The translations under genes and the position numbers were made by a program. From an uncultured bacterium (GTDB lineage Bacteria; Acidobacteriota; HRBIN11; JAKEFK01): DNA of 64,000 nucleotides. The DNA is taken from positions 256,001 to 320,000 of the forward strand of contig CAVZQN010000004.1 of NCBI GenBank assembly GCA_963777505.1, written 5' to 3'. The number at the start of each line of letters is the position of its first letter. Positions within the stretch are counted from its first letter, which is position 1. The notes beneath the pieces were generated by a model, which ran no database searches, was not told the DNA's origin, and saw only the letters and a list, made by a program, of their open reading frames with translations. Of the stretch, positions 1-64,000 are shown one piece after another.

Positions 1-897
1 CCCGCTGGTGAAGTCGATCGCGAGACAATCGAGCAGTTGAAAGCGCTTGGATATTTAGCAGGATCATGGACTCCTGTAAGAGATAAAGAGTTTACGGAAA
101 AAGAAGACCCCAAAAACCTGATTACATTTCATAATCGAACTGATTCAGCACTTTCATTTTACAAACGTGGCTACGATCTAAAAGCCCTGGAGATTCTCGA
201 AAAAATTATTGAAGAAAAACCGGATTATTCCATCGCTTATATGCATGCAAGTTTTATCCGCAGTTCCGGAGGCTTTCCTGACAAGGCTATCGAAATCTTA
301 AAGAAAGCAATTCAGAACGGAATTTTGAATGCGGATGTGCAAGGAAAACTCGGGATCTATTTATATGAAGCAAATCGGTACGATGAAGCGATTCAGCAAC
401 TAAATCTTGCAGTGAAAGAGGATCCAGAGAATTTGGATAATCTTAATTATCTTGGAATGTCTTTAACGGCAGCGGGAAAATACGTTGAAGCTGAACAAGT
501 CTTTCGTAAGGCGTCTGAAGCTGGATTCAACAGATGGTATGACTTTAACAAATATGGGTACGTTATTCTTAACACAGAAAAAATATGATCAAGCGATCAA
601 TGAATTTACAAGCGCTATCTGCGGCGAATCCTTCTCTTGCAAATGCACATAACGGGTTAGGTGTCGCGTATGCGGCTCAAAAAGATTGGCCCAAAGCAAT
701 TGAGTCATGGAAAAAAGCTTTGACGCAGAACAATCAAAATTATGACGCAATGCTGAATCTGGCTTATGCCTATCTCGAAGTTCAAGATAAACCCAATGCC
801 TTACTTATTTCTGCGCGATTTTGAAAAGAATGCACCAGCCTCACGCTATAGAAAAGATCTGGCCCAGGTACGCAACCTGATTAACAAACTGCAATGA
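1..897 (+). CDS. C-terminal part of a sulfatase-like/TPR protein (5' truncated by window; apparent frameshifts near 520-590 and ~820)
   Basis: Starts with 'DRETIEQLKALGYL', the linker seen after the sulfatase domain in the two downstream paralogs, then TPR helices spread over ORFs 37-588, 585-824 and a third frame ending ...LINKLQ* at 897 (ATGA overlap with next gene). Confidence 0.7.
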
Positions 898-3157
898 GAA
901 TCCATCTACTTTGCGTAATACTTTGCGTTTTTGCGGTTTATTCTTGTCGTAAGGATCAACCACAAATACCCAAGGCAAAACCGTCTGTGATTCTGATTTC
1001 GATTGATACGCTGCGGGCCGACTACTTGAAGTTGTACAACGAGAAAGGGATTTCCACTCCGAATGTGGAACAGTTTGCGCGCGAAGGAATCATGTTTCGT
1101 AATGCTGTTGCGCAGGTTCCATACACTCTACCTTCACACGCCACTATGTTGACTGGAATGTATCCTGCAGCTCACCGTGTTAGAGACAATGTTAGAGATA
1201 TTTTGCCTTCAGCGATTCCTACGCTTGCCGAAATTTTCAAAAAGAACGGTTACGACACTGCAGGTTTTGCCGGATCAATGGTGCTTTCTCATCAAACTGG
1301 AATTGCACGCGGATTCGATTATTATGACGATTTTTTCAGCCGCGGGGATGTGCATGCTGAAGATCTCGGTGGAATCGAACGAAAGGCAGAAGAAGTTGTG
1401 CAATCCTTTGAATATTGGATTGATAACCGGCAATCTCAATCTCCCTTTTTTGCATTCATCCATTTCTATGATCCGCACAGTCCTTACAATCCTCCTCCAG
1501 GCTATTCCACATCAAACAAACTTGAGGATTCATATGCGGGCGAAATCAAATATGTAGACTTTGCACTAGGTAAACTGTTTGGCAAATTGAAACAGAAAAC
1601 TGTTTGGAACAACGCGATTGTGTTAATCACTTCAGATCACGGTGAAATGTTGAATGAACATGGCGAACTCGGACATGGATTCTTTTTGTATGAACCTGCA
1701 CTGGCTGTTCCACTTTTGCTGCGCAGTTCTAGCCTGGCTGCTGGTTCATCTGTAGTAGATGTTGTTGAGATCGCTGACCTTTCCCCTACATTGCTGGATC
1801 TGGCAGGAATTCAAATTCCCACTCAAATGCAAGGAGAATCTTTGGTTTCTACTTTCAAAAGAAGGTCGAAAGAAAAAAAATCGTGCAGCGTATGCGGAAT
1901 CTTATTTCGCTTCCTTACAATTTGGGATCAGCCCAATAAAAATGGTTCAAGATGGTGGCCTTAAATATATTGATGCCCCATATCCGGAACTATACGATCT
2001 TGCGTCCGATCCAGGCGAAAGCGCAAATCTTGCTGAAACTCGAAAGAGTGAGGTTCAAAAGTTTCGAACACGACTAATTCAATTTGAAAAAGCAAACGCA
2101 CGTGACTATTCAAAAGAACAAAGAACTGTGACAGCAGAGGAAGCCGAACAATTTGCTGCGATCGGTTATTTAGGTGGTCAAATTCCGGAGAGTAAGTGGG
2201 ACTTTAAAAAAAGATCCAAAGGATTTTATAGATGAATGGGCGTTAAGCCTTGAAGCGACCGCATTGGTGAATCAGAAACAGTATGAAAAAGCATTAGAAA
2301 TGATCAATCAGATTACAAGTAATGCAACAATGCCCTCTTCCTCATTGTTGCTGCTCCAGTCAAAATGTTATGCAGGTCTTGGCAATTTTTCGAAAGCTGA
2401 GCAAATTCTAAAACCCATTTCCGATACACCTGAAGCTTTGACAGCTCTTGCACAGGTTTATGCGTCTTCCGGAAACAAATCACGAGCCGAACAGTTGTAT
2501 TCAAAGGCCCTTGAAAAACAATTCTCATACTTTACGCTTTTTAACTATGTGTTGTTATTGCAAGAATCGGGACAAAAAGAAAAAGCATTCAGTTATTTGG
2601 AAAATGTCCGGAATTCCAGAAAAGATGCCGAACGCTCGAATCCTTTTTTTGCAGAAATGTACATCGCGTTGCAGAATTGGCCGGCCGCAGAATCCACGCT
2701 GCTTCAGCTTTTGGAAAAGCGGCCGTGGGAATCGAAATGGTACAGCGATCTGGCCATGGCTTATCAGGCTCAGGGTAAAATTCAAAATGCCTTTGATTTA
2801 CTTTCTGTGAATCAGGATCGCTTTAAAGACAATGCGGACTATCAGTTACGATTGGGAGTCGTTCTTAATAAAATGGGGGATAAAGCAAAGGAAATTGCAC
2901 TTTTTCAGGATTTTGTGCGAAAATGGCCGGCCGATTCTCGAGGCTACTTTTATTTAGCGAAAGCACTGTTAGATGTGAATCAGGACCCGGCTGCGATTGC
3001 TGGCCTGGTACAAAAGGGACTGGAATTAGAGCCCAGTGCGGATATGAAAATTTTTGGTTACTTTTTACTTGGGAACGCATTTGAACGCCTCGGCAAAACC
3101 CGCGAGGCACAACAGGCGTTTGCGTTTGCGGAACGACTGGAAAAAGGAACTCAATGA
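894..3157 (+). CDS. Sulfatase-like (alkaline phosphatase superfamily) lipoprotein with C-terminal TPRs; frameshifted near 1860 and 2210
   Basis: Lipobox-like VYSC, SIDTLRAD, TLPSH, HFYDPH, SDHGE, HG motifs; ORFs 894-1964, 1759-2235 and 2174-3157 join colinearly with the intact paralog at 3215; breaks lie in A-runs. Confidence 0.8.
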
Positions 3158-3160
3158 ATG

Positions 3161-3204
3161 TTTGTAGTAAGGCACACAGTCGAGCGAATGCGAGACAGTG
3201 CCGT
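3161..3204. repeat. GTAG-type REP-like element, single arm of the family at 18840-18969
   Basis: tttgtagtaaggcac...cgagcgaatgcgag...gccgt matches the left arm of the 18840 element. Confidence 0.6.
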
Positions 3205-3214
3205 TAAATGAATC

Positions 3215-5509
3215 ATGGCGAAAAAAAAGAAACATAAATCAAAACCGGTCCAGCAAACGACGCCATCAACTCCCGCACAGGTAGATTCTGATCGTGGTAA
3301 TAGATGGAAGTTACTGATTCCAATCCTGCTGATTGCAATAATCGCTGCTGGATTTTTCTTTCGTTATAAAGAAAAGTTGTTTTCCAAACTTGGCTCTCCC
3401 GGGACATACAAAGACTACAACATTTTACTGATTACACTCGATACACTTCGTGCCGATCGCCTTCCAGCTTATGGATATGATGGCGTTAAGACGCCTCATT
3501 TAGATAGTCTTACAAAAGAGAGCTACGTGTTTGAAGATGCAGTTTCCCATGTTCCACTCACGTTGCCATCGCATACATCGATGCTTACAGGTAGACTTCC
3601 TATTGGTCATGGTGTTCGGGATAATGCAGGATTTTTGTTGGATCCTGAGGAGCTGACATTCACTGAAATTTTAAAAGATCAAGGTTATGCAACAAGCGCA
3701 TTTGTTTCATCGTTCGTGCTGGATTCAAGATGGCAGTTGAATCAGGGATTTGATATGTACTACGACAATTTCAACCTGGCGCAGTTTCAAGATGTAAATC
3801 CCGGCGACATTCAACGCAAAGCCGAAGAAACTGAAATAGAAGCATCTCACTGGCTGGAAGAAAACAAAAATCGCAAATTTTTTTCATGGGTGCACTATTA
3901 CGATCCACATGAGCCATATGATCCGCCCGAACCATACAAAAGTCAGTATCCCAACAATGCGTATAACGGAGAGATCGCATATACAGATGAGTATGTAGGA
4001 AAGCTTCTGGATAAACTCAAAGAGCTTCAACTTGATGAAAAGACAATCATTATTGTTGCGGGCGATCACGGTGAAGGACTCGGCCAGCACAATGAAGCGA
4101 CCCACGCAATGTTTATTTACAACACGACTCAACATGTGCCTTTTTTTATTCATGTTCCTGATGGCGGTGCATCGCGCGTCAAGGGTGTCGTTCGTCTCAT
4201 CGATATGATGCCTACTTTACTGGAATTGCTAGGCATGCCAGTTCCAAAATCAGTTCAAGGCAAAAGTTTGATTCCGATGATGCAAGGTAAGGAAGACTTA
4301 AAACGAACCGCCTATAGCGAAAGTGTTTATGCTGAACTTCATTATGGATGGAGTCCGCTCGAAAGTATTACCACGCATCAGTATAAATACATTCAAGCGC
4401 CGGATTCTGAACTTTACGACCGGCTAAGCGATCCAGGCGAAACGAAAAACCTGATTAAAGAAAAATCATCCATTGCGAAAGTTCTTAAGGACCAGCTTCA
4501 AGAGATTCTTACTTCAAATTCGCGCAAGAATTTATCGGGTCCAGTGAAAATGGATCCTGATACTGAAGAAAAACTGAGAGCACTCGGTTATATAGGTGGG
4601 ACTGCTGTTGCGACTGCTGAAAGCAGGAAAATTGATCCAAAAAGTAAGATTCATTTAGCTCGCGCAATATCTGAGTCTTTTGCAGCCCTTCGTGCAAAAA
4701 ACTTCAAACATTCACTTGAAAGGATTATTCCTGTTCTTGAAGAAGATCCAAGCATGATTGATGCTCATTTTTGCGCAGGAGTAACCTATATCGGAATGAA
4801 CCAATTGGACAAAGCGATTGATGAACTCTTAAAAACAATTGCGCTTCGTCCCGATCATACAATGGCTATTTACAACACTGGTTACGCTTACGAATTAAAA
4901 CAAGATTTAAAGACCGCAAAAGAATGGTATGAGAAAGTATTAAATTACGAACAAAAGCATTTATTCGCGACTCTGAAACTCGCAAATATCTATCGAATGT
5001 TAGAACAACCCGAGAAAGCGCGGCCTTTTTATTTACAAGCTGTTCAGTCGTATGAGGAAGCATTACAAGCAACAAAAGGTGAAAAATCCAGAGGTGCACT
5101 TTTTACAACTCTGGGAGAAATGAATTTTGGAGCAGGGGATATTATTTCAGCGGAACGGAATTTTAAAGAGGCGATTCAACTGACACCTGATGCTCCTGAT
5201 TTGTATTACAATCTCGCCCAGATCTATGAAGTGAAAGGGGAAGTGCCGTACGCAGTTGATGCATATAAAAAGGAAATTGAAGTAGCTCCTACGAATCTAA
5301 AAGCTTTTAACAATCTTGGACTTATTTACAGAAATACAAACCGCCTGAATGAGGCGGTAGTTTGTTTTCAAAAAGTTGTAGAACTCAATCCCGCAGAGCC
5401 CCGAGGTTATATTCTGCTGGCTTCCACGTATCAACGCCTAGGCAGAAATTCAGAGGCTGGAAAAATTATTCAGGACGCGCGTGAACGGGGTATCCAGGTC
5501 AATCGCTAG
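3215..5509 (+). CDS. Membrane-anchored sulfatase-like hydrolase/transferase with C-terminal TPRs
   Basis: N-terminal TM helix, TLDTLRAD, PLTLPSHTSMLTG, HYYDPHEP, GDHGE, LRALGY linker, multiple TPRs. Confidence 0.88.
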   Translation: MAKKKKHKSKPVQQTTPSTPAQVDSDRGNRWKLLIPILLIAIIAAGFFFRYKEKLFSKLGSPGTYKDYNILLITLDTLRADRLPAYGYDGVKTPHLDSLTKESYVFEDAVSHVPLTLPSHTSMLTGRLPIGHGVRDNAGFLLDPEELTFTEILKDQGYATSAFVSSFVLDSRWQLNQGFDMYYDNFNLAQFQDVNPGDIQRKAEETEIEASHWLEENKNRKFFSWVHYYDPHEPYDPPEPYKSQYPNNAYNGEIAYTDEYVGKLLDKLKELQLDEKTIIIVAGDHGEGLGQHNEATHAMFIYNTTQHVPFFIHVPDGGASRVKGVVRLIDMMPTLLELLGMPVPKSVQGKSLIPMMQGKEDLKRTAYSESVYAELHYGWSPLESITTHQYKYIQAPDSELYDRLSDPGETKNLIKEKSSIAKVLKDQLQEILTSNSRKNLSGPVKMDPDTEEKLRALGYIGGTAVATAESRKIDPKSKIHLARAISESFAALRAKNFKHSLERIIPVLEEDPSMIDAHFCAGVTYIGMNQLDKAIDELLKTIALRPDHTMAIYNTGYAYELKQDLKTAKEWYEKVLNYEQKHLFATLKLANIYRMLEQPEKARPFYLQAVQSYEEALQATKGEKSRGALFTTLGEMNFGAGDIISAERNFKEAIQLTPDAPDLYYNLAQIYEVKGEVPYAVDAYKKEIEVAPTNLKAFNNLGLIYRNTNRLNEAVVCFQKVVELNPAEPRGYILLASTYQRLGRNSEAGKIIQDARERGIQVNR

Positions 5510-5518
5510 AGGTTAATT

Positions 5519-7642
5519 ATGAAACGCATTTTATCTATTTTTTCTATTTTTGTTCTTCTTCTCTTTCTTGTTCCTCTCATCGCACAAGAAGTGAAAAAGG
5601 ATGATCAGCAGTTGCAGCTACTTGAATCTCATCAGAAGTTTCTAGATGTCGCTCATTGGATTATTTCAGACTATGAGAAGACGGCCTTTTTTTCATTAAA
5701 GAGTAATGATGAACGCGAACGATTCATTGCGGCATTCTGGGAAAACAGGGATCCAACTCCCGGTACACAGAAGAATGAATTTAGGGAAGAACATCGCGCA
5801 CGTTTCGAATATGCAACAAAGCAATACGGTCGCGATACAGCACTACCTGGCTGGAACACGGACCGTGGCAAAGTGTACATCCTGTTAGGAAAACCCAGTT
5901 TCATTAAAAGGAATCCGGCACCTTTTGAACTGCACCCCAACGAGTTATGGCAATACGCCGGTTATAGAGGATTCGGACTCCCTAATTCAATGTATTTTGT
6001 ATTCTTCCAGGAAAATGGGGTAGGAACGTATAAGTTGTATTCGCCGCTTAATGACGGTATTCGAGAGCTTTTCGTTCAGCGAAGTGATGTCGTTAGTAAA
6101 ACAGAAGAAGAATTATTCGATAAGATTCAGCTTGAGATAGGAGATCCCGATCTTGCTCATGCAGCTTTCAGTTCAATTCCAACAGAAGGCGGAGATCCAA
6201 GTCAGTTCATCAATAGCGGAAGTATTTCCGCTGAGATGATTCAAGCAAAACTACAGAACGCCCGGAATTATGATTTGCCGAAACGGAAGTATGTTGAATC
6301 CTTCACCAAGGAGCTGCCCAATGTTACCGTTTATACTTCTTTGGATTCTGAAGGAGTCTATGAAGAGTTGTTTTGGTTTAGAGCATCAAATGGAAATTAT
6401 TACATTGATTATGCCATTGAGTTTGAGCCTGACAAGCTGGATATGGGTCAGTACATTGATGAATATTACACTTCGCTCAGTCTAGATGGTTCTATTTCAA
6501 CAACCGATCAGAAAGTGGAACTCGATGAGATTGTCGGAGCGCATGAAATTAAGTTGAAGCCGGATCAATTTGCGAAGATTCAGTCGATCCCATTTCAGTA
6601 TCAAGGAAGGCGTCCGATTGTGCCCGGCAAATATGCCATTACGTTGATTATGAATAACAATGTTTCGAGGCGAAGCATCACATTTTCACATAATGTCGAT
6701 ATTCCAGATATGTCTACTGTAACGTCGCCTGTATTTTCACCACTCATACCGGTGCGTTCAGCTGAAAATGTTCCAAATTCTGAAAAGCTGCGCCCATTTG
6801 AATTTGGCGACAAGATTTTTATACCCAATCTTCATTCACGGTTTTCTCAAAAAGGGAATGTTGCGTTCTATCATCAGGTAATTTTTCCGGATAGCTATTT
6901 GGGCGGGATCGGCTCACTGAGCTTACGCTACCTTGTCATGAATGGTGAAACCATAGAGAAGGAGTTTACTGAACCTCTGAATTTGAAATCCGACGATCTA
7001 GCTGGAAATGCAATTGATGTGGTCAAAGACGTTCCGGCGATCAATCTGTCATTCGGAGATAAGAAGCTTGTTGTGGAATTGCGCCAGGAAGACAAAGTGG
7101 TTGCTCGATCTCAGCCTGCGCCATTTTTGATTCAACCTGAAGCAGTTTCTGGAGTTTGGAAGTTTGCGGTTGCGATTCCTAACTTTGACTCTCCGTATCA
7201 CAGCTATACTCTTGCTCAGCAATATTTACGGCTCAATCGTCCTAAGGATGCCGTAGTCTTACTTGAAGAAGCTTTTCAACAGAATCCTGATTCGCCTGAA
7301 GTTAGAACACAATTAATGCGTGTTGCATTGAAAGGACGAGATTTTCAACGCGTCCTTGATCTTGGAACGCCCGTTGAAGTCAAAAATCCACGGAATACAG
7401 AAATGTTGTGGCTTCTTGGCTGGGCATATTATGGAATGCAAAAGTATGAAGATGCTGTGCGATTCTTTGAAAGATTAAGAATTGAAGAGCCGAAAAAAGT
7501 GGAAGTCTTTAATCTTCTTGCTGATATCTACTACAGGTTGGATCAAAGGGAAAAATCACTTGAACGGATCCAGCAATCATTAGCACTCAAACCAGATCAA
7601 AAAGATATTGTTGAACTGAAGAAAAAGGTTGAATCGAACTAA
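5519..7642 (+). CDS. GWxTD domain protein with C-terminal TPRs
   Basis: Signal peptide, FWENRDPTPGT-x-NEF, PGWNTDRGKVYILLGKP signature. Confidence 0.9.
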   Translation: MKRILSIFSIFVLLLFLVPLIAQEVKKDDQQLQLLESHQKFLDVAHWIISDYEKTAFFSLKSNDERERFIAAFWENRDPTPGTQKNEFREEHRARFEYATKQYGRDTALPGWNTDRGKVYILLGKPSFIKRNPAPFELHPNELWQYAGYRGFGLPNSMYFVFFQENGVGTYKLYSPLNDGIRELFVQRSDVVSKTEEELFDKIQLEIGDPDLAHAAFSSIPTEGGDPSQFINSGSISAEMIQAKLQNARNYDLPKRKYVESFTKELPNVTVYTSLDSEGVYEELFWFRASNGNYYIDYAIEFEPDKLDMGQYIDEYYTSLSLDGSISTTDQKVELDEIVGAHEIKLKPDQFAKIQSIPFQYQGRRPIVPGKYAITLIMNNNVSRRSITFSHNVDIPDMSTVTSPVFSPLIPVRSAENVPNSEKLRPFEFGDKIFIPNLHSRFSQKGNVAFYHQVIFPDSYLGGIGSLSLRYLVMNGETIEKEFTEPLNLKSDDLAGNAIDVVKDVPAINLSFGDKKLVVELRQEDKVVARSQPAPFLIQPEAVSGVWKFAVAIPNFDSPYHSYTLAQQYLRLNRPKDAVVLLEEAFQQNPDSPEVRTQLMRVALKGRDFQRVLDLGTPVEVKNPRNTEMLWLLGWAYYGMQKYEDAVRFFERLRIEEPKKVEVFNLLADIYYRLDQREKSLERIQQSLALKPDQKDIVELKKKVESN

Positions 7643-7691
7643 GGAGCGCAGGCTCCGGAGCGCGGGCAAGGGAGCCTGCGCCCGACGCTCC
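7643..7691. repeat. REP-like GC-rich palindrome between convergent genes (possible bidirectional terminator)
   Basis: ggagcgcaggctcc...ggagcctgcg...gctcc; shares ggagcgc/gcgctcc-type ends with elements at 11139, 25873, 56403. Confidence 0.55.
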
Positions 7692-7699
7692 GATAACTC

Positions 7700-8158
7700 T
7701 CAATGCGAATGGTCGTGGTCTTCCATCTTTTCTGCGATGTGATCACGCAATAACTTTTTCTGTTCCGGTGTTAAGTCGTTATAGAACTCATCAATTCGGC
7801 CAACGAATTGATGGGCAAGTTGAGCGTATGAATCGATCTGTTGATCGATTATCGGTCTAAGCTTGCTAAATTCGGGATTCTCTTTTGCAAGTTCATCCTT
7901 CACGATCTGGTGGATTTCTTCGTGTTTGTCTTTGCGTTGATCCATCACTGCTTCGATGTCAGTTTTGAAAGTATCGAGTTTAGCCCTTTGACTTTCGTTT
8001 AGATTCAACTCTTTGGTGAGTTTTTCCATCCGGTATTCCAAAAATTCTTTGGCCATACCATGGCGGTGTCCTCTAAAACCGAATGACTGAGCTACATCAG
8101 TCGTAAGAAATAACGCGGCGATTCCTGCGGGAATCAGTAACAACCATAATTTCTTCAT
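7700..8158 (-). CDS. Spy/CpxP-family periplasmic protein
   Basis: Signal peptide, ELNLNESQ and LTPEQ motifs, His-rich tail, divergent from a two-component pair; GGAGG RBS upstream. Confidence 0.8.
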   Translation of the reverse strand: MKKLWLLLIPAGIAALFLTTDVAQSFGFRGHRHGMAKEFLEYRMEKLTKELNLNESQRAKLDTFKTDIEAVMDQRKDKHEEIHQIVKDELAKENPEFSKLRPIIDQQIDSYAQLAHQFVGRIDEFYNDLTPEQKKLLRDHIAEKMEDHDHSH

Positions 8159-8220
8159 TTTCAAAAGCCTCCTAGTTTTTGTGACTTCATCAATACAGTA
8201 CGATGCTATCTTTGCCTGTC

Positions 8221-8247
8221 CTTTAAGGATTTGTTAAGAAATGTAAA
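8221..8247. promoter_or_regulatory. Candidate OmpR/CpxR-type tandem binding site
   Basis: ttaag-N6-ttaag-N4-gtaaa direct repeats in the divergent intergenic region. Confidence 0.35.
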
Positions 8248-8308
8248 TGCGCTGGGGTACGGACGTGGCGAGGATCTATAATTGCTCATTAACCACAAAG
8301 AAACAAAG

Positions 8309-9004
8309 ATGAGCATACCGATACTCCTAATTGATGATGACAAGAAGCTTTCGGATTTATTAAAGAAGTACATGGAAGGGCATGGCTACAGCCTTGTTGT
8401 GGGAAATAATGCGCATGATGGATTAAGATTTTTGAGAGGACAGGAATTTGAGGCTGTGTTGCTCGACATTATGCTTCCTGATGGTGATGGACTTGAGGTT
8501 TGCAAAAAAATCCGCAATGAATCTTCAATTCCAATTTTGATGCTAACTGCGCGCGGTGCCGATGAAGACAAGATTATCGGACTCGAACTTGGCGCAGATG
8601 ATTACATAGCGAAGCCGTTTAACCCGAGGGAACTTGTTGCGCGCTTGAAAGCAGTACTTCGTAGAAAAGGCGCAACAAAATGGGAAGGTGATTCAGGACT
8701 GATTGAATATCCTGATTTCCAACTGAATCCTTCCAATCAAACCTTAATCGTTCGAAAGAATGAGATTGAATTGACATCAGCCGAGTTCAGACTCCTTAAA
8801 GTACTTTGTTCAAATCCTGGAAGAGTTTTTACAAGAGAACGATTGATGGACCTTGTTCAAAATCGTGATTTTGATGGGATCGATCGTTCTATCGACGTTC
8901 ATATATCCAGACTGAGAAACAAAATTGAGCAAGATCCGAAAAAGCCACGATGGATCAAAACCGTTTGGGGTTCAGGATATCGGTTTGAACCTCCGACTTC
9001 ATAA
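8309..9004 (+). CDS. OmpR/CpxR-family response regulator
   Basis: Receiver (IDDD, LLDIMLP, MLTA, GADDYIAKPF) and winged helix (RSIDVHISRLRNKIE, IKTVWGSGY). Confidence 0.95.
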   Translation: MSIPILLIDDDKKLSDLLKKYMEGHGYSLVVGNNAHDGLRFLRGQEFEAVLLDIMLPDGDGLEVCKKIRNESSIPILMLTARGADEDKIIGLELGADDYIAKPFNPRELVARLKAVLRRKGATKWEGDSGLIEYPDFQLNPSNQTLIVRKNEIELTSAEFRLLKVLCSNPGRVFTRERLMDLVQNRDFDGIDRSIDVHISRLRNKIEQDPKKPRWIKTVWGSGYRFEPPTS

Positions 9005-9010
9005 GAAATT

Positions 9011-10384
9011 ATGTTTGGCCGCATCTACTTAAAAATATATTTATCGTTTCTAGTCATCTTTCTGATCACGATGATTATTGTGATCATGCTATCCGCTCAT
9101 TTTTATTCGAGAGATTTTAAGAATGAGTTGCATGGAATTTTTCTCTCGCATGCCCGCTTTCTTGCCGATCAGTATGGTAGAGATTGTGGAAGTTCAAACA
9201 CAGTCTCTTCGGATTCATGTCACAAGTTTTTTGTGAATCTTGAAAAACTGGAAGGCTTGAGACTGTGGGTTGTAGATCCTAAAGGCGATCTCATTTTAAC
9301 ACCGGAGAAACGTAAGGTTCAGATCGCACCCGAAGAAATGACACGTGCAGTTCAAGATGGCGATGTGCTTTTGCACCGGCGGCGAGCCCCAGCACGAATT
9401 ATTGTGCAAGTACCGAATCTCGATCCATCACAGCAGCGGTTTCTTGTTTTAGAAACATCTTTTTCTGGAAGACGTCATTTTCCCCGTTTCCCATTTGTTA
9501 CCTCGATGATCCTTGCTGGAGGCATTATTGCTTTGTTGATTCTTCCGCTATCGCTTCGAATTACGAGACCACTCAGACAACTTCACAGTCTTGCGCGCGA
9601 GTGGGCAGAAGGTCGTTTAGATCGCAGGGCGAAAATTCGCGGCAAAGATGAAATTGCACAATTAGGTTCTGTATTTAACAGCATGGCGGAGAATTTACAA
9701 AAAACACTCGAGCAACGTAAAGAATTTCTTGCGCTCATTTCACACGAACTGAAAAGTCCTCTTGCAAGAATGCGCATAGCCCTGGAATTGATCGCTGAAA
9801 AAAATGAAGATAAAACTGAAACGATTGAGATTATTGACGGGATCAAAGGTGAAATAACTGAGAGCGAAAAATTGATTGAGCAACTCCTGGTTCTTTCACG
9901 CGTCGAAATGACTCTGCCGTCATCGATTCGGGAGCCTTTCGATGCGACTGCAGTTGCCAGACAGGCAGCCGATCAAGTATTGCCGTTAGCGCAAGCCGCA
10001 CATATCAAGATTGATGTAAACGCGTCGCAAGTTGCGCCGATTCGTGGAGATTCCACACAAATTCTTAGAGCTCTCGTTAATGTACTGGAAAATGCGATCA
10101 AGTTCTCAACGGAAGGATCCACAGTTTCATTAAAAGTTGAACAACGGCAGAATGGGATCGAAGTTTCTGTTGCAGATTCTGGCACAGGAATTCCGGCAGA
10201 TGAACGCGAAAAAATCTTCGAACCATTTTATCGAGGCACTCACAACGGCGATAAAGAAGGATCAGGGCTGGGATTGTACATAGCGCGCAAAATTGTTGAA
10301 CTTCATGGCGGCACAATCCGTGCTGAATCAAACGGAACTGCAGGTACAATCATTCGCATTAACCTGCCGGCTAGACTTGATTGA
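9011..10384 (+). CDS. HAMP-domain sensor histidine kinase
   Basis: Two TM helices, HAMP (DEIAQLG), H-box SHELKSPL, N/G1/F/G2 boxes. Confidence 0.95.
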   Translation: MFGRIYLKIYLSFLVIFLITMIIVIMLSAHFYSRDFKNELHGIFLSHARFLADQYGRDCGSSNTVSSDSCHKFFVNLEKLEGLRLWVVDPKGDLILTPEKRKVQIAPEEMTRAVQDGDVLLHRRRAPARIIVQVPNLDPSQQRFLVLETSFSGRRHFPRFPFVTSMILAGGIIALLILPLSLRITRPLRQLHSLAREWAEGRLDRRAKIRGKDEIAQLGSVFNSMAENLQKTLEQRKEFLALISHELKSPLARMRIALELIAEKNEDKTETIEIIDGIKGEITESEKLIEQLLVLSRVEMTLPSSIREPFDATAVARQAADQVLPLAQAAHIKIDVNASQVAPIRGDSTQILRALVNVLENAIKFSTEGSTVSLKVEQRQNGIEVSVADSGTGIPADEREKIFEPFYRGTHNGDKEGSGLGLYIARKIVELHGGTIRAESNGTAGTIIRINLPARLD

Positions 10385-10458
10385 AGAGTTCAACACGAAG
10401 GCTCAAAGTCACTAAACATTAGATAGTGAACTTCGTGTCTTTGCGCCTTAGTGTTGAA

Positions 10459-11088
10459 TTAAGGTTGGCCCGTAGTGAAACGAAGCTGATAATCTTTAAG
10501 ACTGCAGCGGATCACTTCATGCGCTTCATCACGATCATATACATCAGCGATCTCAACTACATTTTGCGGAGAACCGGGCTGAAGTTTATAAGTCAGGAAG
10601 TAATGTTTTAAGCGATCAATCAAAGAGGCGGGACAGTCCTTAATCTTTCTCCATTCACCATAAATGCTATCGCCATCCAATACAGCGATAATTTTGTCAT
10701 CTGCTTGATTCTTGTCGATCATCCGCAAGCCGCCGATCGGAACAGCACGAAGAAGAATGTCACCATGTGTGAATGTTTTTTCGGACAACACACAAATATC
10801 CATTGGATCGCCGTCACCTACAATTCCAGTTTTGCCGGTCTTTGACATGCAGAAATTACCAACTTCCTGGCCGCAATACGTTTGTGGAATGAAACCATAC
10901 AACGACGGGCAAACGTTGGAGAAAAGCTGCGGACGATCCACCTTCAAAATGCCTGAGCTTTTGTCCAGCTCGTATTTTAGGGTATCAGTTTGAACAATCT
11001 CGATGTATGTGTTCACAGTGTCCGGCGCTGAATCGCCTGCCGAAACTCCATGCCATGGATGCGCTCGATGAAGTGAAGAAGGTTCCAT
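10459..11088 (-). CDS. ppa: Inorganic pyrophosphatase (family I)
   Basis: HPWH, KYELDK, YGFIPQT, DGDPMD, DDKIIAV; start trimmed because the upstream extension is a REP element. Confidence 0.93.
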   Translation of the reverse strand: MEPSSLHRAHPWHGVSAGDSAPDTVNTYIEIVQTDTLKYELDKSSGILKVDRPQLFSNVCPSLYGFIPQTYCGQEVGNFCMSKTGKTGIVGDGDPMDICVLSEKTFTHGDILLRAVPIGGLRMIDKNQADDKIIAVLDGDSIYGEWRKIKDCPASLIDRLKHYFLTYKLQPGSPQNVVEIADVYDRDEAHEVIRCSLKDYQLRFTTGQP

Positions 11089-11138
11089 GAGTTCAAGTAT
11101 ATAGGGCGATTGCAAATTGTAAATTTCATAATTTTTGA

Positions 11139-11190
11139 TGCAGGCAGGGATGCCTGCGGCCCGTAATGCGGACAAGGATGTCCGCGCTCC
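11139..11190. repeat. REP-like double hairpin (family A, reverse orientation)
   Basis: Reverse complement nearly identical to the starts of the elements at 25875 and 56403 (ggagcgcggacatc..tgtccgcatta.gggccgcaggcatc..gcctgca). Confidence 0.8.
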
Positions 11191-11202
11191 GTAAAGTAAG
11201 AG

Positions 11203-13158
11203 TTAGCATTTTAGGAGCCAGAGGAATCCCGCTTTAAACATATCTGAGCGCATCATAATGAAGAGATCGTAAATCAAAGTCAGAGCAAATGCTGCATAAA
11301 TCAGAATATTTATTTTACCTGACTGCAAGCGGGCGGGTCTTAGACCCGCCGCCCCTACGCGAGTTGCACTCAGAAGACCAAGACAAAGGAATGATTCATA
11401 ACTCAGGCGCTCAACATTCGAAACATCAATCCATACTTTTTCGTACGATAGTGACAGCGCAAGAAAGACATAAATAGCGCCTATCAGGCCAAGTGTATTT
11501 TTGGTTCGTAAGTACGTATATAGACAGACGCCCATCACAATCACAAGAAGGATTGGCAATCGGAATGCCTGAAGTTCAATTCCTTCGGTGTATGTTCCTG
11601 CGAAGAGCTTGCTGTACATTTGAACAATGCCGGCAAATGGTAATCCGGTAGTTTCCGGTTCCATGAAAAATGCTTTCCATCCATCCACATGATAAAGAGC
11701 AATCGCTATGTAACTGCGCCACGCTATATAAGGAAGAAGTGATGCTGCAAGAATAAACGCAGACTTACGTGTGCTTGTTTTTAGTTCGAAAGCCGCTAAC
11801 ACCAGAACGAACAAAATTGCACTCTCACGCGTAAGAATTGCCATTGAAAAGAAGGTTGCAGCAAGCACGTACCGTTTTGTTAAAGTCAGATAGAACCCGG
11901 CTGCAAGAAATCCTGCAGCGAGCGGTTCAGGTGTTGCGACAGATAGCGAAAGCCAGAATGCAGGAATCAGGAGGCATGTAAGGCCTTCCCAACCGTTCAA
12001 GCCGTTATAGATCGCAATCTTTGAAACGAAAAAGGCGCATAAAGCAGCGCCTGCGATAGTCAGTAACACCATTGCAACTGGATAGTTGAAAGGGTTATTG
12101 ACTGATACTAACTTCGTTAAAACGGGAAACGCAATTCGGCGATATCGAAATGCAGGAGCGTCAATTGGCCGCTGACTCGGATTCGAAGTGATTTGATAGT
12201 GCCTGACAAGCGGGTCGAATGCGATGAAATAAAAAAATTGACCATCATAGCCATTCGAGTCTTCTTTAATCAGCTCTCTTCGAATTTCAGGACGCTCAAA
12301 TAGAATACTGTTTCTTCCAAGAAATTTCTTTGAGATATGAAGGAATCCGCTGAAGTTGCCTTCATACTCATCCAGCTTGACTAACATTCCCCCGGTGAAG
12401 ATTAGACCCACAATCAAAGCAACAATTGCAGGTTTGAATTTCGGAGTTTTACGAATTCTATGCCAGACAATAATCCAAAAGGGAAGGAATGAAATGATCC
12501 AGAGTTTGAAAAAGGTTGAGCTGGAAATCAAAATCTTCTTATTACTGAGATATGGAACAACAAACAATGCTGTAGAAATGAGCATCACAACAATCGCAGG
12601 AACCAATAACTTCTTTGAAAAGTTGGTAGAAAACAACTGAATCGATATCAATAGGGTAGCGAGAAATATTAGAGCCAGGTGAAGAGCTTTAAACTTTGTG
12701 TAATTGTGAAATGCAGGCTCAATAAGAACAGCTTTTAGCCACACAGAAGAGAATCCGAAAACGTTTCGTACTTCTACTGTTTGAAGTTGCCAGTCAGCAT
12801 TCTTTCCTACAATCGTGAGTCTGCATTGCGAACACTTCGCAGTTTCAGGGATCGGTCCAAAATATTTGAAAGTCTCGTCTTTCTCGATGGTAAAGGCTGC
12901 GATTCCGATACCATTTTGACGAACAAAGAAAGCTTGTTTTTTGCCGGAATTGTTTTTGATTCGCAATGCCAAAATTCTTGCATCTTCTGGTCTTGGATTG
13001 GCGTACTGCAATACGGCAATACCATTGTTTGCCGGAGGCGAGGGCCGGGGGAGAAGCTTGAAGCGCAATTTTTCTATATGAGTGTAGACGTACTGATCTG
13101 CAATCAAGCAAGCAATCGCGCCAAATAATAGACTCAGGATCGTGACTCGGAGTTTCAT
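11203..13158 (-). CDS. Polytopic membrane protein, putative GT-C-like cell-surface glycopolymer protein
   Basis: GYDGQFFYFIAFDP and RYRRIAFP motifs, many TM helices, PEPLA and LTRE motifs typical of GT-C-like membrane transferases. Confidence 0.6.
   Translation of the reverse strand: MKLRVTILSLLFGAIACLIADQYVYTHIEKLRFKLLPRPSPPANNGIAVLQYANPRPEDARILALRIKNNSGKKQAFFVRQNGIGIAAFTIEKDETFKYFGPIPETAKCSQCRLTIVGKNADWQLQTVEVRNVFGFSSVWLKAVLIEPAFHNYTKFKALHLALIFLATLLISIQLFSTNFSKKLLVPAIVVMLISTALFVVPYLSNKKILISSSTFFKLWIISFLPFWIIVWHRIRKTPKFKPAIVALIVGLIFTGGMLVKLDEYEGNFSGFLHISKKFLGRNSILFERPEIRRELIKEDSNGYDGQFFYFIAFDPLVRHYQITSNPSQRPIDAPAFRYRRIAFPVLTKLVSVNNPFNYPVAMVLLTIAGAALCAFFVSKIAIYNGLNGWEGLTCLLIPAFWLSLSVATPEPLAAGFLAAGFYLTLTKRYVLAATFFSMAILTRESAILFVLVLAAFELKTSTRKSAFILAASLLPYIAWRSYIAIALYHVDGWKAFFMEPETTGLPFAGIVQMYSKLFAGTYTEGIELQAFRLPILLVIVMGVCLYTYLRTKNTLGLIGAIYVFLALSLSYEKVWIDVSNVERLSYESFLCLGLLSATRVGAAGLRPARLQSGKINILIYAAFALTLIYDLFIMMRSDMFKAGFLWLLKC
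11329..11358. repeat. GTAG-type REP palindrome inside a CDS
   Basis: Perfect 9-bp stem ggcgggtct-t-agacccgcc followed by gcccctac (GTAGGGGC on the minus strand). Confidence 0.6.
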
Positions 13159-13299
13159 TGTCACAACATTATCGTAGTGATCTGTTCGTTTCTAATTTAT
13201 TGTATTAACTAAAGGAATATAGGCTTTCTGATTTCAGTTTGCAGATTGGAATCTTCGTGACTCTGCGGTTAGAGATCGTGTCGTGTTGAAGCGAGAGTG

Positions 13300-13647
13300 T
13301 TAAGAGTTAGCTCTGGCAGCTGTATAGCCTTTGTAGCTTAAGATCAGAACAAGAATGGAAACAACGGCAAGCGCCCCTTGATACGTCCAGTGAGGATCAT
13401 TGAAATAAAATAAAGAATTAGAATACATCTGAAAGTGGAAATAGATCAGAACTGGAATACTCAGCAGGAACGCTTTATGCGGTGCCCTGAAATGAAGAAG
13501 CCCCACTACAATTAAGATGAGGCCTAATCCGGCAGTAGTTTTGGCAGCGAAAGGTGCAAGTTGACCGGGGTGCAGGATCTCATTTACACCAAGTGCTAAT
13601 GAGGCTCCCCCCAAAAGAATCAAAATAATGCCCGCTACGGCTGACAT
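13300..13647 (-). CDS. Small hypothetical membrane protein (about 4 TM)
   Basis: Hydrophobic ORF; start trimmed because the upstream extension is a heptamer repeat. Confidence 0.6.
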   Translation of the reverse strand: MSAVAGIILILLGGASLALGVNEILHPGQLAPFAAKTTAGLGLILIVVGLLHFRAPHKAFLLSIPVLIYFHFQMYSNSLFYFNDPHWTYQGALAVVSILVLILSYKGYTAARANS

Positions 13648-13740
13648 GCTTTTATAAGGATACAGGATACAGGATGCAGGATACAAGATGCCGTATCACG
13701 CATCGCGCATCCCGCATCTCGCGTTTATAATTACAGTTTC

Positions 13741-14763
13741 ATGAAATTAGAAGATTCCCGTTTTCTGAAAGCTTGCCGCAAAGAGAAAGTTGATCGAACG
13801 CCGATCTGGTTGATGAGACAAGCCGGAAGATATATGTCTGAGTATCGGGCTCTGCGCGAGAAACATAGTTTGCTCACACTGTGTAAGACACCAGAGCTTG
13901 CAGCTCAGGTTACATTGCAGCCAATTCAACGTTTCCAGTTTGATGCAGCTATTATTTTTGCCGACATTCTTCTGCCGATCGAACCGATGGGGTTGCAACT
14001 TGAGTTTGCGAAGGGTGAAGGACCTGTCATTCACAATCCAGTAACAACCCAAGAGGATGTAAGCACGCTTGAAATATTCCATCCGCAAGAGAAGCTTCGA
14101 TTTGTTGCAGAGGCAATTCAAATTGTCACTCGCGAATTGAATGGCAAAATTCCGTTAATCGGATTTGCCGGAGCTCCCTTTACGCTTGCAAGTTACATGA
14201 TTGAAGGCGGATATTCGCGTCATTTTTTGAAGACACGAAAGTTCATGCTGTCTAATCCTGACGCATGGAAAAATTTGATGGAAAAGATTACGTCTGTCAC
14301 AGTGGAATATTTACAGATGCAGGTAGAAGCAGGTGCTTCAGCAGTGCAATTGTTTGATAGCTGGGTTGGGGCATTAGGTCCGGAAGATTATCGTAAATTT
14401 GTGATGCCGTATTCGCAAAAAATCTTTCAAAGTATTTCAGTTCCTTCGATTCATTTTTCAACTGGAACGTCAGGGTATCTGGATCTGATTGCACAAGCAG
14501 GTGGAAGCGTCATCAGCATAGACTGGCGAATTCCGCTCGATCGTGCATGGAGTTTTTTTTCAGACCGGGCCATTCAAGGGAATCTTGATCCATCGATACT
14601 GCTGGCTCCATCGCCGGCCGTACTCGATGGCGCTCGCGAAATCCTCACAAAAGCCGGCGGACGCAATGGTCATATCTTTAATCTTGGACATGGTGTCTTT
14701 CCAGAAACACCAATTGAAAATGTTGAGAAGTTAGTTGAAGAAGTACATGGTTTCACAACGTGA
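13741..14763 (+). CDS. hemE: Uroporphyrinogen decarboxylase
   Basis: PIWLMRQAGRY, IFADIL, GAPFTLASY, QLFDSW, FNLGHG. Confidence 0.97.
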   Translation: MKLEDSRFLKACRKEKVDRTPIWLMRQAGRYMSEYRALREKHSLLTLCKTPELAAQVTLQPIQRFQFDAAIIFADILLPIEPMGLQLEFAKGEGPVIHNPVTTQEDVSTLEIFHPQEKLRFVAEAIQIVTRELNGKIPLIGFAGAPFTLASYMIEGGYSRHFLKTRKFMLSNPDAWKNLMEKITSVTVEYLQMQVEAGASAVQLFDSWVGALGPEDYRKFVMPYSQKIFQSISVPSIHFSTGTSGYLDLIAQAGGSVISIDWRIPLDRAWSFFSDRAIQGNLDPSILLAPSPAVLDGAREILTKAGGRNGHIFNLGHGVFPETPIENVEKLVEEVHGFTT

Positions 14764-14783
14764 AACAAGTTTCATAAGGTGAA

Positions 14784-15665
14784 ATGAAAGCAATATTGTT
14801 GATGGCGCACGGTGCGCCTATGACTCTTGATGATGTAGAGCCGTACGTGCTGAACATCCGTCATGGCCGGCCATTGGAACCTGACCGCATGAAGGAAATT
14901 CAGGATCGTTACAAAATTGTAGGCGGATCTCCACTTTTAGAATTGACGTTTAATCAAGCCGCAGCTTTGCAAAATAAATTAGGCGATGCAGCGAAAGTAT
15001 ATACAGGTATGCGTCATTCTCCGCCTTTTATTGCTGACACGATTTCAAAAATGGGATCTGAAGGGGTTACATCAATCATCGCTATTTGTATGACACCGCA
15101 ATTTTCACAAATGACAATTGGCGCGTATGAAGAGGCTTTGCAAAAAGGAATTTCTGAAACAGGAAGTTCGATCAGTTACGAGCTTGTTAAATCATTTGCA
15201 AGACGTCCTGGCCTAATCCGTGCATTTGCAGCGCGTATTCAAAAAAGCCTTTCCAGTCATCCAGCTTCATTTGTAATCTTTACAGCTCACAGTCTTCCGG
15301 AAAAAATCTTACAACAAGGTGATCCGTATGATTATGAAGTGAAAGAGACCGCAAGACTTGTCGCACAGGAGTTATCGCTATCAGATTGGCGCTTTGCGTA
15401 TCAAAGCCAGGGAATGACTTCAGATAAGTGGCTTGGGCCTGCAGTGGAATCTCGGATCGAAGAACTTCATGCGAAAGGTGTGCGTGAGATTTTGATCGCA
15501 CCAATCGGATTCGTTTGCGATAATGTCGAAATTTTATATGACATTGATGTGATGTTCCGCAAGTATGCGCAAGAGCGCGAGATGATTCTGCATCGTGCTG
15601 CCTCGCTGAATGATTCATCTGACTTGATTCATTTGCTTCACGAACTCGTACGCGAGCGGCTGTGA
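14784..15665 (+). CDS. hemH: Ferrochelatase (probably coproporphyrin type)
   Basis: RY..GGSPL, FTAHSLP, DPY, YQS...WLGP, GFVCDNVEILYDID. Confidence 0.93.
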   Translation: MKAILLMAHGAPMTLDDVEPYVLNIRHGRPLEPDRMKEIQDRYKIVGGSPLLELTFNQAAALQNKLGDAAKVYTGMRHSPPFIADTISKMGSEGVTSIIAICMTPQFSQMTIGAYEEALQKGISETGSSISYELVKSFARRPGLIRAFAARIQKSLSSHPASFVIFTAHSLPEKILQQGDPYDYEVKETARLVAQELSLSDWRFAYQSQGMTSDKWLGPAVESRIEELHAKGVREILIAPIGFVCDNVEILYDIDVMFRKYAQEREMILHRAASLNDSSDLIHLLHELVRERL

Positions 15666-16981
15666 CTTCAGTCGCGATTCTGGGAGCTGGCATCTCAGGA
15701 CTCTCCACTGCTTTTTATCTCAATCGCCAGAATAAGAATTTTCAGATTACAGTTTTTGATAAGAATCAGACTCCTGGTGGTGTCGTTAAAACCGAACAAA
15801 TCGACGGTTTCGTTCTGGAAGCGGGCCCGGATTCATTCTTAACTCAAAAACATGCCGGATTTGAAGTTGCTGCAGATCTCGGTTTAAGCAATGAATTGAT
15901 GGGCTCTCGTGATGAGCTTCGAAAAACTTTCATCTTTCATGAAGGAAAACTGAAGTTACTGCCTGAAGGAATGTTTCTAATGGTTCCTGCAGCACCTCTA
16001 GCGTTTCTGAGGTCGGAGTTGATTTCATGGTACGGAAAATTTTCAGCATTGAAGGATTTATTCACACTGCCTGACAGATCAGATCTCAGCGTGGCTGATT
16101 GGGTTGAAAAAAGGTTTGGAACTGAGGTACTTCATCAAATTGCAGATCCACTTTTGGCAGGAATCTACGGCAGCGATAGCAATCAGTTAAGCGTTGTGAG
16201 TGCTCTTCCGCAGATTTGGGAACTTCAAAAGCGAGGGAGTGTCATTTTGCAATCGATGAATCGGAGAAAGGAACTGGCAAAGCAGAGTCTGTTTACAACC
16301 TACAAAAGAGGTATGCAAACTTTGATCGATGCATTCATGCATGAGTTGCAAGGTCATCAGTTTCATTTTGGGTCTGAAGTCGATCGGGTTGAAAAGAGAA
16401 ATGGAAAATGGTGGATCAATGATCAAGGGTATGATGTGGTCGTTCTTTCATCATCCTCAGTTCCGAAGCTTGTTTCGCAATATGGAGAAGAAATTCGAGA
16501 GCGTGTGAATGCTGTTAAGAAAAATTCTGCAATCGTGATTCTTCTTGCGTTTAAGAGCATTGAGCGAAAAGGATTTGGCTGGCTGGTTCCGGCTACGGAG
16601 CGGAAATTTGCGCTTGCCTGTACATACATCAGCAATAAATTTGCAAATAGATGCCCGCCGAATCATTTGCTGTTGCGTGTTTTTGTGGGAGGTTCACAAG
16701 CAGAAAAATGGCTTGAAGAGCCGGATGATGACCTCATCGAAAAAGCTTTATGGGATTTGAAACGGATCGCAAAAATTGATGATGTGCCTGTTCTTTCCAG
16801 AGTTTATCGATGGCGTTCGGCGATGCCAGAATATGCTGTCGGTCATCAGCAACGGATTGCAGCCATCAAAAATCTCGCTAAACTCGAAGGATCATTATTA
16901 ATTGCAAATAATCTGATGCGCGGAGTTGGTATTCCGGATTGCATCGTTCAAGCGAAAGAAATTTCTGAGTCTTTGCGGTAA
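15662..16981 (+). CDS. hemG: HemY-type copro/protoporphyrinogen oxidase
   Basis: GAGISGL FAD motif, EAGPDSFL, PLLAGIY, MPEYAVGH, GVGIPDCI. Confidence 0.9.
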   Translation: MTSVAILGAGISGLSTAFYLNRQNKNFQITVFDKNQTPGGVVKTEQIDGFVLEAGPDSFLTQKHAGFEVAADLGLSNELMGSRDELRKTFIFHEGKLKLLPEGMFLMVPAAPLAFLRSELISWYGKFSALKDLFTLPDRSDLSVADWVEKRFGTEVLHQIADPLLAGIYGSDSNQLSVVSALPQIWELQKRGSVILQSMNRRKELAKQSLFTTYKRGMQTLIDAFMHELQGHQFHFGSEVDRVEKRNGKWWINDQGYDVVVLSSSSVPKLVSQYGEEIRERVNAVKKNSAIVILLAFKSIERKGFGWLVPATERKFALACTYISNKFANRCPPNHLLLRVFVGGSQAEKWLEEPDDDLIEKALWDLKRIAKIDDVPVLSRVYRWRSAMPEYAVGHQQRIAAIKNLAKLEGSLLIANNLMRGVGIPDCIVQAKEISESLR

Positions 16982-17029
16982 AAAATCTCTGTGCCTTTAC
17001 GGTAGAATCTCTGAGTCTTTGCGGTAATT

Positions 17030-18835
17030 ATGTCCTACGAAAAAGAATTACGAACTGTACTAGATATTGTGCAAGAAGCAGGCGAACTGCTTCGCCGTGA
17101 GTTTCATCGTTGGGGCGGACCGCGCGGACATTCTGGTCATGCAGAAGTTGATGAAGAGGCCGAGTGGTTGATCCGGAAGCGATTGCTCTCCGAATTTCCC
17201 AACTACAGATATCGCGGTGAAGAAACTGGCTCTGTTGCGACTCAAGATCCGCATGTTTGGCTTGTGGATCCAAACGATGGGACATCGGCCTACTTGCGCG
17301 GTGCAAGAGGCAGCGCAGTTTCCGTTGCATTGGTCCGTGCCGGGATTCCTGTTTTAGGTGTTGTCTATGCTTTTGTTGCACCCGATGATCGCGGGGATCT
17401 GATTTATTGGGCAGAAGGATTTGAACTGGCCCGCAATGGTGAGCCGATCAAACCAAACTGGAATGCTCCACGTAAATCGCAGACTGTGCTTTTGGTTTCG
17501 ATGCACAGAGAAAACATGATTCCGGAATTGTTGGAGTGTATTCATCCGTATCGTTACATTGCATCGCCAAGTATTGCGTATCGACTTGCATTGGCAGCGG
17601 CAGGTGATAGTGCTGCTGCAGTCTCCTGGCACAATCCGGGCGATTGGGATTTCGCAGGTGGTCATGCGCTCCTTCGCGGAGCGGGTGGTGTTTTTTGGGA
17701 CGATAGAGGCCAGGAAATTTCGTACAGTCCCGATGGTGAAAGCAAAGCGCAGCGATGTTTTGGTGGTGATGTTCGTGTAGTTCGTGATCTCCTAAAACTA
17801 AAATGGGAGAGATTGCAAACTGCACATACGCGAAACACAATCATAAAGCCGCGCACTTTATACATGTTCAGCAGACCGAAGGCTGGTAAAGCACTCTGGA
17901 ATCCAGGATTGCTTTCGCGCGCACAAGGTTGTCTTTTTGGACAATGCACCGGGGATGCATTGGGACAGCAAGTAGAATTTCTTGACCCTCAAACAATACG
18001 TTCAAAATTTCCAGAAGGACTGCGAACGATGGATGATGGCGGCACGTGGAATTCTCTCGCAGGACAAATTACAGATGATTCCGAAATGGCACTACTGCTT
18101 GCGCGGACCATTATTCAGGAAGAGCGATATGATGCAGAAAAAGTTGCGCAAGCATATCAATACTGGTTTCATGAAACATCTCCGTTTGATGTAGGCAACA
18201 CAATCGGCGCAGCATTGCGGAATACACCTAATCCAGAAAGCCAGGCGAATGGCTCGCTCATGCGGATTAGTCCGCTCGGTATCTATGGTTACAGAATGTC
18301 GATTGAACGGCTGTGGTATTTGGCTTGTCTTGAAAGTGTCCTAACGCATCCCAATCCGGTTTGTCAGCAAGCTTGCGCGCTTTTTGTTTGTGCTATTGCG
18401 AATGCAATCGAATCGGGAAGAACTCCGCAAGAGATATACGAGTTTGCACTAAACCTCGCAACTCAACAGAATGTTGAGGCCGTTTTATTAAACGCTTTGC
18501 AGAATGCTCAAACGAACGTTCCGGAAGTGACTTCTCAGCAAGGGTGGGTGATCAACGCATTTCAAAATGCGTTTTATCAGCTTCTACATTGCTCCTCAGC
18601 GGAAGAGGCAATCATCAACACAACTGCATTAGGCGGCGATACAGATACAAATGCGGCTATCGCGGGCGCACTTTGTGGTTCTGTTTTCGGCCGTGAATCA
18701 ATTCCATTTTTCTGGCGGCAAATGGTCCTGAGTTGCCGTCCGCATCCAATGGTTGGTTCACAGCATGCACGTCCATTGTGTTTATGGCCGTCTGATATTC
18801 CAATGCTCGCAGAACGACTATTGCTCTGTGGATAA
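17030..18835 (+). CDS. Inositol-monophosphatase/CysQ-like domain fused to ADP-ribosylglycohydrolase
   Basis: N-half GEE, WLVDPNDGT, WDFAGG; C-half GDALG, TDDSE, ANGSLMR, THP, GGDTDTNAAIAG. Confidence 0.88.
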   Translation: MSYEKELRTVLDIVQEAGELLRREFHRWGGPRGHSGHAEVDEEAEWLIRKRLLSEFPNYRYRGEETGSVATQDPHVWLVDPNDGTSAYLRGARGSAVSVALVRAGIPVLGVVYAFVAPDDRGDLIYWAEGFELARNGEPIKPNWNAPRKSQTVLLVSMHRENMIPELLECIHPYRYIASPSIAYRLALAAAGDSAAAVSWHNPGDWDFAGGHALLRGAGGVFWDDRGQEISYSPDGESKAQRCFGGDVRVVRDLLKLKWERLQTAHTRNTIIKPRTLYMFSRPKAGKALWNPGLLSRAQGCLFGQCTGDALGQQVEFLDPQTIRSKFPEGLRTMDDGGTWNSLAGQITDDSEMALLLARTIIQEERYDAEKVAQAYQYWFHETSPFDVGNTIGAALRNTPNPESQANGSLMRISPLGIYGYRMSIERLWYLACLESVLTHPNPVCQQACALFVCAIANAIESGRTPQEIYEFALNLATQQNVEAVLLNALQNAQTNVPEVTSQQGWVINAFQNAFYQLLHCSSAEEAIINTTALGGDTDTNAAIAGALCGSVFGRESIPFFWRQMVLSCRPHPMVGSQHARPLCLWPSDIPMLAERLLLCG

Positions 18836-18839
18836 TCTA

Positions 18840-18969
18840 TTTGTAGTTAGGCACGCTCCCGAGCGAATGCGAGGCAGCGCCGTAAAAAGACTCATAAGCA
18901 TTGCTCAATTCGACGACCGCGCAGATCCACGGCACTGTCGCCTTCGGCGATTGCGTGCCTTACTACAAA
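18840..18969. repeat. 130-bp REPIN/MITE-like element with terminal inverted repeats
   Basis: tttgtagttaggcacgc ... gcgtgccttactacaaa (16/17 complementary), GTAG near each end. Confidence 0.75.
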
Positions 18970-19035
18970 CCTAACAAAAGATAGGGACACATCCAAGAGT
19001 GATGAAGTAAAATCAGTTAGAAATGAGGATTCAAT

Positions 19036-20673
19036 ATGCGAAATAAATCTTTTCTCTGGATGTGCTTTTCTCTAGTTTTTTCTTTTTGTTGCAGCGAGTA
19101 TGCTCTTACACAATCTGATCCGCATGCTGGATGTGCAGCACCACCAAGTTATATTCCTGGGGATCTACTTCAGCGCGAAGCTCCCCTCCGAACAGGGACT
19201 GGCAATTCGCACGATACGATCACAACTTCATCGAAAGAAGCACAAGCATTTTATGATCAAGGTGTGAACTATCTGGATGCGTATGTATGGATTGAAGCAT
19301 CTCGATCGTTTCATCAAGCATTACGTCATGATCCTTCTTTAGCGATGGCCTATCTTGGATTGAGTTATGTGAATTCGGGGATAGAAAATGCTGATGCTGC
19401 AAAAGAATTTCTGGAGAAAGCAAAATCATTTGCATCCAATGTGAGCGATTATGAAAAGCGTCGAATTGAAATTCGTGAGAAACAACTGGCAGCATTGGAT
19501 AGTATTGAAGATGTCTCAAAACATCTCGCATATAAAAAAGCGATCGATGATGCATTGGCAAAACATCTTGCGAGTCCGCATCTCTGGATTCAACGTGGAA
19601 ATGCTGAAGAATCCACTGCCGCAGGCAGGGGACAGCGTGGCACTGCAGCCTCTGTCGCTTTTTATCAAATGGCTCTTCGTTTGGAACCAGAAAATGGTGC
19701 AGCCCATCATTTCTTAATACACAGTTATGAAACGATCGGCGATATTGAGAAAGCCTTGGTACATGGTGAAACTTGGGCGCGTCTTGCACCCGCAATTCCA
19801 CATGCTGCGCATATGTGGGGACATGATCTGAGACGCGTTGGCCGTGTAGATGAAGCAATTGTTCAATTTCAGAAAACGGATGCTCTGGAGCGTGCTTATT
19901 ACAAATCCGAAAACATAGATTCAAGTTTTGATTGGCATCATGGTCATAATCTTGATCTTCTTGCGACGTGTTATGAACACAAAGGCCAAATTCATTCCGC
20001 AGAAAAGTTGGCCCGTGAAGCTTCCAATACTCCTGCACTGGATGCGTATTCTGCATTTCGGCACAGAGAACTGCCAAGTTTTCTAATCCGCCGCGAACGA
20101 TATCAGGAAGCTGTTGATGCAGCGCGAATTATGACGCAATCAAAACATCCACAGGCACGAACTGCAGGTTATGCTCTTGCCGGCCAGGCTCTCATTGGAC
20201 TTGGAAAAATTCAAGAAGCAGAACAAGCGTTCGATCAAGCACGTAAGGAACTTGAGTCGATTCCTCGCGTTACGCCAGGCGTTATTCCCAACCGCGCGAT
20301 TGTTCAGCCATGGGTTGATGCTTTGCAAGGTGAACTGCTTTTAAAGAAAGGCAATGTCGAAGAAGGCCGCAAAATTTTGAAAGATGTACAGCGTGCGCTG
20401 CGAGCCACTCCAGGTCCGGATGCATGGATTCAAACACTTTTTCGACTTGAATCCATCGCACGTTCAGCAAGAGATTCCAATGATTGGGATCTTGCTGAAT
20501 ACACCGCTCTCCAAATGCTTGAGCATGATGAAGCGTATGGCGGAAGTCATCTAGCAATGGCGCTGGTGTTGGAAAAGAAAGGCGATGCGCAAGGTGCCGC
20601 CCGTGAGTTTCAGGCGGCCAAGCGATACTGGCAACAAGCCGACCCCGAAATCGTAAAACTAACAAAGAATTAA
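19036..20673 (+). CDS. Exported TPR-repeat protein with His-rich motifs
   Basis: Signal peptide, AQAFYDQG, AHHFLIH, PHAAHMWGH, HHGHN. Confidence 0.75.
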   Translation: MRNKSFLWMCFSLVFSFCCSEYALTQSDPHAGCAAPPSYIPGDLLQREAPLRTGTGNSHDTITTSSKEAQAFYDQGVNYLDAYVWIEASRSFHQALRHDPSLAMAYLGLSYVNSGIENADAAKEFLEKAKSFASNVSDYEKRRIEIREKQLAALDSIEDVSKHLAYKKAIDDALAKHLASPHLWIQRGNAEESTAAGRGQRGTAASVAFYQMALRLEPENGAAHHFLIHSYETIGDIEKALVHGETWARLAPAIPHAAHMWGHDLRRVGRVDEAIVQFQKTDALERAYYKSENIDSSFDWHHGHNLDLLATCYEHKGQIHSAEKLAREASNTPALDAYSAFRHRELPSFLIRRERYQEAVDAARIMTQSKHPQARTAGYALAGQALIGLGKIQEAEQAFDQARKELESIPRVTPGVIPNRAIVQPWVDALQGELLLKKGNVEEGRKILKDVQRALRATPGPDAWIQTLFRLESIARSARDSNDWDLAEYTALQMLEHDEAYGGSHLAMALVLEKKGDAQGAAREFQAAKRYWQQADPEIVKLTKN

Positions 20674-20718
20674 CCGCCTTGGCGTCTTGGCGGTTGAGCT
20701 TCTGAGCTACAATAAGCT

Positions 20719-21333
20719 ATGCCGTCCAGAAATGAACGGATAGGCTCCGTCGTTCAGCAAGGCATCGTCCTCTTCTCGCGATTATTGCCTTTTCCAGCTT
20801 CAACGCTGGTTTCCGCAATCGCTGCAGCTGTTGTCACAAAAATTTTGGATCAACACGAACAACGTGTTTCCGAAGTTCTAAGTAGTGAACTTTCTGCCAG
20901 CCACATTTCATATGTAAATCCGGATGATGCTGAAATGCTCGCATTCTTTGAAAAGAATTTTCTCTTTCCTGAACTCCGATCGGAATTTGAGCCGGAGCTT
21001 AATTCAGGAAACATCACAAGACTTCGCGAACTGTATCCATATATTTATTCGGCCTTGATTCTTGAACGCCAGGTGCCGGCACTGTTGTTCCATGAAGAAA
21101 TCAAACAGAAGAAGTATCGAGAACTTGCTTTGCGATATGAAGAGTTAAGCCGCGGGTATACCGCAATTGAAGGAAACGCGGAACTTGAGACAAAGATCAA
21201 CCGGTTTGCTGGAGAATTGCTTGTTGTTCTGGATGCTGCCTATGAAGCCTTCAGGAAAGAAAAGAAAGTTGATAAAAACGAAATGATTTACGAGATCATT
21301 GATATAGTCCGGGAGATTGCAAAAAAAGAATGA
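20719..21333 (+). CDS. Hypothetical protein
   Basis: 204-aa ORF overlapping the next gene (ATGA). Confidence 0.65.
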   Translation: MPSRNERIGSVVQQGIVLFSRLLPFPASTLVSAIAAAVVTKILDQHEQRVSEVLSSELSASHISYVNPDDAEMLAFFEKNFLFPELRSEFEPELNSGNITRLRELYPYIYSALILERQVPALLFHEEIKQKKYRELALRYEELSRGYTAIEGNAELETKINRFAGELLVVLDAAYEAFRKEKKVDKNEMIYEIIDIVREIAKKE

Positions 21334-22295
21334 AGCGAGCAGCAACAATTTTACTGATTGTCATATTTGCTTCGTGTGCAATCAAAAAAGTAGAAACAGC
21401 AAAGTCGCTTTATATGCAAGCACGCGCCTCTCAAGAAAGCGGTGAAGATCTGGCAGCAATTGCTACCTGGAAATCAGTAGCCGAAATGGCAGGGAAAGAG
21501 ATTGAAGCAGGAAAATACATAAATACAAATTTGATCCTAAGGGCCTCTGCTTACGTCGAACTTGGAGAGTGGGATCGCGCATTCGAGGATTTGAAGAACA
21601 TAAAAGCAGAAGAGTTGCGCGATGAAGAACTGTGGATTTATCCAATGTATTCAATCCTGATGGGTGATTATTTCGCAAAACAAAGTATGCCTTCGGTTGC
21701 TGAAAATTTTTATCAATCGATTCTTCGGAAATCAGCATTCAAATCATCTTCAATATTTCTACTCGCTCTGGAAAGGCATGTTAACAATTCAATTCAGGTA
21801 ATTCAGCAGCGAGCCTTATCCAGTAAAGACCCTGAGAAATACAAAACGAAAGAATATGAAACGTTGTTGAAGGAAATCGAGAAGTACGTTGAGGAATTTC
21901 CAGAAAGCAGTGTTTCACATTATTTAATGGCGGATTTACTTTGGAAACAAAAGCAAGCAGATGCTGCTATTGAACATTTCCTTGCATCTCTTGAACTAGG
22001 TTTGCCGACGAAAGACTTTAAGAAGAGTGCCGAATTTGAAATTGCTTCGATTCTGACTGATTATGAAATTTCACCCTCACTACGGCCTGCTATTCTAAAA
22101 CGCGCTGTAGGTTGGTGGCCTGTAAACGCTGATGAATCGATATTTAAAGCTGGTGAAAATACGGCAGATTGGCTTTCGAAACAAGAATTCATCCGGCCTC
22201 CTGAGGGTTTAAATACTGATGCGACGTTGCGCATCAGATATCTTGCGATTTCAAATGGAGAGAAGCTTAAAATTTTATTATGGGAGAAATTGTGA
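21330..22295 (+). CDS. TPR-like lipoprotein
   Basis: Lipobox FASC, helical repeats. Confidence 0.7.
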   Translation: MKRAATILLIVIFASCAIKKVETAKSLYMQARASQESGEDLAAIATWKSVAEMAGKEIEAGKYINTNLILRASAYVELGEWDRAFEDLKNIKAEELRDEELWIYPMYSILMGDYFAKQSMPSVAENFYQSILRKSAFKSSSIFLLALERHVNNSIQVIQQRALSSKDPEKYKTKEYETLLKEIEKYVEEFPESSVSHYLMADLLWKQKQADAAIEHFLASLELGLPTKDFKKSAEFEIASILTDYEISPSLRPAILKRAVGWWPVNADESIFKAGENTADWLSKQEFIRPPEGLNTDATLRIRYLAISNGEKLKILLWEKL

Positions 22296-22696
22296 AGCGG
22301 CCTTATAACTGCTATCTGACGGCAGATGTCATTGTTCATGCAGGCAATGAAATCCTGCTCGTTCGTAGAAAGATTGAACCGTTCCAGGGCTCATGGTGCA
22401 TTCCGGGCGGATTTGTGGAACAGGATGAAAAAATTCTTGATGCGGCGTTGCGCGAACTTCAAGAAGAAACCGGGATTGAAAATGTTTCGATTACTCCGTT
22501 CGGTACTTATGGTGATCCAGGGCGGGATCCGCGCGGACGTACAGTCACCGCGGTGTTTGTGACTCGTTTAAATGAAAAGCCACACACACAGGCTGGTGAT
22601 GATGCTGCGGAATGCGGTTGGTTTTCTTTGGATGACCTTCCGCCGATGGCATTCGATCATAAAAAAGTTTTGGAAGACTATCGCTGCAGTTTGTAA
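22292..22696 (+). CDS. NUDIX hydrolase (ADP-ribose pyrophosphatase-like)
   Basis: Nudix box PGGFVEQDE...AALRELQEETG, RDPRGR, AGDDA, AFDH. Confidence 0.92.
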   Translation: MKRPYNCYLTADVIVHAGNEILLVRRKIEPFQGSWCIPGGFVEQDEKILDAALRELQEETGIENVSITPFGTYGDPGRDPRGRTVTAVFVTRLNEKPHTQAGDDAAECGWFSLDDLPPMAFDHKKVLEDYRCSL

Positions 22697-22775
22697 CGCT
22701 GGCCTCTGGCTGATCCAGAAATCTAACCACGATGTAACAGAGGCCGCGCAGCGGACAAACAGAAATGAATGAAAA

Positions 22776-22928
22776 TAGCCCCCAGCGTAAGCTTGGGGTC
22801 AATTGGAGTGTAACGATTTAGCCTGCCGAAAGCGGGCGTAAGAGTTTTCATAGTGACTGGTCTTTCGCCCGCTTGAAGCGGGCAGGTTCTTTTCTCGTCC
22901 TTTTACCCCCGGCTTACGCCGGGGGCTA
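22776..22928. repeat. REPIN-like nested palindromic element
   Basis: tagcccccagcgtaagcttgggg is inverted against cccccggcttacgccgggggcta; internal gcccgcttgaagcgggc hairpin. Confidence 0.7.
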
Positions 22929-23035
22929 GGGATTTTTAAAGCTGTTCACGAAGATGCACGAAGTCTGAATTGTATTTAGTAAAATCTTCGTGACTCTTCG
23001 TGATCTTCGTGGTTTAAAATTAGGAAGCTTCAATC

Positions 23036-23761
23036 ATGTCTATACGTAAAGCGACCTCTCTAAGAAAGTCAGCGGAATCATTTTTAGATTTTCTGGACAG
23101 CTGGATTGCAGACCTTCCGGTCATTTCCATGAAATCGGTTTTAAAGAATTTCGGTCCCGAAGAAACTGCAATTACATGTGTCGATGTCGTAAATGGTTTT
23201 TGCAAAGAAGGAAATCTTGCTTCACCGCGCATTGGCCGTATCGTCAATCCTATCGTTCAACTGCTGAGGAATGCAGAGCAGCATGGCATCAATTACTATT
23301 TACTGCCTCAAGACAATCATCCGGAGGATAGTAAGGAATTCGAGATATATCCGCGGCATTGCATGGAAGGATCTGTTGAATCAAAAACGGTACAAGAGAT
23401 TAGCGATCTGCCGAACGCTTTTAAGTTTAAGGTAATTCCAAAAACAACGATCAATCCTGGCCTTGAAAAGGAATTACAGATGTGGGTTGAGCAAAACCCT
23501 GAAGTATCCCAGTTTATCGTGACTGGCGATTGTACCGATTTATGCGTCTATCATCTTGCGATGTATTTAAAGCTGCAAGCAATCAAAAAAGAAAAAGGAT
23601 CTTCTGTGATCGTGCCGGCTAACTGCGTGGATACTTTTGACCTCGGGATGGAGATGTATCGCAACGAAGGTGTACCGCCGCATCCGGCAGATTTATTCCA
23701 TGCGATTTTCCTGTATCATTTGCACTTGAACGGCATTCGGATTGTGGCACGTATTGAATGA
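23036..23761 (+). CDS. Isochorismatase-family cysteine hydrolase (nicotinamidase-like)
   Basis: VDVVNGFC, DNH, YPRHC, K, TGDCTDLCV catalytic Cys. Confidence 0.85.
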   Translation: MSIRKATSLRKSAESFLDFLDSWIADLPVISMKSVLKNFGPEETAITCVDVVNGFCKEGNLASPRIGRIVNPIVQLLRNAEQHGINYYLLPQDNHPEDSKEFEIYPRHCMEGSVESKTVQEISDLPNAFKFKVIPKTTINPGLEKELQMWVEQNPEVSQFIVTGDCTDLCVYHLAMYLKLQAIKKEKGSSVIVPANCVDTFDLGMEMYRNEGVPPHPADLFHAIFLYHLHLNGIRIVARIE

Positions 23762-24036
23762 AAGGCGTCTATTGGCTCGCGTTTATGATGTTCTTGGGTC
23801 TTGTCATCATGGCATATTCATCCCACAGGATGATGAATATTCTTCAAGAACGGAATTTGACGTCACCTGCGGGTGCACAATCAAGACAACAGGATCCTCA
23901 GATCCCTTCCATTATGGTGGCTGATCCGGACATTCAGCCTTACCTTACTGGAAGCTTTTTTGGTGCTGCACTATTTATGGTGGGCGCAATTGGTGGAGTT
24001 ATTGCAATTGTTAAAGCATACACAAGGCGGTTTTGA
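23758..24036 (+). CDS. Small hypothetical membrane protein
   Basis: Two TM segments, overlaps both neighbours. Confidence 0.6.
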   Translation: MKGVYWLAFMMFLGLVIMAYSSHRMMNILQERNLTSPAGAQSRQQDPQIPSIMVADPDIQPYLTGSFFGAALFMVGAIGGVIAIVKAYTRRF

Positions 24037-24038
24037 AA

Positions 24039-24473
24039 ATGATTGAGGTAAAGTTTACCAAGCTTCGCGCAGATGCACGGATTCCAGAATATAAATCGAG
24101 CGAGGCAGCCGGTGCAGATCTATATGCATGTCTTTCGGAGCCAATTTCGGTTGCAGGATTTGGAATTATTTTGGTTCCTACGGGTCTGGCGATAGAAATT
24201 CCTTCCGGGTATCAAGGTGAAGTCCGCGCCCGAAGCGGTTTGGCTTTAAAAGAAGGTTTATTTGTTTTGAATGGTCCAGGAACGATTGATTCAGATTACA
24301 GGGGTGAATTAAAAGTAATTCTCGCAAACTTTACTTCCGAAACGAAAGTAATTCATCCAATGGATCGCATTGCTCAGTTGTTGATCATGCCTGTAGTGCG
24401 CGCGAGTTTTGTCGAAGCCGAGCTATCGGAAACCGCGCGCCATTCGAACGGATTCGGTTCAACCGGTAAATAA
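24039..24473 (+). CDS. dut: dUTP diphosphatase
   Basis: AAGADL, RARSGLA, GTIDSDYRGE, RIAQL, GFGSTG. Confidence 0.96.
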   Translation: MIEVKFTKLRADARIPEYKSSEAAGADLYACLSEPISVAGFGIILVPTGLAIEIPSGYQGEVRARSGLALKEGLFVLNGPGTIDSDYRGELKVILANFTSETKVIHPMDRIAQLLIMPVVRASFVEAELSETARHSNGFGSTGK

Positions 24474-24575
24474 GTGCTGAACAATGAGTCATGAGGGCTG
24501 AGTTTTCTTCACTCATTTGCTCATTACTCAGCACTTAGTGCTAAAATCCGAGTATCACTTCCTGGAGGAATCATC

Positions 24576-24788
24576 ATGGATTTTCGAGATGAAATTGCAG
24601 ATCTCGCTTACGAACTTTATGTAAATAGCGGTTATATCGAAGGCCGCGATAATGAAAATTGGCTGGAAGCTGAGCGCATTATTCTTGCGCGTCATCGTTT
24701 GCAAGATAAACCTGTTGAAACAAAAAAGAAGCGGGTTATGAGATCAAAGGGTAAAAAGGATAAATCAAACGAATCGAATATCGCATAA
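24576..24788 (+). CDS. DUF2934-family protein
   Basis: IADLAYELY...G...ENWLEAE; GGAGG RBS. Confidence 0.8.
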   Translation: MDFRDEIADLAYELYVNSGYIEGRDNENWLEAERIILARHRLQDKPVETKKKRVMRSKGKKDKSNESNIA

Positions 24789-24817
24789 ATTCAGTATTCA
24801 GCAGGTAAATATCAAAT

Positions 24818-25582
24818 TTGGATAACTTAAAAAGACAGGAGGCGCTCGAAAGAGAACATTCTCCTGACGTTATCGCCGAACGTTTAGCAGCAAAGCGTCA
24901 TCATAGTTATTTAGGTGATGCAGTTCTTGGGGCAATTGATGGTTGTGTGACAACCTTTGCCGTGGTTTCCGGAGTTGTCGGCGCAAATTTACCTCACCGT
25001 GTTGTTGTTATCTTAGGCTTTGCAAATTTGCTGGCAGATGGTTTTAGCATGGCAGTCGGAAATTATCAGAAAAGTAAAAGCGACCGCCAGCGTGTGGATC
25101 AATTCAGAAGAATTGAGTCACAACATATTGATGATGTTCCAGAGGGTGAACGCGAAGAAATCCGCCAGATTTTTAAGCGTAAAGGCTTTGAAGGACCAGT
25201 TCTGGAAGAAATCGTGTCGGTTATCACAAAGGACCGTGAACAGTGGATTGATACGATGCTCACTGAAGAACTTGGTTTGCAATTAGAAAGTGCCTCACCG
25301 ATCAAAAGTGCACTGACCACATTTGCAGCTTTTATTATTCTTGGTTTAATCCCGATCTTGCCTTTTATGCTTCCATTGAATTTACAGCCTCAAAGTATTT
25401 TTATTGCAAGTGCGATTGCGACCAGTATCGCGTTCTTTGTCATTGGAATACTGAAAGGTCGTGAGCTTGAACAACCTGCGTTGCGCTCGGGTCTGGAAAC
25501 ACTGGTTATGGGGTGTTGTGCGGCCGCGTTGGCTTATGGTGTTGGCGTATGGCTGCGTTCATTCGCCGGAACAACCGAATAA
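24818..25582 (+). CDS. VIT1/CCC1 family Fe/Mn transporter
   Basis: GAIDGCVTTFAVV, ANLLADGFSMAVGNY, EREE, EELG. Confidence 0.92.
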   Translation: MDNLKRQEALEREHSPDVIAERLAAKRHHSYLGDAVLGAIDGCVTTFAVVSGVVGANLPHRVVVILGFANLLADGFSMAVGNYQKSKSDRQRVDQFRRIESQHIDDVPEGEREEIRQIFKRKGFEGPVLEEIVSVITKDREQWIDTMLTEELGLQLESASPIKSALTTFAAFIILGLIPILPFMLPLNLQPQSIFIASAIATSIAFFVIGILKGRELEQPALRSGLETLVMGCCAAALAYGVGVWLRSFAGTTE

Positions 25583-25606
25583 TTACAATTCACGAAGGGA
25601 ATTTTC

Positions 25607-25873
25607 ATGAAAACATTTTGGATTACATTTGCCACTCTATTTGTAGCAGAACTTGGAGATAAGACCCAGCTTTCTGTTATCACTTTAACTTCAAAAACCG
25701 GCGAAGCATGGAAAGTGTTTTTTGGTGCTGCTTCCGCACTCGTTTTAGTTACACTGCTTGGCGTGTTACTCGGCGAAACTCTCGTACGTTACGTTCCTGA
25801 AATGGTAATCAAAAGAGTTGCCGCTGCAGCATTCGTGATCATCGGCGTACTCATGTTCTTCAACAAACTGTAA
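25607..25873 (+). CDS. TMEM165/GDT1 (UPF0016) single-repeat Mn/Ca transporter
   Basis: AELGDKTQL motif, three TM helices. Confidence 0.9.
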   Translation: MKTFWITFATLFVAELGDKTQLSVITLTSKTGEAWKVFFGAASALVLVTLLGVLLGETLVRYVPEMVIKRVAAAAFVIIGVLMFFNKL

Positions 25874-25985
25874 CGGAGCGCGGACATCCTTGTCCGCATT
25901 AAGGGCCGCAGGCATCTTGCCTGCAAGAAAATTTGCGGACTGGAAGTCCGCGGCCCGTAATGCAGGCTAGAAGCCTGCGCTCCGT
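25873..25985. repeat. REPIN-like element, family A (four hairpins)
   Basis: Inverted ends acggagcgc...gcgctccgt; arms match 11139-11190 and 56403-56483. Confidence 0.8.
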
Positions 25986-26033
25986 AAGTTTTTGTGTCTT
26001 TGCGGTTTAAGCCGTCCGTGATTAAATCTCGGG

Positions 26034-26939
26034 ATGCGCTTCGGAAATTTCACCCGTGTAGATCTGATGCTTCTGCTGATGGTGATATTTTGGGGCGCAA
26101 ATATTACTATCATCAAAGTCGCGCTTAAAAATTTCCATCCGATTGCATTCAATTGCTTAAGGTTTCTCATTGCAACAGCCACTTTATCGCTCATTCATAA
26201 AAGAATTTTTGCGGACCGCATTGAAAAACAGGACTGGGCATGGCTCATCCTTCTCGGTCTTTTGGGCAATACTGTTTATCAGTTCCTCTTTATATATAGC
26301 GTGAAATTTACGCATGTTTCACACGTTGCAATTTTGCTCGCAACGACTCCTATTTTTACTGCAGCTATCAGCAAAGGGATGGGATTTGAGCAGGTTGGCG
26401 CAAGAATATGGTTTGGAATTTTTCTTTCTTTTGCTGGTGTAATGCTGATTGTTTTTGGTGGCAAGGAGTTTAGTTTTGGAAACGTTTCATCTTTGATTGG
26501 AGATGCATTTATTATTGGTGCCTCTCTGGTCTGGAGTATTTATACGGTTTTTAGCCGAAGAATCATAGAAAGGTATTCTTCATGGCATTACATCGTTTAT
26601 ACAATCGCTTTTGGAACACTCTTTATGCTGCCTATTTCAATTCCAGCGGTGATCCGGCAGGATTATTCGCTTTTAGGATGGACTGAATGGCTTGCATTGT
26701 TTTACGCCGCCTTACTCGCACTTGTGTTTGGATATTCAGCCTGGTATTACGGCGTTGATAAAATAGGAAGCACACGCACTTCTATCTATTCGAGTCTCAC
26801 TCCTGTCGCGGGCGTAGGATTAGGGATGATTTTTCTCGGCGAAAGATTGTCGCTTCTTCAATGGCTCGGATCAGCCATCATTTTCGGCGGGCTGATGATC
26901 AATCGATTTGCGAAACGCGAAACGTGTCCACCTGAGTGA
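26034..26939 (+). CDS. DMT/EamA family transporter
   Basis: Ten TM helices, IFWG, two EamA repeats, LGERL. Confidence 0.92.
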   Translation: MRFGNFTRVDLMLLLMVIFWGANITIIKVALKNFHPIAFNCLRFLIATATLSLIHKRIFADRIEKQDWAWLILLGLLGNTVYQFLFIYSVKFTHVSHVAILLATTPIFTAAISKGMGFEQVGARIWFGIFLSFAGVMLIVFGGKEFSFGNVSSLIGDAFIIGASLVWSIYTVFSRRIIERYSSWHYIVYTIAFGTLFMLPISIPAVIRQDYSLLGWTEWLALFYAALLALVFGYSAWYYGVDKIGSTRTSIYSSLTPVAGVGLGMIFLGERLSLLQWLGSAIIFGGLMINRFAKRETCPPE

Positions 26940-26976
26940 ATTTCAATCTGAAATCTTACATCTGAAATCTGAAATT

Positions 26977-27159
26977 CTATTGCGCCCAGTCATCCTCAGG
27001 TGGAGGAGCCTGATGAAGCGACATCGGTTGATTCTCCATTAGATGAGTAACCAATCGGCTGCTGCAGTCCCAACAGTATAGAATTTCGGAATCTTCGGTG
27101 TAGCCTTCAATCGGGATCTCGGCATGACAAACAGGACAAACACCATTTAAACTATTCAT
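26977..27159 (-). CDS. lysW: LysW-like zinc-ribbon amino-group carrier homolog with atypical C-terminus (EDDWAQ)
   Basis: CPVC...E-ILYCWDC...AP..EDDW pattern mirrors LysW (CPEC...CEDC...APEEAEDWGE); GGAGG RBS. Confidence 0.7.
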   Translation of the reverse strand: MNSLNGVCPVCHAEIPIEGYTEDSEILYCWDCSSRLVTHLMENQPMSLHQAPPPEDDWAQ

Positions 27160-27268
27160 CCCAACTTCCTCCAGTCGAATCAATACCGGTAATCTTATGT
27201 TACTGATTTCTGGCGTCAATTTTCTTACGAAAATTTACAAAATTCGTTAAATTTGTTAAAAATTGAAC

Positions 27269-27931
27269 ATGATTACAATTCCAGAAGCCGTCGAAAGTAT
27301 CGTTCATAAAATTCCATTCTTAGAAGCGGGTCTTGCAGGAGGGATTCTGAATCTTTCCGCACTTGCAAGAGTGATCAGACCTGAAGTGAAGAAAATGATT
27401 TACAAAGATGTTACAGAAGCTTCCATCATCATGGCTTTGAGGCGGCTTCCGGTAAAGAAAGGATCGCTGCGGAATTTAAGGAAAGGACATTGGAAAGAAT
27501 ATGAAATGATCGTACGATCCAATCTAGCGGAATTTACTGTTTTCAATTCGGACCTGAGCGCTTCAAAATACAAAAATTTGTTGCAGCTAATTGACGTTCA
27601 AAAAGGGCACTTCTTTACAGTTACGCAAGGTATTTTTCAAACAACGATCATCACAAGCAAGGATCTTGAAAAGCAGGTTCTAAAAATTTTGGCGCGAGTA
27701 AAAATTGTTTCTCGCTTTTCGAATCTGTCATCAATTACTTTGAGGCTGAGTCAGGAAACGGTCAAAACCCCCGGTGCCTATTATTTTATTTTGATGCAAC
27801 TAGCCTGGCATGGTATTAATTTGATCGAAGTCGTATCCACATTTACAGAATTCACTGTCATCCTAAACGAAAAAGAAGTCGACCGCGCATTTTCAGCCCT
27901 GAAAGGCTCTTTACCTGAGTATCTGCTTTAG
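27269..27931 (+). CDS. ACT-domain protein with N-terminal HTH-like region (putative amino-acid-responsive regulator)
   Basis: LNLSALAR...IIMALRR N-terminus; C-terminal ACT (TPG...GINLIEVVSTFTE...VDRAFSAL). Confidence 0.7.
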   Translation: MITIPEAVESIVHKIPFLEAGLAGGILNLSALARVIRPEVKKMIYKDVTEASIIMALRRLPVKKGSLRNLRKGHWKEYEMIVRSNLAEFTVFNSDLSASKYKNLLQLIDVQKGHFFTVTQGIFQTTIITSKDLEKQVLKILARVKIVSRFSNLSSITLRLSQETVKTPGAYYFILMQLAWHGINLIEVVSTFTEFTVILNEKEVDRAFSALKGSLPEYLL

Positions 27932-28096
27932 TCCTGTAAATACTGATATTTGCAAAAGCCTGATCCAATTTTGAGACACATTTGACAATTTTTGTGTCGT
28001 CTTTTTGGGGACAAGGGATGGAATAATTTTACGATACTGAGGTCAGAGATGCAGGAATAGTTTCCTCCATGTGATGAGGAGTGGTGAGGAGGAAAC

Positions 28097-28675
28097 ATGA
28101 AAAGGGTTTTTATCTTGCTTGTGGTTCTAATTTTGCCGCAGGTTGGTTTCTCTGATGAAGGATCGATTTCGGCGCTTCAATTAAAAACGAAATCACGCGC
28201 TGTAAAAACAATTCCAAGCATGTATGATGCTGGAATCAACACTGCGCAAGTCGAACGATTACAATACCGAACCTATTTCATCCTATTGAACTCTACAAAC
28301 GGCCAATATGAGTTACAGGTATACAAGCTTGTGCGATATGGAAACAAACAAGTAAACAGCATTTTTGCGTCACAGTTCGAATCCAGCGTGGAATATGCGT
28401 ATTCTTACGAAGCTTCAGGGGACAGAATCAGAAGGGATCACTTCCTGTATCCGCCAGATTCTTTAACTGGTTGGGCGAACCCAACTGATTATGTAACCGT
28501 GAAAGAGTTTGTTTGGAAGGAAGCATTTCCTGCTAAGAATTGTACGCGGAATGTATATACAAGCGAACAGTATAACCGCGAATATCTAGAAGCTTCCTGT
28601 TTTCGAGATCGGGATAGTGCACTCCGGTTTGGCAAAAAATTTGTTGATTATGTTTTAGGAAACCGCGGAATGTAA
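28097..28675 (+). CDS. Hypothetical secreted protein
   Basis: AGGAGG RBS, signal peptide. Confidence 0.7.
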   Translation: MKRVFILLVVLILPQVGFSDEGSISALQLKTKSRAVKTIPSMYDAGINTAQVERLQYRTYFILLNSTNGQYELQVYKLVRYGNKQVNSIFASQFESSVEYAYSYEASGDRIRRDHFLYPPDSLTGWANPTDYVTVKEFVWKEAFPAKNCTRNVYTSEQYNREYLEASCFRDRDSALRFGKKFVDYVLGNRGM

Positions 28676-28793
28676 AACAGACCCGGCAATTTCTTATTCA
28701 TATTGGAATCTGCATATTTCAGACATATCTTGGCTACTGGTGTCCTTTCAAAACGGCGGGTCTTGGATCCGCCGTACTATAGGAGTCATGCCG

Positions 28794-29318
28794 ATGAACA
28801 AGAAAAGTACGACGAAAGATCTGACCGAAGAAGAGATTGAAAAAGCTGAAGAATCGGGTGAGCGTGTTTCTGGTGAACCGGAGCAAAATCTTGCAGCAAT
28901 CGGTGCTGGAGGAATTGCGTCTGCTGCAGCAGGAGCCGCAATTGGTACTGCTGTAGGAGGTCCTATTGGCGGCGCCATCGGGGCAGCTGCAGGCGCAATC
29001 GTAGGCGGAGCAGCCGGGGATGCGATTGCAGATAATTTTGATCCGAAAATCGAAGAGGTGTATTGGCAGGAAAATTTCAGGAATCGACCTTATTACAAAC
29101 AAGGTGACAAATACGAAGACTATCTGCCTGCATATCGATTCGGATGGGAATCTGCGATCCGCGATGAATATAACGACCGGAACTTTGACGCACTTGAATC
29201 AGACTTACGCACTGATTGGGAAAAGCAGCAAAAGCCATACCGCAACTGGGATGATGCACGTGCAATGATCGAAGAAGGGTTTGTTAGAATTCGCAATCAG
29301 CGATTGAAGAAAAAATGA
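28794..29318 (+). CDS. Glycine-zipper-containing stress-type protein
   Basis: GAAIG repeats, then YWQENF...YEDYLPAYRFGWE. Confidence 0.7.
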   Translation: MNKKSTTKDLTEEEIEKAEESGERVSGEPEQNLAAIGAGGIASAAAGAAIGTAVGGPIGGAIGAAAGAIVGGAAGDAIADNFDPKIEEVYWQENFRNRPYYKQGDKYEDYLPAYRFGWESAIRDEYNDRNFDALESDLRTDWEKQQKPYRNWDDARAMIEEGFVRIRNQRLKKK

Positions 29319-29369
29319 TTGTCGATCCGCCTTCTGGCTATTAAGCTGGTAGTAGTTTGGAGGAAAATC

Positions 29370-30080
29370 ATGCGACAAGTCTTTGCCATCCTGCTGATAT
29401 TGATTCCAGTAATAGCGCTGACTCGCGACGAAAGTAGTTCCGAAAAGCGAACGACAGCAACAATTCGCGTTCAAGGAGAGGCACAGGTACAGGCGAAACC
29501 GGATCGCGCTCAAATCGATATTGGTGTAATGACTGAATCACAAGATCCACAAACTGCCGCAGCACAAAACGCCCAAAAATCAGATCGTGTTATCCAGCAA
29601 ATGCGGACGCAACTCGGTCAGAATTTGGAAATCAAAACAATCGGGTACTCACTCAATCCAAAATACGACTATCCAAAAGAAGGGGGCGAACCTAAGGTCA
29701 CGGGTTACATAGCAGTCAACACACTTCAGGTGCAGACGGATGAGCTTGCGCAGGCTGGAAAAATTATTGATGCTGCGACAAAAGCCGGAGCGAATCAGAT
29801 CAATTCACTTCAATTCATTCTGAAGGATGAAGTCGAAGTTCAAAAAGAGGCCCTCCGAGTTGCCGCTCTTAAAGCAAGAGGCAAAGCGGATGGACTTGCA
29901 AATGCACTCGGCGTAAAGATTGTGCGTGTTTTGCACGTTGAAGAAGGCACAGCCGGTGTAATTCCACTTCAAGCAAAAGCGATGGGGTTTGAAGCTGCGC
30001 AAATGGATGTCCCCACTCCTATTGAACCAGGTACGATTGAAATCAGTGCTACAGTGACATTAACTCTGGAAATTCAATAG
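29370..30080 (+). CDS. SIMPL (DUF541) domain protein
   Basis: Signal peptide, TIRVQGEA...PDRA, GANQI, PIEPG...SATVT. Confidence 0.9.
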   Translation: MRQVFAILLILIPVIALTRDESSSEKRTTATIRVQGEAQVQAKPDRAQIDIGVMTESQDPQTAAAQNAQKSDRVIQQMRTQLGQNLEIKTIGYSLNPKYDYPKEGGEPKVTGYIAVNTLQVQTDELAQAGKIIDAATKAGANQINSLQFILKDEVEVQKEALRVAALKARGKADGLANALGVKIVRVLHVEEGTAGVIPLQAKAMGFEAAQMDVPTPIEPGTIEISATVTLTLEIQ

Positions 30081-30124
30081 TTTCAAAAAGCCGCCACAAC
30101 TGAACTGGTATGCGGTACTATTTT

Positions 30125-30724
30125 ATGATGCGCCTCATTCAGATCTGTGGATCTCTGGCTCTTGCTTTGATGTTTTTGTCTTGTAACTCCGAACAAAGAG
30201 AAAAGTTATCAAACCTCTTTGAGAAAGAGTCCGGTGGAAATATCAAAACAATTCGCAGCACAGAAGGATGCTGCGAAATTCGTGTGCCGGGCAGCTGGAA
30301 AGAAGATAAAGAGTTAAATGACCAGGCGAATATACAAGCATCCAATCGGATGAAAGAGCTTTATGTCATTGTGCTTTCTGAATCGAAGGAAAATTTCGAA
30401 AATATGAATCTTGAAAATCATTCAAAATTAACTCGATCGGAATTCCTTAAAAGCTTGAGTTCACCTCAGACCATTGGGCCGGTATCAGTGACAGTAAACA
30501 ATAATCCGGGTGTGCAGTATGAAATTTTCGGCGGAACTAACAATGTTAAGATCGCTGCGCTGCATACAACAGTGGAAACGGAAAAGCACTTTCATCAGAT
30601 CCTGGCATGGACGATTAAATCAAGGGCCGACAAAAACAAGCCCATCCTTCAAAACGTAATCCAGAGCTTTAAAGAGAGTGGGTCTAGCGAGAGAAGAAGT
30701 ATCCCTGCGCCCAAGCCAAATTAA
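30125..30724 (+). CDS. Hypothetical lipoprotein (PsbP/DcrB-like fold possible)
   Basis: Lipobox FLSC, VPGSW, terminal IQSFK. Confidence 0.65.
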   Translation: MMRLIQICGSLALALMFLSCNSEQREKLSNLFEKESGGNIKTIRSTEGCCEIRVPGSWKEDKELNDQANIQASNRMKELYVIVLSESKENFENMNLENHSKLTRSEFLKSLSSPQTIGPVSVTVNNNPGVQYEIFGGTNNVKIAALHTTVETEKHFHQILAWTIKSRADKNKPILQNVIQSFKESGSSERRSIPAPKPN

Positions 30725-30727
30725 TAG

Positions 30728-30771
30728 TGAGGCTCGGGTCTGCGGTGGTGAGGTGCGAGACCCGAGCCTCA
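30728..30771 (+). terminator. Strong hairpin after lipoprotein gene
   Basis: Perfect 14-bp stem tgaggctcgggtct/agacccgagcctca; weak U-tract. Confidence 0.5.
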
Positions 30772-30815
30772 GACGATTTGTCAACTTTGCGTCTTTGTGG
30801 TGAAATCTTCAGGAA

Positions 30816-32033
30816 ATGTTGAGTCTGGCATTAGCCGCTCGTAACTTATTCCGGCATAGAATCCGCTCTGCGATCGCTTTTTCCGCTTTGATTTTCGGAG
30901 TGATTTCACTTCTGTTGAGTGGTGGTTTCATTGACTGGATATATTGGGCTCTGCGTGAATCAACGATTCAGAATTTAATCGGCCACATTCAAGCTGTTCG
31001 TCCCGGCTACTATAAAAAGGGTGCAGCGGATCCTTTTGTTTTTCTCCTTCCAGAAAATTCGCGGGAGCTTGAAACAATTCAATCGAATCCACATGTGAAA
31101 ACTGTCACCCCGCGATTAACCTTTGGCGGCCTTATCAGTCTTGGCGAAAATACGATTTCGTTTTTAGGTCAAGGTGTTATTCCTGAAAAAGAAACATCAG
31201 TTAGCGAAGCTTTCGTAATTCTAAAAGGCAAGAATTTGACATCACAGGATCCAAAAGGTGTGATCCTTGGTCAAGGACTGGCAGAAAATATGCAGGCTGA
31301 ACCTGGTGACAATGTAATTTTTGTGACAACGAATGAATCAGGCGGCATTAATGCAGTTGAAGGGCATGTGAGAGGAATTTTTTCAACGATGACCAAGCCT
31401 TTTGATGATGCCGCGTTGAGAATGCCAATCTCGCTGGCTCGCGAACTCCTTGGCGTTCGTGGTTCGCATTCATGGGTGATTCTTCTGGACAAAACTGAAA
31501 ACACCGATTCCACTCTCGCAGCATTAAGATCCAGTATTAAAGAATCTGAACTTGAATTTGTTCCATGGATCAAGCTGGCTGACTTTTATGAAAAAACCGT
31601 TGATCTATTTTCGCGTCAAATGAATGTGGTCCAGATCATCATTGCACTGATCATCATTCTGAGCATTTCAAACACACTGACGAAAAATGTATTGGAACGT
31701 ACAAATGAAATCGGCACATTAATGGCGATGGGGATGAGACGTCGAAAAGTTTTGAAACTCTTTCTAACGGAAGGGATACTACTGGGTGTAATTGGAGGTT
31801 TGATCGGGTTGATTGTTGGTACTATTTTGGCGCACATCATTTCCAGTATTGGAATTCCGATGCCACCACCTCCAGGATCATCGCGAGGATTCACCGGGAA
31901 AATACGTCTGAGCTGGACTCTTGCTGCAACGGCTTATCTTCTTGCGGTTAGCACTGCAACATTTGCGAGCCTATTTCCAGCATGGAAAGCATCTCGCATC
32001 AATATCATCGATGCATTGAGACACAACCGATAG
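30816..32033 (+). CDS. MacB/LolE-like ABC permease
   Basis: ARNLFR, periplasmic domain, ERTNEIGTLMAMG, PAWKAS...DALR. Confidence 0.9.
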   Translation: MLSLALAARNLFRHRIRSAIAFSALIFGVISLLLSGGFIDWIYWALRESTIQNLIGHIQAVRPGYYKKGAADPFVFLLPENSRELETIQSNPHVKTVTPRLTFGGLISLGENTISFLGQGVIPEKETSVSEAFVILKGKNLTSQDPKGVILGQGLAENMQAEPGDNVIFVTTNESGGINAVEGHVRGIFSTMTKPFDDAALRMPISLARELLGVRGSHSWVILLDKTENTDSTLAALRSSIKESELEFVPWIKLADFYEKTVDLFSRQMNVVQIIIALIIILSISNTLTKNVLERTNEIGTLMAMGMRRRKVLKLFLTEGILLGVIGGLIGLIVGTILAHIISSIGIPMPPPPGSSRGFTGKIRLSWTLAATAYLLAVSTATFASLFPAWKASRINIIDALRHNR

Positions 32034-32036
32034 ATT

Positions 32037-33251
32037 ATGTGGAAATTAGCATTTCGAAATATTTTCCGGCAAAAGATTCGTACTGGATTGACCTTGCTTG
32101 CCATTATCGCAGGCGTCATCGCAAATATTTTTGCAGGTGGATTTATTCAAGACATTCTAAATCAGGTGAAAGATGCGACTATCCGGTCACGATTAGGTCA
32201 TCTACAAGTATACAAATCCGGGTTTTATACGAAAGGACGCCGTGCACCATTCAAATACATGATTGAAAATCCGCAAGAAAGTATTTCTGAATTCCAACAG
32301 ATCAAACATGTAAATGACGTCCTGCCTCGTATTTATTTTTCTGGTCTACTCAGTAATAACCGCACAAACTTTTCGGTAATAGGTGAAGGAGTTGATGCAG
32401 ATAAGGAAACCAGGCTCGCAGGACGCTATGTCAACATTACGTCTGGACGCCAACTCACGGATGAAGATCCATACGGAATGATGATAGGCGAAGGTGTGAG
32501 CACTTCACTCAATCTCAAACCTGGCGATGATGTTGTTCTTCTAGTGAATACTCCTGATGGAGCATTAAACAGTCTCGATTTTACAATTGTCGGAGTATTT
32601 CAAACGATGCTTGCCAAAGATTACGACGATCGCGCTGTTCGCATTGGCGTGTCTGCAGCGCAAGAACTCCTGGCGACAAACAAAATGCATTCACTCGTTT
32701 TTGTTCTGGATAATGCCGAGTCTACAAAGGATGTAGCTTTAAGTCTGAAACCATATCTCAACGAAGGCAAATTTGAAATGAAAAGCTGGATGGAGCTTGC
32801 AGATTTTTATACGAAAGTTGTCGCAATGTACAAAAGACAATTCGGTATTTTGCAGCTCATCATTCTGGGAATGGTTCTTTTAAGCGTTGCCAATACTGTA
32901 AATATGACGCTCTATGAACGTGCAGGAGAATTTGGCACTTTGATGGCTTTAGGAAATCGAAGGAATCATATTTTTAAGCTTGCGATTTGCGAAACGCTAA
33001 TCATCGGATTGATGGGTAGTATTCTTGGAGCCGTACTTGGAATCTTGTTCGCATCTCTCATTTCTTCTGTTGGGATTCCAATGCCTCCACCTCCAAATTC
33101 AAACGCTCCATGGACAGCTTCAATTCAGATCGTTCCATCGGTTGTAATTTGGGCATTCGGTGTGGGTCTCGTTGCTAGTTGTGCCGCAGCCGTTCTGCCC
33201 TCATGGCGCATCTCCCGTATGCCCGTAGCAGATGCTCTTCAGCAAAATTAA
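32037..33251 (+). CDS. MacB/LolE-like ABC permease (paralog)
   Basis: AFRNIFR, ERAGEFGTLMALG, PMPPPP. Confidence 0.9.
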   Translation: MWKLAFRNIFRQKIRTGLTLLAIIAGVIANIFAGGFIQDILNQVKDATIRSRLGHLQVYKSGFYTKGRRAPFKYMIENPQESISEFQQIKHVNDVLPRIYFSGLLSNNRTNFSVIGEGVDADKETRLAGRYVNITSGRQLTDEDPYGMMIGEGVSTSLNLKPGDDVVLLVNTPDGALNSLDFTIVGVFQTMLAKDYDDRAVRIGVSAAQELLATNKMHSLVFVLDNAESTKDVALSLKPYLNEGKFEMKSWMELADFYTKVVAMYKRQFGILQLIILGMVLLSVANTVNMTLYERAGEFGTLMALGNRRNHIFKLAICETLIIGLMGSILGAVLGILFASLISSVGIPMPPPPNSNAPWTASIQIVPSVVIWAFGVGLVASCAAAVLPSWRISRMPVADALQQN

Positions 33252-33260
33252 CACTCGTTT

Positions 33261-33500
33261 GCCGCCAAGACGCCAAGCCGCCAAGAAATTAATTTAGGAT
33301 TGGTTTCCATGAAATGGCACACGGATTTTTACGGATTGAACGGATTTTCAATGATCCATTAAGGTATCTGATTCACTGTTTGGAGCACGAAATATTGCGC
33401 TTGAGTTAAATCAGTGAGGATCCGTTAGATCCGTCTGAATCAGTGTCCTATACTTTTTTGTGCTGTTCTCTTGGCGTCATGGCGCCTTGGCGGTTGAGCT
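33261..33500. repeat. Nested inverted short tandem repeats between convergent genes
   Basis: (cgccaag)x3 at left against (cttggcg)-like x3 at right; inner acggatt/atccgt inverted repeats. Confidence 0.6.
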
Positions 33501-33503
33501 GAG

Positions 33504-34247
33504 CTAGTACAGTTTTTTCAGGTAGTCTTTGGTGAAGTATTTTTCAGGCAGGTCGCGCATCAGAAAGCCGCTATATTCCAGCACCGACTTTTCACCTTTC
33601 AATGCATCTTCCATGACAAGTGTAGTCGGACGCAACGCGCCTACAACTTGTGAAAACATTTGATACCAGCAAGTTTTTAGGTGCCGTCCGGAAATTGTAT
33701 AAAACTCGGCTTTATAGGGCCGGTAATCCGTCGCATGAATCCAGTACAAGACTCGATGATAGGTAACGCCACGATCTTTTGCAGTTAGTTCCAGCACATA
33801 GTATTGGCTGTCTTCGATGTTTTCATTGCGAAGTATTTTAGGCGCATAGTCGCCGGAAAAATTACTGCGCGCAAGGTCTCCATAAGAAACCTGGCCTGTC
33901 AGGCGTTGAGAAAGTGGAAGCCGGATTGCTTGCGAAACTTTTGGCGTAAAGAACCACAAGTCTTGATCCCGCATCAAAAGAATTTGACCACGTTCTGCGG
34001 CGGGAGCAGTTGTAATCACCGTAGTCCTTTCATTGCCTTTACAAAGAATTTGATATTGCTCAACAGAAGGTTGTTTTTCGGTGGAAGAAGTTGTGATCTT
34101 CACATTCACTTGAAAAGGATCTCGCGGAAAACGGATTTCGTCAGCACGTGCCAGAATGTTTTTTGCCAAATCCTCATCTTGAGCGCCTGCTGATTGAAGG
34201 AAGATAGCGATTGAAAAGATCGCAAATACAGCGCGAAGCATGGTCAT
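33504..34247 (-). CDS. LolA-like outer-membrane lipoprotein-sorting protein
   Basis: Signal peptide, PAAERGQILLM, QRLTGQVSYGDLA, YVLELTAK, FTKDYL. Confidence 0.82.
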   Translation of the reverse strand: MTMLRAVFAIFSIAIFLQSAGAQDEDLAKNILARADEIRFPRDPFQVNVKITTSSTEKQPSVEQYQILCKGNERTTVITTAPAAERGQILLMRDQDLWFFTPKVSQAIRLPLSQRLTGQVSYGDLARSNFSGDYAPKILRNENIEDSQYYVLELTAKDRGVTYHRVLYWIHATDYRPYKAEFYTISGRHLKTCWYQMFSQVVGALRPTTLVMEDALKGEKSVLEYSGFLMRDLPEKYFTKDYLKKLY

Positions 34248-34357
34248 GATTTTCCATACTCAGTGAAATGCTGTCAAGGAGATCATTTGATATTCAACTC
34301 TAAACTTATATATTAGAGAATATTTCGTATCACGTTGCTTTTGAACGATCAAACTTT

Positions 34358-35200
34358 ATGTGGTCAAAACTCACTTCAGTATTCAGTGCTCGTCCCGTCA
34401 TTGTTGACAAGAAGGTCTTGAACCTTTCGGTCAAAATTCCGAAGACCATGCCAACAGATCAAGCAGACTACGATGATGCCTGGATATATGCATTAATGAT
34501 GCAATCGAAGGATATGTTTGATATCGGTTGTAATAATGGTTTTTTTACACTACTTGCCTGCCTGACAGACCATTCGCGAAAGGTCGTCGCAGCTGATGCC
34601 AGTCCAGAAGTTTTATCTCTTGCGGCTGAAGTTCTCTTTCTCAATGGAATTTCAGAACAAGTACATTTTGTTTTAGGCTTTATTAGCGACAAAGAGGATG
34701 AGGAACAGTTATTTTATACAACTGCATCTGGTGAGGCGGGAAGTATGTATTCCTCACACGCGAAAACTGCGGCTTCTTTAGGAAACAGAATCTCTGTGAA
34801 AACAACAACCATGGATCGAGTGATGGAAAATACAGGAATTCTTCCTGAGTTCATAAAAATGGACATTGAAGGAGCCGAAAAGTTTGCGTTAGAAGGATCA
34901 AAAAAACTTGCATCTCATCATAAATCCCGTTTTATTGTTGAAGTTCATAGCAACGCAGATCTGTCAATGAAAGAAAACGGTGAAGCAATTTTAAGTTGGT
35001 GTCAAAATGTTGGTTATAGCGCTTATTATCTGAAACACCATGCAATACTCAATTCGGTCGATGTAATTGAACATCGCGGGCGATGTCATCTGCTATTGCA
35101 ACCTGCAGACTGGATCTATCCAGAATACCTGCACGAAATTCAACAAAATGATTCTTTGGAAAAGGCTCACAGTGTTTTGAAAAAACACGGATTAGCTTAG
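34358..35200 (+). CDS. FkbM family methyltransferase
   Basis: FDIGCNNG motif I, TTTMD, IKMDIEGAE. Confidence 0.88.
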   Translation: MWSKLTSVFSARPVIVDKKVLNLSVKIPKTMPTDQADYDDAWIYALMMQSKDMFDIGCNNGFFTLLACLTDHSRKVVAADASPEVLSLAAEVLFLNGISEQVHFVLGFISDKEDEEQLFYTTASGEAGSMYSSHAKTAASLGNRISVKTTTMDRVMENTGILPEFIKMDIEGAEKFALEGSKKLASHHKSRFIVEVHSNADLSMKENGEAILSWCQNVGYSAYYLKHHAILNSVDVIEHRGRCHLLLQPADWIYPEYLHEIQQNDSLEKAHSVLKKHGLA

Positions 35201-35260
35201 GGATTTGTACGCGCTCGGCGCAATCTTGGCAGACGCGCGGTCCTTATGCAGACGGGACGT

Positions 35261-35767
35261 TCACTGCACTCTTGTAAATGTTTCCTCTTCGACCATCTTG
35301 TCTGCTCCTTTCTCGCGGAAAGTCCATTTACTTATGAAGTGATTATTGTCAATGAATCGAAATTCCGCTTTATACATATGGCCCTTTTGCAGATCAGGTA
35401 GATTCGTCGCATCAAGAAAATCAAAATTGATTTCCTTTGCATCATCGCTGATTGAAACGGCACGCATTCGTGGTTGATTCTGTGCGATGCAATAATGTGT
35501 GAGCATCAGCTGATTTCCATCCAGATGATACAAGGTGATCATCTCCATGTTGTTTTCCTTGCTCATCGTAAAAGTTTCTTGGACCGCGCTTCCTCCGGCA
35601 ACAATTTCATAAACGGCCTTCCGAGCTTCACCATCTTTTGAAGAAGACGTCCATGTTCCTTCTAAAGATTTGAACGCATCCAAAGCGGCTTTCGCCTTTG
35701 CGTCATCCGTAGCAAAAAGAAATGAATAGTTCAGCAGGATCAAAATCAAAGGAATCAAAGTTCTCAT
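35261..35767 (-). CDS. Conserved hypothetical secreted beta-barrel-like protein
   Basis: Signal peptide, LEGTW, LTHYCIAQNQPRM, GHM. Confidence 0.7.
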   Translation of the reverse strand: MRTLIPLILILLNYSFLFATDDAKAKAALDAFKSLEGTWTSSSKDGEARKAVYEIVAGGSAVQETFTMSKENNMEMITLYHLDGNQLMLTHYCIAQNQPRMRAVSISDDAKEINFDFLDATNLPDLQKGHMYKAEFRFIDNNHFISKWTFREKGADKMVEEETFTRVQ

Positions 35768-35836
35768 AGTCACCTCGCTAATGCCACTAAGACGAAGCAC
35801 ATGCCATTAAATCGACACTCCAGGTCGGTTGGGAAA

Positions 35837-38512
35837 TTATTCGTATCGCAACGCGCTGAGAGGATCGATACGAATAGCGCGACGAGCGGGGATTACACAA
35901 GCGAGGATGGCTATAGCCAGCAAAAATGCGCTAACTGCGAAATAGGTGAATGGATCTAGTGGATGTATCTCAAATAAAAGGGTCCTAAGATAGCGTGTTA
36001 AGAGAAAGGCTCCGATAACACCCAGAACGATTCCTGCGAGTGTCAGTTGTACACCGTGACCGGTAATCAACTTTAAGATATCCGCTTTCTGCGCACCGAG
36101 CGCCATGCGAATTCCTATCTCGTTTGTACGTTTCAAAGTAATGAAACTGATCAGGCCGTAGATTCCAAGTGCCGAAAGGAACACTGCAACCGCAGCGAAA
36201 ATCAAAAGTAATATCAACTGAAATCTGCGTTGAGTCAGCGAATCGCTCACAAGCTGTTCCATGGTTACGACTCTGTAAAAGGGTAAAGTGCGGTCTACAC
36301 TCCAAACTGCTGACTTCAACGCAGGGATCAATGTGTTTGCATCGGTCAATGTTCGAACCACAAAAATAGCGGCTCCGGAAGGCGATTTGCCATAAGGGAT
36401 GAAAAATTCCGGCCTTTGTTCTTGATCGAGTCCATCATGACGCAAACTACCAACGACTCCAATTACTTCAAGCGTGGCTGGTTTTTGCCTGAATTGAGTT
36501 TGAATCTTTTTCCCGATTGCATCTTCTCCAAGATTTAGCTTACGTGCCATCGCCTCGTTAATGATTATTCTGAAAGGTCCATTTTGGTGATCAGTCTGAT
36601 TGAACATGCGTCCTTGTTTCAGCGGGATCCCCAGAAGTGAAAAATATTCATCCGTTATGATTGTAAGAAACGCTGTATGCTCCTGGCCTGCAGGTAAAGG
36701 TTGACCCTCTACTGTAATCGGATAGGACGAGTCGGAACTACTTTCAAAAAAGGGAAGTGCCGTCGTTACCCCAACTGCTTTTACACCAGGTACGTTTTTC
36801 AAACGGGAGATTGCCTCACGTGTAAAATTCAAACGCGTCTCAGGCTCATCATAATGGCCATATAGAAATACTTGCATCGCTACAACGCTTTCTCTGACAA
36901 ATCCTGGATTTACATTCAGCAAATTGATCAGACTGCGGAAAAATAATCCTGCACCAATCAACAACACAATCGCAATTGCAACCTGAGAAACTACAAGCGC
37001 GTTCCGTAATTGCTGCCGGAACCGCCCTGCTGCCATGATTGTTCCTGATCCTTCTTTTAACGAATGCTGCAAATCGAAACGCGAAGCGTGGAGGGCTGGA
37101 ATCAAGCCAAATAAAATTGCGTTTATAAATGAAAGGCCTGTCGCAAATCCAAGCACAACAGGATCCAACTTCATTGTGTCCATGCGTGGGATGTTATCTG
37201 GACCAATTGCGATCATGATTCCCATCGCCCACTTTGCAACAAGTATTCCCATTGCACAGCCGAAAATCGCAAGGATCAAATTTTCAATCATCAATTGTTG
37301 AACAATATTGAACCGGCTGGCTCCCAGCGCTAAACGAACGGCAATCTCACGCTGCCGTTCAGAGCCTCGTGCAAGTTGCAGATTTGCCAGATTCGCGCAT
37401 CCAATCAAAACGACAAGTCCAACAGCTCCCAACAATACAAGTAACGCAACTCTGACATTGCTGATGAAGTGCTCACGGATCGGAACAACATTGATTTTAA
37501 TGCCCTGATTTGTTTGTGGATGCTCTTTTGCAAGCTGTGATGCAATTGTGTTCATCGCCGATTGCGCTTGCTTCAAACTCACTCCAGGTTTCAGGCGCGC
37601 AATTACTTTTAAATACGTCGCCCTGCGTTGATACTTCCAATCCTCTTCTGTTGGTTGCGGTAGAAATGCTTCTTTTTCCGGATTGTTTAAGTAAAGCCGG
37701 AACTCGGGAGGCATGACTCCGATAATTGTTATTGGTTGATCTTCCAATGTAAGAGTGCGGCCGATAACGGAACGATCGCCGCCGAATCTGCGCTGCCATA
37801 ATCCATAGCTGAGCACAACAACATTGTTACGTCCTTCTTGATATTCTTCGGGTAAAAACGTCCGTCCATACAACGGCCTTACACCAAGTATTTCAAAGAA
37901 GCCATTAGAAACGAGGGCACTTAACCAGGTTTCAGGTTCCGCCGCGCCTGTATAGTCCAGACCCTCTGGTCGAAATGATGCGATCGTTTCGAAAACGTGC
38001 TGCCGTTCTTGCCAATCCAAAAAATTCGCTGGGGAGACGTCATCGCGTTCGATTCCATCTTTGACATTGTTTTCCCAAATTGTAACGATGCCATCCGGAT
38101 TATGGAATGGCAGCGGACGGAGAAGCACGCTGTTTACGGCGCTGAAAATCGCAGTGTTGGCGCCAATTCCAATGGCAAGTGCAAGAGTTGCTGCTATAAA
38201 AAAGCCTGGCTTTTTTAGAAGAACTCGCATTCCATATTTCCCATCGTTCAAAAGTCTCGACATCCATTCCTCTGACTTGCGAGATTTTTGAACTGGAGTA
38301 ACCGGCTTTGGTTTTTGTGGAAATATCCAATGAAGAATTTGCAACCAGTACCAGGATCGCGCGCGTCTAATGCCATTATGAGAATCAGCGCGTCTTCGAA
38401 ATTCTTCTTCAAGGTCACCCAATACGAATTCACGAATGTTTTTAGGAATGAATAATTGCAAAAACCAGCGTGCCAATTTGGGTGGCGGTAAGTCGCGACG
38501 CTTATCAGTCAT
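35837..38512 (-). CDS. ADOP-type duplicated ABC permease with permease-prefix domain
   Basis: PPKLARW...GDLEEEF prefix, LAIGIGANTAIFS, duplicated MacB/FtsX modules (REIAVRLALGA, NEIGIRMALGA). Confidence 0.93.
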   Translation of the reverse strand: MTDKRRDLPPPKLARWFLQLFIPKNIREFVLGDLEEEFRRRADSHNGIRRARSWYWLQILHWIFPQKPKPVTPVQKSRKSEEWMSRLLNDGKYGMRVLLKKPGFFIAATLALAIGIGANTAIFSAVNSVLLRPLPFHNPDGIVTIWENNVKDGIERDDVSPANFLDWQERQHVFETIASFRPEGLDYTGAAEPETWLSALVSNGFFEILGVRPLYGRTFLPEEYQEGRNNVVVLSYGLWQRRFGGDRSVIGRTLTLEDQPITIIGVMPPEFRLYLNNPEKEAFLPQPTEEDWKYQRRATYLKVIARLKPGVSLKQAQSAMNTIASQLAKEHPQTNQGIKINVVPIREHFISNVRVALLVLLGAVGLVVLIGCANLANLQLARGSERQREIAVRLALGASRFNIVQQLMIENLILAIFGCAMGILVAKWAMGIMIAIGPDNIPRMDTMKLDPVVLGFATGLSFINAILFGLIPALHASRFDLQHSLKEGSGTIMAAGRFRQQLRNALVVSQVAIAIVLLIGAGLFFRSLINLLNVNPGFVRESVVAMQVFLYGHYDEPETRLNFTREAISRLKNVPGVKAVGVTTALPFFESSSDSSYPITVEGQPLPAGQEHTAFLTIITDEYFSLLGIPLKQGRMFNQTDHQNGPFRIIINEAMARKLNLGEDAIGKKIQTQFRQKPATLEVIGVVGSLRHDGLDQEQRPEFFIPYGKSPSGAAIFVVRTLTDANTLIPALKSAVWSVDRTLPFYRVVTMEQLVSDSLTQRRFQLILLLIFAAVAVFLSALGIYGLISFITLKRTNEIGIRMALGAQKADILKLITGHGVQLTLAGIVLGVIGAFLLTRYLRTLLFEIHPLDPFTYFAVSAFLLAIAILACVIPARRAIRIDPLSALRYE

Positions 38513-38835
38513 AATTTTCCTAATTGTTTTTCAAGACCCGAAATCATTCCTTTAAACGCTCTGTAGGATTCTGCCAATGCTTCCTCGCCTAATGGTTCAA
38601 GCGAAAAATATTTCTTGCGGCGTCCGCCTCGCTGCGGTGTAGGTTCTCCAACACGCGACTGAATCAGCCCTTGCTCTTCCAGTCGATCCAGAGTTGTATA
38701 CAGCGCACCAATTGAAATTTCCCGCTCTGTGCGTTTTTCAATCTCCTCACGGATTGTTGTACCGTACGCATTTTCACGCAGACGCAATAATGCAAGCAAC
38801 ACAAGCTGCTCAAATTCACCTAACTTCTTATCCAT
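38509..38835 (-). CDS. PadR family transcriptional regulator
   Basis: LGEFEQLVLLAL, GALYTTLDRLE, RGGRRKKYF; overlaps the ADOP start. Confidence 0.93.
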   Translation of the reverse strand: MDKKLGEFEQLVLLALLRLRENAYGTTIREEIEKRTEREISIGALYTTLDRLEEQGLIQSRVGEPTPQRGGRRKKYFSLEPLGEEALAESYRAFKGMISGLEKQLGKL

Positions 38836-38858
38836 ATATTCTACAATGTAGAATATAT
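38834..38858. promoter_or_regulatory. Candidate PadR operator
   Basis: Perfect 12-bp inverted repeat atatattctaca-a-tgtagaatatat overlapping the padR start codon. Confidence 0.65.
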
Positions 38859-39102
38859 CGTTTTGTGTTGTCAAGTCCGTGTGTAAGGTGTTCAGCTTTT
38901 GAACAATTAATGTCATGGACCAGCTGACAGTTTTTGTTCGATCAACACTCGTTATGATTCGATTTGGTGGCTGTACAGTTTTTATTTCCAAAACCCGTAA
39001 GTCGTTGAGTCAAAGAGTCATACGCTGAGGAGTTGTACAGTAATAAGCCGTAACACCGAGGGTTGAGATTTGATTTATTGACGAGAATCATGCGGGTATT
39101 CT

Positions 39103-39119
39103 CTGGCATATCTCTTGCT
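39103..39119 (+). promoter_or_regulatory. Candidate sigma54 (-24/-12) promoter of the FAS/ADO operon
   Basis: cTGGCAtatctcTTGCt with exact GG-N10-GC spacing, about 120 bp upstream of the first ATG. Confidence 0.6.
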
Positions 39120-39237
39120 CTAACAGAGGTACCAATTGAGGGGTAGTTGGGAAATGGGGGAATAAGAACTGTGGGAGAGTCCCCTGAAAATCATGAGCGT
39201 GAGAGGTTTCGGCGCAGGCAGGAAAAAATAAATTCTC

Positions 39238-40221
39238 ATGTCTGAGCGCCAGGCAAGTCCATTTTGGAATAAGAATTATTGGGCCCTGATCCTAGGAGGA
39301 TCGTCTGGGTTTGGTCTGGCCACTGCAAAAAAATTAGCAAGTTGTGGATTCAATATAGTGCTGGGTCACAAAGATACTCAAGGTCGCGTTGAAAGCGAAT
39401 TGAATTCGCATTTTTCGGAAATTCGAAATCATGGAGTTGAACTGCAAACGTACAATGGCAACCTGACACAGGATGAGGAACGAGGCAGTCTCTTTGCAAT
39501 CATAGAAAAATCCGTTCCGCGCGAACATCTTTATCTTTTTCTTCATTCGATTGCAGATGGATGCTGCAAGCCATTAATCGAATCTCCCGATCCGCAAACA
39601 AAAAAGCAAGCGATTTCTGAACTCACAAAAACGCTCGTTAACCGCGGAATAGAAATCTCAGAGAAAACCCTCAGCGAAGCAATCAATTATGCCTTTCATG
39701 AAAAGGGATGCGATGCATTTGCAACATTGGCTGACAGCCAGCGTCCATTTCCACAAGAAGAGTTATCAGAATCAGAATTGGCTCGCACTTTGATGATTAT
39801 GGGTTTCGATTTCGCGAATTGGGGACGCGAACTTTTACGCAATAATTTATTTTCGAAAAAGGCCCGGTTACTTGCACTTACCTCAGAAGGCAATTCAAAA
39901 GCATGGCGTGGATATGCGGCAGTCGCTGCCGCAAAAACAGCGCTCGAAGCTCTTTGTCGATCGATGGCACTTGAGTTTGCACCATACGATCTTCGTACTT
40001 GCATCGTTCAACCTGGAATAACAGATACACCAGCCGGCAATAGCATTCCTCACTTTGATTTGATGAAGGCGCAGGCTCGCCTCCGAAATCCATTTCATCG
40101 ATTAACGACTCCGGAGGATGTTGCCAATGCGATTTATGGTTTGTGTCTGCCTCTTTTTGATTGGGTAAATGGAACAGTAATTCGAGTGGATGGTGGAGAG
40201 GCAATTTCATCTTTGAGTTAG
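39238..40221 (+). CDS. FabL/FabI-like enoyl-ACP reductase (SDR) with internal insertion
   Basis: ILGGSSGFG, LHSIA, YAAVAAAK (Y-x6-K), TDTPA, NPFHRLTTPEDVA, VDGG. Confidence 0.8.
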   Translation: MSERQASPFWNKNYWALILGGSSGFGLATAKKLASCGFNIVLGHKDTQGRVESELNSHFSEIRNHGVELQTYNGNLTQDEERGSLFAIIEKSVPREHLYLFLHSIADGCCKPLIESPDPQTKKQAISELTKTLVNRGIEISEKTLSEAINYAFHEKGCDAFATLADSQRPFPQEELSESELARTLMIMGFDFANWGRELLRNNLFSKKARLLALTSEGNSKAWRGYAAVAAAKTALEALCRSMALEFAPYDLRTCIVQPGITDTPAGNSIPHFDLMKAQARLRNPFHRLTTPEDVANAIYGLCLPLFDWVNGTVIRVDGGEAISSLS

Positions 40222-40229
40222 GAAATCAT

Positions 40230-40961
40230 ATGCCGGAACAAGACGTTGCATTAATCACTGGAGCATCAGGAGGAATCGGTCAAGCGATCGCACTCATGCT
40301 TCATAAAAAAAGTAACGGACAACTTAAAATCGGTTTGCATTACAACACCAATCTTGCAGCGGTGCAAAAACTTCAGAATCAAATTCCGCATTCATTTCTT
40401 GTTCAAGCTGATCTTAGCAATAGTCAAGCTTGTGACACCGTACTGAATGAGACAAAAAAATATGGCATCCCATACATCTTGATCAACAATGCAGGCATGA
40501 GTGTTCCTCATGAACCAGCATTGGAAATTCAAAAGTCATCTTTTGAAATGATGATGAATGTTAATTTCAAAACATCGCTTTTTTTAATGCAAAATTTTGC
40601 AAAGGAAATGATCCGTGCAGGATCGGGCATCATCATCAATATCAGTTCGGTATTGGCTCGCCATGGACTTGTAGGCAGTGCAGTCTATAGAGCGACCAAG
40701 GCAGCGCTGGAAGAAACCACCAAACAGTTTGCCTATGAACTTGGAAATAGAGGCATCCGCGTGAATGCCGTCGCTCCAGGTTTTATTGAAACCGCGATGA
40801 CGGCTTCGATTCCATTTGAAAGAAGGGAGTCGATACTTGCCAAAATCAGCAGCGGAAAATTTGGAAGCCCAGAATCGGTTGCAGATGCTGTTGGTTATCT
40901 GATTGAAAATGATTACATCAATGGCGCGGTGCTGCAGGTGGACGGAGGATTGACCCTGTGA
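40230..40961 (+). CDS. fabG: 3-oxoacyl-ACP reductase
   Basis: TGASGGIG, INNAG, NISS, YRATK, VNAVAPGFIET. Confidence 0.85.
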   Translation: MPEQDVALITGASGGIGQAIALMLHKKSNGQLKIGLHYNTNLAAVQKLQNQIPHSFLVQADLSNSQACDTVLNETKKYGIPYILINNAGMSVPHEPALEIQKSSFEMMMNVNFKTSLFLMQNFAKEMIRAGSGIIINISSVLARHGLVGSAVYRATKAALEETTKQFAYELGNRGIRVNAVAPGFIETAMTASIPFERRESILAKISSGKFGSPESVADAVGYLIENDYINGAVLQVDGGLTL

Positions 40962-41431
40962 CGTTGAAGGAAAAGATTTTACAAATGATCCCGCATCAGC
41001 CTCCGATGCGATTTATTTCAGACATTTTGGAAGTCGATGATCATCATTTAATCAGCTTGTATACATGGACTGTTGGAGATTGCGCAGGACACTTTCCGGA
41101 TTTTCCGGTTGTGCCTGGAGTGAAAATTATTGAGTCTGCCGCTCAGGCTGGGTGTGTGGCATTTGGTCTTTATCATCTCTTAAAAGAAAACAACGGCTTG
41201 ATCAATCTGGGTCAAATCGGACTTTTTACTTCGATTGAGCGAGGTGTTTTTAAAGAGATCGTCAGGCCAGGAGATAAGGTTGCAATGCATGCGGAATTTG
41301 GTGAAGAAGGATATTTTCGCAATCCTAAAATTGTAGTTGAAGTGCGCGCAATTTTTCAAAATGGAAGATTAGCAGGGGAAGAAGTTTTTTATGGTCAGCT
41401 TTCTGGAGTGTGGATTCCAAAAGTTTTATAA
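40958..41431 (+). CDS. fabZ: 3-hydroxyacyl-ACP dehydratase (FabZ-like)
   Basis: IPHQPPMRF, GHFPDFPVVPGVKIIESAAQ, VRPGD. Confidence 0.88.
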   Translation: MTLKEKILQMIPHQPPMRFISDILEVDDHHLISLYTWTVGDCAGHFPDFPVVPGVKIIESAAQAGCVAFGLYHLLKENNGLINLGQIGLFTSIERGVFKEIVRPGDKVAMHAEFGEEGYFRNPKIVVEVRAIFQNGRLAGEEVFYGQLSGVWIPKVL

Positions 41432-42785
41432 TCGGAGGAAATCTAAGACTGAAATCGATCTTGAAGCGCGGGTTGTTGTGACCGGTTTGGGAGTGATTGC
41501 ATCGAACGGTATTGGTTTGCCTTCTTTCCGTGAAGCGCTTCAAGCGGGTAAATCGGGGATCCGGTGGCAAGAGTCTCACAAGCGCCACAATCTGGCGAGT
41601 CAAATTGCCGGCATTCCGGATCTAACTGAAGATGAAATTATGGAAACTTTACCCGCAAATTTTTTACACAAATTAACAGAGGCAATGGTTTATGCGGCTT
41701 TATGTGCAATCGAATGTGCTCGTCATTCCGGAGAAACGATTAATCTTTTTACAGATGATGAAACACCTGTAGATTGGAAAACAGGAGCAATTATTGGATG
41801 CGGCCTTGGGGGCGGGATGGAAATCGTGCTGGATGAGTTTGGTCCGGTATTGAAAGAAGCGGTGCACGCAGAACCGTGCCGCGGCGCTCTTCCATTAGGA
41901 AGTGATGCTGTAGCTAAAGTGATGGCAAGTGGTGTCAGCGCTATTGTTGGAAAAATTTTAGGTCTTGGCGCACAGGTAATGTCGAACAGTTCTGCCTGTA
42001 CAACGGGAACAGAAGCAATCTTTGAAGGTTACAAAAATATTCTTTTAGGTTATGCCGATTCAATGTACGTTGGTGGAACTGAAGGAACACATCTTGGAAT
42101 TTATGCAGGATTTGATGCGATGAGAGATGTGCTTTGCTCCGATTATAACGATCTTCCTGAAAAAGCTTCGCAGCCAATGGGAGCAGGTGCTTGTGGTTTT
42201 GTCCCGGCAGGCGGTTGTGGAATTTTGCGGATTGAGGCTCTTGATCATGCTTTGCAACGTCGCGCTCCGATCTTATGTGAACTGATGTCTGCATACTGTA
42301 ACTCGGGAGGTCAGAGAGATGGGGGCTCTATGACATTTCCAAATCCAGAAGGTGTTCAGCGTTGTATCCGTTTCGTTCTGGAGGATGCAGGCGTTCAGCC
42401 GGAAGAAGTTTCGTTGATCAATGGACATCTGACATCTACATCGGCTGATCCGCTCGAAGTTCACAACTGGCTCAAAGCCTTAAAATTAGATCCATCCAAT
42501 TTTCCATTGATCCAATCTACAAAATCGATGATTGGTCATGGACTGGGAAGTGCGGGAGCGATTGAATCTGTAGCGGTTGTGGATCAAATTGCACATGGTT
42601 ATGTGCATCCTTCAATCAATTGTGAAGACTTACATCCAAAAATCGAAATGATTTCTAAGAGTATTCCGCATCAATTTCAAAAACGTGAACTAGATTACGC
42701 TATCAAATCATCCTTTGGATTTGGGGATGTTAATGGTTGCCTTCTCTTTAAAAGATGGGATGGAAATGAGAACGCAATTCGGTAA
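41391..42785 (+). CDS. fabF: Beta-ketoacyl-ACP synthase (FabF/FabB-like); true start probably ~41450-41460
   Basis: RVVVTGLG, SSACTTG (Cys), INGHLTST (His), KSMIGH (His), SFGFG; GGAGGA RBS at 41434. Confidence 0.9.
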   Translation: MVSFLECGFQKFYNRRKSKTEIDLEARVVVTGLGVIASNGIGLPSFREALQAGKSGIRWQESHKRHNLASQIAGIPDLTEDEIMETLPANFLHKLTEAMVYAALCAIECARHSGETINLFTDDETPVDWKTGAIIGCGLGGGMEIVLDEFGPVLKEAVHAEPCRGALPLGSDAVAKVMASGVSAIVGKILGLGAQVMSNSSACTTGTEAIFEGYKNILLGYADSMYVGGTEGTHLGIYAGFDAMRDVLCSDYNDLPEKASQPMGAGACGFVPAGGCGILRIEALDHALQRRAPILCELMSAYCNSGGQRDGGSMTFPNPEGVQRCIRFVLEDAGVQPEEVSLINGHLTSTSADPLEVHNWLKALKLDPSNFPLIQSTKSMIGHGLGSAGAIESVAVVDQIAHGYVHPSINCEDLHPKIEMISKSIPHQFQKRELDYAIKSSFGFGDVNGCLLFKRWDGNENAIR

Positions 42786-42796
42786 AGGAGATCAAT

Positions 42797-43693
42797 ATGG
42801 GATTCGCTAGAAAAGAAGCCACGATCGAAGCAATACCTCTTGATGAATTAACGCCTTCACAGTTAGAGAAAAAAATTATCGAAGGCGTAAAAAGATATGC
42901 GACTAGAAATGAGAATTGGGCGAAGGCGACTAAAAACACTCCGTTTCTTGGCCAGATCACGGGAATGGGTATTGAATCTGCAAACTTAGTCGACATTACG
43001 ATGTCGATTGAACGGCAATTCTTAACAAGAAAAACGAAAAAAGTTCCAATCAACGCGGAAGGCACTGAATTTCGTTTAGAAGATGGCGACCTTGGTAAGC
43101 TCATGATTCTTGAAGGACAGGATACTTTTGCAGCAACTCCTGGCCTTGCAGTGAAGATGCTCATGGAGCTTGGTCACACACAAACAGATCCTTCCTATCT
43201 TGAAGACGTCATGTCTTTTGCTTATATCGTGATTGTAGGCGAAGGATATCGGCTTAATGATTCACTTCAAAAGCTTTCAATGAGAATCAACAAAGCCCCG
43301 GATGAAAATACGAAAACAGAATGGCTTCAATCTCTTTGCGAACAAATTAAGATCGCAAAAGAATACGTAAATACAATCGGCGATCCTGCGAGATTGGCTC
43401 AAACGCGGATGCGAGCCTATGAGGAAGAGCTGGATCGTTATCAGGGTCTTAATAAAGAAATTCAGGGCATCGGAGATCGAACAGTTTCCATGGATGATGC
43501 TGAACGCGAAGCATTGAAGAGCAAGCTTGCAGCATTAAAGCTTCGTTCAAATAAAAATCGGATGATTCTGAGAGTCGTGGAATCCGTTGCAAAGGATTGC
43601 GGAAAGCGTTCGCCACTTGAAGAGAATGAAGTTCAAAAAATTAAAACAAAACTTGAATCTACGTTATTGGAAATGGAAAGTTGGATGGTCTAA
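42797..43693 (+). CDS. Cryptic acyl carrier protein with insertions and ~170-aa helical C-terminal extension
   Basis: GMGIES61ANLVDITMSIERQF resembles the ACP helix-II pantetheine site; occupies the ACP slot between KS and PPTase; no other ACP in the operon. Confidence 0.65.
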   Translation: MGFARKEATIEAIPLDELTPSQLEKKIIEGVKRYATRNENWAKATKNTPFLGQITGMGIESANLVDITMSIERQFLTRKTKKVPINAEGTEFRLEDGDLGKLMILEGQDTFAATPGLAVKMLMELGHTQTDPSYLEDVMSFAYIVIVGEGYRLNDSLQKLSMRINKAPDENTKTEWLQSLCEQIKIAKEYVNTIGDPARLAQTRMRAYEEELDRYQGLNKEIQGIGDRTVSMDDAEREALKSKLAALKLRSNKNRMILRVVESVAKDCGKRSPLEENEVQKIKTKLESTLLEMESWMV

Positions 43694-43695
43694 GA

Positions 43696-44289
43696 ATGCA
43701 GGCTATTGGAAACGACATCATCGACCTTCATCATCCTTCGATCCTTGAGCATTCAAGCCAGGACGAAGTATGGATGCAGAGGCATTTGACAGGCGATGAG
43801 TGGCGATGGCTTTCGAACTTTTCCGATAGCACGCAGCGATGCTCTGAGTTTTGGCAGATCTTTGCATTGAAAGAAGCTTCATCCAAGGCAATCACTCAAT
43901 TGGGTTACACAGTGCCGTTTGGAACGTTCACGCATTTTGAAGTGGATATTGAGCGTAATACTGTTCTCCATTGTTCAGGCGAAGTTTTGGATATTCAAAG
44001 TATTCAAACAAATCCGGAATGGATACACGTAGTAGTGAGTAATGTGGTGCTGACATCTCGTCCGCAAATCTTGAGTGAAGTTCACGAACTAGGGGATAGC
44101 GAAGACGCGTCCAGTTATTTAAAGGACAAGCTCATACGCAGTCTGAAAAATAATGGTTATTCTTCCGCAACATTTGCTCAACACGATGGTATTCCTCTCA
44201 TTGTTCAGGATGGACATCCCATAGCGCCTGTTTCTTTTTCTCATTCAGGAAAATTTGCCGCATTCAGCTGGCTCGCAGGACAATCATGA
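43696..44289 (+). CDS. 4'-phosphopantetheinyl transferase
   Basis: IGNDIIDL, FALKEASSKA, terminal SFSHSG. Confidence 0.85.
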   Translation: MQAIGNDIIDLHHPSILEHSSQDEVWMQRHLTGDEWRWLSNFSDSTQRCSEFWQIFALKEASSKAITQLGYTVPFGTFTHFEVDIERNTVLHCSGEVLDIQSIQTNPEWIHVVVSNVVLTSRPQILSEVHELGDSEDASSYLKDKLIRSLKNNGYSSATFAQHDGIPLIVQDGHPIAPVSFSHSGKFAAFSWLAGQS

Positions 44290-45233
44290 AAACATATTGC
44301 CTTTTATTTTCAGGCCAGGCGGCACAGAAGCATGGAATGTGCTCCGAACTCTGGACAATGCCGTCAGCAAGAGAAGCGCTGGATACTCTGCGTCCAATTC
44401 TGGGAGATGATCTTGAGCAGATCACGACTCAGATGTCGGATGACGATTTGAAGAAAACATTCAACGCGCAGCGTGCGATTCACACTCATCATTTAGGGCA
44501 GTGGTTAGCTTTTCAACATTATCATCCTGAAATTCGAGTTGGTGCAGTCGTCGGACATTCCATGGGAGTTGTTGCTGCGCTTGTAGTATCAGGCGCGATT
44601 TCAGTAGAAGATTCTGGCCGTTTCATTTTGGAACGTTCAAAAGCTTTTTCTGAAGTTTGCGCGCAGCTGCATGATGAATATGGCTTGATGGCGGCGCAAA
44701 CAGAAGATCTGCAGGATCTAATCGATGAACTTCCCCGCATTCCAAATCTAGAACTGGCTTTGTATAACAGCCCGGGTAAAGGTGTTGTTGGAGGGAAAGT
44801 AAAAGATCTCATCGCTCTTATGGAGCTTGCAAAGAGCGAAACGTGGCCGGTGTACTTTCGCATGTTAAAAGTGGAAGGTCCATATCACACCCAGGCGCTT
44901 CAGGCATGTGAAGATAGATTAGGAAAAATGTTGCGGACAATATCTATAGAGCCTCCGAATATTCCAATCTATATGGGAACATCAGGAAAATTGGAACAGG
45001 ATCCTGAAAAAATTCGATACTTGCTTGCCAAACAGGCGACTTCAACAGAAATGCATTTTCAGGCTGTTTCTCAAGCGCTTCAATCTGGATTTCATGATTA
45101 TCTGGAAATAGCACATTATCCGCAGGCGATTCAATGGATCTCAGAAATCGCACTTGTACACGGATATACCGAAGTGACAATGACAAAAGTTCTAACTTCA
45201 GATATCCCGTTACCGCTCGAAAATATTGCATAA
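44286..45233 (+). CDS. fabD: ACP S-malonyltransferase / acyltransferase
   Basis: FSGQAAQ, AQRAI, GHSMG, LYNSP, GPYHT. Confidence 0.88.
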   Translation: MKTYCLLFSGQAAQKHGMCSELWTMPSAREALDTLRPILGDDLEQITTQMSDDDLKKTFNAQRAIHTHHLGQWLAFQHYHPEIRVGAVVGHSMGVVAALVVSGAISVEDSGRFILERSKAFSEVCAQLHDEYGLMAAQTEDLQDLIDELPRIPNLELALYNSPGKGVVGGKVKDLIALMELAKSETWPVYFRMLKVEGPYHTQALQACEDRLGKMLRTISIEPPNIPIYMGTSGKLEQDPEKIRYLLAKQATSTEMHFQAVSQALQSGFHDYLEIAHYPQAIQWISEIALVHGYTEVTMTKVLTSDIPLPLENIA

Positions 45234-45236
45234 GAT

Positions 45237-46325
45237 ATGTCACAAAAATCTGTAGTTTTGTTAACTGGATGCTCTGGTTTTGTCGGCCAATTGATGGCGT
45301 CGGTTTTACTGGCGCGTCACAACGGTCTTCAACTTGTACTGCCATACCGCAATCATCATATTGAAAAGAATTTATCGGACCGGATTTTGGAATGTGCAAA
45401 AGACCTGAATCCACGCTGTAATTTGAGCCCGGACCGGTTGATTCTAAAGCCTGTATCCAGCCTGCTGGATTTAATGTCGATGGATGACGAGTTGAGAAAA
45501 ATTGGTGTAGAGGAAATCATTCATTCGGCAGGTTCTGTTAGTTATGACGATGAAGACACTCTTCTGGCAGTCAATGTTGATCTCACAAAACATTTACTAA
45601 GCCTCGCGAAAAGAGTGAATGTGCAGCGATTCATTTATATCTCAACAGCATTTTCTTGCGGGTTCGGTCGCAAGCTTATTTATGAGGACTTGCATCCGGA
45701 ACCCGTTTTTGATCCGACTCTTTACACGAAAACCAAGCGGCAAACGGAAAATTTGATCACGCAAAGCGGAATACCTTACGTGATCATAAGACCAAGTATT
45801 GTAATCGGAGACAGCCAATCGGGTATTTATTATGGAAAACCTTATGGCATTTATCAGCTCATGCATTTTGCAAAAAAAGTTGGAAGGAGAATCGGTGAAG
45901 ACAGACTGCATGTGATTGCTCCAAGCATAAAGCTTCAGGTGATCCATCAAGATCATTTTCAAGATGCAATGGAAAAGGTGTTCTGTCATGCGGAGCCCGG
46001 AACGATTGTTCATCTGGCTTCAGAATATTCTTCGCTAATAACTTCGCGTGAACTAATTGATTACTGGATCCAGCAATATTTGAAGCCAACCGCGATCCAT
46101 TATTACGACTCACTAGCCGATTTTCCGATGGAAGATTCAACGATCGATCGCAAGCAAAAGCTTTTTGTTGAAATGACAGGCGTAAACAACGAAATCGCGG
46201 GTTACGATCTTGAATTCGATCTTACGCGGCTGAAAAAAATGTACGAATCGCCAGAGAGTTTTCCGAAAGTAACATATCAATCACTGCAAAAATGTATCGA
46301 TTGGTATATGGAAAAAATAGCATGA
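45237..46325 (+). CDS. Extended SDR of thioester-reductase / fatty acyl reductase (NAD_binding_4) type
   Basis: LTGCSGFVG, IHSAGSV, YISTAF, YTKTK, RPSIVIGDS. Confidence 0.8.
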   Translation: MSQKSVVLLTGCSGFVGQLMASVLLARHNGLQLVLPYRNHHIEKNLSDRILECAKDLNPRCNLSPDRLILKPVSSLLDLMSMDDELRKIGVEEIIHSAGSVSYDDEDTLLAVNVDLTKHLLSLAKRVNVQRFIYISTAFSCGFGRKLIYEDLHPEPVFDPTLYTKTKRQTENLITQSGIPYVIIRPSIVIGDSQSGIYYGKPYGIYQLMHFAKKVGRRIGEDRLHVIAPSIKLQVIHQDHFQDAMEKVFCHAEPGTIVHLASEYSSLITSRELIDYWIQQYLKPTAIHYYDSLADFPMEDSTIDRKQKLFVEMTGVNNEIAGYDLEFDLTRLKKMYESPESFPKVTYQSLQKCIDWYMEKIA

Positions 46326-46342
46326 AGCTATAGGAGGCAACC

Positions 46343-47065
46343 ATGCAGACAATGAGGACTTTGCCAGTTGATGAAGCCATGTCCCAGCTTATGGGGTTGG
46401 CAATTTTTGGTGAGAAAGTCGCTGCTCGAACTTACACGCTAATGGCTAAGATCAAACCTGAATTCGATCAGCTTCTTCGCAAATTCTCACATATGGAAGG
46501 TCAGCATGGCACCTGGTTTATGGATGGAAGCCGAAGCAACAAGATCGAACCTGATAAAGCCTTTGCAGACCGTGAGCTTGGATACTTGATCGATCAAGTT
46601 GATGAATATTACAAGCAGCAGGATTTTAATGCGCTGGCAATTTTGCAGGGTTTTATTGTGGAAAGTCTCGCGATTTCTACATATGAACCATTTTTGGAAG
46701 TTGCACACAAATATCCTGGATCTGAAAAAGCATTCAGACAGGCCCTCGCTGATGAGCGGTATCATGTAGATTGGATCACGCGATATTTAAGGCTCGAGTT
46801 TTTTGAAAGCGAAAACAATTTCCTTCAATTGACGGAGCGTGTGAATGCTCAGGGAGTGGATTGTATCGGCGGAAGCATGATGAACATTGTCGATTGTCTG
46901 AACAGTGTTGGACTCTCAGGCGCCGATTGTTCGGGGACGATGGTCGCCGAATACACAGGATTATTGGAAAGCGTCGGAATCGACAGTGAATCCGCTACAA
47001 AAAATGTGATGGGCATCTTCATGCCCCTGATTCGTAAATACAAAGCCGGCGAAAGGACTAAATAG
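46343..47065 (+). CDS. Aldehyde-deformylating oxygenase-like ferritin-fold diiron protein
   Basis: E24, E52xxH55, E107, E138xxH141; segments GEKVAARTY, MEGQH, IEPDKAFA, LQGFIVESLAISTY, DERYH parallel cyanobacterial ADO. Confidence 0.8.
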   Translation: MQTMRTLPVDEAMSQLMGLAIFGEKVAARTYTLMAKIKPEFDQLLRKFSHMEGQHGTWFMDGSRSNKIEPDKAFADRELGYLIDQVDEYYKQQDFNALAILQGFIVESLAISTYEPFLEVAHKYPGSEKAFRQALADERYHVDWITRYLRLEFFESENNFLQLTERVNAQGVDCIGGSMMNIVDCLNSVGLSGADCSGTMVAEYTGLLESVGIDSESATKNVMGIFMPLIRKYKAGERTK

Positions 47066-47089
47066 AATCTCTAAGTCTTTGCGGTAAGA

Positions 47090-47701
47090 ATGGAACCAAT
47101 AGAACAAACTTTTTGGTCTGTGATGAAACAGCTCGAAGTTCTGGCTGTTTCTCAGTACAAAAAATTCATCCCTGAATTAAGCGCAACGAGAAAAGAAATT
47201 TTTTTGCAGAATGTACCTTCGCAAAAAAGTTCCGCAGACGATCAGCTATCGAGTGCGGTTGAAAGGTTAGTGGAAGTTGCCACAAAAAACTCCCGGCTTG
47301 ATACGCTGCTTTTACAAGGCTTCACGCTTGAACTGATGGGACAAGCAATTTACAGGGCGATTCAAAATGTTTCGTCTGTTAACGAAAATTCTCACCTGCT
47401 TGCAGAACAAGCGTACACAGCATCGCAAGATGTACTCCAGCAAGTTCTTTCTATTCTTAGAAAAGAAAATCTTGTTGGCGATTCAGGCTTTAAGGCTTTT
47501 GTTTCAGCAACGCAAGATGTCTTCGGCGCTTTAGATTCAATGGGAACGTTGATTGACGAAACTTTCGCAGGCCAGAGCCAGTTTCGATTTGATGATATTT
47601 TAGCTGACGCTGTCGCTGAACTTCTAAAGTACGGCGCCGATCTAGGAATGGACCGCAAAAAACTTCTTCGCCAGTTGACCAGCTCCCTAATGACCGGCTG
47701 A
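47090..47701 (+). CDS. Degenerate ADO-like paralog lacking in-register ExxH ligands
   Basis: LEVLAVSQY and LLQGFTLELMGQAIY align with helices 1 and 3 of the upstream protein; LGMDRKKL tail. Confidence 0.6.
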   Translation: MEPIEQTFWSVMKQLEVLAVSQYKKFIPELSATRKEIFLQNVPSQKSSADDQLSSAVERLVEVATKNSRLDTLLLQGFTLELMGQAIYRAIQNVSSVNENSHLLAEQAYTASQDVLQQVLSILRKENLVGDSGFKAFVSATQDVFGALDSMGTLIDETFAGQSQFRFDDILADAVAELLKYGADLGMDRKKLLRQLTSSLMTG

Positions 47702-47710
47702 AATGTGGAG

Positions 47711-47777
47711 CCGGAAAAAGGCGAGCCTATGCAGCTCGCCTTCCCGAATTTCAGTTAATACGAAGATAGCCAACGGT
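47711..47777. repeat. 67-bp direct repeat, copy 1 (terminator hairpin plus last codons of the gene ending at 50846)
   Basis: Identical to 50806-50872; contains the aaggcgagc/gctcgcctt stem. Confidence 0.9.
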
Positions 47778-47819
47778 AAAAACGCGAACAGCGACTAAAT
47801 CAAAATAAACTGTCGCATT

Positions 47820-48845
47820 CTATCCCGTCACGATATGGACAATATCGCGAAGTACAGCGGCGGCGGTGGGAAATGGATCTGATTCATCGATGCAAAAGAA
47901 CATTTCGCCGTTTATATCAGTGTTATAAATGACACCCATCATACTGCCTGTAATCGTTGCTAGCCGGTGAGATCGTGAAAGTAATCTTGGTTGGACACTC
48001 AATTGGTAATCGTTGTCACTTTTTTCTGCATGTGCAATTAGCCTGATTACTTGATTCTCTGATGCTGCTTTTTCTATCTGTGCTTTTGTTACACCAGAGA
48101 TTCCTTCGATGGCAACATCCTTGAGTGTTGTGGGATGATGCAAAACTGCGTTCGCGATGATGACCAGTTTGCATGCTGCATCCCAGCCATCCACATCTAA
48201 TGATGGATCCGTTTCAGCCATTCCGATTTCCTGAGCTTGCTTTAAAGCGTCATTATAGGATTGTCCTTGCGCCATTTCTGTAAGGATGTAATTCGTGGTT
48301 CCATTGAGAACCCCTTCCACTCTGTTAATGGCAGCAATGCAAAGGTCGCGCATTCCAATGTTTAATGTTGGCATTCCTCCTGTAACAGTTGCACTGTACA
48401 GGAGTTTCACGTTTTTCGATTTCGCAAGATCAGCTAGTTCTGAAAACGCCAGTGCAAGTGGTCCTTTGTTCGCGCTGACCACATGCATCTGTTTTTCCAT
48501 AGCAGTCCGAATTGCAGTAAGCCCTGGTTCTCCATCTTTCAGGTTTGTAGGAGTCAGCTCAACCAGAAGATTCGCTTTGACACTTTGCATAAATTCAGCA
48601 GCTTTCATTCCTGCTACACCAGACCGCAATGTGGAGACGCCCTTCTTTTGCTCTTTGGCATTAATTGCCTGAACGATATCAATTCCGTGCGGATCCAACG
48701 CTGCTCCGGAAGAATCACAAATGCCTGATATAACCAGTTCAATGTCAAAACGTTTGGAAAGGATTTCACGTTTGCGCTGAATTAATTCCAGCAAACGTCT
48801 TCCAACATTTCCCATTCCGGTGATTGCAAGAAGAGTTTTTCGCAT
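47820..48845 (-). CDS. hom: Homoserine dehydrogenase (no ACT domain)
   Basis: GMGNVG, VVSANKGPLA, GVLNGTTNYIL, AETDPSLDVDGWDAACK. Confidence 0.92.
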   Translation of the reverse strand: MRKTLLAITGMGNVGRRLLELIQRKREILSKRFDIELVISGICDSSGAALDPHGIDIVQAINAKEQKKGVSTLRSGVAGMKAAEFMQSVKANLLVELTPTNLKDGEPGLTAIRTAMEKQMHVVSANKGPLALAFSELADLAKSKNVKLLYSATVTGGMPTLNIGMRDLCIAAINRVEGVLNGTTNYILTEMAQGQSYNDALKQAQEIGMAETDPSLDVDGWDAACKLVIIANAVLHHPTTLKDVAIEGISGVTKAQIEKAASENQVIRLIAHAEKSDNDYQLSVQPRLLSRSHRLATITGSMMGVIYNTDINGEMFFCIDESDPFPTAAAVLRDIVHIVTG

Positions 48846-49123
48846 GCTGAATGTGTGAAATATTATTATAAGGATTACGAGATCAAACAGCTAAAAAGTA
48901 CTATTCTCCGCGAAGGTAAAAATTTAAATCGTCTAGGGCAGCGAAATCAACTACGCATAATTGTTTATACTAATCTTGACAACGATAACCTGTTCTTTTA
49001 GTCGCTGTGTATTTTTTGCCTTTGAATGATGCTCTTTATTGTTATTAAGGAGGTCGCTTGAAGCTTGTTAGCGAAATCTTTGACACCGGCACCAAAATCC
49101 CTTATATATTCATCTCCTAAAAC

Positions 49124-50674
49124 ATGTTTTACCGTTTGATCCAAAAAGCCCCAATATTCCTCTTTTTGAGTTTTCTCACTTTAGGGATCGCTTACGCTGA
49201 CAAAGGCCATGATGACGATGAAATTCTTCTTCAGCTTGCTCCGGGAGTTGACATCCGAACTATTGAAAATGATTACGATGTCGACACTGAAGAGACAGAT
49301 ATAGTTCCTGGCATTATCCCGCCAATTCACAAAGTCAAAGTGGACGATAAAGATGAACTTGAGTCAACCGTTCAGAGGATGCAAAAAGACAATAGGATTT
49401 TGAAAGTCGAACTCAATTTCCTAGGCGAGACGCCGGAAGGAGTACGCCGTACATTAGCAGTCATTGACACGACGCCTACGAAGTCAGAATACATTGATCA
49501 GAAAGCATTTGATCGTGTGAGAGGACGACAAGCAATTTCGCTTTCCAGAGGACAAGACGTGATTGTAGCTGTCATTGACACCGGCGTTGATTATAATCAC
49601 CCGCATCTTGCCGATCATATCCTCATGGATGATGACGAAGTTGTTGGCTACGATTTCGTGGATGATGATGAAGATCCAATGGATGAAGACAATGGTCTGG
49701 ATGATGATAATGATTCGCAAATTGATGAAGGCTCAGGACACGGAACTCACGTTGCGGGGATTATTGCGGTGCTTGCGCCAGGGGCTAAGATCATGCCGCT
49801 TCGCGTCTTAAATAGTGATGGGGTTGGAACCGTTGATCTTGTTGTTCAAGCTCTGAACTTTGTACAAGAGTTTGCTGATGACAATTCTGGTAAAGGGGAT
49901 GGTCCTTATATTCCTATCGTTGTCAATCTAAGCTTAGGACTTCCAGAACAATCCTTTACATTACTTGCAGCGCTTCGGGGAGTACTCAATGACGGAATTC
50001 CTGTCATCGCCTCCGCAGGAAATAGTAATTCCTCCGTAAAGCATTATCCCTCTGCCGGCGACATCGGGAGTCTTGATGTCATTGCCGTTTCTGCAACTGA
50101 CTCAAACGATAAGAAGGCAAGTTTTTCTAATTTTGGAAACTGGATCAATTTATCGGCACCTGGAGTTGGAATTTATAGTACGTTCATGAATTCTCGATTT
50201 GCGAAATGGGACGGCACTTCTATGGCAGCTCCTTTTGTCAGCGCGGAAACTGCTTTGATTATGTCCAGATTGTCTGCTCGAAATCCAGGCAAGGATTTGG
50301 AGCTAAATCAAATTCTCAGACCGCTCAAAGCTGGTACCGATTACATTTACGGCATCAATGCGAAATACAAAAAGAATAATCAGTTGGGAGCAGGAAGAAT
50401 TAATATGGAGAGTGCGGTTCGTATTGCGGGCGGAGCTGACATCCTAAGCGTCAAGACTGTTGTCTATGAACGCGATAGCAAGAAACTCTTGGTGGAAGTA
50501 AGCACATCAGCACCTCAAGCGATTCTGAGCATTCAAGGATTTGGAAAAATGAAGTACGATTCCGTAAAAGGTCATTATTCTTTCCAGAGATCCGGTGTGA
50601 ATCCTGCACCGTCTGTGATCACTATTAGATCATCCAAAGGTGGTCTCACATCTGCCAGGGTTGCGATGCAATAA
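49124..50674 (+). CDS. Secreted S8 subtilisin-like serine protease
   Basis: VAVIDTGVD, GHGTHVAG, SAGN, GTSMAAP; signal peptide. Confidence 0.95.
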   Translation: MFYRLIQKAPIFLFLSFLTLGIAYADKGHDDDEILLQLAPGVDIRTIENDYDVDTEETDIVPGIIPPIHKVKVDDKDELESTVQRMQKDNRILKVELNFLGETPEGVRRTLAVIDTTPTKSEYIDQKAFDRVRGRQAISLSRGQDVIVAVIDTGVDYNHPHLADHILMDDDEVVGYDFVDDDEDPMDEDNGLDDDNDSQIDEGSGHGTHVAGIIAVLAPGAKIMPLRVLNSDGVGTVDLVVQALNFVQEFADDNSGKGDGPYIPIVVNLSLGLPEQSFTLLAALRGVLNDGIPVIASAGNSNSSVKHYPSAGDIGSLDVIAVSATDSNDKKASFSNFGNWINLSAPGVGIYSTFMNSRFAKWDGTSMAAPFVSAETALIMSRLSARNPGKDLELNQILRPLKAGTDYIYGINAKYKKNNQLGAGRINMESAVRIAGGADILSVKTVVYERDSKKLLVEVSTSAPQAILSIQGFGKMKYDSVKGHYSFQRSGVNPAPSVITIRSSKGGLTSARVAMQ

Positions 50675-50805
50675 GGGCTCCGAACCGAAGAAGCTTAGTA
50701 TTTACACACCTTAAATCAGGACAAACGATGGCTCTAATTGAGCTAGATAAAACTCACAGCCGGCGATTATTCCGCAATCATATCCAGCAACGGCAGAATG
50801 TGAGC

Positions 50806-50872
50806 CCGGAAAAAGGCGAGCCTATGCAGCTCGCCTTCCCGAATTTCAGTTAATACGAAGATAGCCAACGGT
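50806..50872. repeat. 67-bp direct repeat, copy 2 (native 3' end and terminator of the 854-aa gene)
   Basis: Identical to 47711-47777; hairpin 50813-50837 with T-tract on the minus strand. Confidence 0.9.
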
Positions 50873-53410
50873 CACGGTTGTGGCTTTTGCTTGAAATGCA
50901 GCAGTTCCGAATGGTGTTGCTCCCGCCGGCATCGTAATTGCTAGAACATCATCCACAAATACTTCGAAGTTCGTTCCGTTAAAACTAACCTTCACTTTGT
51001 AAACCGTATTGGGGTTGATGATCCTTGTAGCCTTCTTGGTTGCAACAACATTGCCGTTCGAATACTGCTTCAGCGTCCACTTGTCATTGCCAGGATTCAA
51101 GTTGAGCTCTACAAAATTTTTCGAATCGTTGTACCAACCGCGAAGCCATACTTTTCCGCCTGCTGTTTTCATCGTAGTTTCAATTGTGCAATTTGTGCAG
51201 CCACTGAAAGCAGGCGAAAAGATAACCAACGCTTTTCCTGATGCACTTCCACTGAGTGAGCCGCCTGTCTCATTCCAATTTCCTTTTTGATAAGTGATGT
51301 CGGTGCGTAGAACATTGTCATCAAATTCATCGCTAAATTGGGATCCGGATCCAGCGTTAATTGTGATGTTGTAGGGTTGATCCGCAAAACATCCATTTGC
51401 ATCGCTGATTCGAATCGTAAACGGATATGATCCTCCAGCCGTAGGAGTGCCTGTAATCTTGCGTGTTAAGTTGTCCAGAAACAATCCCGGAGGCAACGTT
51501 CCAGAAAAAACTGTGGCTGTATAAGGCGCAGTACCGCCTGTTGCTGAGATTGTTCTGTTGTACGCAACCCCAACATTTCCTGCTGGCAATGTTGAAGGTG
51601 AAACTTGAATATTCGCTGTGCAGGTAAAAATGTCCATGGTGTAATATCGGGCGCCTGTGCATCCGTATCGATCCATGACTGAAACGAAGAAATCAAACGT
51701 TCCAGCTTGAGATGGAAATCCTGTTAGCCAGCCTCCACCATACAATACGAGTCCGGGTGGCAGGTTTCCAAAAAAGATACTGTACTCATAGGGTGCGGTT
51801 CCGTTATTCGTTGTTATGTCCTGGCTTACATATGCACCCACATTTGCATTTGTTTGTGGTAGTGGATCCAGATTTAGCGTGTTCCAGCATTGCAATGTAT
51901 GTGCTTGTATTGTGTAGTTGATTGTTCCTGCTGCGGCATTATTAACTCCAATCCACCATCGACCAACTTCGGTTCCGGTATCAATACATCTTTCTTCAGT
52001 TGTTCCAGTTCTTATAGATTTGCAATCATAATCGGTTGCTGTTGGCTTACGATTGAAAGCAATATAAAGATCAGCGTCCTTATTGAGATTAGTAAGTTCG
52101 ACAGAGAGTGATTGAAAAACATCTCTATCGATAAAGAAATAATCCCAAGTTGAATAGGGTGTAGGGGAGGAAATAGAATCATTAACAGGAACGCCATTTA
52201 CTAGCCGCGTTTCAATTAATGCTCCCCACCCAATTTGTAACGGTGTATCTTCACACAGAGCAGGATCCGTGTGTTTCATAATACAAGGACCAGTTTGCAG
52301 ACTGCATGATTCACAATTTCTATTTTGAACGGTAGGCCTTGGAGAAAAAGGTGTGCAGGGACCACAGGAACTACACTGACTGGCATATTCATCACATGCC
52401 CAGAAGATGTGTCCCGTTTCATGCGAAAAAATCCAGCCACCGTATCCCATACTTGTGTAAAGAAGCTGAGTGTAAGGGCCTCCAAAATACGCATATGCCG
52501 ACACTCCATTTGTGAAAGTCCCGGGAGAAGGTGCGTTGTAAGCAATAAACGCAGAATAAGCCCAGTCTGCGCCGGTATTCGCTCGAAGCGCCGTGTTGAA
52601 ATTAACTATGTTTGAATGACCAAGGTTAGCGGTGATGGCGCCGATCCAAAGATGATCGTCAACACTTGAATGCAGAATTGGTTCATAGGGCTGTTGACAG
52701 ATTGGACTCGTGGAGCTGTTAAATAAAACTGTAAAGCTAACACTGCTGCTATAAGAAGGAGCCTGTGCAGTCCACCATGCAAGGCCGCTTAATGCTGCGT
52801 TCTTTGTTTCTGTTTCGTGAGCTTGAGTCCATGTATATGTATTTGGATCAATTGCGCCATTGCTTTCTACAAAGAAAATTGCAACGGCAACTCTTCCGGT
52901 CATGCTATCGGAATTTCCAGAAACAGCATTGATCGCTGATGTGGAGATATCGTAGTCCTTCCATACAAGAGCATCATTTGTTAAAGGTTCCCGCTCGGTC
53001 GTTTCCTCTTTCATCTTGTCTTTTTCCATTGAACCGGAAACGACATAGTTAAAGAATCGAAGCCCGGAAAGGGTATTCTCATCTTCTGATACGAAAGAGT
53101 TGACGTCCACTTCTTTATCTGTAACAAATGAAATTCCGCGTTGGCCCTGTAATGTATTTTTTAAAGTCGGTGGTAACCAACCAAGCATGACCTGTGGAGG
53201 AATTACGATTGAAATTTTTCCACCAAGACTTTCAACATAATCTTGTGCTGCGATCGTGGAGGCAACGTCATTGCTTCCGAGTAACATCAAGGTATAACCT
53301 TTTGCCCATGAATCTTTTTGTATCGACAAACTGTGATCCTCATGAGCGAAAAGAATGTGTGAAAATCCAAACAGTGTCAGGAACAGTAGGTTCAAAAATT
53401 TCAGTTTCAT
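50846..53410 (-). CDS. Secreted zinc metalloprotease with PPC, two putative Ig (He_PIG-like) and C-terminal beta-sandwich domains
   Basis: Signal peptide, HETGHIFWACDEY, CIM Met-turn-like motif, DADLY (PPC), GTAPY...LPPGL repeats. Confidence 0.82.
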   Translation of the reverse strand: MKLKFLNLLFLTLFGFSHILFAHEDHSLSIQKDSWAKGYTLMLLGSNDVASTIAAQDYVESLGGKISIVIPPQVMLGWLPPTLKNTLQGQRGISFVTDKEVDVNSFVSEDENTLSGLRFFNYVVSGSMEKDKMKEETTEREPLTNDALVWKDYDISTSAINAVSGNSDSMTGRVAVAIFFVESNGAIDPNTYTWTQAHETETKNAALSGLAWWTAQAPSYSSSVSFTVLFNSSTSPICQQPYEPILHSSVDDHLWIGAITANLGHSNIVNFNTALRANTGADWAYSAFIAYNAPSPGTFTNGVSAYAYFGGPYTQLLYTSMGYGGWIFSHETGHIFWACDEYASQCSSCGPCTPFSPRPTVQNRNCESCSLQTGPCIMKHTDPALCEDTPLQIGWGALIETRLVNGVPVNDSISSPTPYSTWDYFFIDRDVFQSLSVELTNLNKDADLYIAFNRKPTATDYDCKSIRTGTTEERCIDTGTEVGRWWIGVNNAAAGTINYTIQAHTLQCWNTLNLDPLPQTNANVGAYVSQDITTNNGTAPYEYSIFFGNLPPGLVLYGGGWLTGFPSQAGTFDFFVSVMDRYGCTGARYYTMDIFTCTANIQVSPSTLPAGNVGVAYNRTISATGGTAPYTATVFSGTLPPGLFLDNLTRKITGTPTAGGSYPFTIRISDANGCFADQPYNITINAGSGSQFSDEFDDNVLRTDITYQKGNWNETGGSLSGSASGKALVIFSPAFSGCTNCTIETTMKTAGGKVWLRGWYNDSKNFVELNLNPGNDKWTLKQYSNGNVVATKKATRIINPNTVYKVKVSFNGTNFEVFVDDVLAITMPAGATPFGTAAFQAKATTVTVGYLRIN

Positions 53411-53535
53411 AATTGCCCTCCTTGGGCGCTGGCTTTATGCCGTCCTAAGTACATGCGCCTAATCAGGCTGGTTTACGCCACAAAGGAGGGACAATTTTTT
53501 TGTCGAGGAGCTTTACGTTTAATAAAGGAGTAAGA

Positions 53536-54000
53536 ATGAGATATATATTACTTGGGGTGATCTTTGTACTAATCGCTTTTTCAGTCTTAAATTCAGAGAC
53601 AGCTGCTCTGCAAGAACAAGAAATCAGAGAGCAGCTCCAGAAGTTTGAGAAAGCTTATGGCCAATTTGATGTCGACATATTGGAAAAATTGATCGCTGAC
53701 GATTACATTCATACGAATCTGGATGGTAGTGTTTTGAATAAGACGCAGTGGATCGAACGCCAAAAAATGCGCCAGGGTGAAATGAAGGCAGGGAAAATTA
53801 GAATCGATGCTTATCGTCACGATGACGTAAAGATCAGAATTTATGGGAATACTGCTGTCGTTACGGGCCAGGCTCTGTCCGCCGGCGTCAGGGAAGGCAA
53901 GGACTTCAACCTAAATTTGCGATTTACAAATGTATGGGTGGAGAACGAAAGCGGATGGCAAAGAGTCGCCTTTCACGATTCAGCGGTTTCTTCAAAATGA
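53536..54000 (+). CDS. NTF2-like (DUF4440) exported protein
   Basis: LIADDY, IRIYGNTAVVTG, RFTNVW...GWQRVAFH. Confidence 0.85.
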   Translation: MRYILLGVIFVLIAFSVLNSETAALQEQEIREQLQKFEKAYGQFDVDILEKLIADDYIHTNLDGSVLNKTQWIERQKMRQGEMKAGKIRIDAYRHDDVKIRIYGNTAVVTGQALSAGVREGKDFNLNLRFTNVWVENESGWQRVAFHDSAVSSK

Positions 54001-54056
54001 CATTGTGGATTTACTACCTATATATATAGCTACAGAATATGAACGATCTGAAACTC

Positions 54057-56402
54057 ATGAAAAACCTGATCATTATTATTCTTTGTTTTGGAATTTTGCC
54101 GTCATTTGCGAATGCTCAAACCACGGAAAATCCTAAGTCCATTATGGATGGCTTGAGCAATCATGGGAAAAACAAAGACCAGCCCTATATCACTGCGGGG
54201 GATCGCATCTACATTATCGGTACTCAGGATGGAAATTTTCCGGATCTCGGCAGACATGTTGAAGGTGAAATGGGTGGCTTATGGCTGCATCCTATCAAAC
54301 TTATAGATGGCTTTTGGGTAAAACTGACTGATGTTTCATCGGGCAAACAATCCTGGCTTTCAGAAGCAGAGGAATTCATTAATTATCCTTATGGCAATCG
54401 ACTGAAATATGCCGCGGTGCTGGATGGCATAGAAGCCGAACGTTTTCAATTTAGTCCAGATCGTCAGACAGGGATGATCATTCAATACTTCATTAAGAAT
54501 TCAACCAACACCAATCGATCAATTAAGCTGGAATTTTCAGTTAAGACTGACTTAAGTCCTGTCTGGTTGGCTGAAGAAATTGGAATCAAAGATCATCCAG
54601 ATAAAGTTGTATGGGAAGCCGCAAATAATTTCTTTTCGGCCAATGATACCGGCAACTCATGGCACGCCATATGGGGAGCCGCGAACACAAGCAGTGCGCA
54701 ATCAATCGCTGCCGATATTCCTGAAAAGACAATTGGTAAAGGAACTTCGGCTGCATCGGAATACAATCTCGCGATAAACAAAAACAGCACGACGACTTTG
54801 ACTTTCGTAATTGCAGGATCTCCAAAAAATAAAAAGGAAGCAGAAGATTCTTACAAATATCTTCTAAAGAACCATGAAAAATTGCTGGAAGAAAAAAAGA
54901 AATATTATGCCTCGATTATCAATCGGGCTCGAATAAACATTCCGGATCAGGCTCTGCAAGAAGTGTATGACTGGGTCAAAGTGAATAATGAATGGATGGT
55001 GAGAGAGGTGCCTGAAATTGGGCGTGGTCTCTCCGCAGGCTTTCCTGAATATCCATGGTGGTTCGGGTGTGATAACACCTATGCCCTTCAAGCCGTGATG
55101 GCCAGCGGCGATTTTGATCTGGCAAAGAAGACGTTGCGTTTACTGAAGAGTGAATCGATGAAAAAGAATGGCAATGGCAGGATTATTCATGAAGTCTCCA
55201 CCAATGGCGTTGTTTACAATCCTGGAAATACTCAAGAAACAGCTCATTTCATTATGGCAGTTGAAGAACTATTTCGATGGACCGGCGATATGGAATTCAT
55301 CAAGGAAATGTATCCGGTCATGAAGATGGGAATTCAATGGCTCCTGAACGATATGGATCAAAATAAGAATCTTTTTCCCGAAGGTTACGGAATCATGGAA
55401 GTGTATGGACTCAATGCTGAATTGATTGATGTCGCGGTGTATACGCAGCAGGCTTTAGGAGCGACAGCGCGAGTTGCCGGAATCCTGAACGAACCGAAGG
55501 TCCAAAAAGAATATGAACAAATTGCATCAACGCTTGCAACAAAAATCAACAAAGACTTTTGGGATGAGACAGAAGGTTCGTATACAGATTTCTATGGGAG
55601 CAAAGCTCAAGCGATCAGCGCTGCGGAAGGATCGATCACTCAAATAAAGCGGGACGTCGATGAACTGGAAAAAAACAAAAACCGCATTGCCTATTACGAA
55701 CGACTCAAGGAAAAATTTGCAGCAATGCCGGACGTAAGCAAAGGATGGACCACGAACAAAAATTGGGTCATCAATACTCCAATAGAAACTGGAATCGCTC
55801 CGGCAGAAAAAGCTCTGCCGCTCTTAGATAAGATCCGCAAAGAAAATGTGGGTGAATACGGCCCATTCCTTGCGGCCGTTGAAAGAAATGCAATGATGAC
55901 TATTTCTACCGGTGTACAAGCAGTCGCTGAAGCTCAATATGGACGCATCGATGAATCGCTTTGGTATGTAAACAAAATTGTTGAAACATTCAATCGGGTA
56001 ATCCCCGGTTCGATTTCGGAGATGATGCCGGATTATGGTGACTTCACCCAGGCCTGGACAGGTTACGGAATTGTCGTTCCAATTGTCCAGTATGTTTTTG
56101 GAATTCAACCGGATGCTTACAACAAGACAATTATTTTCGAACCACAATTGCCCAGCGGTTGGAACGATCTAAGCATCGAAAATGTGCCCGTTGGTGCAAA
56201 TATCATTTCATTTTCTCGATCAAAAACCGGCAAAGGTATCGAATACATTCTGAATAGCAAAGATGACGGTTGGAATATGATTTTGAAGTTAAAAGATTCG
56301 TCGGGCGCTAAATACTACTTAAACGGCAAAGCGGTACCCTGGAATTCAACTGGTTTACAGATGAAGGGCAAGTCGAATAAGCTCCTCATCCTTGGTTTAT
56401 AG
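54057..56402 (+). CDS. Secreted (alpha/alpha)6 glycoside hydrolase (amylo-alpha-1,6-glucosidase-like)
   Basis: Signal peptide, AGFPEYPWWFGCD, GRIIHE, GSISEMMP, QAWT. Confidence 0.8.
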   Translation: MKNLIIIILCFGILPSFANAQTTENPKSIMDGLSNHGKNKDQPYITAGDRIYIIGTQDGNFPDLGRHVEGEMGGLWLHPIKLIDGFWVKLTDVSSGKQSWLSEAEEFINYPYGNRLKYAAVLDGIEAERFQFSPDRQTGMIIQYFIKNSTNTNRSIKLEFSVKTDLSPVWLAEEIGIKDHPDKVVWEAANNFFSANDTGNSWHAIWGAANTSSAQSIAADIPEKTIGKGTSAASEYNLAINKNSTTTLTFVIAGSPKNKKEAEDSYKYLLKNHEKLLEEKKKYYASIINRARINIPDQALQEVYDWVKVNNEWMVREVPEIGRGLSAGFPEYPWWFGCDNTYALQAVMASGDFDLAKKTLRLLKSESMKKNGNGRIIHEVSTNGVVYNPGNTQETAHFIMAVEELFRWTGDMEFIKEMYPVMKMGIQWLLNDMDQNKNLFPEGYGIMEVYGLNAELIDVAVYTQQALGATARVAGILNEPKVQKEYEQIASTLATKINKDFWDETEGSYTDFYGSKAQAISAAEGSITQIKRDVDELEKNKNRIAYYERLKEKFAAMPDVSKGWTTNKNWVINTPIETGIAPAEKALPLLDKIRKENVGEYGPFLAAVERNAMMTISTGVQAVAEAQYGRIDESLWYVNKIVETFNRVIPGSISEMMPDYGDFTQAWTGYGIVVPIVQYVFGIQPDAYNKTIIFEPQLPSGWNDLSIENVPVGANIISFSRSKTGKGIEYILNSKDDGWNMILKLKDSSGAKYYLNGKAVPWNSTGLQMKGKSNKLLILGL

Positions 56403-56483
56403 GGAGCGCGGACATCTTGTCCGCATTACGGGCCGCAGGCATCCTGCCTGCAAGAAAAATTGCGGACTGGAAGCCTGCGCTCC
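56403..56483. repeat. REP-like element, family A
   Basis: Near-identical to 25875-25950; ends ggagcgc...gcgctcc. Confidence 0.8.
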
Positions 56484-56548
56484 GATGCGGTTTGAACTTA
56501 CTCACGCTATCCTCCGTATTTCAACATAGCATCATGGAGGGATAGCCC

Positions 56549-59010
56549 ATGGAATCACCAGCTAAAGATATTCGTTTCGGTTTGCGCGCCTTAAGAAAGA
56601 ATCCTGGATTTACAGTTCTCGCCATACTCGCATTGGCGTTGGGGATTGGCGCCAACACAGCAATCTTTAGTGTTGTGTACTCGCTTATGTTCCGGCCTTT
56701 GCAAGGAGCGGAAGACTCCAGCCGGCTTGTCACTTTGGGATTAACAGAAGGTACGAGCTATCCATACTCTCCTTCCTATATGGTGTATCAGGATTACCGG
56801 TCACTGAAGTCAGTATTTGCTGACGCAGCAGGATTTCAGATCACTCCCGCGCAATTACGAATCGCAAATCAAAATCCGGAACGCATTATGTTTTCACTTG
56901 TCTCCGGAAATTATTTCGATGTGCTGGGTGTGAAAATGGCTCACGGGAGAAAGTTCACTTCTGATGAAGCTCAAAGGATGGGGGCTGGAAATGTAGTAGT
57001 ACTTGGGTACAAGTTCTGGAAGAAGCGTTTCAACTCAGATCCAGCTGTCGTTGGTTCGATCATTCGATTGAACGGCAATTCTTTTACAGTGATTGGAGTT
57101 GCTTCCGCGAAGTTCAGTGAGAATTCTTCGTTAATGGAGCAAACTCTGTTTGTCCCGGTTACAGGTGCAGATTTTATTTCTCCTGAGTACTCAAAGAGTT
57201 TTACCCAACGCAGAGGAAGCGAGTTCAACTTTATTGGACGTCTGCGTGAGGGTATCAGTCTTGAGAATGCGCAAAGCGCAGTAACGTTGCAAGCATCGCG
57301 ACTGGAAGCTGCATATCCAGATGTTCATAAAGGACAACGTGCGATTGTTTACCCTGAGCCTCGTACCCGAATGGAACCCTCAGCAGCTCAATACATGCCA
57401 CCACTTGCACTGGTTTTTATGACGCTTGTTGGGCTTGTTTTGCTGGCGGCATGTGCGAATGTTGCCGGACTCTTTTACGCACGTGCATCTGGCAGACAAA
57501 AAGAAATCGCAATCCGGCTGGCGCTGGGAGCAGGAAGATGGCGTATCCTTCGTCAGCTAATAACGGAGAGTCTTCTGCTTTCAATCATCGGAGCGATCGC
57601 CGGAATATTTTTGGCTTACTGGCTATTATTTTTGCTTTCCAATATCCGCTTTGCAACTGATCTCAAGTTGGATTTTAATTTCGCTCTCGATACGACAGTT
57701 CTCACATTTTCACTGATTCTGGCTGTCTTCAGTGGTTTGCTTTCAGCAATTATGCCGGGCCTCCGAATTTCCACTGCTAATCTCGCAGGAACGCTGAAGG
57801 AAGGAGGGAAGACCTCTACGCGTGGCTCTGTGCGGCAAAGATTGCGCGATGCGCTGGTCGTGGTACAGGTCGCTGTTTCGCTCGTGCTTCTGGTTTGCTC
57901 AGGCCTTTTTCTACGCGCGACTCAGAATGCCGCACAGCAGGATCTCGGAATCCAAACCGCAGGACGTCTCATCATGGCAACTGACACAGAATTGATCGGA
58001 TACGATGAGTCAAGAAGCCTTTCTTTCTACCGGCAGATGTTGGAGCGAGTGCGCAACGATGCCTGGTGTGGAGAGAGCTGCATTGGGACGTTACCTTCCG
58101 ATCGGATTTCAAAATGGTGTGAATGAAGTCTTTATTGAAGGCAGACCGAGTAAAAACGATCGCACAGATTACGCATACTTCAATATAGTTTCTACCGATT
58201 ATTTTCAGACTATAGGGATGCCTTTGTTGCAAGGGAGAGTATTTTCGGAAAATGATCGAGAAGGCAGCAAGCCCGTTGTAATTATTAATGAAGCAATGGC
58301 AAACGATATACTGGCCGAAACAGAATCCTATCGGTAAGCGGTTCCGTTTTGACAATGCGACGGCAACACCTGTCGAAGTGATTGGTATCGTAAAGACGGC
58401 AAAGTTTTCGCTGCCTGCAGAAAAGCCGATGCGAGGCTTTTATTTGCCTTTCAGTCAGAACCCGAGACCCGATATGGTGCTGCATGTGCAAACGATGCGC
58501 GATCCGAAAAAAATGATTGCAGCAGTTCGCACGCAGGTGCTGAATATCGATCCGGAAGTACCACTTTGGGATGTTCGTACATTGGAAGAACATATCCGTT
58601 ACGGAAAGATGCGTTTGTACGATGTTGCAACCGGGATCATTGGAGGCTTCGGTTTAATTGCTTTGGCCCTGGCTGGCGTCGGTTTATATGGTGTAATGGC
58701 ATTCCTTGTAAATCAACGGATGAATGAAATTGGAATTCGAATGGCATTGGGCGCTTCCCGCAGGAAGATTTTGAATACAGTGTTTTCAAGCGGCATCAAG
58801 AAGACATTGCTTGGACTCGTTCTTGGTGCACCCCTTGCATTTGTTGCAATGCGGGCAGTCCAGTATTTGCTGGTTGGTGTATCGCCGAATGATCCCTGGA
58901 CAATTCTGATCGCTTCTACTTTCTTAATCATTGTTACACTATTGGCTGTCTTTGTGCCGGCCTGGCGAGCGACTCAAGTTGATCCGGTAATTGCATTGCG
59001 CAACGAATAA
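56549..59010 (+). CDS. ADOP-type duplicated ABC permease; frameshifted near 58055 and 58300
   Basis: LALGIGANTAIFS, KEIAIRLALGA, NEIGIRMALGA; three overlapping ORFs reconstruct one ADOP. Confidence 0.85.
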
Positions 59011-59289
59011 GACTTAAGCGGCCCGGCCGCAATTCAGATTTCGGATTTCAGATTTCGGATTGAAATTGAATGATGTTTTGATTGAAATGCCTGTCAATGG
59101 CCCGCTTACTGAACAGGACTGAATACAGTTTATGAAAAATTTAATGATTTCCTTTTCTTTCTTATTTTTTTCTGTATGAGGGAGCTCGCTTACGAAGCTT
59201 TACCTGTAGTTAGCATTTCTATCAATCCTGCAATCAAAAATTTCAATCTGAAATCTGACAAACGAAATTCTGGTGTAGACTTTTCTTCA

Positions 59290-59982
59290 ATGGATTGGCT
59301 ATGGTACGTAATTCCTATCCTCATCATGGCCGCGACTTTATTTTTTAAGATACGGCGTCAGTCTCAATTCAAAAAAAACCTTCCATTGATTGCGGAATCG
59401 TTAGGTTTGAAATATTTGGACCGTGTCGATCAGTTACCGGAACGGATTGCCGAAGAAACGGATCTTCCGTCAGCATTGTCGAATTCAGAAAACGTAAAAG
59501 CGATTCAGAAGTATGCGAGAGTCATATCGATCTGGCGGATCGAAGGCGAATTCAATGGTGTCAAAGTGGGAATCTATCCGCGCGTAATTCGTAATTACAA
59601 AAAAAGTCAATCCGGATACACTCGCCTGAATGCTTACTTTGCGCAACCGAAGACTTTAGGAATTACAATCTCCAACATGGGAAATACTCCGCTTGGAAAA
59701 CCAGAAATCGCGATAGAAAACTTAAACAAGAAAATAATAATCAAGGGTGTTGATGAAGCGAACACACGACAACTGCTGAGCGATTCCGATCTTCAACGTG
59801 CAATTACTTCTGCTTTCGAATTCAGTCCACAGTTGGTCATCGATGACAATGGCGCATATCTGGATAAACACGGACCTCCGCCTTTGGAAGCTGCTTACTA
59901 CAGACAGGCGTTGGATCATCTGACGCGCATTATTCTCGCGTTTGAAAATCGCTGCCGATTCCTCAATCTCACTAGTGATTAA
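59290..59982 (+). CDS. Hypothetical protein with N-terminal membrane anchor
   Basis: TM helix after MDWLW; upstream ORF extension overlaps repeat DNA. Confidence 0.6.
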   Translation: MDWLWYVIPILIMAATLFFKIRRQSQFKKNLPLIAESLGLKYLDRVDQLPERIAEETDLPSALSNSENVKAIQKYARVISIWRIEGEFNGVKVGIYPRVIRNYKKSQSGYTRLNAYFAQPKTLGITISNMGNTPLGKPEIAIENLNKKIIIKGVDEANTRQLLSDSDLQRAITSAFEFSPQLVIDDNGAYLDKHGPPPLEAAYYRQALDHLTRIILAFENRCRFLNLTSD

Positions 59983-61083
59983 TCGAACAGAACAACAACT
60001 TTCGATGCAGGGAATTCATCTTTTCGCTGAGATTTCGTTGAGTTCTTCCAGGGTTCTTCACCGAATTTATCAAGCGTGGTGTAGGAGCCGATCACAGTGA
60101 AGCTCTTCAATGCATATGGAACGCCTTCGGCTAGTGGTGAGTTGCGATCGGCCACATGAAAATGCAGATGAGGGCCGGTAGAGTCTCCGGTGAATCCGAG
60201 CGACGCAATCACCTGTCCGCTTTGAACAGTGTCACCAGGTTTAACTCGAATGGATCCTGGCTTGAGATGTTCATAAAACGCAAAGTAACCATTACCGAGA
60301 TCCAGTGCGATGTAGTTGCCGGTAGCATCTTCCAACTTTTGCTTCGAGTGGGCAGAAACGGTGGCGCTTTCTTTCATATTGTCACGTGTTGCAGCGACGC
60401 GAGCGTTAGCAACCGCTAACACATCGGCGCCATAACCGTGCCAGTTGCTCACTTGATCGTTGTCGTTGACTGCGAAGCGGCCTTGTTGATCCAGCTTGAT
60501 GAAGTCAATTGCAAATCGGCCAGGGAGGCGCGCCTTGCCATCTACAGCATAAAAAACGCGGCGATGTCCACGCTCCCATGAAGGATCATAAATTGCAGCC
60601 CACGGACCATCTGCTAACGGAGGATTCAGAATTAATGGCGGATTCTTTTGCAATGAAATCTGAGCGCCTTCAACAACATTGGATTCAGAGCTCTTCAAAT
60701 CTTCATACTGGATTCGATGTTTTATTGCCATTTGTGTTTGCGGTAATTTCAAGTTCCAGGTAGACAACGGCTCGCATCGCTGGATGAATCGTACGTTTGT
60801 CTGCCGCGGTCAATCCAATCCGTCCGGACAGCGCATCGTCGCATACGGTCGTCAGATTTGCTTCCGTTGATGCGTCAAACACCGACACACACTTCAACGT
60901 CAACGCGTCTTTAGCAAAATTTGTAAGATGCAGTTCGTATACAAGTATCGGTTTTCCATTAATAACAATTGGTCTTGGTTCTTGAAACACCTGCAAATCA
61001 AATGATGATTTTAGCGGCGTATCCGCCAGTGAATCATTCATTAATGCGCCAGTGAACAACAGAATAGTGATAATCAAAAGCAT
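59979..61083 (-). CDS. Secreted M23 family peptidase; frameshifted near 60765
   Basis: AIDF, GNYI, YEHL, GFTGDSTGPHLHF; N-terminal part (LVYELHLTN) in ORF 60703-61083. Confidence 0.82.
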
Positions 61084-61185
61084 GATGTTCTCGCGACTCT
61101 ATGTTGAACCATTTTCTTTTTCTGATCAAACCAGTTGTCTTGAAAGGGAATTTGCATAGACTGAAATGGAGAATTGGAGGTCAGA

Positions 61186-61593
61186 ATGAAGATAGTCAAG
61201 GTGTTATTTCCCGTTATTGTCATTGCCGGAATTTGTTATCAACTGTTTGCTGTGCCCACACCGGTGCAAACGCAAACAATGAAACCTGCAATCGCAAGGA
61301 TATGGCAAGGCCGAGTATCTGTGGCAAAAGCTGATGCATACGAAAAATATGTAAAGGAAAACGGTGTGGAAAAAATGACTTCAGCTGCGGGTAATATGGG
61401 AATTCAGATCCTTCGACGCCCAACACCAGAGGCAGTTGAATTTGTCATCATTTCTTACTGGGGATCGCGAGACGCGATTAAAAAAGTTGTAGGAGAGGAT
61501 ATTGAAAAAGCCTATTCTCTTCCACGCGATTCCGAATTTCTGCTAGAACCCGTTACAACCGTCCGTCATTATCAGATTGCACACAGTCAGTAG
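61186..61593 (+). CDS. ABM-monooxygenase-like dimeric alpha/beta barrel protein with N-terminal hydrophobic leader
   Basis: IARIWQG...GNMG...ISYWGS...GEDIEKA...VRHY. Confidence 0.75.
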   Translation: MKIVKVLFPVIVIAGICYQLFAVPTPVQTQTMKPAIARIWQGRVSVAKADAYEKYVKENGVEKMTSAAGNMGIQILRRPTPEAVEFVIISYWGSRDAIKKVVGEDIEKAYSLPRDSEFLLEPVTTVRHYQIAHSQ

Positions 61594-61746
61594 TAAAAAG
61601 AGAATGAGGATAGAGGATTGAGAATGGATATCAGGAAAACGCTATGATCAATTCTCAATCCTCTATCTTCAAGCCTCTTTCCTCCACCTATACAGGTGGT
61701 GACGATTGATTGAATGTCATCTATAGTTGTTGAAACGGAGGAAAGT

Positions 61747-62221
61747 ATGCGCGAGAAAATTGTGTTTGGGTTATGTATTCTGATGAGTTTGGGGATTGCA
61801 ATCATGGGTAAGTGCTTCGTCTTTGCCAGCGGATGGCGGAGACGCAGGAAAAGCGTACAAAGCTTGTATCGATGCCGTAGCAAAACCGGATAAGGCGAAA
61901 ACGATAGCGCTCTGTTTCACAAAAGACGATCCATGGCTTAAAGGGAAAAATCTAGGCTACTTTACGGATAGTACTTTTCAGGTTGAAGTTCGTCAGGAAT
62001 GGCCGGCGCTTCGTTTAGTTGATGCTAAAATTTCCGGAGGGAAAATGGAAGGAGACACGGCTGACCTTCTTGTCGAAGGCACGATGATCCTTCAACGGCT
62101 GGAGCCCACAGACGAAATCGTTGAAGTGGATCGCTCTAAAGTAAAAGGCAGCGTTAAGATGCGCCGCACCAACGGAGTCTGGACTTACGCCGGTGAACAA
62201 AAACTGGAAAAGGTGCAGTGA
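61747..62221 (+). CDS. Hypothetical secreted protein; apparent frameshift near 61800-61830
   Basis: GGAGG RBS and signal-like start at 61747 are in a different frame from ORF 61796-62221. Confidence 0.5.
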
Positions 62222-62231
62222 ACGTAAGAGT

Positions 62232-62408
62232 TTATTCGACGATTTGTTTCACACGTCCGACTTGTCCATCTTCCAGGCGAACTTTGATGCCGTGCGGATG
62301 ATTTGGTGAACGCGTTAGAATGTCTTTGACAACTCCTTTAGTCAATTTACCTGTGCGCTGATCTTGTTTTAAAACGATCAATACTACGTCGCCTGGTTTT
62401 ATGGTCAT
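62232..62408 (-). CDS. YwbE (DUF2196) family protein, absent from the ORF track
   Basis: Manual translation MTIKPGDVVLIVLKQDQRTGKLTKGVVKDILTRSPNHPHGIKVRLEDGQVGRVKQIVE*. Confidence 0.88.
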   Translation of the reverse strand: MTIKPGDVVLIVLKQDQRTGKLTKGVVKDILTRSPNHPHGIKVRLEDGQVGRVKQIVE

Positions 62409-62466
62409 TCGATTTTATCCGTTCCAAGATTCCGTTAAGTAATAATTTTGGTATCTGAGAAATTAA

Positions 62467-62492
62467 AAGGCGAGCTGTTTAAAGCTCGCCTT
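62467..62492 (-). terminator. Intrinsic terminator downstream of the tRNA pair
   Basis: aaggcgagct/agctcgcctt stem followed by a T-tract on the minus strand. Confidence 0.7.
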
Positions 62493-62503
62493 CAATATAG
62501 AAA

Positions 62504-62577
<74 letters not shown>

Positions 62578-62669
62578 GTAAAATTGAGATTGAAGATCAG
62601 ATGATAGATTTCAGATTGAATTTTCGCAATTTATTCTGAATTTTCAAATCTGAAATCTTAAATTCTTAA

Positions 62670-62741
62670 TGGGCGGTATAGGATTTGAACCTATGGCCCC
62701 TGCCTTGTAAGGGCAGTGCTCTCCCGCTGAGCTAACCGCCC
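62670..62741 (-). tRNA. tRNA-Val(TAC), CCA not encoded
   Basis: GGGCGGTTAGCTCAGCGGGAGAGCACTGCCCTTACAAGGCAGGGGCCATAGGTTCAAATCCTATACCGCCCA folds as a cloverleaf. Confidence 0.96.
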
Positions 62742-62807
62742 GAAGCCTTTGAATTATATGGGAATTCATCCGCGGTTTCCAGTAGCCGGCGATTGGCCTA
62801 CAGAGCC

Positions 62808-64000
62808 CTAGTCTTTTTTCAAGGGTTTCAGATAAAGATCCTGGAAATCTGAAACTAAAATCCGTCTCGTCAGACACGGCTTTCATCAATACATGATCAA
62901 TCGAACCATCGGGGTTTAGCGAAAAAGTAACGAAAGCGTCCGCACGCAATTCTCGATCATGCCAACGTGCTACGAATGAATCGTATTGCCAGTGTTCTAG
63001 ATCGCCAATCAGAGAAGGGGTCTGCACGAATTTGATCGACATTTTTTCTGCTTCAACAGCGATAACAATTTCACCGTACCATTCATCAACGTAGGTCCCT
63101 GCGTATTTGTCCAAAGGCACGACGGGCGTGATGCCTCATTTCGCTCTGCCGTTTGAGTGCCGGTTTTTTCCTTATTCTTTTGAGCTTCTCTATCCGCAAT
63201 TTTCTTGTAAGTATCAACCCAATCGGTCGGTGGTGCTTTTAGATAATCATCTAAAATCGAATAGATGATCGACTGATATGCAACACTTGATTCCTGATTG
63301 GTCAACACTGCTATGCCCAGAGAAAGATCAGGAACAAGTAAAACACGTGAAGCATATCCTGGCAGTAACCCGGAGTGGGTGATAATTTTGTGACCGCGGT
63401 AATCACGCAAGCCTAATCCCAACGCGTATCCTGAAAAATTAGGTTTCAATGCAGCAAGCTCGGGTTCCGGATCGGATATTGCAATCGGCGTCACAAACTT
63501 AACTAACTCTTGCGCTGTTTGTTCCGTATACAGTCGTGATTCATCTGATAATTTTCCTTCTGAAAGCAAAACGATCATCCACTTGGCCATATCTTCTGCA
63601 TTTGAATTGATGCCACCTGCAGGATTTGTTATATCGCTGAGAAATGGTTGAATCGGACGCACAACACCATCAACACGAGCGTGAGTTGTTGCAGCATTCT
63701 CTCCGAGTCCTGCGGAAGAATGGGTAACAGTGCTGTTAATCATGCCAACCTTTCGAATGATTCTTTCGGTTACAAATTCTTCCCATGTCTTTCCGCTAAC
63801 GGCCTCAATCACTTCACCTGCGACCGAATACAGAACGTTATCGTATGCATATGCACTTCGAAAACTTGTTGCCGGTGGAATAAACCGGATTCGGTGGACG
63901 ATTTCTTTTCGGTTATATGTAGAAGGAGGCCACCATAATAAATCGCCAGCACCAAGTCCTAATCCACTGCGATGAACCAGCAGATCCCGCACAGTCAACT
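62808..64000 (-). CDS. Beta-lactamase-family serine hydrolase with DUF3471-like C-terminus (5' truncated; frameshifts near 63120 and 62850)
   Basis: TVRDLLVHRSGL, YAYDN, PAGGINS, HSG; then YAGTY.D.WYG, LEHWQYDSF and DFQDL in shifted frames. Confidence 0.85.

What the first reader, a model, noticed from the sequence alone, without database searches (positions are those of the whole stretch)
39238..47701. Candidate non-cyanobacterial hydrocarbon (alkane/alkene) operon: dedicated FAS II, thioester reductase and ADO-like pair
Seen: ten co-oriented, tightly packed or overlapping genes: enoyl reductase, FabG, FabZ, FabF, ACP-like protein, PPTase, FabD, NAD_binding_4 SDR and two ferritin-like genes. 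Established: cyanobacteria make Cn-1 alkanes with acyl-ACP reductase (AAR) plus aldehyde-deformylating oxygenase (ADO), drawing on housekeeping fatty acids, and characterised ADOs are essentially cyanobacterial. Inference: here a private elongation cycle builds an acyl chain on its own ACP, a non-AAR reductase releases it as an aldehyde, and an ADO-like enzyme deformylates it, in what looks like an Acidobacterium. I do not recognise this architecture as described. The product could instead be another oxidatively modified lipid.
Basis: partly seen in the sequence, partly recalled or inferred. Interest (0 to 1): 0.93.

Follow-up and report, generated by a model that had tools for sequence, protein, structure and literature searches.

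The report
Private fatty-acid line feeding ADO-like pair
A soil Acidobacterium carries a ten-gene operon that joins its own fatty-acid-building machinery to a reductase and a two-subunit relative of the cyanobacterial alkane-forming enzyme, which points to a possible, still untested, hydrocarbon pathway outside cyanobacteria.

Summary
Ten co-oriented genes (39238-47701, gaps of 24 nt or less, or overlaps) encode an enoyl reductase, FabG, FabZ-like and FabF-like enzymes, a 298-aa protein with no Pfam match, a PPTase, a FabD-like enzyme, a NAD_binding_4 reductase (TR), an Ald_deCOase protein (ADOl) and a 203-aa protein with no Pfam match.

New here:
- ADOl keeps all six diiron ligands. Its only other full-length relatives in 1.84 billion proteins are cyanobacterial ADOs (20-28% identity).
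- The 203-aa protein has an ADO fold but lacks both ExxH motifs. It is predicted to heterodimerise with ADOl.
- ADOl, the partner and TR form a conserved three-gene module. The partner follows ADOl in 59 of 60 loci with room. TR is adjacent in 37 of 39.
- The FAS set is a second, divergent one and occurs only in this genus. The genome also has a canonical plsX-fabD-fabG-acpP-fabF locus.
- The 298-aa protein has an ACP-like N-domain with an invariant Ser, plus a three-helix bundle.
- A marine lineage couples the same module to an acyl-AMP ligase-carrier fusion and a desaturase.

Best reading (about 0.5): acyl-carrier, then aldehyde, then Cn-1 hydrocarbon. The chemistry is untested. I rate it a new variant of a known kind, interest 0.75.

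The parts
39238..40221 (+). Enoyl-ACP reductase-like SDR (327 aa) with an insertion of about 100 aa after the Rossmann start
   Evidence: Pfam adh_short_C2 110 bits. Best NCBIfam match is FabL, 108 bits against a cut-off of 328. A Y-x6-K motif is read by eye from the translation; the motif itself is recalled. 84% identical in L001.
40230..40961 (+). 3-oxoacyl-ACP reductase (FabG-like). The ORF opens at TTG 40161; the likely start is ATG 40230.
   Evidence: adh_short_C2 162.8 bits. TIGR01830 187 bits, below the cut-off of 297.75. The L001 alignment begins at residue 24. Only 29-32% identical to other SDR genes of the genome.
40958..41431 (+). FabZ-like 3-hydroxyacyl-ACP dehydratase (157 aa)
   Evidence: Pfam FabA 30.9 bits. 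FabZ NF000582 67.9 bits, below the cut-off of 113. 4-nt overlap with KR.
41391..42785 (+). FabF-like elongating ketosynthase (464 aa)
   Evidence: ketoacyl-synt N and C domains. TIGR03150 247 bits, below the cut-off of 493.75. 35% identical to the housekeeping FabF. Cys/His/His positions are read by eye; the motifs are recalled.
42797..43693 (+). Atypical carrier protein: an ACP-like N-domain (about residues 15-130, invariant Ser61) plus a C-terminal three-helix bundle (139-298)
   Evidence: No Pfam or NCBIfam hit. PF00550 hit 0 of 42 family members. AF2 pLDDT 86.7. VIA-align matches ACPs and a PCP: 6zk9_j Z 9.6, rmsd 2.3, 82 aa; 7s6b_E and 4r0m_A Z 8.5. G56, G58, E60 and S61 are invariant in 42 sequences. 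A weak hhalign hit puts S61 on the AcpP Ser.
43696..44289 (+). 4'-phosphopantetheinyl transferase. The ORF opens at TTG 43681; the likely start is ATG 43696.
   Evidence: Pfam ACPS 36.6 bits. Directly follows the carrier gene. Least conserved gene of the set, 56% identity in L001.
44286..45233 (+). FabD-like acyltransferase (315 aa)
   Evidence: Acyl_transf_1 81.9 bits. TIGR00128 117.7 bits, below the cut-off of 260.9. The housekeeping FabD lies elsewhere and scores 353.6 bits.
45237..46325 (+). Stand-alone thioester/acyl reductase (TR), NAD_binding_4 extended SDR (362 aa)
   Evidence: PF07993 80.2 bits. TIGR01746 66.6 bits, below the cut-off of 213. Best PDB hit is the MxaA reductase 4u7w, E 5e-7. 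G11xxG14xxG17, S136/T137 and Y163xxxK167 are conserved in at least 95% of 41 family members. Adjacent to ADOl in 37 of 39 loci with room.
46343..47065 (+). ADO-like ferritin-fold diiron protein (ADOl, 240 aa), the presumed catalytic subunit
   Evidence: PF11266 66 bits against a cut-off of 28. E24, E52, H55, E107, E138 and H141 are invariant in 27 sequences. The only PDB sequence hits with E below 0.1 are 20 ADO sequences, best E 1e-12. 95% identical in L001.
47090..47701 (+). Degenerate ADO-fold partner (203 aa) lacking both ExxH motifs, the presumed structural subunit
   Evidence: No Pfam hit. AF2 pLDDT 91.9. Foldseek top hits are ADO structures, TM 0.74-0.77, with PaaC also listed. hhalign against ADOl: probability 64%, E 6.7e-5 over 156 columns. 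Predicted complex with ADOl scores 0.74 against a best control of 0.07. Follows ADOl in 59 of 60 loci with room.
30816..34247 (.). Possible accessory export genes: two FtsX/MacB-type permeases (30816-32033 and 32037-33251, + strand) and a LolA_like protein (33504-34247, - strand)
   Evidence: Pfam. The same three genes (85, 77 and 81% identity) lie next to the cluster in the sister species. LolA_like also precedes ADOl in L004. The association is suggestive only.

Best explanation
The operon is a composite of two units.

Unit 1 (39238-45233) is a complete, private type II fatty-acid-synthase-like set: AT, KS, KR, DH and ER, an unusual 298-aa carrier protein, and its own PPTase.

Unit 2 (45237-47701) is a widely distributed three-gene module: a NAD(P)H thioester reductase, an ADO-like diiron oxygenase, and an ADO-fold partner without a metal site that probably forms a heterodimer with it.

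Most likely mechanism:
1. The PPTase arms Ser61 of the carrier.
2. The FAS set builds a saturated acyl chain on the carrier.
3. The reductase releases the chain as a fatty aldehyde.
4. The ADOl/partner heterodimer uses O2 and external electrons to cleave C1, giving a Cn-1 hydrocarbon plus formate.
5. The nearby LolA-like/FtsX system may then handle the product.

What is shown: gene content, active-site residues, folds, the predicted heterodimer and the conservation pattern. What is inferred: the substrate, the two-electron reduction, the deformylation and any export.
For: Relationship to ADO:
- ADOl passes the Pfam Ald_deCOase cut-off (66 against 28 bits).
- It aligns end to end with cyanobacterial ADOs, with only 2- and 4-residue indels.
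- All six iron ligands are invariant in 27 of 27 clade members. They match the SeADO ligands Glu32, Glu60, His63, Glu115, Glu144 and His147 described in PMC4286721 (passages).
- An exhaustive HMMER search of 1.84 billion representatives gave only 39 hits. Beyond its own clade, a 42% relative and two degenerate relatives, the full-length hits are ADO-type proteins (TIGR04059 199-389 bits).
- In the tree, 77 ADOl rows separate from 3 ADO rows by one long branch (100/99).

The three-gene module:
- The partner follows ADOl in 59 of 60 loci with at least 750 nt downstream.
- TR is adjacent in 37 of 39 loci with room.
- No other neighbour is shared by more than 6 of 84 loci.

The partner:
- It has an ADO fold (TM 0.74-0.77).
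- The model supports binding to ADOl. Score 0.74, best of 3 controls 0.07. This mark was reached by 58 of 80 solved complexes and 2 of 110 mismatched pairs. The runs agree in at least 95% of contacts and the partner pLDDT is at least 84. My own alignments were used, so these counts hold only roughly, and likeness to solved ferritin-like dimers may contribute.

The reductase: it keeps the Rossmann motif and the S/T-Y-K catalytic residues in at least 95% of 41 sequences.

Acyl supply on a carrier:
- In this genus the supply is the private FAS plus carrier plus PPTase.
- In marine contigs L066 and L073 an AMP-binding/PP-binding didomain and a fatty acid desaturase flank the same module.
- In L069/L070 an MMPL lipid transporter and a DUF1302 protein precede it.

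Other points:
- A canonical plsX-fabD-fabG-acpP-fabF locus, all above NCBIfam cut-offs, exists elsewhere in the genome. The cluster is therefore not the housekeeping FAS.
- Named holders of the module are Binatia, a MAG labelled Limnocylindria, Polyangiaceae and Kofleriaceae. By recall these are mostly aerobes, which fits an O2-dependent step.
Against: - No experiment or expression data exist; no RNA holder was listed.
- ADOl is only 20-28% identical to ADO-type proteins. It scores 64 bits against the 222.65-bit equivalog cut-off of TIGR04059, so it is a sister subfamily whose reaction may differ.
- The Tyr21-Tyr125 pair that seals the SeADO channel (PMC4286721) aligns with Met13 and Phe117 here (my reading).
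- A catalytic subunit paired with a metal-free ferritin-like subunit is the PaaA/PaaC arrangement, and PaaC is among the fold hits. By recall, PaaA/PaaC oxidises a CoA thioester, not an aldehyde.
- The nearest solved reductase, MxaA, is recalled to reduce through to the alcohol. An alcohol end product is therefore possible.
- No ferredoxin or reductase gene lies in the operon.
- The carrier fails the PP-binding HMM (0 of 42). Its ACP fold match is moderate (Z 8.4-9.6, where helical models often reach similar Z by chance).
- The full ten-gene set is confined to one genus.
Confidence: 0.5

Rival explanations
1. The same assembly line feeds a different oxygenase reaction. The ADOl/partner heterodimer hydroxylates, desaturates or epoxidises the acyl thioester or the aldehyde, in the manner of PaaA/PaaC or an acyl-ACP desaturase. 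The reductase then releases an oxidised lipid (hydroxy-aldehyde, diol, alkenal or alcohol) rather than a hydrocarbon.
For: The catalytic-plus-degenerate pair is predicted, and PaaC is among the fold hits of the partner. ADOl is a separate subfamily, far below the ADO equivalog cut-off, and is split from ADO by a long branch. The gate residues differ. In most loci the gene order is ADOl, partner, TR, which is compatible with the oxygenase acting first. A fatty acid desaturase accompanies the module in L066 and L073.
Against: No family other than ADO comes close in sequence. For the partner, ADO structures rank above PaaC, R2lox, AurF and CmlI. The module usually stands alone, without a carrier or CoA-ligase gene, so a free aldehyde substrate is the simpler reading.
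Confidence: 0.3
2. The reductase makes the end product, a fatty aldehyde or alcohol for wax esters, ether lipids or a signal. The ADO-like pair is not on the pathway and serves instead in iron handling, regulation or protection.
For: NAD_binding_4 enzymes include alcohol-forming reductases (recalled), and the nearest solved relative is MxaA. Lipid-export-type genes lie near some copies: MMPL, DUF1302, LolA_like and FtsX.
Against: ADOl, the partner and TR travel together (59 of 60 and 37 of 39). ADOl is the most conserved gene of the set, at 95% between species against 56-85% for the others. All six iron ligands are invariant. That pattern fits a catalyst, not a bystander.
Confidence: 0.12
3. 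Nothing special: a second housekeeping FAS that happens to sit next to unrelated genes.
For: All FAS-type genes carry ordinary Pfam domains.
Against: Every FAS gene scores far below the NCBIfam equivalog cut-offs, while a canonical set elsewhere passes them. The operon has its own PPTase and an atypical carrier. The ten genes keep their order in the sister species. The unit was found in only 2 of 301 genomes sampled from the phylum.
Confidence: 0.03

Closest known systems
Cyanobacterial AAR-ADO alkane pathway (acyl-ACP reductase plus aldehyde-deformylating oxygenase, PF11266/TIGR04059)
   Same: A reductase gene sits next to an ADO-fold diiron gene. ADOl has the same fold, the same length and the same six ligands (two E...ExxH motifs), and it passes the Pfam gathering score.
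   Different: Identity is 20-28%, far below the equivalog cut-off. The reductase is a NAD_binding_4 extended SDR, not AAR. There is an obligatory second, metal-free ADO-fold subunit. The hosts are non-cyanobacterial. In this genus a private FAS and carrier replace housekeeping acyl-ACP.
PaaA/PaaC core of phenylacetyl-CoA epoxidase (a catalytic ferritin-like subunit plus a metal-free structural paralogue)
   Same: A ligand-complete subunit is paired with a paralogue that has lost its ligands. PaaC appears among the fold hits of the partner. A heterodimer is predicted.
   Different: The fold match is much weaker than to ADO (TM about 0.53 against 0.74-0.77). There are no PaaB, PaaD or PaaE equivalents nearby. 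The predicted interface uses the C-terminal helices. The substrate is presumably aliphatic.
Terminal thioester reductase domains of NRPS/PKS and carboxylic acid reductases (A-T-R), e.g. MxaA (PDB 4u7w)
   Same: The same NAD_binding_4 fold family and catalytic residues. In L066 the arrangement is AMP-binding + PP-binding with a separate TR, which amounts to a split A-T-R.
   Different: It is a stand-alone 362-aa protein that scores 66.6 bits against the 213-bit cut-off of TIGR01746. Whether it stops at the aldehyde is unknown.
Housekeeping type II FAS (plsX-fabD-fabG-acpP-fabF) of the same genome
   Same: The same enzyme families, with a full reducing cycle.
   Different: KS is 35% identical to FabF. 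The KR's best matches elsewhere in the genome are 29-32% identical. The carrier is a 298-aa two-domain protein instead of the 76-aa AcpP. The set has its own PPTase and no FabH.

Membership tests
Aldehyde-deformylating oxygenase (ADO; PF11266 / TIGR04059) | Score above the Pfam PF11266 gathering threshold | tested here: met
   66 bits against a cut-off of 28, covering profile positions 9-209 of 218.
Aldehyde-deformylating oxygenase (ADO; PF11266 / TIGR04059) | Score above the NCBIfam TIGR04059 equivalog cut-off (same function as the cyanobacterial enzyme) | tested here: not met
   64.4 bits against 222.65. The clade representative P0081 scores 66.8 bits, while the ADO-type representative P0293 scores 389 bits.
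Aldehyde-deformylating oxygenase (ADO; PF11266 / TIGR04059) | Six diiron ligands in two E...ExxH motifs on a four-helix bundle | tested here: met
   E24, E52, H55, E107, E138 and H141 are invariant in 27 of 27 sequences. They align with the ADO ligands (ligand list from PMC4286721).
Aldehyde-deformylating oxygenase (ADO; PF11266 / TIGR04059) | Neighbouring acyl-ACP reductase of the AAR type | tested here: not met
   The adjacent reductase is a NAD_binding_4 SDR, and none of the ten proteins hit an AAR model. The rest of the genome was not searched for AAR.
Aldehyde-deformylating oxygenase (ADO; PF11266 / TIGR04059) | Converts a Cn aldehyde into a Cn-1 alkane plus formate | not testable with these tools
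   Needs enzymology or GC-MS.
Acyl carrier protein (PP-binding, PF00550), for the 298-aa protein | Match to the PP-binding HMM | tested here: not met
   No hit for the window protein. 0 of 42 family members hit PF00550 even at E up to 5. hhalign against the genome's AcpP gives probability 3%, E 0.014.
Acyl carrier protein (PP-binding, PF00550), for the 298-aa protein | ACP/PCP helical fold | tested here: inconclusive
   Residues 15-130 align to complex-I ACPs (6zk9_j Z 9.6, rmsd 2.3, 82 of 82 aa; 8iuf_EC Z 9.0; 7tgh_AC Z 8.5), the Lsd14 ACP (Z 8.5) and the McyG PCP (Z 8.5). Z in this range is common for helical models, and Foldseek found nothing. A beta-hairpin is inserted at 75-101.
Acyl carrier protein (PP-binding, PF00550), for the 298-aa protein | Conserved Ser at the N-terminus of helix II, with a cognate PPTase | tested here: met
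   S61 is invariant in 42 sequences and lies just before helix 63-74. The weak hhalign hit places it on the AcpP Ser. The PPTase gene is the next gene. The modification itself is untested.
Type II fatty acid synthase (FabD/F/G/Z/I-L equivalogs) | Scores above the NCBIfam equivalog cut-offs | tested here: not met
   FabD 117.7 against 260.9; FabF 247 against 493.75; FabG 187.4 against 297.75; FabZ 67.9 against 113; FabL 108.4 against 328. The housekeeping copies pass.
Type II fatty acid synthase (FabD/F/G/Z/I-L equivalogs) | Domain families and catalytic residues of a full reducing cycle | tested here: met
   Pfam cut-offs are passed for all five enzymes. Catalytic motifs (KS Cys/His/His, AT GHSxG, KR S-YxxxK, DH His/Glu, ER Yx6K) were read by eye in the translations. 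The motif definitions are recalled, not computed.
Thioester reductase (NAD_binding_4 / TIGR01746) | NAD_binding_4 domain with GxxGxxG and the S/T-Y-K triad | tested here: met
   PF07993 80.2 bits against 20.1. G11, G14, G17, S136/T137, Y163 and K167 are conserved in at least 95% of 41 sequences. TIGR01746 scores 66.6 bits against 213, so that cut-off is not met.
PaaA/PaaC-type heteromeric ferritin-like oxygenase | A catalytic subunit plus a ligand-free paralogous subunit that bind each other | tested here: inconclusive
   The partner lacks both ExxH motifs; E138 and H141 align with S112 and V115. The model supports binding, with score 0.74 against a best control of 0.07. There is no sequence membership in the Paa families.

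The most novel reading that the evidence does not exclude
The module of ADO-like protein, metal-free partner and thioester reductase is a previously uncharacterised pathway that makes alkanes or alkenes in non-photosynthetic soil and marine bacteria. It is self-contained, spreads horizontally, and is found in Acidobacteriota, Binatia, Myxococcota-labelled MAGs and others. It uses an obligate heterodimeric ADO. In this Acidobacterium the module has captured a private FAS with a new class of two-domain acyl carrier protein, so the cell makes a dedicated hydrocarbon of defined chain length, possibly for export to the envelope.
Probability: 0.4. Interest if true: 0.9.

Novelty: new variant of a known kind. 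Interest (0 to 1): 0.75.

Why it matters
Characterised ADO enzymes are cyanobacterial.

- **Carbon cycling.** If this module makes hydrocarbons, alkane synthesis extends to heterotrophic soil and marine bacteria. That bears on the 'cryptic hydrocarbon cycle' discussed for waters (PMC10176705, passages).
- **Enzymology.** It would supply a second, heterodimeric form of a notoriously slow enzyme for study and for biofuel engineering.
- **A ready-made cassette.** Acyl supply, carrier, PPTase, reductase and oxygenase come in a single operon.
- **The carrier family.** It has more than 250 relatives and no Pfam model, and would be a new carrier-protein architecture.
- **The alternative outcome.** If the chemistry proves different, the module is still a conserved diiron system of unknown function worth assigning.

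Tried and rejected
**Considered and rejected**
- AurF, CylC, MiaE or desaturase identity for the diiron gene. No such family appeared by Pfam, NCBIfam, PDB sequence search or the exhaustive HMMER search. AurF, CmlI and R2lox appear only as weak fold hits of the partner, below ADO.
- A housekeeping FAS.
- Compositional evidence of recent transfer. GC is uniform, and no tRNA lies near the cluster; the only two are at 62.5 kb.
- A wholly different genomic site in the sister species. I first read that way. Searches show that the upstream FtsX, FtsX and LolA_like genes are shared. Only the 4-5 kb between them and the cluster, and the downstream side, differ.

**Led nowhere**
- Promoter and terminator scan.
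- Foldseek of the carrier model against the PDB.
- ESM Atlas for the carrier: all scores below 0.9.
- Plasmid searches for the carrier and ADOl: no match.
- Viral-contig scan for the carrier: none.
- Sequencing runs: one soil DNA run with 0.06 of the words, and no RNA holder listed.
- Neighbour annotation in module-only loci showed unrelated genes: RNA methyltransferase, HtrA-like protease, ABC transporter, Mo-hydroxylase, M48 peptidase, SecA, aminotransferase and others.

**Could not obtain**
- The genomic context of the carrier family in Elusimicrobia or Thermoanaerobaculia MAGs. So I cannot say whether unit 1 occurs without unit 2.

**Literature**
- Searches for a description of non-cyanobacterial ADO homologues or of this module gave nothing relevant: 5 papers, none on this; 1 unrelated; 0 each.
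- One search was badly posed, because min_terms 2 matched only taxon names. It is uninformative.
- PMC10176705 was read as passages only. It mentions an annotated 'fatty aldehyde decarbonylase' on a Flavobacteriaceae contig, with no characterisation.
- PMC4286721 was read as passages only.
- Other papers were seen only as listings.
- Supplements were not opened. Subscription journals are outside the library, so prior description cannot be excluded.

Full report
**1. What is there**

Ten ORFs lie head to tail on the + strand from 39238 to 47701. The junctions are gaps of 2-24 nt or overlaps. The KR and PPTase ORFs probably start at internal ATGs (40230 and 43696), because the sister-species copy aligns only from there.

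Pfam assigns eight of the ten above its own cut-offs: an enoyl-reductase-type SDR, FabG, a FabA/FabZ-type dehydratase, a ketosynthase, an ACPS-type PPTase, an acyltransferase, a NAD_binding_4 reductase, and Ald_deCOase PF11266 (66 bits against a cut-off of 28). The 298-aa and 203-aa proteins have no Pfam or NCBIfam family.

Every FAS-type gene falls far below the NCBIfam equivalog cut-offs. The genome holds a canonical plsX-fabD-fabG-acpP-fabF locus elsewhere that passes them all. The cluster therefore encodes a second, divergent, private set.

GC content is the same as in the surroundings.

The flanks are:
- a PadR regulator and an ADOP-family permease (TIGR03434, 949 bits) on the opposite strand upstream;
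- a homoserine dehydrogenase downstream.

tblastn with the ADOP permease gave 32 matches across the genome. A protein 82% identical to the 298-aa protein is labelled Acidobacteriota.

**2. The diiron gene**

ADOl (46343-47065) aligns over its whole length with solved cyanobacterial ADOs. The PDB sequence search returned 24 sequences with E up to 1. The 20 with E below 0.1 are all ADOs (best 1e-12). The other four, flagellins and a glucanase, have E of 0.26 or more.

E24, E52, H55, E107, E138 and H141 are invariant in 27 of 27 clade members. They correspond to the six SeADO ligands listed in PMC4286721 (passages).

A word-indexed search found 322 relatives. All but one of the 120 listed are 59-66% identical to ADOl. 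Where named, they are called rubrerythrin, fatty aldehyde decarbonylase or hypothetical protein. Organism labels include Polyangiaceae and Kofleriaceae.

The exhaustive search of 1.84 billion representatives gave only 39 hits:
- the clade's own 50% cluster plus fragments;
- one 42% relative;
- two relatives that have lost ligands;
- ADO-type proteins scoring 199-389 bits on TIGR04059.

No AurF, CylC, MiaE or desaturase family intervenes.

In a maximum-likelihood tree, 77 ADOl rows are separated from 3 ADO rows by a single long branch (100/99). The window, its sister species and one metagenome contig form a clade (99/90) nested inside the rest.

Against full membership:
- ADOl scores 64 bits against the 222.65-bit equivalog cut-off.
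- It is 20-28% identical to ADO-type proteins.
- The Tyr21/Tyr125 gate described for SeADO aligns with Met13 and Phe117.

**3. The 203-aa protein**

I built an alignment of 34 relatives from the fetched loci. It shows a QG(F/L)xLE motif that mirrors the QGFIVE helix of ADOl.

hhalign against the ADOl profile gives a colinear 156-column match (probability 64%, E 6.7e-5). In that alignment the second ExxH of ADOl falls on Ser112 and Val115. The region aligned to the first ExxH carries an invariant Lys35.

The AF2 model (pLDDT 91.9) is most similar to ADO crystal structures (TM 0.74-0.77). PaaC, the metal-free partner of PaaA, is also listed.

The complex predictor supports binding to ADOl:
- Score 0.74, best of 3 controls 0.07.
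- This mark was reached by 58 of 80 solved complexes and 2 of 110 mismatched pairs.
- The runs agree in at least 95% of contacts, and the partner pLDDT is at least 84.
- My own alignments were used, so the counts are rough.
- Likeness to solved ferritin-like dimers may help the score.

The predicted interface uses the C-terminal helices of both chains. I read the protein as a structural, non-catalytic subunit.

**4. Conservation**

The survey used one genome scan and one metagenome scan with ADOl, giving 84 loci. From these:
- The partner directly follows ADOl in 59 of 60 loci with at least 750 nt downstream. The exception is L026.
- A TR homologue (33-46% identical) is adjacent in 37 of 39 loci with room. 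It is downstream in 32 and upstream in 5. The exceptions are L026 and L073.

I clustered 523 roughly called ORFs. No other neighbour is shared by more than 6 loci. The sampled neighbours are functionally unrelated.

Of the 11 loci with at least 7.2 kb upstream, only the sister species L001 has the FAS set.

The distribution is sparse and patchy:
- ADOl in 2 of 61 relatives, own genus only.
- ADOl in 1 of 201 genomes of the phylum of a Binatia holder; the one is that holder itself.
- ADOl in 4 of 121 genomes of the class of another holder, two of them already known.
- The 298-aa protein in 2 of 301 genomes of the window's phylum.

**5. Informative variants**

- **L066 and L073.** In a 270-kb seawater contig (L066) the order is TR, an AMP-binding + PP-binding didomain, ADOl, the partner, then a fatty acid desaturase. 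All are tightly packed. L073 repeats the didomain (66% identity) and the desaturase (59%). Its ADOl is sister to that of L066 (100/99).
- **L069/L070.** DUF1302 and an MMPL transporter precede TR, ADOl and the partner.
- **The sister species.** The ten genes are preceded, co-oriented, by an AMP-binding enzyme and a SAM methyltransferase. Beyond those lie LolA_like, two FtsX permeases, an unknown gene and DUF1302.
- **This window.** It shares the two permeases and LolA_like (85, 77 and 81% identity; 30816-34247). It has a different 5-kb filler before the cluster.

Three independent architectures therefore present an acyl chain on a carrier to the module. Genes of the lipid-export type recur nearby.

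**6. The carrier**

The 298-aa protein has at least 252 relatives. Labelled ones are mostly Elusimicrobia MAGs, plus Thermoanaerobaculia, at 44-60% identity. Closer relatives, one of them labelled Acidobacteriota, are 75-87% identical. Residues 1-150 are highly conserved, and G56, G58, E60 and S61 are invariant.

The AF2 model (pLDDT 86.7) places S61 just before helix 63-74. It shows an inserted hairpin at 75-101 and a long C-terminal bundle.

Fold evidence:
- Foldseek found nothing.
- The Foldseek-independent search matched residues 15-130 to several ACPs and a PCP at Z 8.4-9.6. It matched residues 139-298 to generic three-helix bundles.

Sequence evidence:
- The PP-binding HMM hits 0 of 42 members.
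- A weak hhalign hit nevertheless aligns S61 with the AcpP serine.

With the PPTase gene immediately downstream and no room for another ORF, I take it as the pathway's carrier. This is an inference.

**7. Mechanism and rivals**

The most economical reading has three steps:
1. The private FAS builds an acyl chain on the carrier.
2. TR releases the chain as an aldehyde. TR keeps its Rossmann and S/T-Y-K residues in at least 95% of 41 members.
3. The ADOl/partner heterodimer deformylates the aldehyde.

I give this about 0.5.

The main rival (0.3) keeps the assembly line but assigns the diiron pair a different oxidation. The reasons are the subfamily distance, the PaaAC-like subunit logic and the altered gate residues. 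A reductase-only product (0.12) and a trivial second FAS (0.03) are less likely.

Nothing here tests the chemistry. No RNA data were found.

**8. Novelty**

Full-text searches found no description of this module or of characterised non-cyanobacterial ADO homologues. One paper merely counts an annotated gene. The library lacks most subscription journals.

I rate the finding a new variant of a known kind. It follows the AAR-ADO logic with a different reductase, an added structural subunit, and in this genus a private FAS with a new carrier architecture.

Noticed in passing
window 42797-43693; proteins P0139-P0258: The 298-aa carrier-like protein belongs to a family of at least 252 proteins with no Pfam or NCBIfam model. 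Most labelled members come from Elusimicrobia MAGs, and some from Thermoanaerobaculia. Their gene neighbourhoods could not be fetched, so it is unknown whether the private FAS unit exists without the ADO-like module.
   Followed up: partly
L066:6713-12480 and L073:9-3880: A second architecture occurs in marine contigs: TR, an AMP-binding + PP-binding didomain, ADOl, the partner, and a membrane fatty acid desaturase (PF00487) in one tight run.
   Followed up: partly
L070:4316-11332 (also L069): DUF1302 and an MMPL-family transporter sit directly upstream of TR, ADOl and the partner. DUF1302 also lies upstream of the cluster in the sister species (L096:8384-9925).
   Followed up: no
proteins P0271 and P0275: These are two full-length relatives of ADOl (25-30% identity) in which several iron ligands are replaced. 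They are further degenerate ADO-fold lineages, distinct from the 203-aa partner family.
   Followed up: no
window 33504-38991 versus L096:1293-4619: Between the shared LolA_like gene and the cluster, the two species differ. This genome has an FkbM methyltransferase, a 179-aa unknown protein, an ADOP permease and PadR. The sister species has an AMP-binding enzyme and a SAM methyltransferase co-oriented with the cluster.
   Followed up: partly
whole genome G000: tblastn with the ADOP-type MacB/FtsX permease (35837-38512) gave 32 matches at E below 1e-8 across the genome, including a run of three in tandem on contig C3 (187-195 kb).
   Followed up: no
L004:5797-8805 (- strand): A 1002-aa protein in the MAG labelled Limnocylindria scores 257 bits on Pfam Disintegrin with three stretches. 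That is unusual for a bacterium.
   Followed up: no
L001:12390-13382 (- strand): A phage-tail-sheath-like gene (Phage_sheath_1 plus its C-terminal domain) lies 1 kb downstream of the cluster in the sister species. It has no tblastn match at E up to 1e-10 anywhere in this genome.
   Followed up: no
The genome search: The 'class of G062' sample (a MAG labelled Limnocylindria) contained G063 (a MAG labelled Binatia). The public labels and the classification used by the tool therefore disagree for at least one of them.
   Followed up: no
window 50846-53410 (- strand) and 62503-62741: There is an 854-aa protein with He_PIG Ig-like repeats. A tRNA-Asp/tRNA-Val pair lies near the window end.
   Followed up: no

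Follow-up and report, generated by a model that had tools for sequence, protein, structure and literature searches.

The window analyzed here is a 64,000-nucleotide stretch of a contig from an uncultured bacterium of the Acidobacteriota. It carries a ten-gene operon resembling a type II FAS set, which is closed by three genes that we call TR, ADOL, and Y203 (Table 1). The PadR-family gene upstream possibly encodes a regulator of the operon. The ADOL reading frame is open, with AGGAGG located 7 nt upstream of its ATG. Neither a ferredoxin or reductase partner nor a recognizable ACP is encoded in the operon; X298, in which a short ACP-like motif was noticed by eye, was considered for the role of the missing ACP and rejected, since it gave no PF00550 match even at E ≤ 10 and no Pfam or PDB match. 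A scan for promoters and terminators did not rise above shuffled sequences (12 found versus 17.8 expected and 11 versus 9.3), and the base composition carries no island signal (GC of 0.41 to 0.48 throughout).

Table 1. Genes of the operon and the adjacent regulator, with positions in the window
Feature	Position	Strand	Length	Assignment
PadR-family regulator	38509..38991	-		PF03551, 51.1 bits; divergent
Enoyl reductase-like SDR (ER)	39238..40221	+	327 aa	PF13561, 110 bits; first gene of the operon
Ketoreductase (KR)	40161..40961	+		SDR, FabG-like; PF13561, 162.8 bits; real start probably ATG at 40230
Dehydratase (DH)	40958..41431	+	157 aa	FabA/FabZ-like; PF07977, 30.9 bits
Beta-ketoacyl synthase (KS)	41391..42785	+	464 aa	PF00109 + PF02801
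X298	42797..43693	+		No known family; inside operon; ortholog found only in L001
4'-Phosphopantetheinyl transferase (PPTase)	43681..44289	+	202 aa	PF01648, 36.6 bits
Acyltransferase (AT)	44286..45233	+	315 aa	FabD-like malonyl transferase; PF00698, 81.9 bits; TIGR00128, 117.7 bits, under cut-off
TR	45237..46325	+	362 aa	Stand-alone NAD(P)-dependent thioester reductase; PF07993 (NAD_binding_4)
ADOL	46343..47065	+	240 aa	ADO-family (PF11266) diiron-carboxylate protein
Y203	47090..47701	+	203 aa	No known family; directly downstream of ADOL

By definition, the aldehyde-deformylating oxygenase (ADO) family has a pair of E...ExxH diiron motifs (helices H1/H2 and H4/H5) that together provide six ligands; in the Synechococcus elongatus enzyme these are Glu32, Glu60, His63, Glu115, Glu144, and His147 (consulted sections of PMC4286721). 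The initial annotation had described ADOL as an ADO homolog with all six ligands at near-identical spacing, and a script-based check returned the same residues (E24, E52-x2-H55, E107, and E138-x2-H141; Glu spacings of 28, 55, and 31). In the HMMER alignment with 4rc5_B, all six correspond column for column to those of S. elongatus ADO, and the segments outside the ligands that had been quoted as similar indeed lie opposite each other (iepdkafa, lqgfiveslaisty, and eytgllesvgi in ADOL; vtpdmgfa, iqsliiecfaiaay, and aygealenigf in S. elongatus ADO). The third Glu spacing is longer by 2 because the H4-H5 loop carries 2 inserted residues; another insertion, of 4 residues, follows H5. All six ligands are kept in each of the 116 aligned members of the ADOL family. 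The three C-terminal cysteines noticed earlier are residues 174, 185, and 196, with no others in the protein (by script); C174 (116/116) and C196 (115/116) are family-invariant, as are E78 and T113, whereas C185 is found in 15 of the 116 members only, 81 having Tyr there.

PF11266 (Ald_deCOase) is the best family for ADOL (66 bits; cut-off, 28; E = 5.7e-18), with coverage of model positions 9 to 209 of 218. The PF11266 profile scan of the bacterium's own genome returned ADOL at 65.6 bits. Elsewhere, a hit to P0208, a 2306-aa surface repeat protein, was spurious. All 20 PDB matches with E ≤ 2.2e-6 are ADO chains, the only significant solved relatives being cyanobacterial ADOs, and hhalign aligned the ADOL family with cyanobacterial ADOs over 215 columns (probability, 99.75%; E = 3e-27). 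Because of the PF11266 E-value, the hhalign score, and the ligands present in 116/116 members, the resemblance in sequence between ADOL and ADO is far beyond chance, and the colinear, full-length alignment upholds the annotated homology. Only one other family exceeds its cut-off, Rubrerythrin (PF02915), with a partial match of 31 bits at residues 103 to 155, and JGI gives the name "rubrerythrin" to many ADOL homologs. Both would suit an iron or oxidative-stress protein of the ferritin or rubrerythrin kind, without a lipid role, whose match to ADO reflects the shared four-helix diiron fold only. Rubrerythrins combine a diiron four-helix bundle with a rubredoxin-like CxxC domain; ADOL, however, has only three cysteines and no CxxC, its ADO match is better and runs full length beyond the motif, and its gene is strictly linked to that of a thioester reductase, which makes a stress protein most improbable.

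ADOL scores 64.4 bits with TIGR04059, the cyanobacterial ADO equivalog, below the cut-off of 222.65, and its identity to true cyanobacterial ADOs is 20 to 29%. Since this cut-off was failed and the AAR partner is missing, ADOL is assigned on sequence grounds to a separate clade and is not orthologous to cyanobacterial ADO; of the "divergent ADO" proposed at the outset, the family assignment stands, but not descent as a divergent ortholog. Fused ADOL forms of at least 421 aa did not score, which is weak evidence.

The channel of S. elongatus ADO is formed by 17 residues listed in PMC5007808. Mapped by hand onto ADOL, 4 of these are identical, 8 are conservatively hydrophobic, and 5 are changed in character. 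The equivalents of Gly31, Phe67, Ala118, and Tyr122 are kept, and the identical or hydrophobic-conservative character of 12 of the 17 positions fits a lipid substrate. The changed positions include the invariant E78 (for Phe86), T113 (for Ala121), and C196 (for Leu198); C174 takes the place of Leu176, and the Tyr21-Tyr125 gate is lost, with I/M and Phe there in the ADOL family. These invariant polar replacements in the channel and gate could mark a different substrate or reaction, and the mapping is consistent with the different substrate pocket suggested by the initial annotation. The module might then start from the same TR-made aldehyde and still end in another oxidative outcome, namely, a Cn-1 alcohol or aldehyde, a terminal alkene, or an acid, with E78, T113, C174, and C196 retuning the active site. 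In vitro, cyanobacterial ADO also forms Cn-1 alcohols and aldehydes as by-products, and such an outcome would suit the invariant polar and thiol residues where S. elongatus ADO is hydrophobic, the very long branch to the true ADOs, and the failed TIGR04059 cut-off. However, the ligand set and 12/17 channel positions are ADO-like, and no family outscores ADO; we consider a different outcome rather unlikely.

ADOL was found at 33 non-cyanobacterial genomic loci, all in MAGs, from nine named phyla. Linkage of the three genes is strict across these phyla: Y203 is linked to ADOL in 32 of the 33 loci and TR in 30, and every locus missing either one is at a contig end. Between any two of the three proteins, the distance matrices are correlated (r = 0.77 to 0.85 over 28 loci), a level that none of 2,000 permutations reached. 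Among the other gene clusters surrounding the 33 loci, none is common to more than 6. In two loci (L003 and L023), the trio lies next to genes for MMPL lipid transporters, and the 2,900-aa neighbors in the Melainabacteria loci, considered as a possible PKS, are GH94 glucan-synthase-like and unrelated to the trio.

Y203 gave no match in Pfam, NCBIfam, or PDB, and none of its 57 homologs carries a precomputed Pfam domain or a functional name. It keeps E16 and E81 and has no ExxH. Compared by hhalign with the cyanobacterial ADO profile, it scored 39.9 (probability, 74%), which 0 of 100 block shuffles reached; direct comparison with ADOL was weak (probability, 6.5 to 9.7%; score, 27.0, matched by 2 of 60 block shuffles) and not significant. 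It is on the comparison with the cyanobacterial ADO profile, the stronger of the two, and not on the direct one with ADOL, that we base our view of Y203 as probably a degenerate ADO-fold paralog without a full metal site; it would probably act together with ADOL. In bacterial multicomponent diiron monooxygenases, a catalytic diiron subunit stands beside a paralogous subunit without metal ligands. The ADOL gene beside that of a putative metal-ligand-poor paralog resembles such alpha/beta pairs, and the two proteins may likewise pair physically.

TR belongs to PF07993 (80.2 bits against a cut-off of 20.1), and both of its signature motifs are intact, the Rossmann TGxxGxxG (TGCSGFVG) at residue 10 and YxxxK (YTKTK) at residue 163; by family and motifs, it appears to be of the aldehyde-releasing reductase type. 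Its best PDB match is MxaA (4U7W), and TR thus shares fold family and motifs with the reductase domains that terminate CAR and NRPS-PKS enzymes, but unlike these it is a stand-alone protein and scores far below the cut-off of TIGR01746 (66.6 versus 213.35 bits). MxaA carries out a four-electron reduction down to the alcohol, and by analogy the aldehyde may not be released by TR. In L029, an AMP-binding and PP-binding didomain lies between TR and ADOL; judged from its domains, this is a split carboxylic-acid-reductase (CAR) layout, with the three CAR functions in separate genes. The reductase of the cyanobacterial pathway, AAR (TIGR04058), was not found in the bacterium's own genome (95.86% complete) and did not exceed the cut-off in any of 5 ADOL-bearing genomes, where a single weak match of 94.5 bits was seen; TR therefore appears to fill the role of AAR beside ADO. 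The two pathways are alike in that an acyl-thioester reductase gene adjoins an ADO-family gene, which fits the logic of reductase, aldehyde, and diiron enzyme in sequence; they differ in that TR is a NAD_binding_4/SDR thioester reductase unrelated to AAR and in the third conserved gene, Y203.

The order of the two steps could also be the reverse, with ADOL modifying a carrier-bound acyl chain (by hydroxylation, desaturation, or otherwise) in the manner of acyl-ACP desaturases before TR releases the aldehyde or alcohol. The PPTase and FAS-like enzymes of the operon, the carrier-protein didomain of L029, and a best solved relative of TR that is a terminal release domain would all accommodate this order. 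The arrangement of the trio also varies, being TR-ADOL-Y203 in the window, L001, and L033 and ADOL-Y203-TR in 26 of 30 loci, and because of this difference between loci, the sequence of the reactions cannot be derived from that of the genes. Against an early-acting ADOL, the Pfam and PDB searches gave no similarity to acyl-ACP desaturases, and the trio lies without a nearby carrier-protein or FAS gene in 28 of 33 loci (in the window, L001, and L010, genes for PPTase, ER, DH, KS, and AT surround it). Such a sequence of events seems to us quite unlikely.

The ADOL clade is tight, with approximately 60% identity among its members, and in an unrooted tree it is separated from cyanobacterial ADO by a branch of approximately 5 substitutions per site, with the Melainabacteria copies nested within it. 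As to the origin of ADO, on which the initial annotation expected this protein to bear, the clade lies across this long branch and is not intermediate. Its distribution is patchy, extending over at least nine non-cyanobacterial phyla. Within the phylum of the bacterium itself, 2 of 201 genomes carry ADOL; for the GTDB class to which G202 (the genome with the Melainabacteria-labeled locus L005) belongs, the count is 4 of 151. Of the loci, record L001 is 95% identical. Among 1.84 billion cluster representatives at 50% identity, only one showed full-length coverage. The sequencing runs listed included no RNA run, only three soil DNA rows of small share, all from a single study.

Like cyanobacterial ADO (PF11266/TIGR04059; S. 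elongatus PCC 7942, PDB 4RC5 and 4QUW), ADOL has the six ligands on equivalent helices, approximately 215 colinear residues, and a mostly hydrophobic channel; unlike it, ADOL has an obligate Y203 neighbor and occurs in non-phototrophs, the bacterium's own genome having no PSII-type reaction center. In the route that we propose, the acyl chain would come, in this operon, from the dedicated type II FAS-like set (ER, KR, DH, KS, AT, and PPTase), and TR would reduce a fatty acyl thioester, bound to a carrier protein or to CoA, to the fatty aldehyde in a NAD(P)H-dependent reaction. ADOL, the putative catalytic subunit and a ferritin-like four-helix bundle with a complete diiron-carboxylate site on a non-cyanobacterial ADO branch, would then use O2 and electrons from an external donor to cleave the C1-C2 bond at the diiron site, yielding a Cn-1 hydrocarbon and formate. 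We give an even chance to this three-gene module, in which TR makes the aldehyde and ADOL, with Y203, deformylates it to a hydrocarbon, with FAS-like supply in the window. The broader proposal is held more tentatively, and we would put it somewhat short of even: ADOL and Y203 may form a two-subunit aldehyde-deformylating oxygenase and, with the CAR/FAR-type TR, a self-contained and horizontally mobile alkane module in heterotrophs of at least nine phyla, which could supply the missing enzymes behind the non-photosynthetic n-alkanes of soils and sediments.

In the consulted sections of PMC6361979 and PMC3903477, the ADO/AAR pathway is treated as a cyanobacterial trait, and metagenome surveys of hydrocarbon genes count ADO as cyanobacterial (PMC10176705, in part); according to PMC13170169, the enzymes that synthesize the alkanes it attributes to heterotrophs have yet to be identified. 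No description of the ADOL clade or of the trio was found in the literature search, which covered the main text of open-access papers. Outside the cyanobacteria, ADOL forms a distinct, highly conserved clade of the ADO family that is accompanied by a dedicated reductase and by a protein of no known family, and its module may be a second bacterial route to hydrocarbons. If the module makes alkanes, it would be a testable enzymatic source of bacterial n-alkanes outside the cyanobacteria and a naturally occurring parallel to the engineered "CAR + ADO" design, and ADOL would offer work on the slow turnover of ADO a second, differently built enzyme of this kind, with a partner subunit, two invariant cysteines, and an invariant Glu and Thr in the channel. 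If the chemistry differs, it would be a new reaction in a family with one known function so far.

The ADO-like protein of the window, ADOL, had been read in the initial annotation as a homolog of cyanobacterial aldehyde-deformylating oxygenase (ADO) with six diiron ligands and three C-terminal cysteines. A script located the ligands E24, E52, H55, E107, E138, and H141, the Glu spacings of 28, 55, and 31, and Cys at positions 174, 185, and 196 only, in agreement with that reading. Aligned by HMMER with chain 4rc5_B, ADOL has its ligands at the matching positions, and the three non-ligand segments paired in the initial annotation do lie opposite each other. The ligand numbers given there for Synechococcus elongatus ADO were also right, because the available text of PMC4286721 gives the same list (Glu32, Glu60, His63, Glu115, Glu144, and His147). 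The top Pfam match of ADOL is PF11266 (Ald_deCOase; 66 bits, cut-off 28, E = 5.7e-18, model positions 9 to 209 of 218), followed by a partial Rubrerythrin match (31 bits); a ferritin or rubrerythrin role outside lipid chemistry is considered very improbable. Against all PDB sequences, the 20 matches at E ≤ 2.2e-6 are without exception ADO chains (top, 5ux2_A, 1e-12), and flagellins come next at E > 0.2. Profile-profile comparison of the ADOL clade with seven cyanobacterial ADO-type sequences gave a probability of 99.75% (E = 3e-27, 215 columns, 21% identity), and the score against the NCBIfam ADO equivalog TIGR04059 (64.4 bits) is below the cut-off of 222.65. Judged by these Pfam, PDB, profile-profile, and NCBIfam scores, ADOL is a true ADO-family homolog, yet not an ortholog of cyanobacterial ADO.

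Searching 5.8 billion proteins returned 322 ADOL matches. The 120 listed all carry PF11266, are about 240 to 250 aa long and mostly 59 to 66% identical to ADOL (one at 95%), and are named "rubrerythrin," "hypothetical protein," or (NCBI) "long-chain fatty aldehyde decarbonylase." Automatic annotation has already placed the last label on some members, and in the available text of one metagenome paper (PMC10176705) a Flavobacteriaceae contig is mentioned as carrying such a gene. When all of 1.84 billion 50%-identity representatives were scanned by HMMER, only 39 matched at E ≤ 1e-3; at this level the clade comes down to fragments and one representative covered over its full length, P0081. Other near-full-length relatives are P0179 (42% identity to ADOL, ligands retained) and the cyanobacterial-type ADOs P0201, P0205, P0209, P0211, and P0212. 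P0190 and P0194, full-length at 25 to 30% identity, have several diiron ligands replaced and may be further degenerate paralogs; P0208, a surface repeat protein, was rejected as a spurious match.

The six ligands are invariant across 116 aligned clade members, as are G23, F59, A110, and C174. Through the 4rc5_B alignment, we mapped by hand the 17 residues that the available text of PMC5007808 assigns to the channel of S. elongatus ADO and counted them in the same 116 members; in its C-terminal part, the mapping depends on a less certain stretch of the alignment. Identical positions are Gly31/G23, Phe67/F59, Ala118/A110, and Tyr122/Y114; conservative ones are Ile24/L16, Ile27/L19, Val28/A20, Phe87/L79, Phe117/L or M109, Tyr125/F117, Val184/I182, and Met193/L or M191. 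Changed are Tyr21/I or M13, Cys70/A, V, or G62, Phe86/E78 (116/116), Ala121/T113 (108/116), and Leu198/C196 (115/116), and C174 is opposite Leu176. In S. elongatus ADO, according to the available text of PMC4286721, a hydrogen bond between Tyr21 and Tyr125 seals the channel; such a bond is impossible with I/M13 and F117. The ADOL channel is predicted to be lipid-like still, with clade-specific polar or thiol groups. Both conserved cysteines, C174 and C196, sit in a D-C-x-G context; a redox relay or metal site formed by them is speculation.

Features of the window and of loci in other genomes
Feature	Location	Strand	Description
ADOL	window 46343..47065	+	240 aa; strong Shine-Dalgarno AGGAGG 7 nt upstream
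TR	window 45237..46325		thioester reductase
Y203	window 47090..47701		203 aa
X298	window 42797-43693		298 aa
Permease	window 35837-38512	-	MacB/FtsX-type ABC permease, 891 aa
Secreted protein	window 49124-50674	+	516 aa; signal-peptide-like N terminus; GHGTHVAG motif
Transporter	L003:4161-6464		MMPL family; Myxococcota MAG
Transporter	L023:4860-7466		MMPL family; Mycobacterium-labelled MAG
Oxidase-type subunits	L018:12584-16379		[2Fe-2S] and molybdopterin-binding; Vulcanimicrobiota
Didomain	L029:4897-9344		AMP-binding + PP-binding, 712 aa; Alphaproteobacteria MAG
ADO and megasynthase	L034:9932-19535		also in L035, L036; cyanobacterial MAGs

TR, ADOL, and Y203 are the last of ten consecutive genes on one strand, spaced -61 to +24 nt apart, in the order enoyl reductase, ketoreductase, dehydratase, ketosynthase, X298, PPTase, acyltransferase, TR, ADOL, and Y203; a PadR regulator lies upstream and is divergent. 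The operon encodes a PPTase yet no recognizable carrier protein, and X298, which has an ortholog only in L001, gave no match to Pfam, PDB, or PP-binding. L001, from the same genus, has the same gene set, and a similar set is reordered in L010, a Myxococcales MAG (PPTase, ER, DH, KS, ADOL, Y203, TR, AT). Just past the PadR gene, the permease could act as an exporter. By eye, the secreted protein looks subtilase-like from its motif.

Scanning one genome per GTDB species, we found 36 loci, 33 of them non-cyanobacterial (55 to 63% identity to ADOL, plus L001 at 95%) and three cyanobacterial ADOs (25 to 27%). By tblastn with the window operon proteins, Y203 is downstream of ADOL in 32 of the 33, and the sole exception, L015, stops 246 bp past ADOL; TR was found in 30, and contig ends truncate the other three, L009, L015, and L025. 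Of the 30, 26 are arranged ADOL-Y203-TR. The arrangement TR-ADOL-Y203 is seen in the window, L001, and L033, and also in L029, where a further gene separates TR from ADOL; in L014, TR is upstream and divergent. All-against-all ORF clustering gave no further cluster common to more than six loci, with a crude ORF call in which antisense ORFs took the place of ADOL in GC-rich DNA, so that only 15 loci retained it; tblastn finds it in all. The neighbors are unrelated in most other loci (e.g., GH94 glucan synthase, LytR, GGDEF/EAL), which argues that the trio itself is the functional unit; its supply could come from general lipid metabolism or a dedicated synthase. For 28 loci with all three proteins near-complete (mean identity 65% for ADOL, 40% for Y203, and 45% for TR), pairwise distance matrices correlate at r = 0.77 to 0.85, a value reached by 0/2000 permutations; this shows joint inheritance or transfer of the trio and says nothing on binding. 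No ADOL fusion protein of at least 421 aa was found.

Several loci have neighbors of their own. Between them, the inserted L029 didomain and TR have the components of a carboxylic acid reductase (CAR) in a split, CAR-like layout, and the AMP-binding region of the didomain (matched residues 67 to 626, about 40%) resembles the N terminus of the olefin synthase in L034 to L036. MMPL-family lipid transporters adjoin the trio in two loci. Directly after TR in L018 are subunits of an aldehyde-oxidase/xanthine-dehydrogenase-type enzyme, which by crude clustering have no ORF cluster in common with other Vulcanimicrobiota loci. In L034 to L036, a bona fide ADO gene (PF11266, 295 bits) is directly upstream of an olefin-synthase-type megasynthase of 2881 aa (AMP-binding, ACP, KS, AT, KR, ACP, sulfotransferase, and alpha/beta-hydrolase). 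The available text of PMC6361979 states that cyanobacterial genomes have Aar/Ado or Ols "but never both"; the possible contrast here concerns the ADO gene and the megasynthase of these loci.

All 33 non-cyanobacterial loci come from MAGs. By the submitters' own labels, in which bin errors are possible, they fall into Pseudomonadota (7), Melainabacteria (6), Myxococcota (5), Vulcanimicrobiota (4), Planctomycetota (3), Binatota (3), Chloroflexota (2), Actinomycetota (1), and Armatimonadota (1), with one unlabelled. The window's own genome (5.23 Mb, 95.9% complete) has a single PF11266 gene, and no match to the reductase AAR (TIGR04058) or to a photosynthetic reaction-centre protein was found in it. 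The distribution is patchy: the gene is present in 2/201 sampled genomes of the own phylum, both of the own genus, and in 4/151 of the GTDB class of the Melainabacteria-labelled genome with L005. A quick, unrooted IQ-TREE of 44 rows separates the 37 ADOL-type from seven cyanobacterial-type ADOs at SH-aLRT 100, about 5 substitutions per site apart. Several phyla are intermixed within the ADOL clade (5 changes for Myxococcota, 3 for Binatota), and the Melainabacteria copies are nested there rather than sister to cyanobacterial ADOs; because the tree is unrooted, it does not state a direction of descent. The Chloroflexota-labelled L011 falls inside the Melainabacteria group (L005, L016, L017, and L022) and has the same GH94 glucan-synthase-like giant neighbor, which suggests either that a larger segment was transferred or that the contig is mis-binned.

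TR matches PF07993 (NAD_binding_4, 80 bits) and, under the cut-off, thioester reductase TIGR01746 (66.6 bits); it has TGxxGxxG (residue 10) and YxxxK (residue 163), and among solved structures it is closest to the MxaA reductase domain (4u7w, 5e-7). Y203 gave no match in Pfam, NCBIfam, or PDB, and its 57 homologs have no precomputed Pfam domain and "hypothetical protein" as their sole name. Its profile aligns with that of cyanobacterial ADO from helix 4 to the C terminus (135 columns, score 39.9, probability 74%), a score reached by none of 100 block-shuffled controls (mean 17.5, SD 4.1, maximum 35.2); the direct comparison with ADOL was not significant (27.0, equalled or beaten by 2/60 shuffles). 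By eye, Y203 retains the helix-1 pattern E-x2-A-x3-Y (E16/A19/Y23; E24/A27/Y31 in ADOL) and the helix-4 pattern QG-x2-[LV]-E-x6-Y (Q76, E81, Y88; Q102, E107, Y114 in ADOL) and has no ExxH. Y203 is likely a degenerate ADO-fold paralog.

In the simplest model, which we hold to have an about even chance, TR would convert an acyl thioester to an aldehyde, and ADOL, probably together with Y203, would deformylate it to a Cn-1 hydrocarbon and formate, a route parallel to AAR-ADO but with non-homologous parts. Two other schemes stand because some residues are invariant only in this clade, ADOL is very distant from true ADOs, and TR resembles a release domain that can reduce to the alcohol: the diiron enzyme might perform different chemistry on the aldehyde, which is rather unlikely, or act on a carrier-bound chain ahead of reductive release, which seems more doubtful still. 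Searches of the main text of openly available papers listed none on the ADOL clade, Y203, or the trio. At the level of sequence, the trio is a form of the ADO system in its own right, non-cyanobacterial, made of three components, and putative in function.
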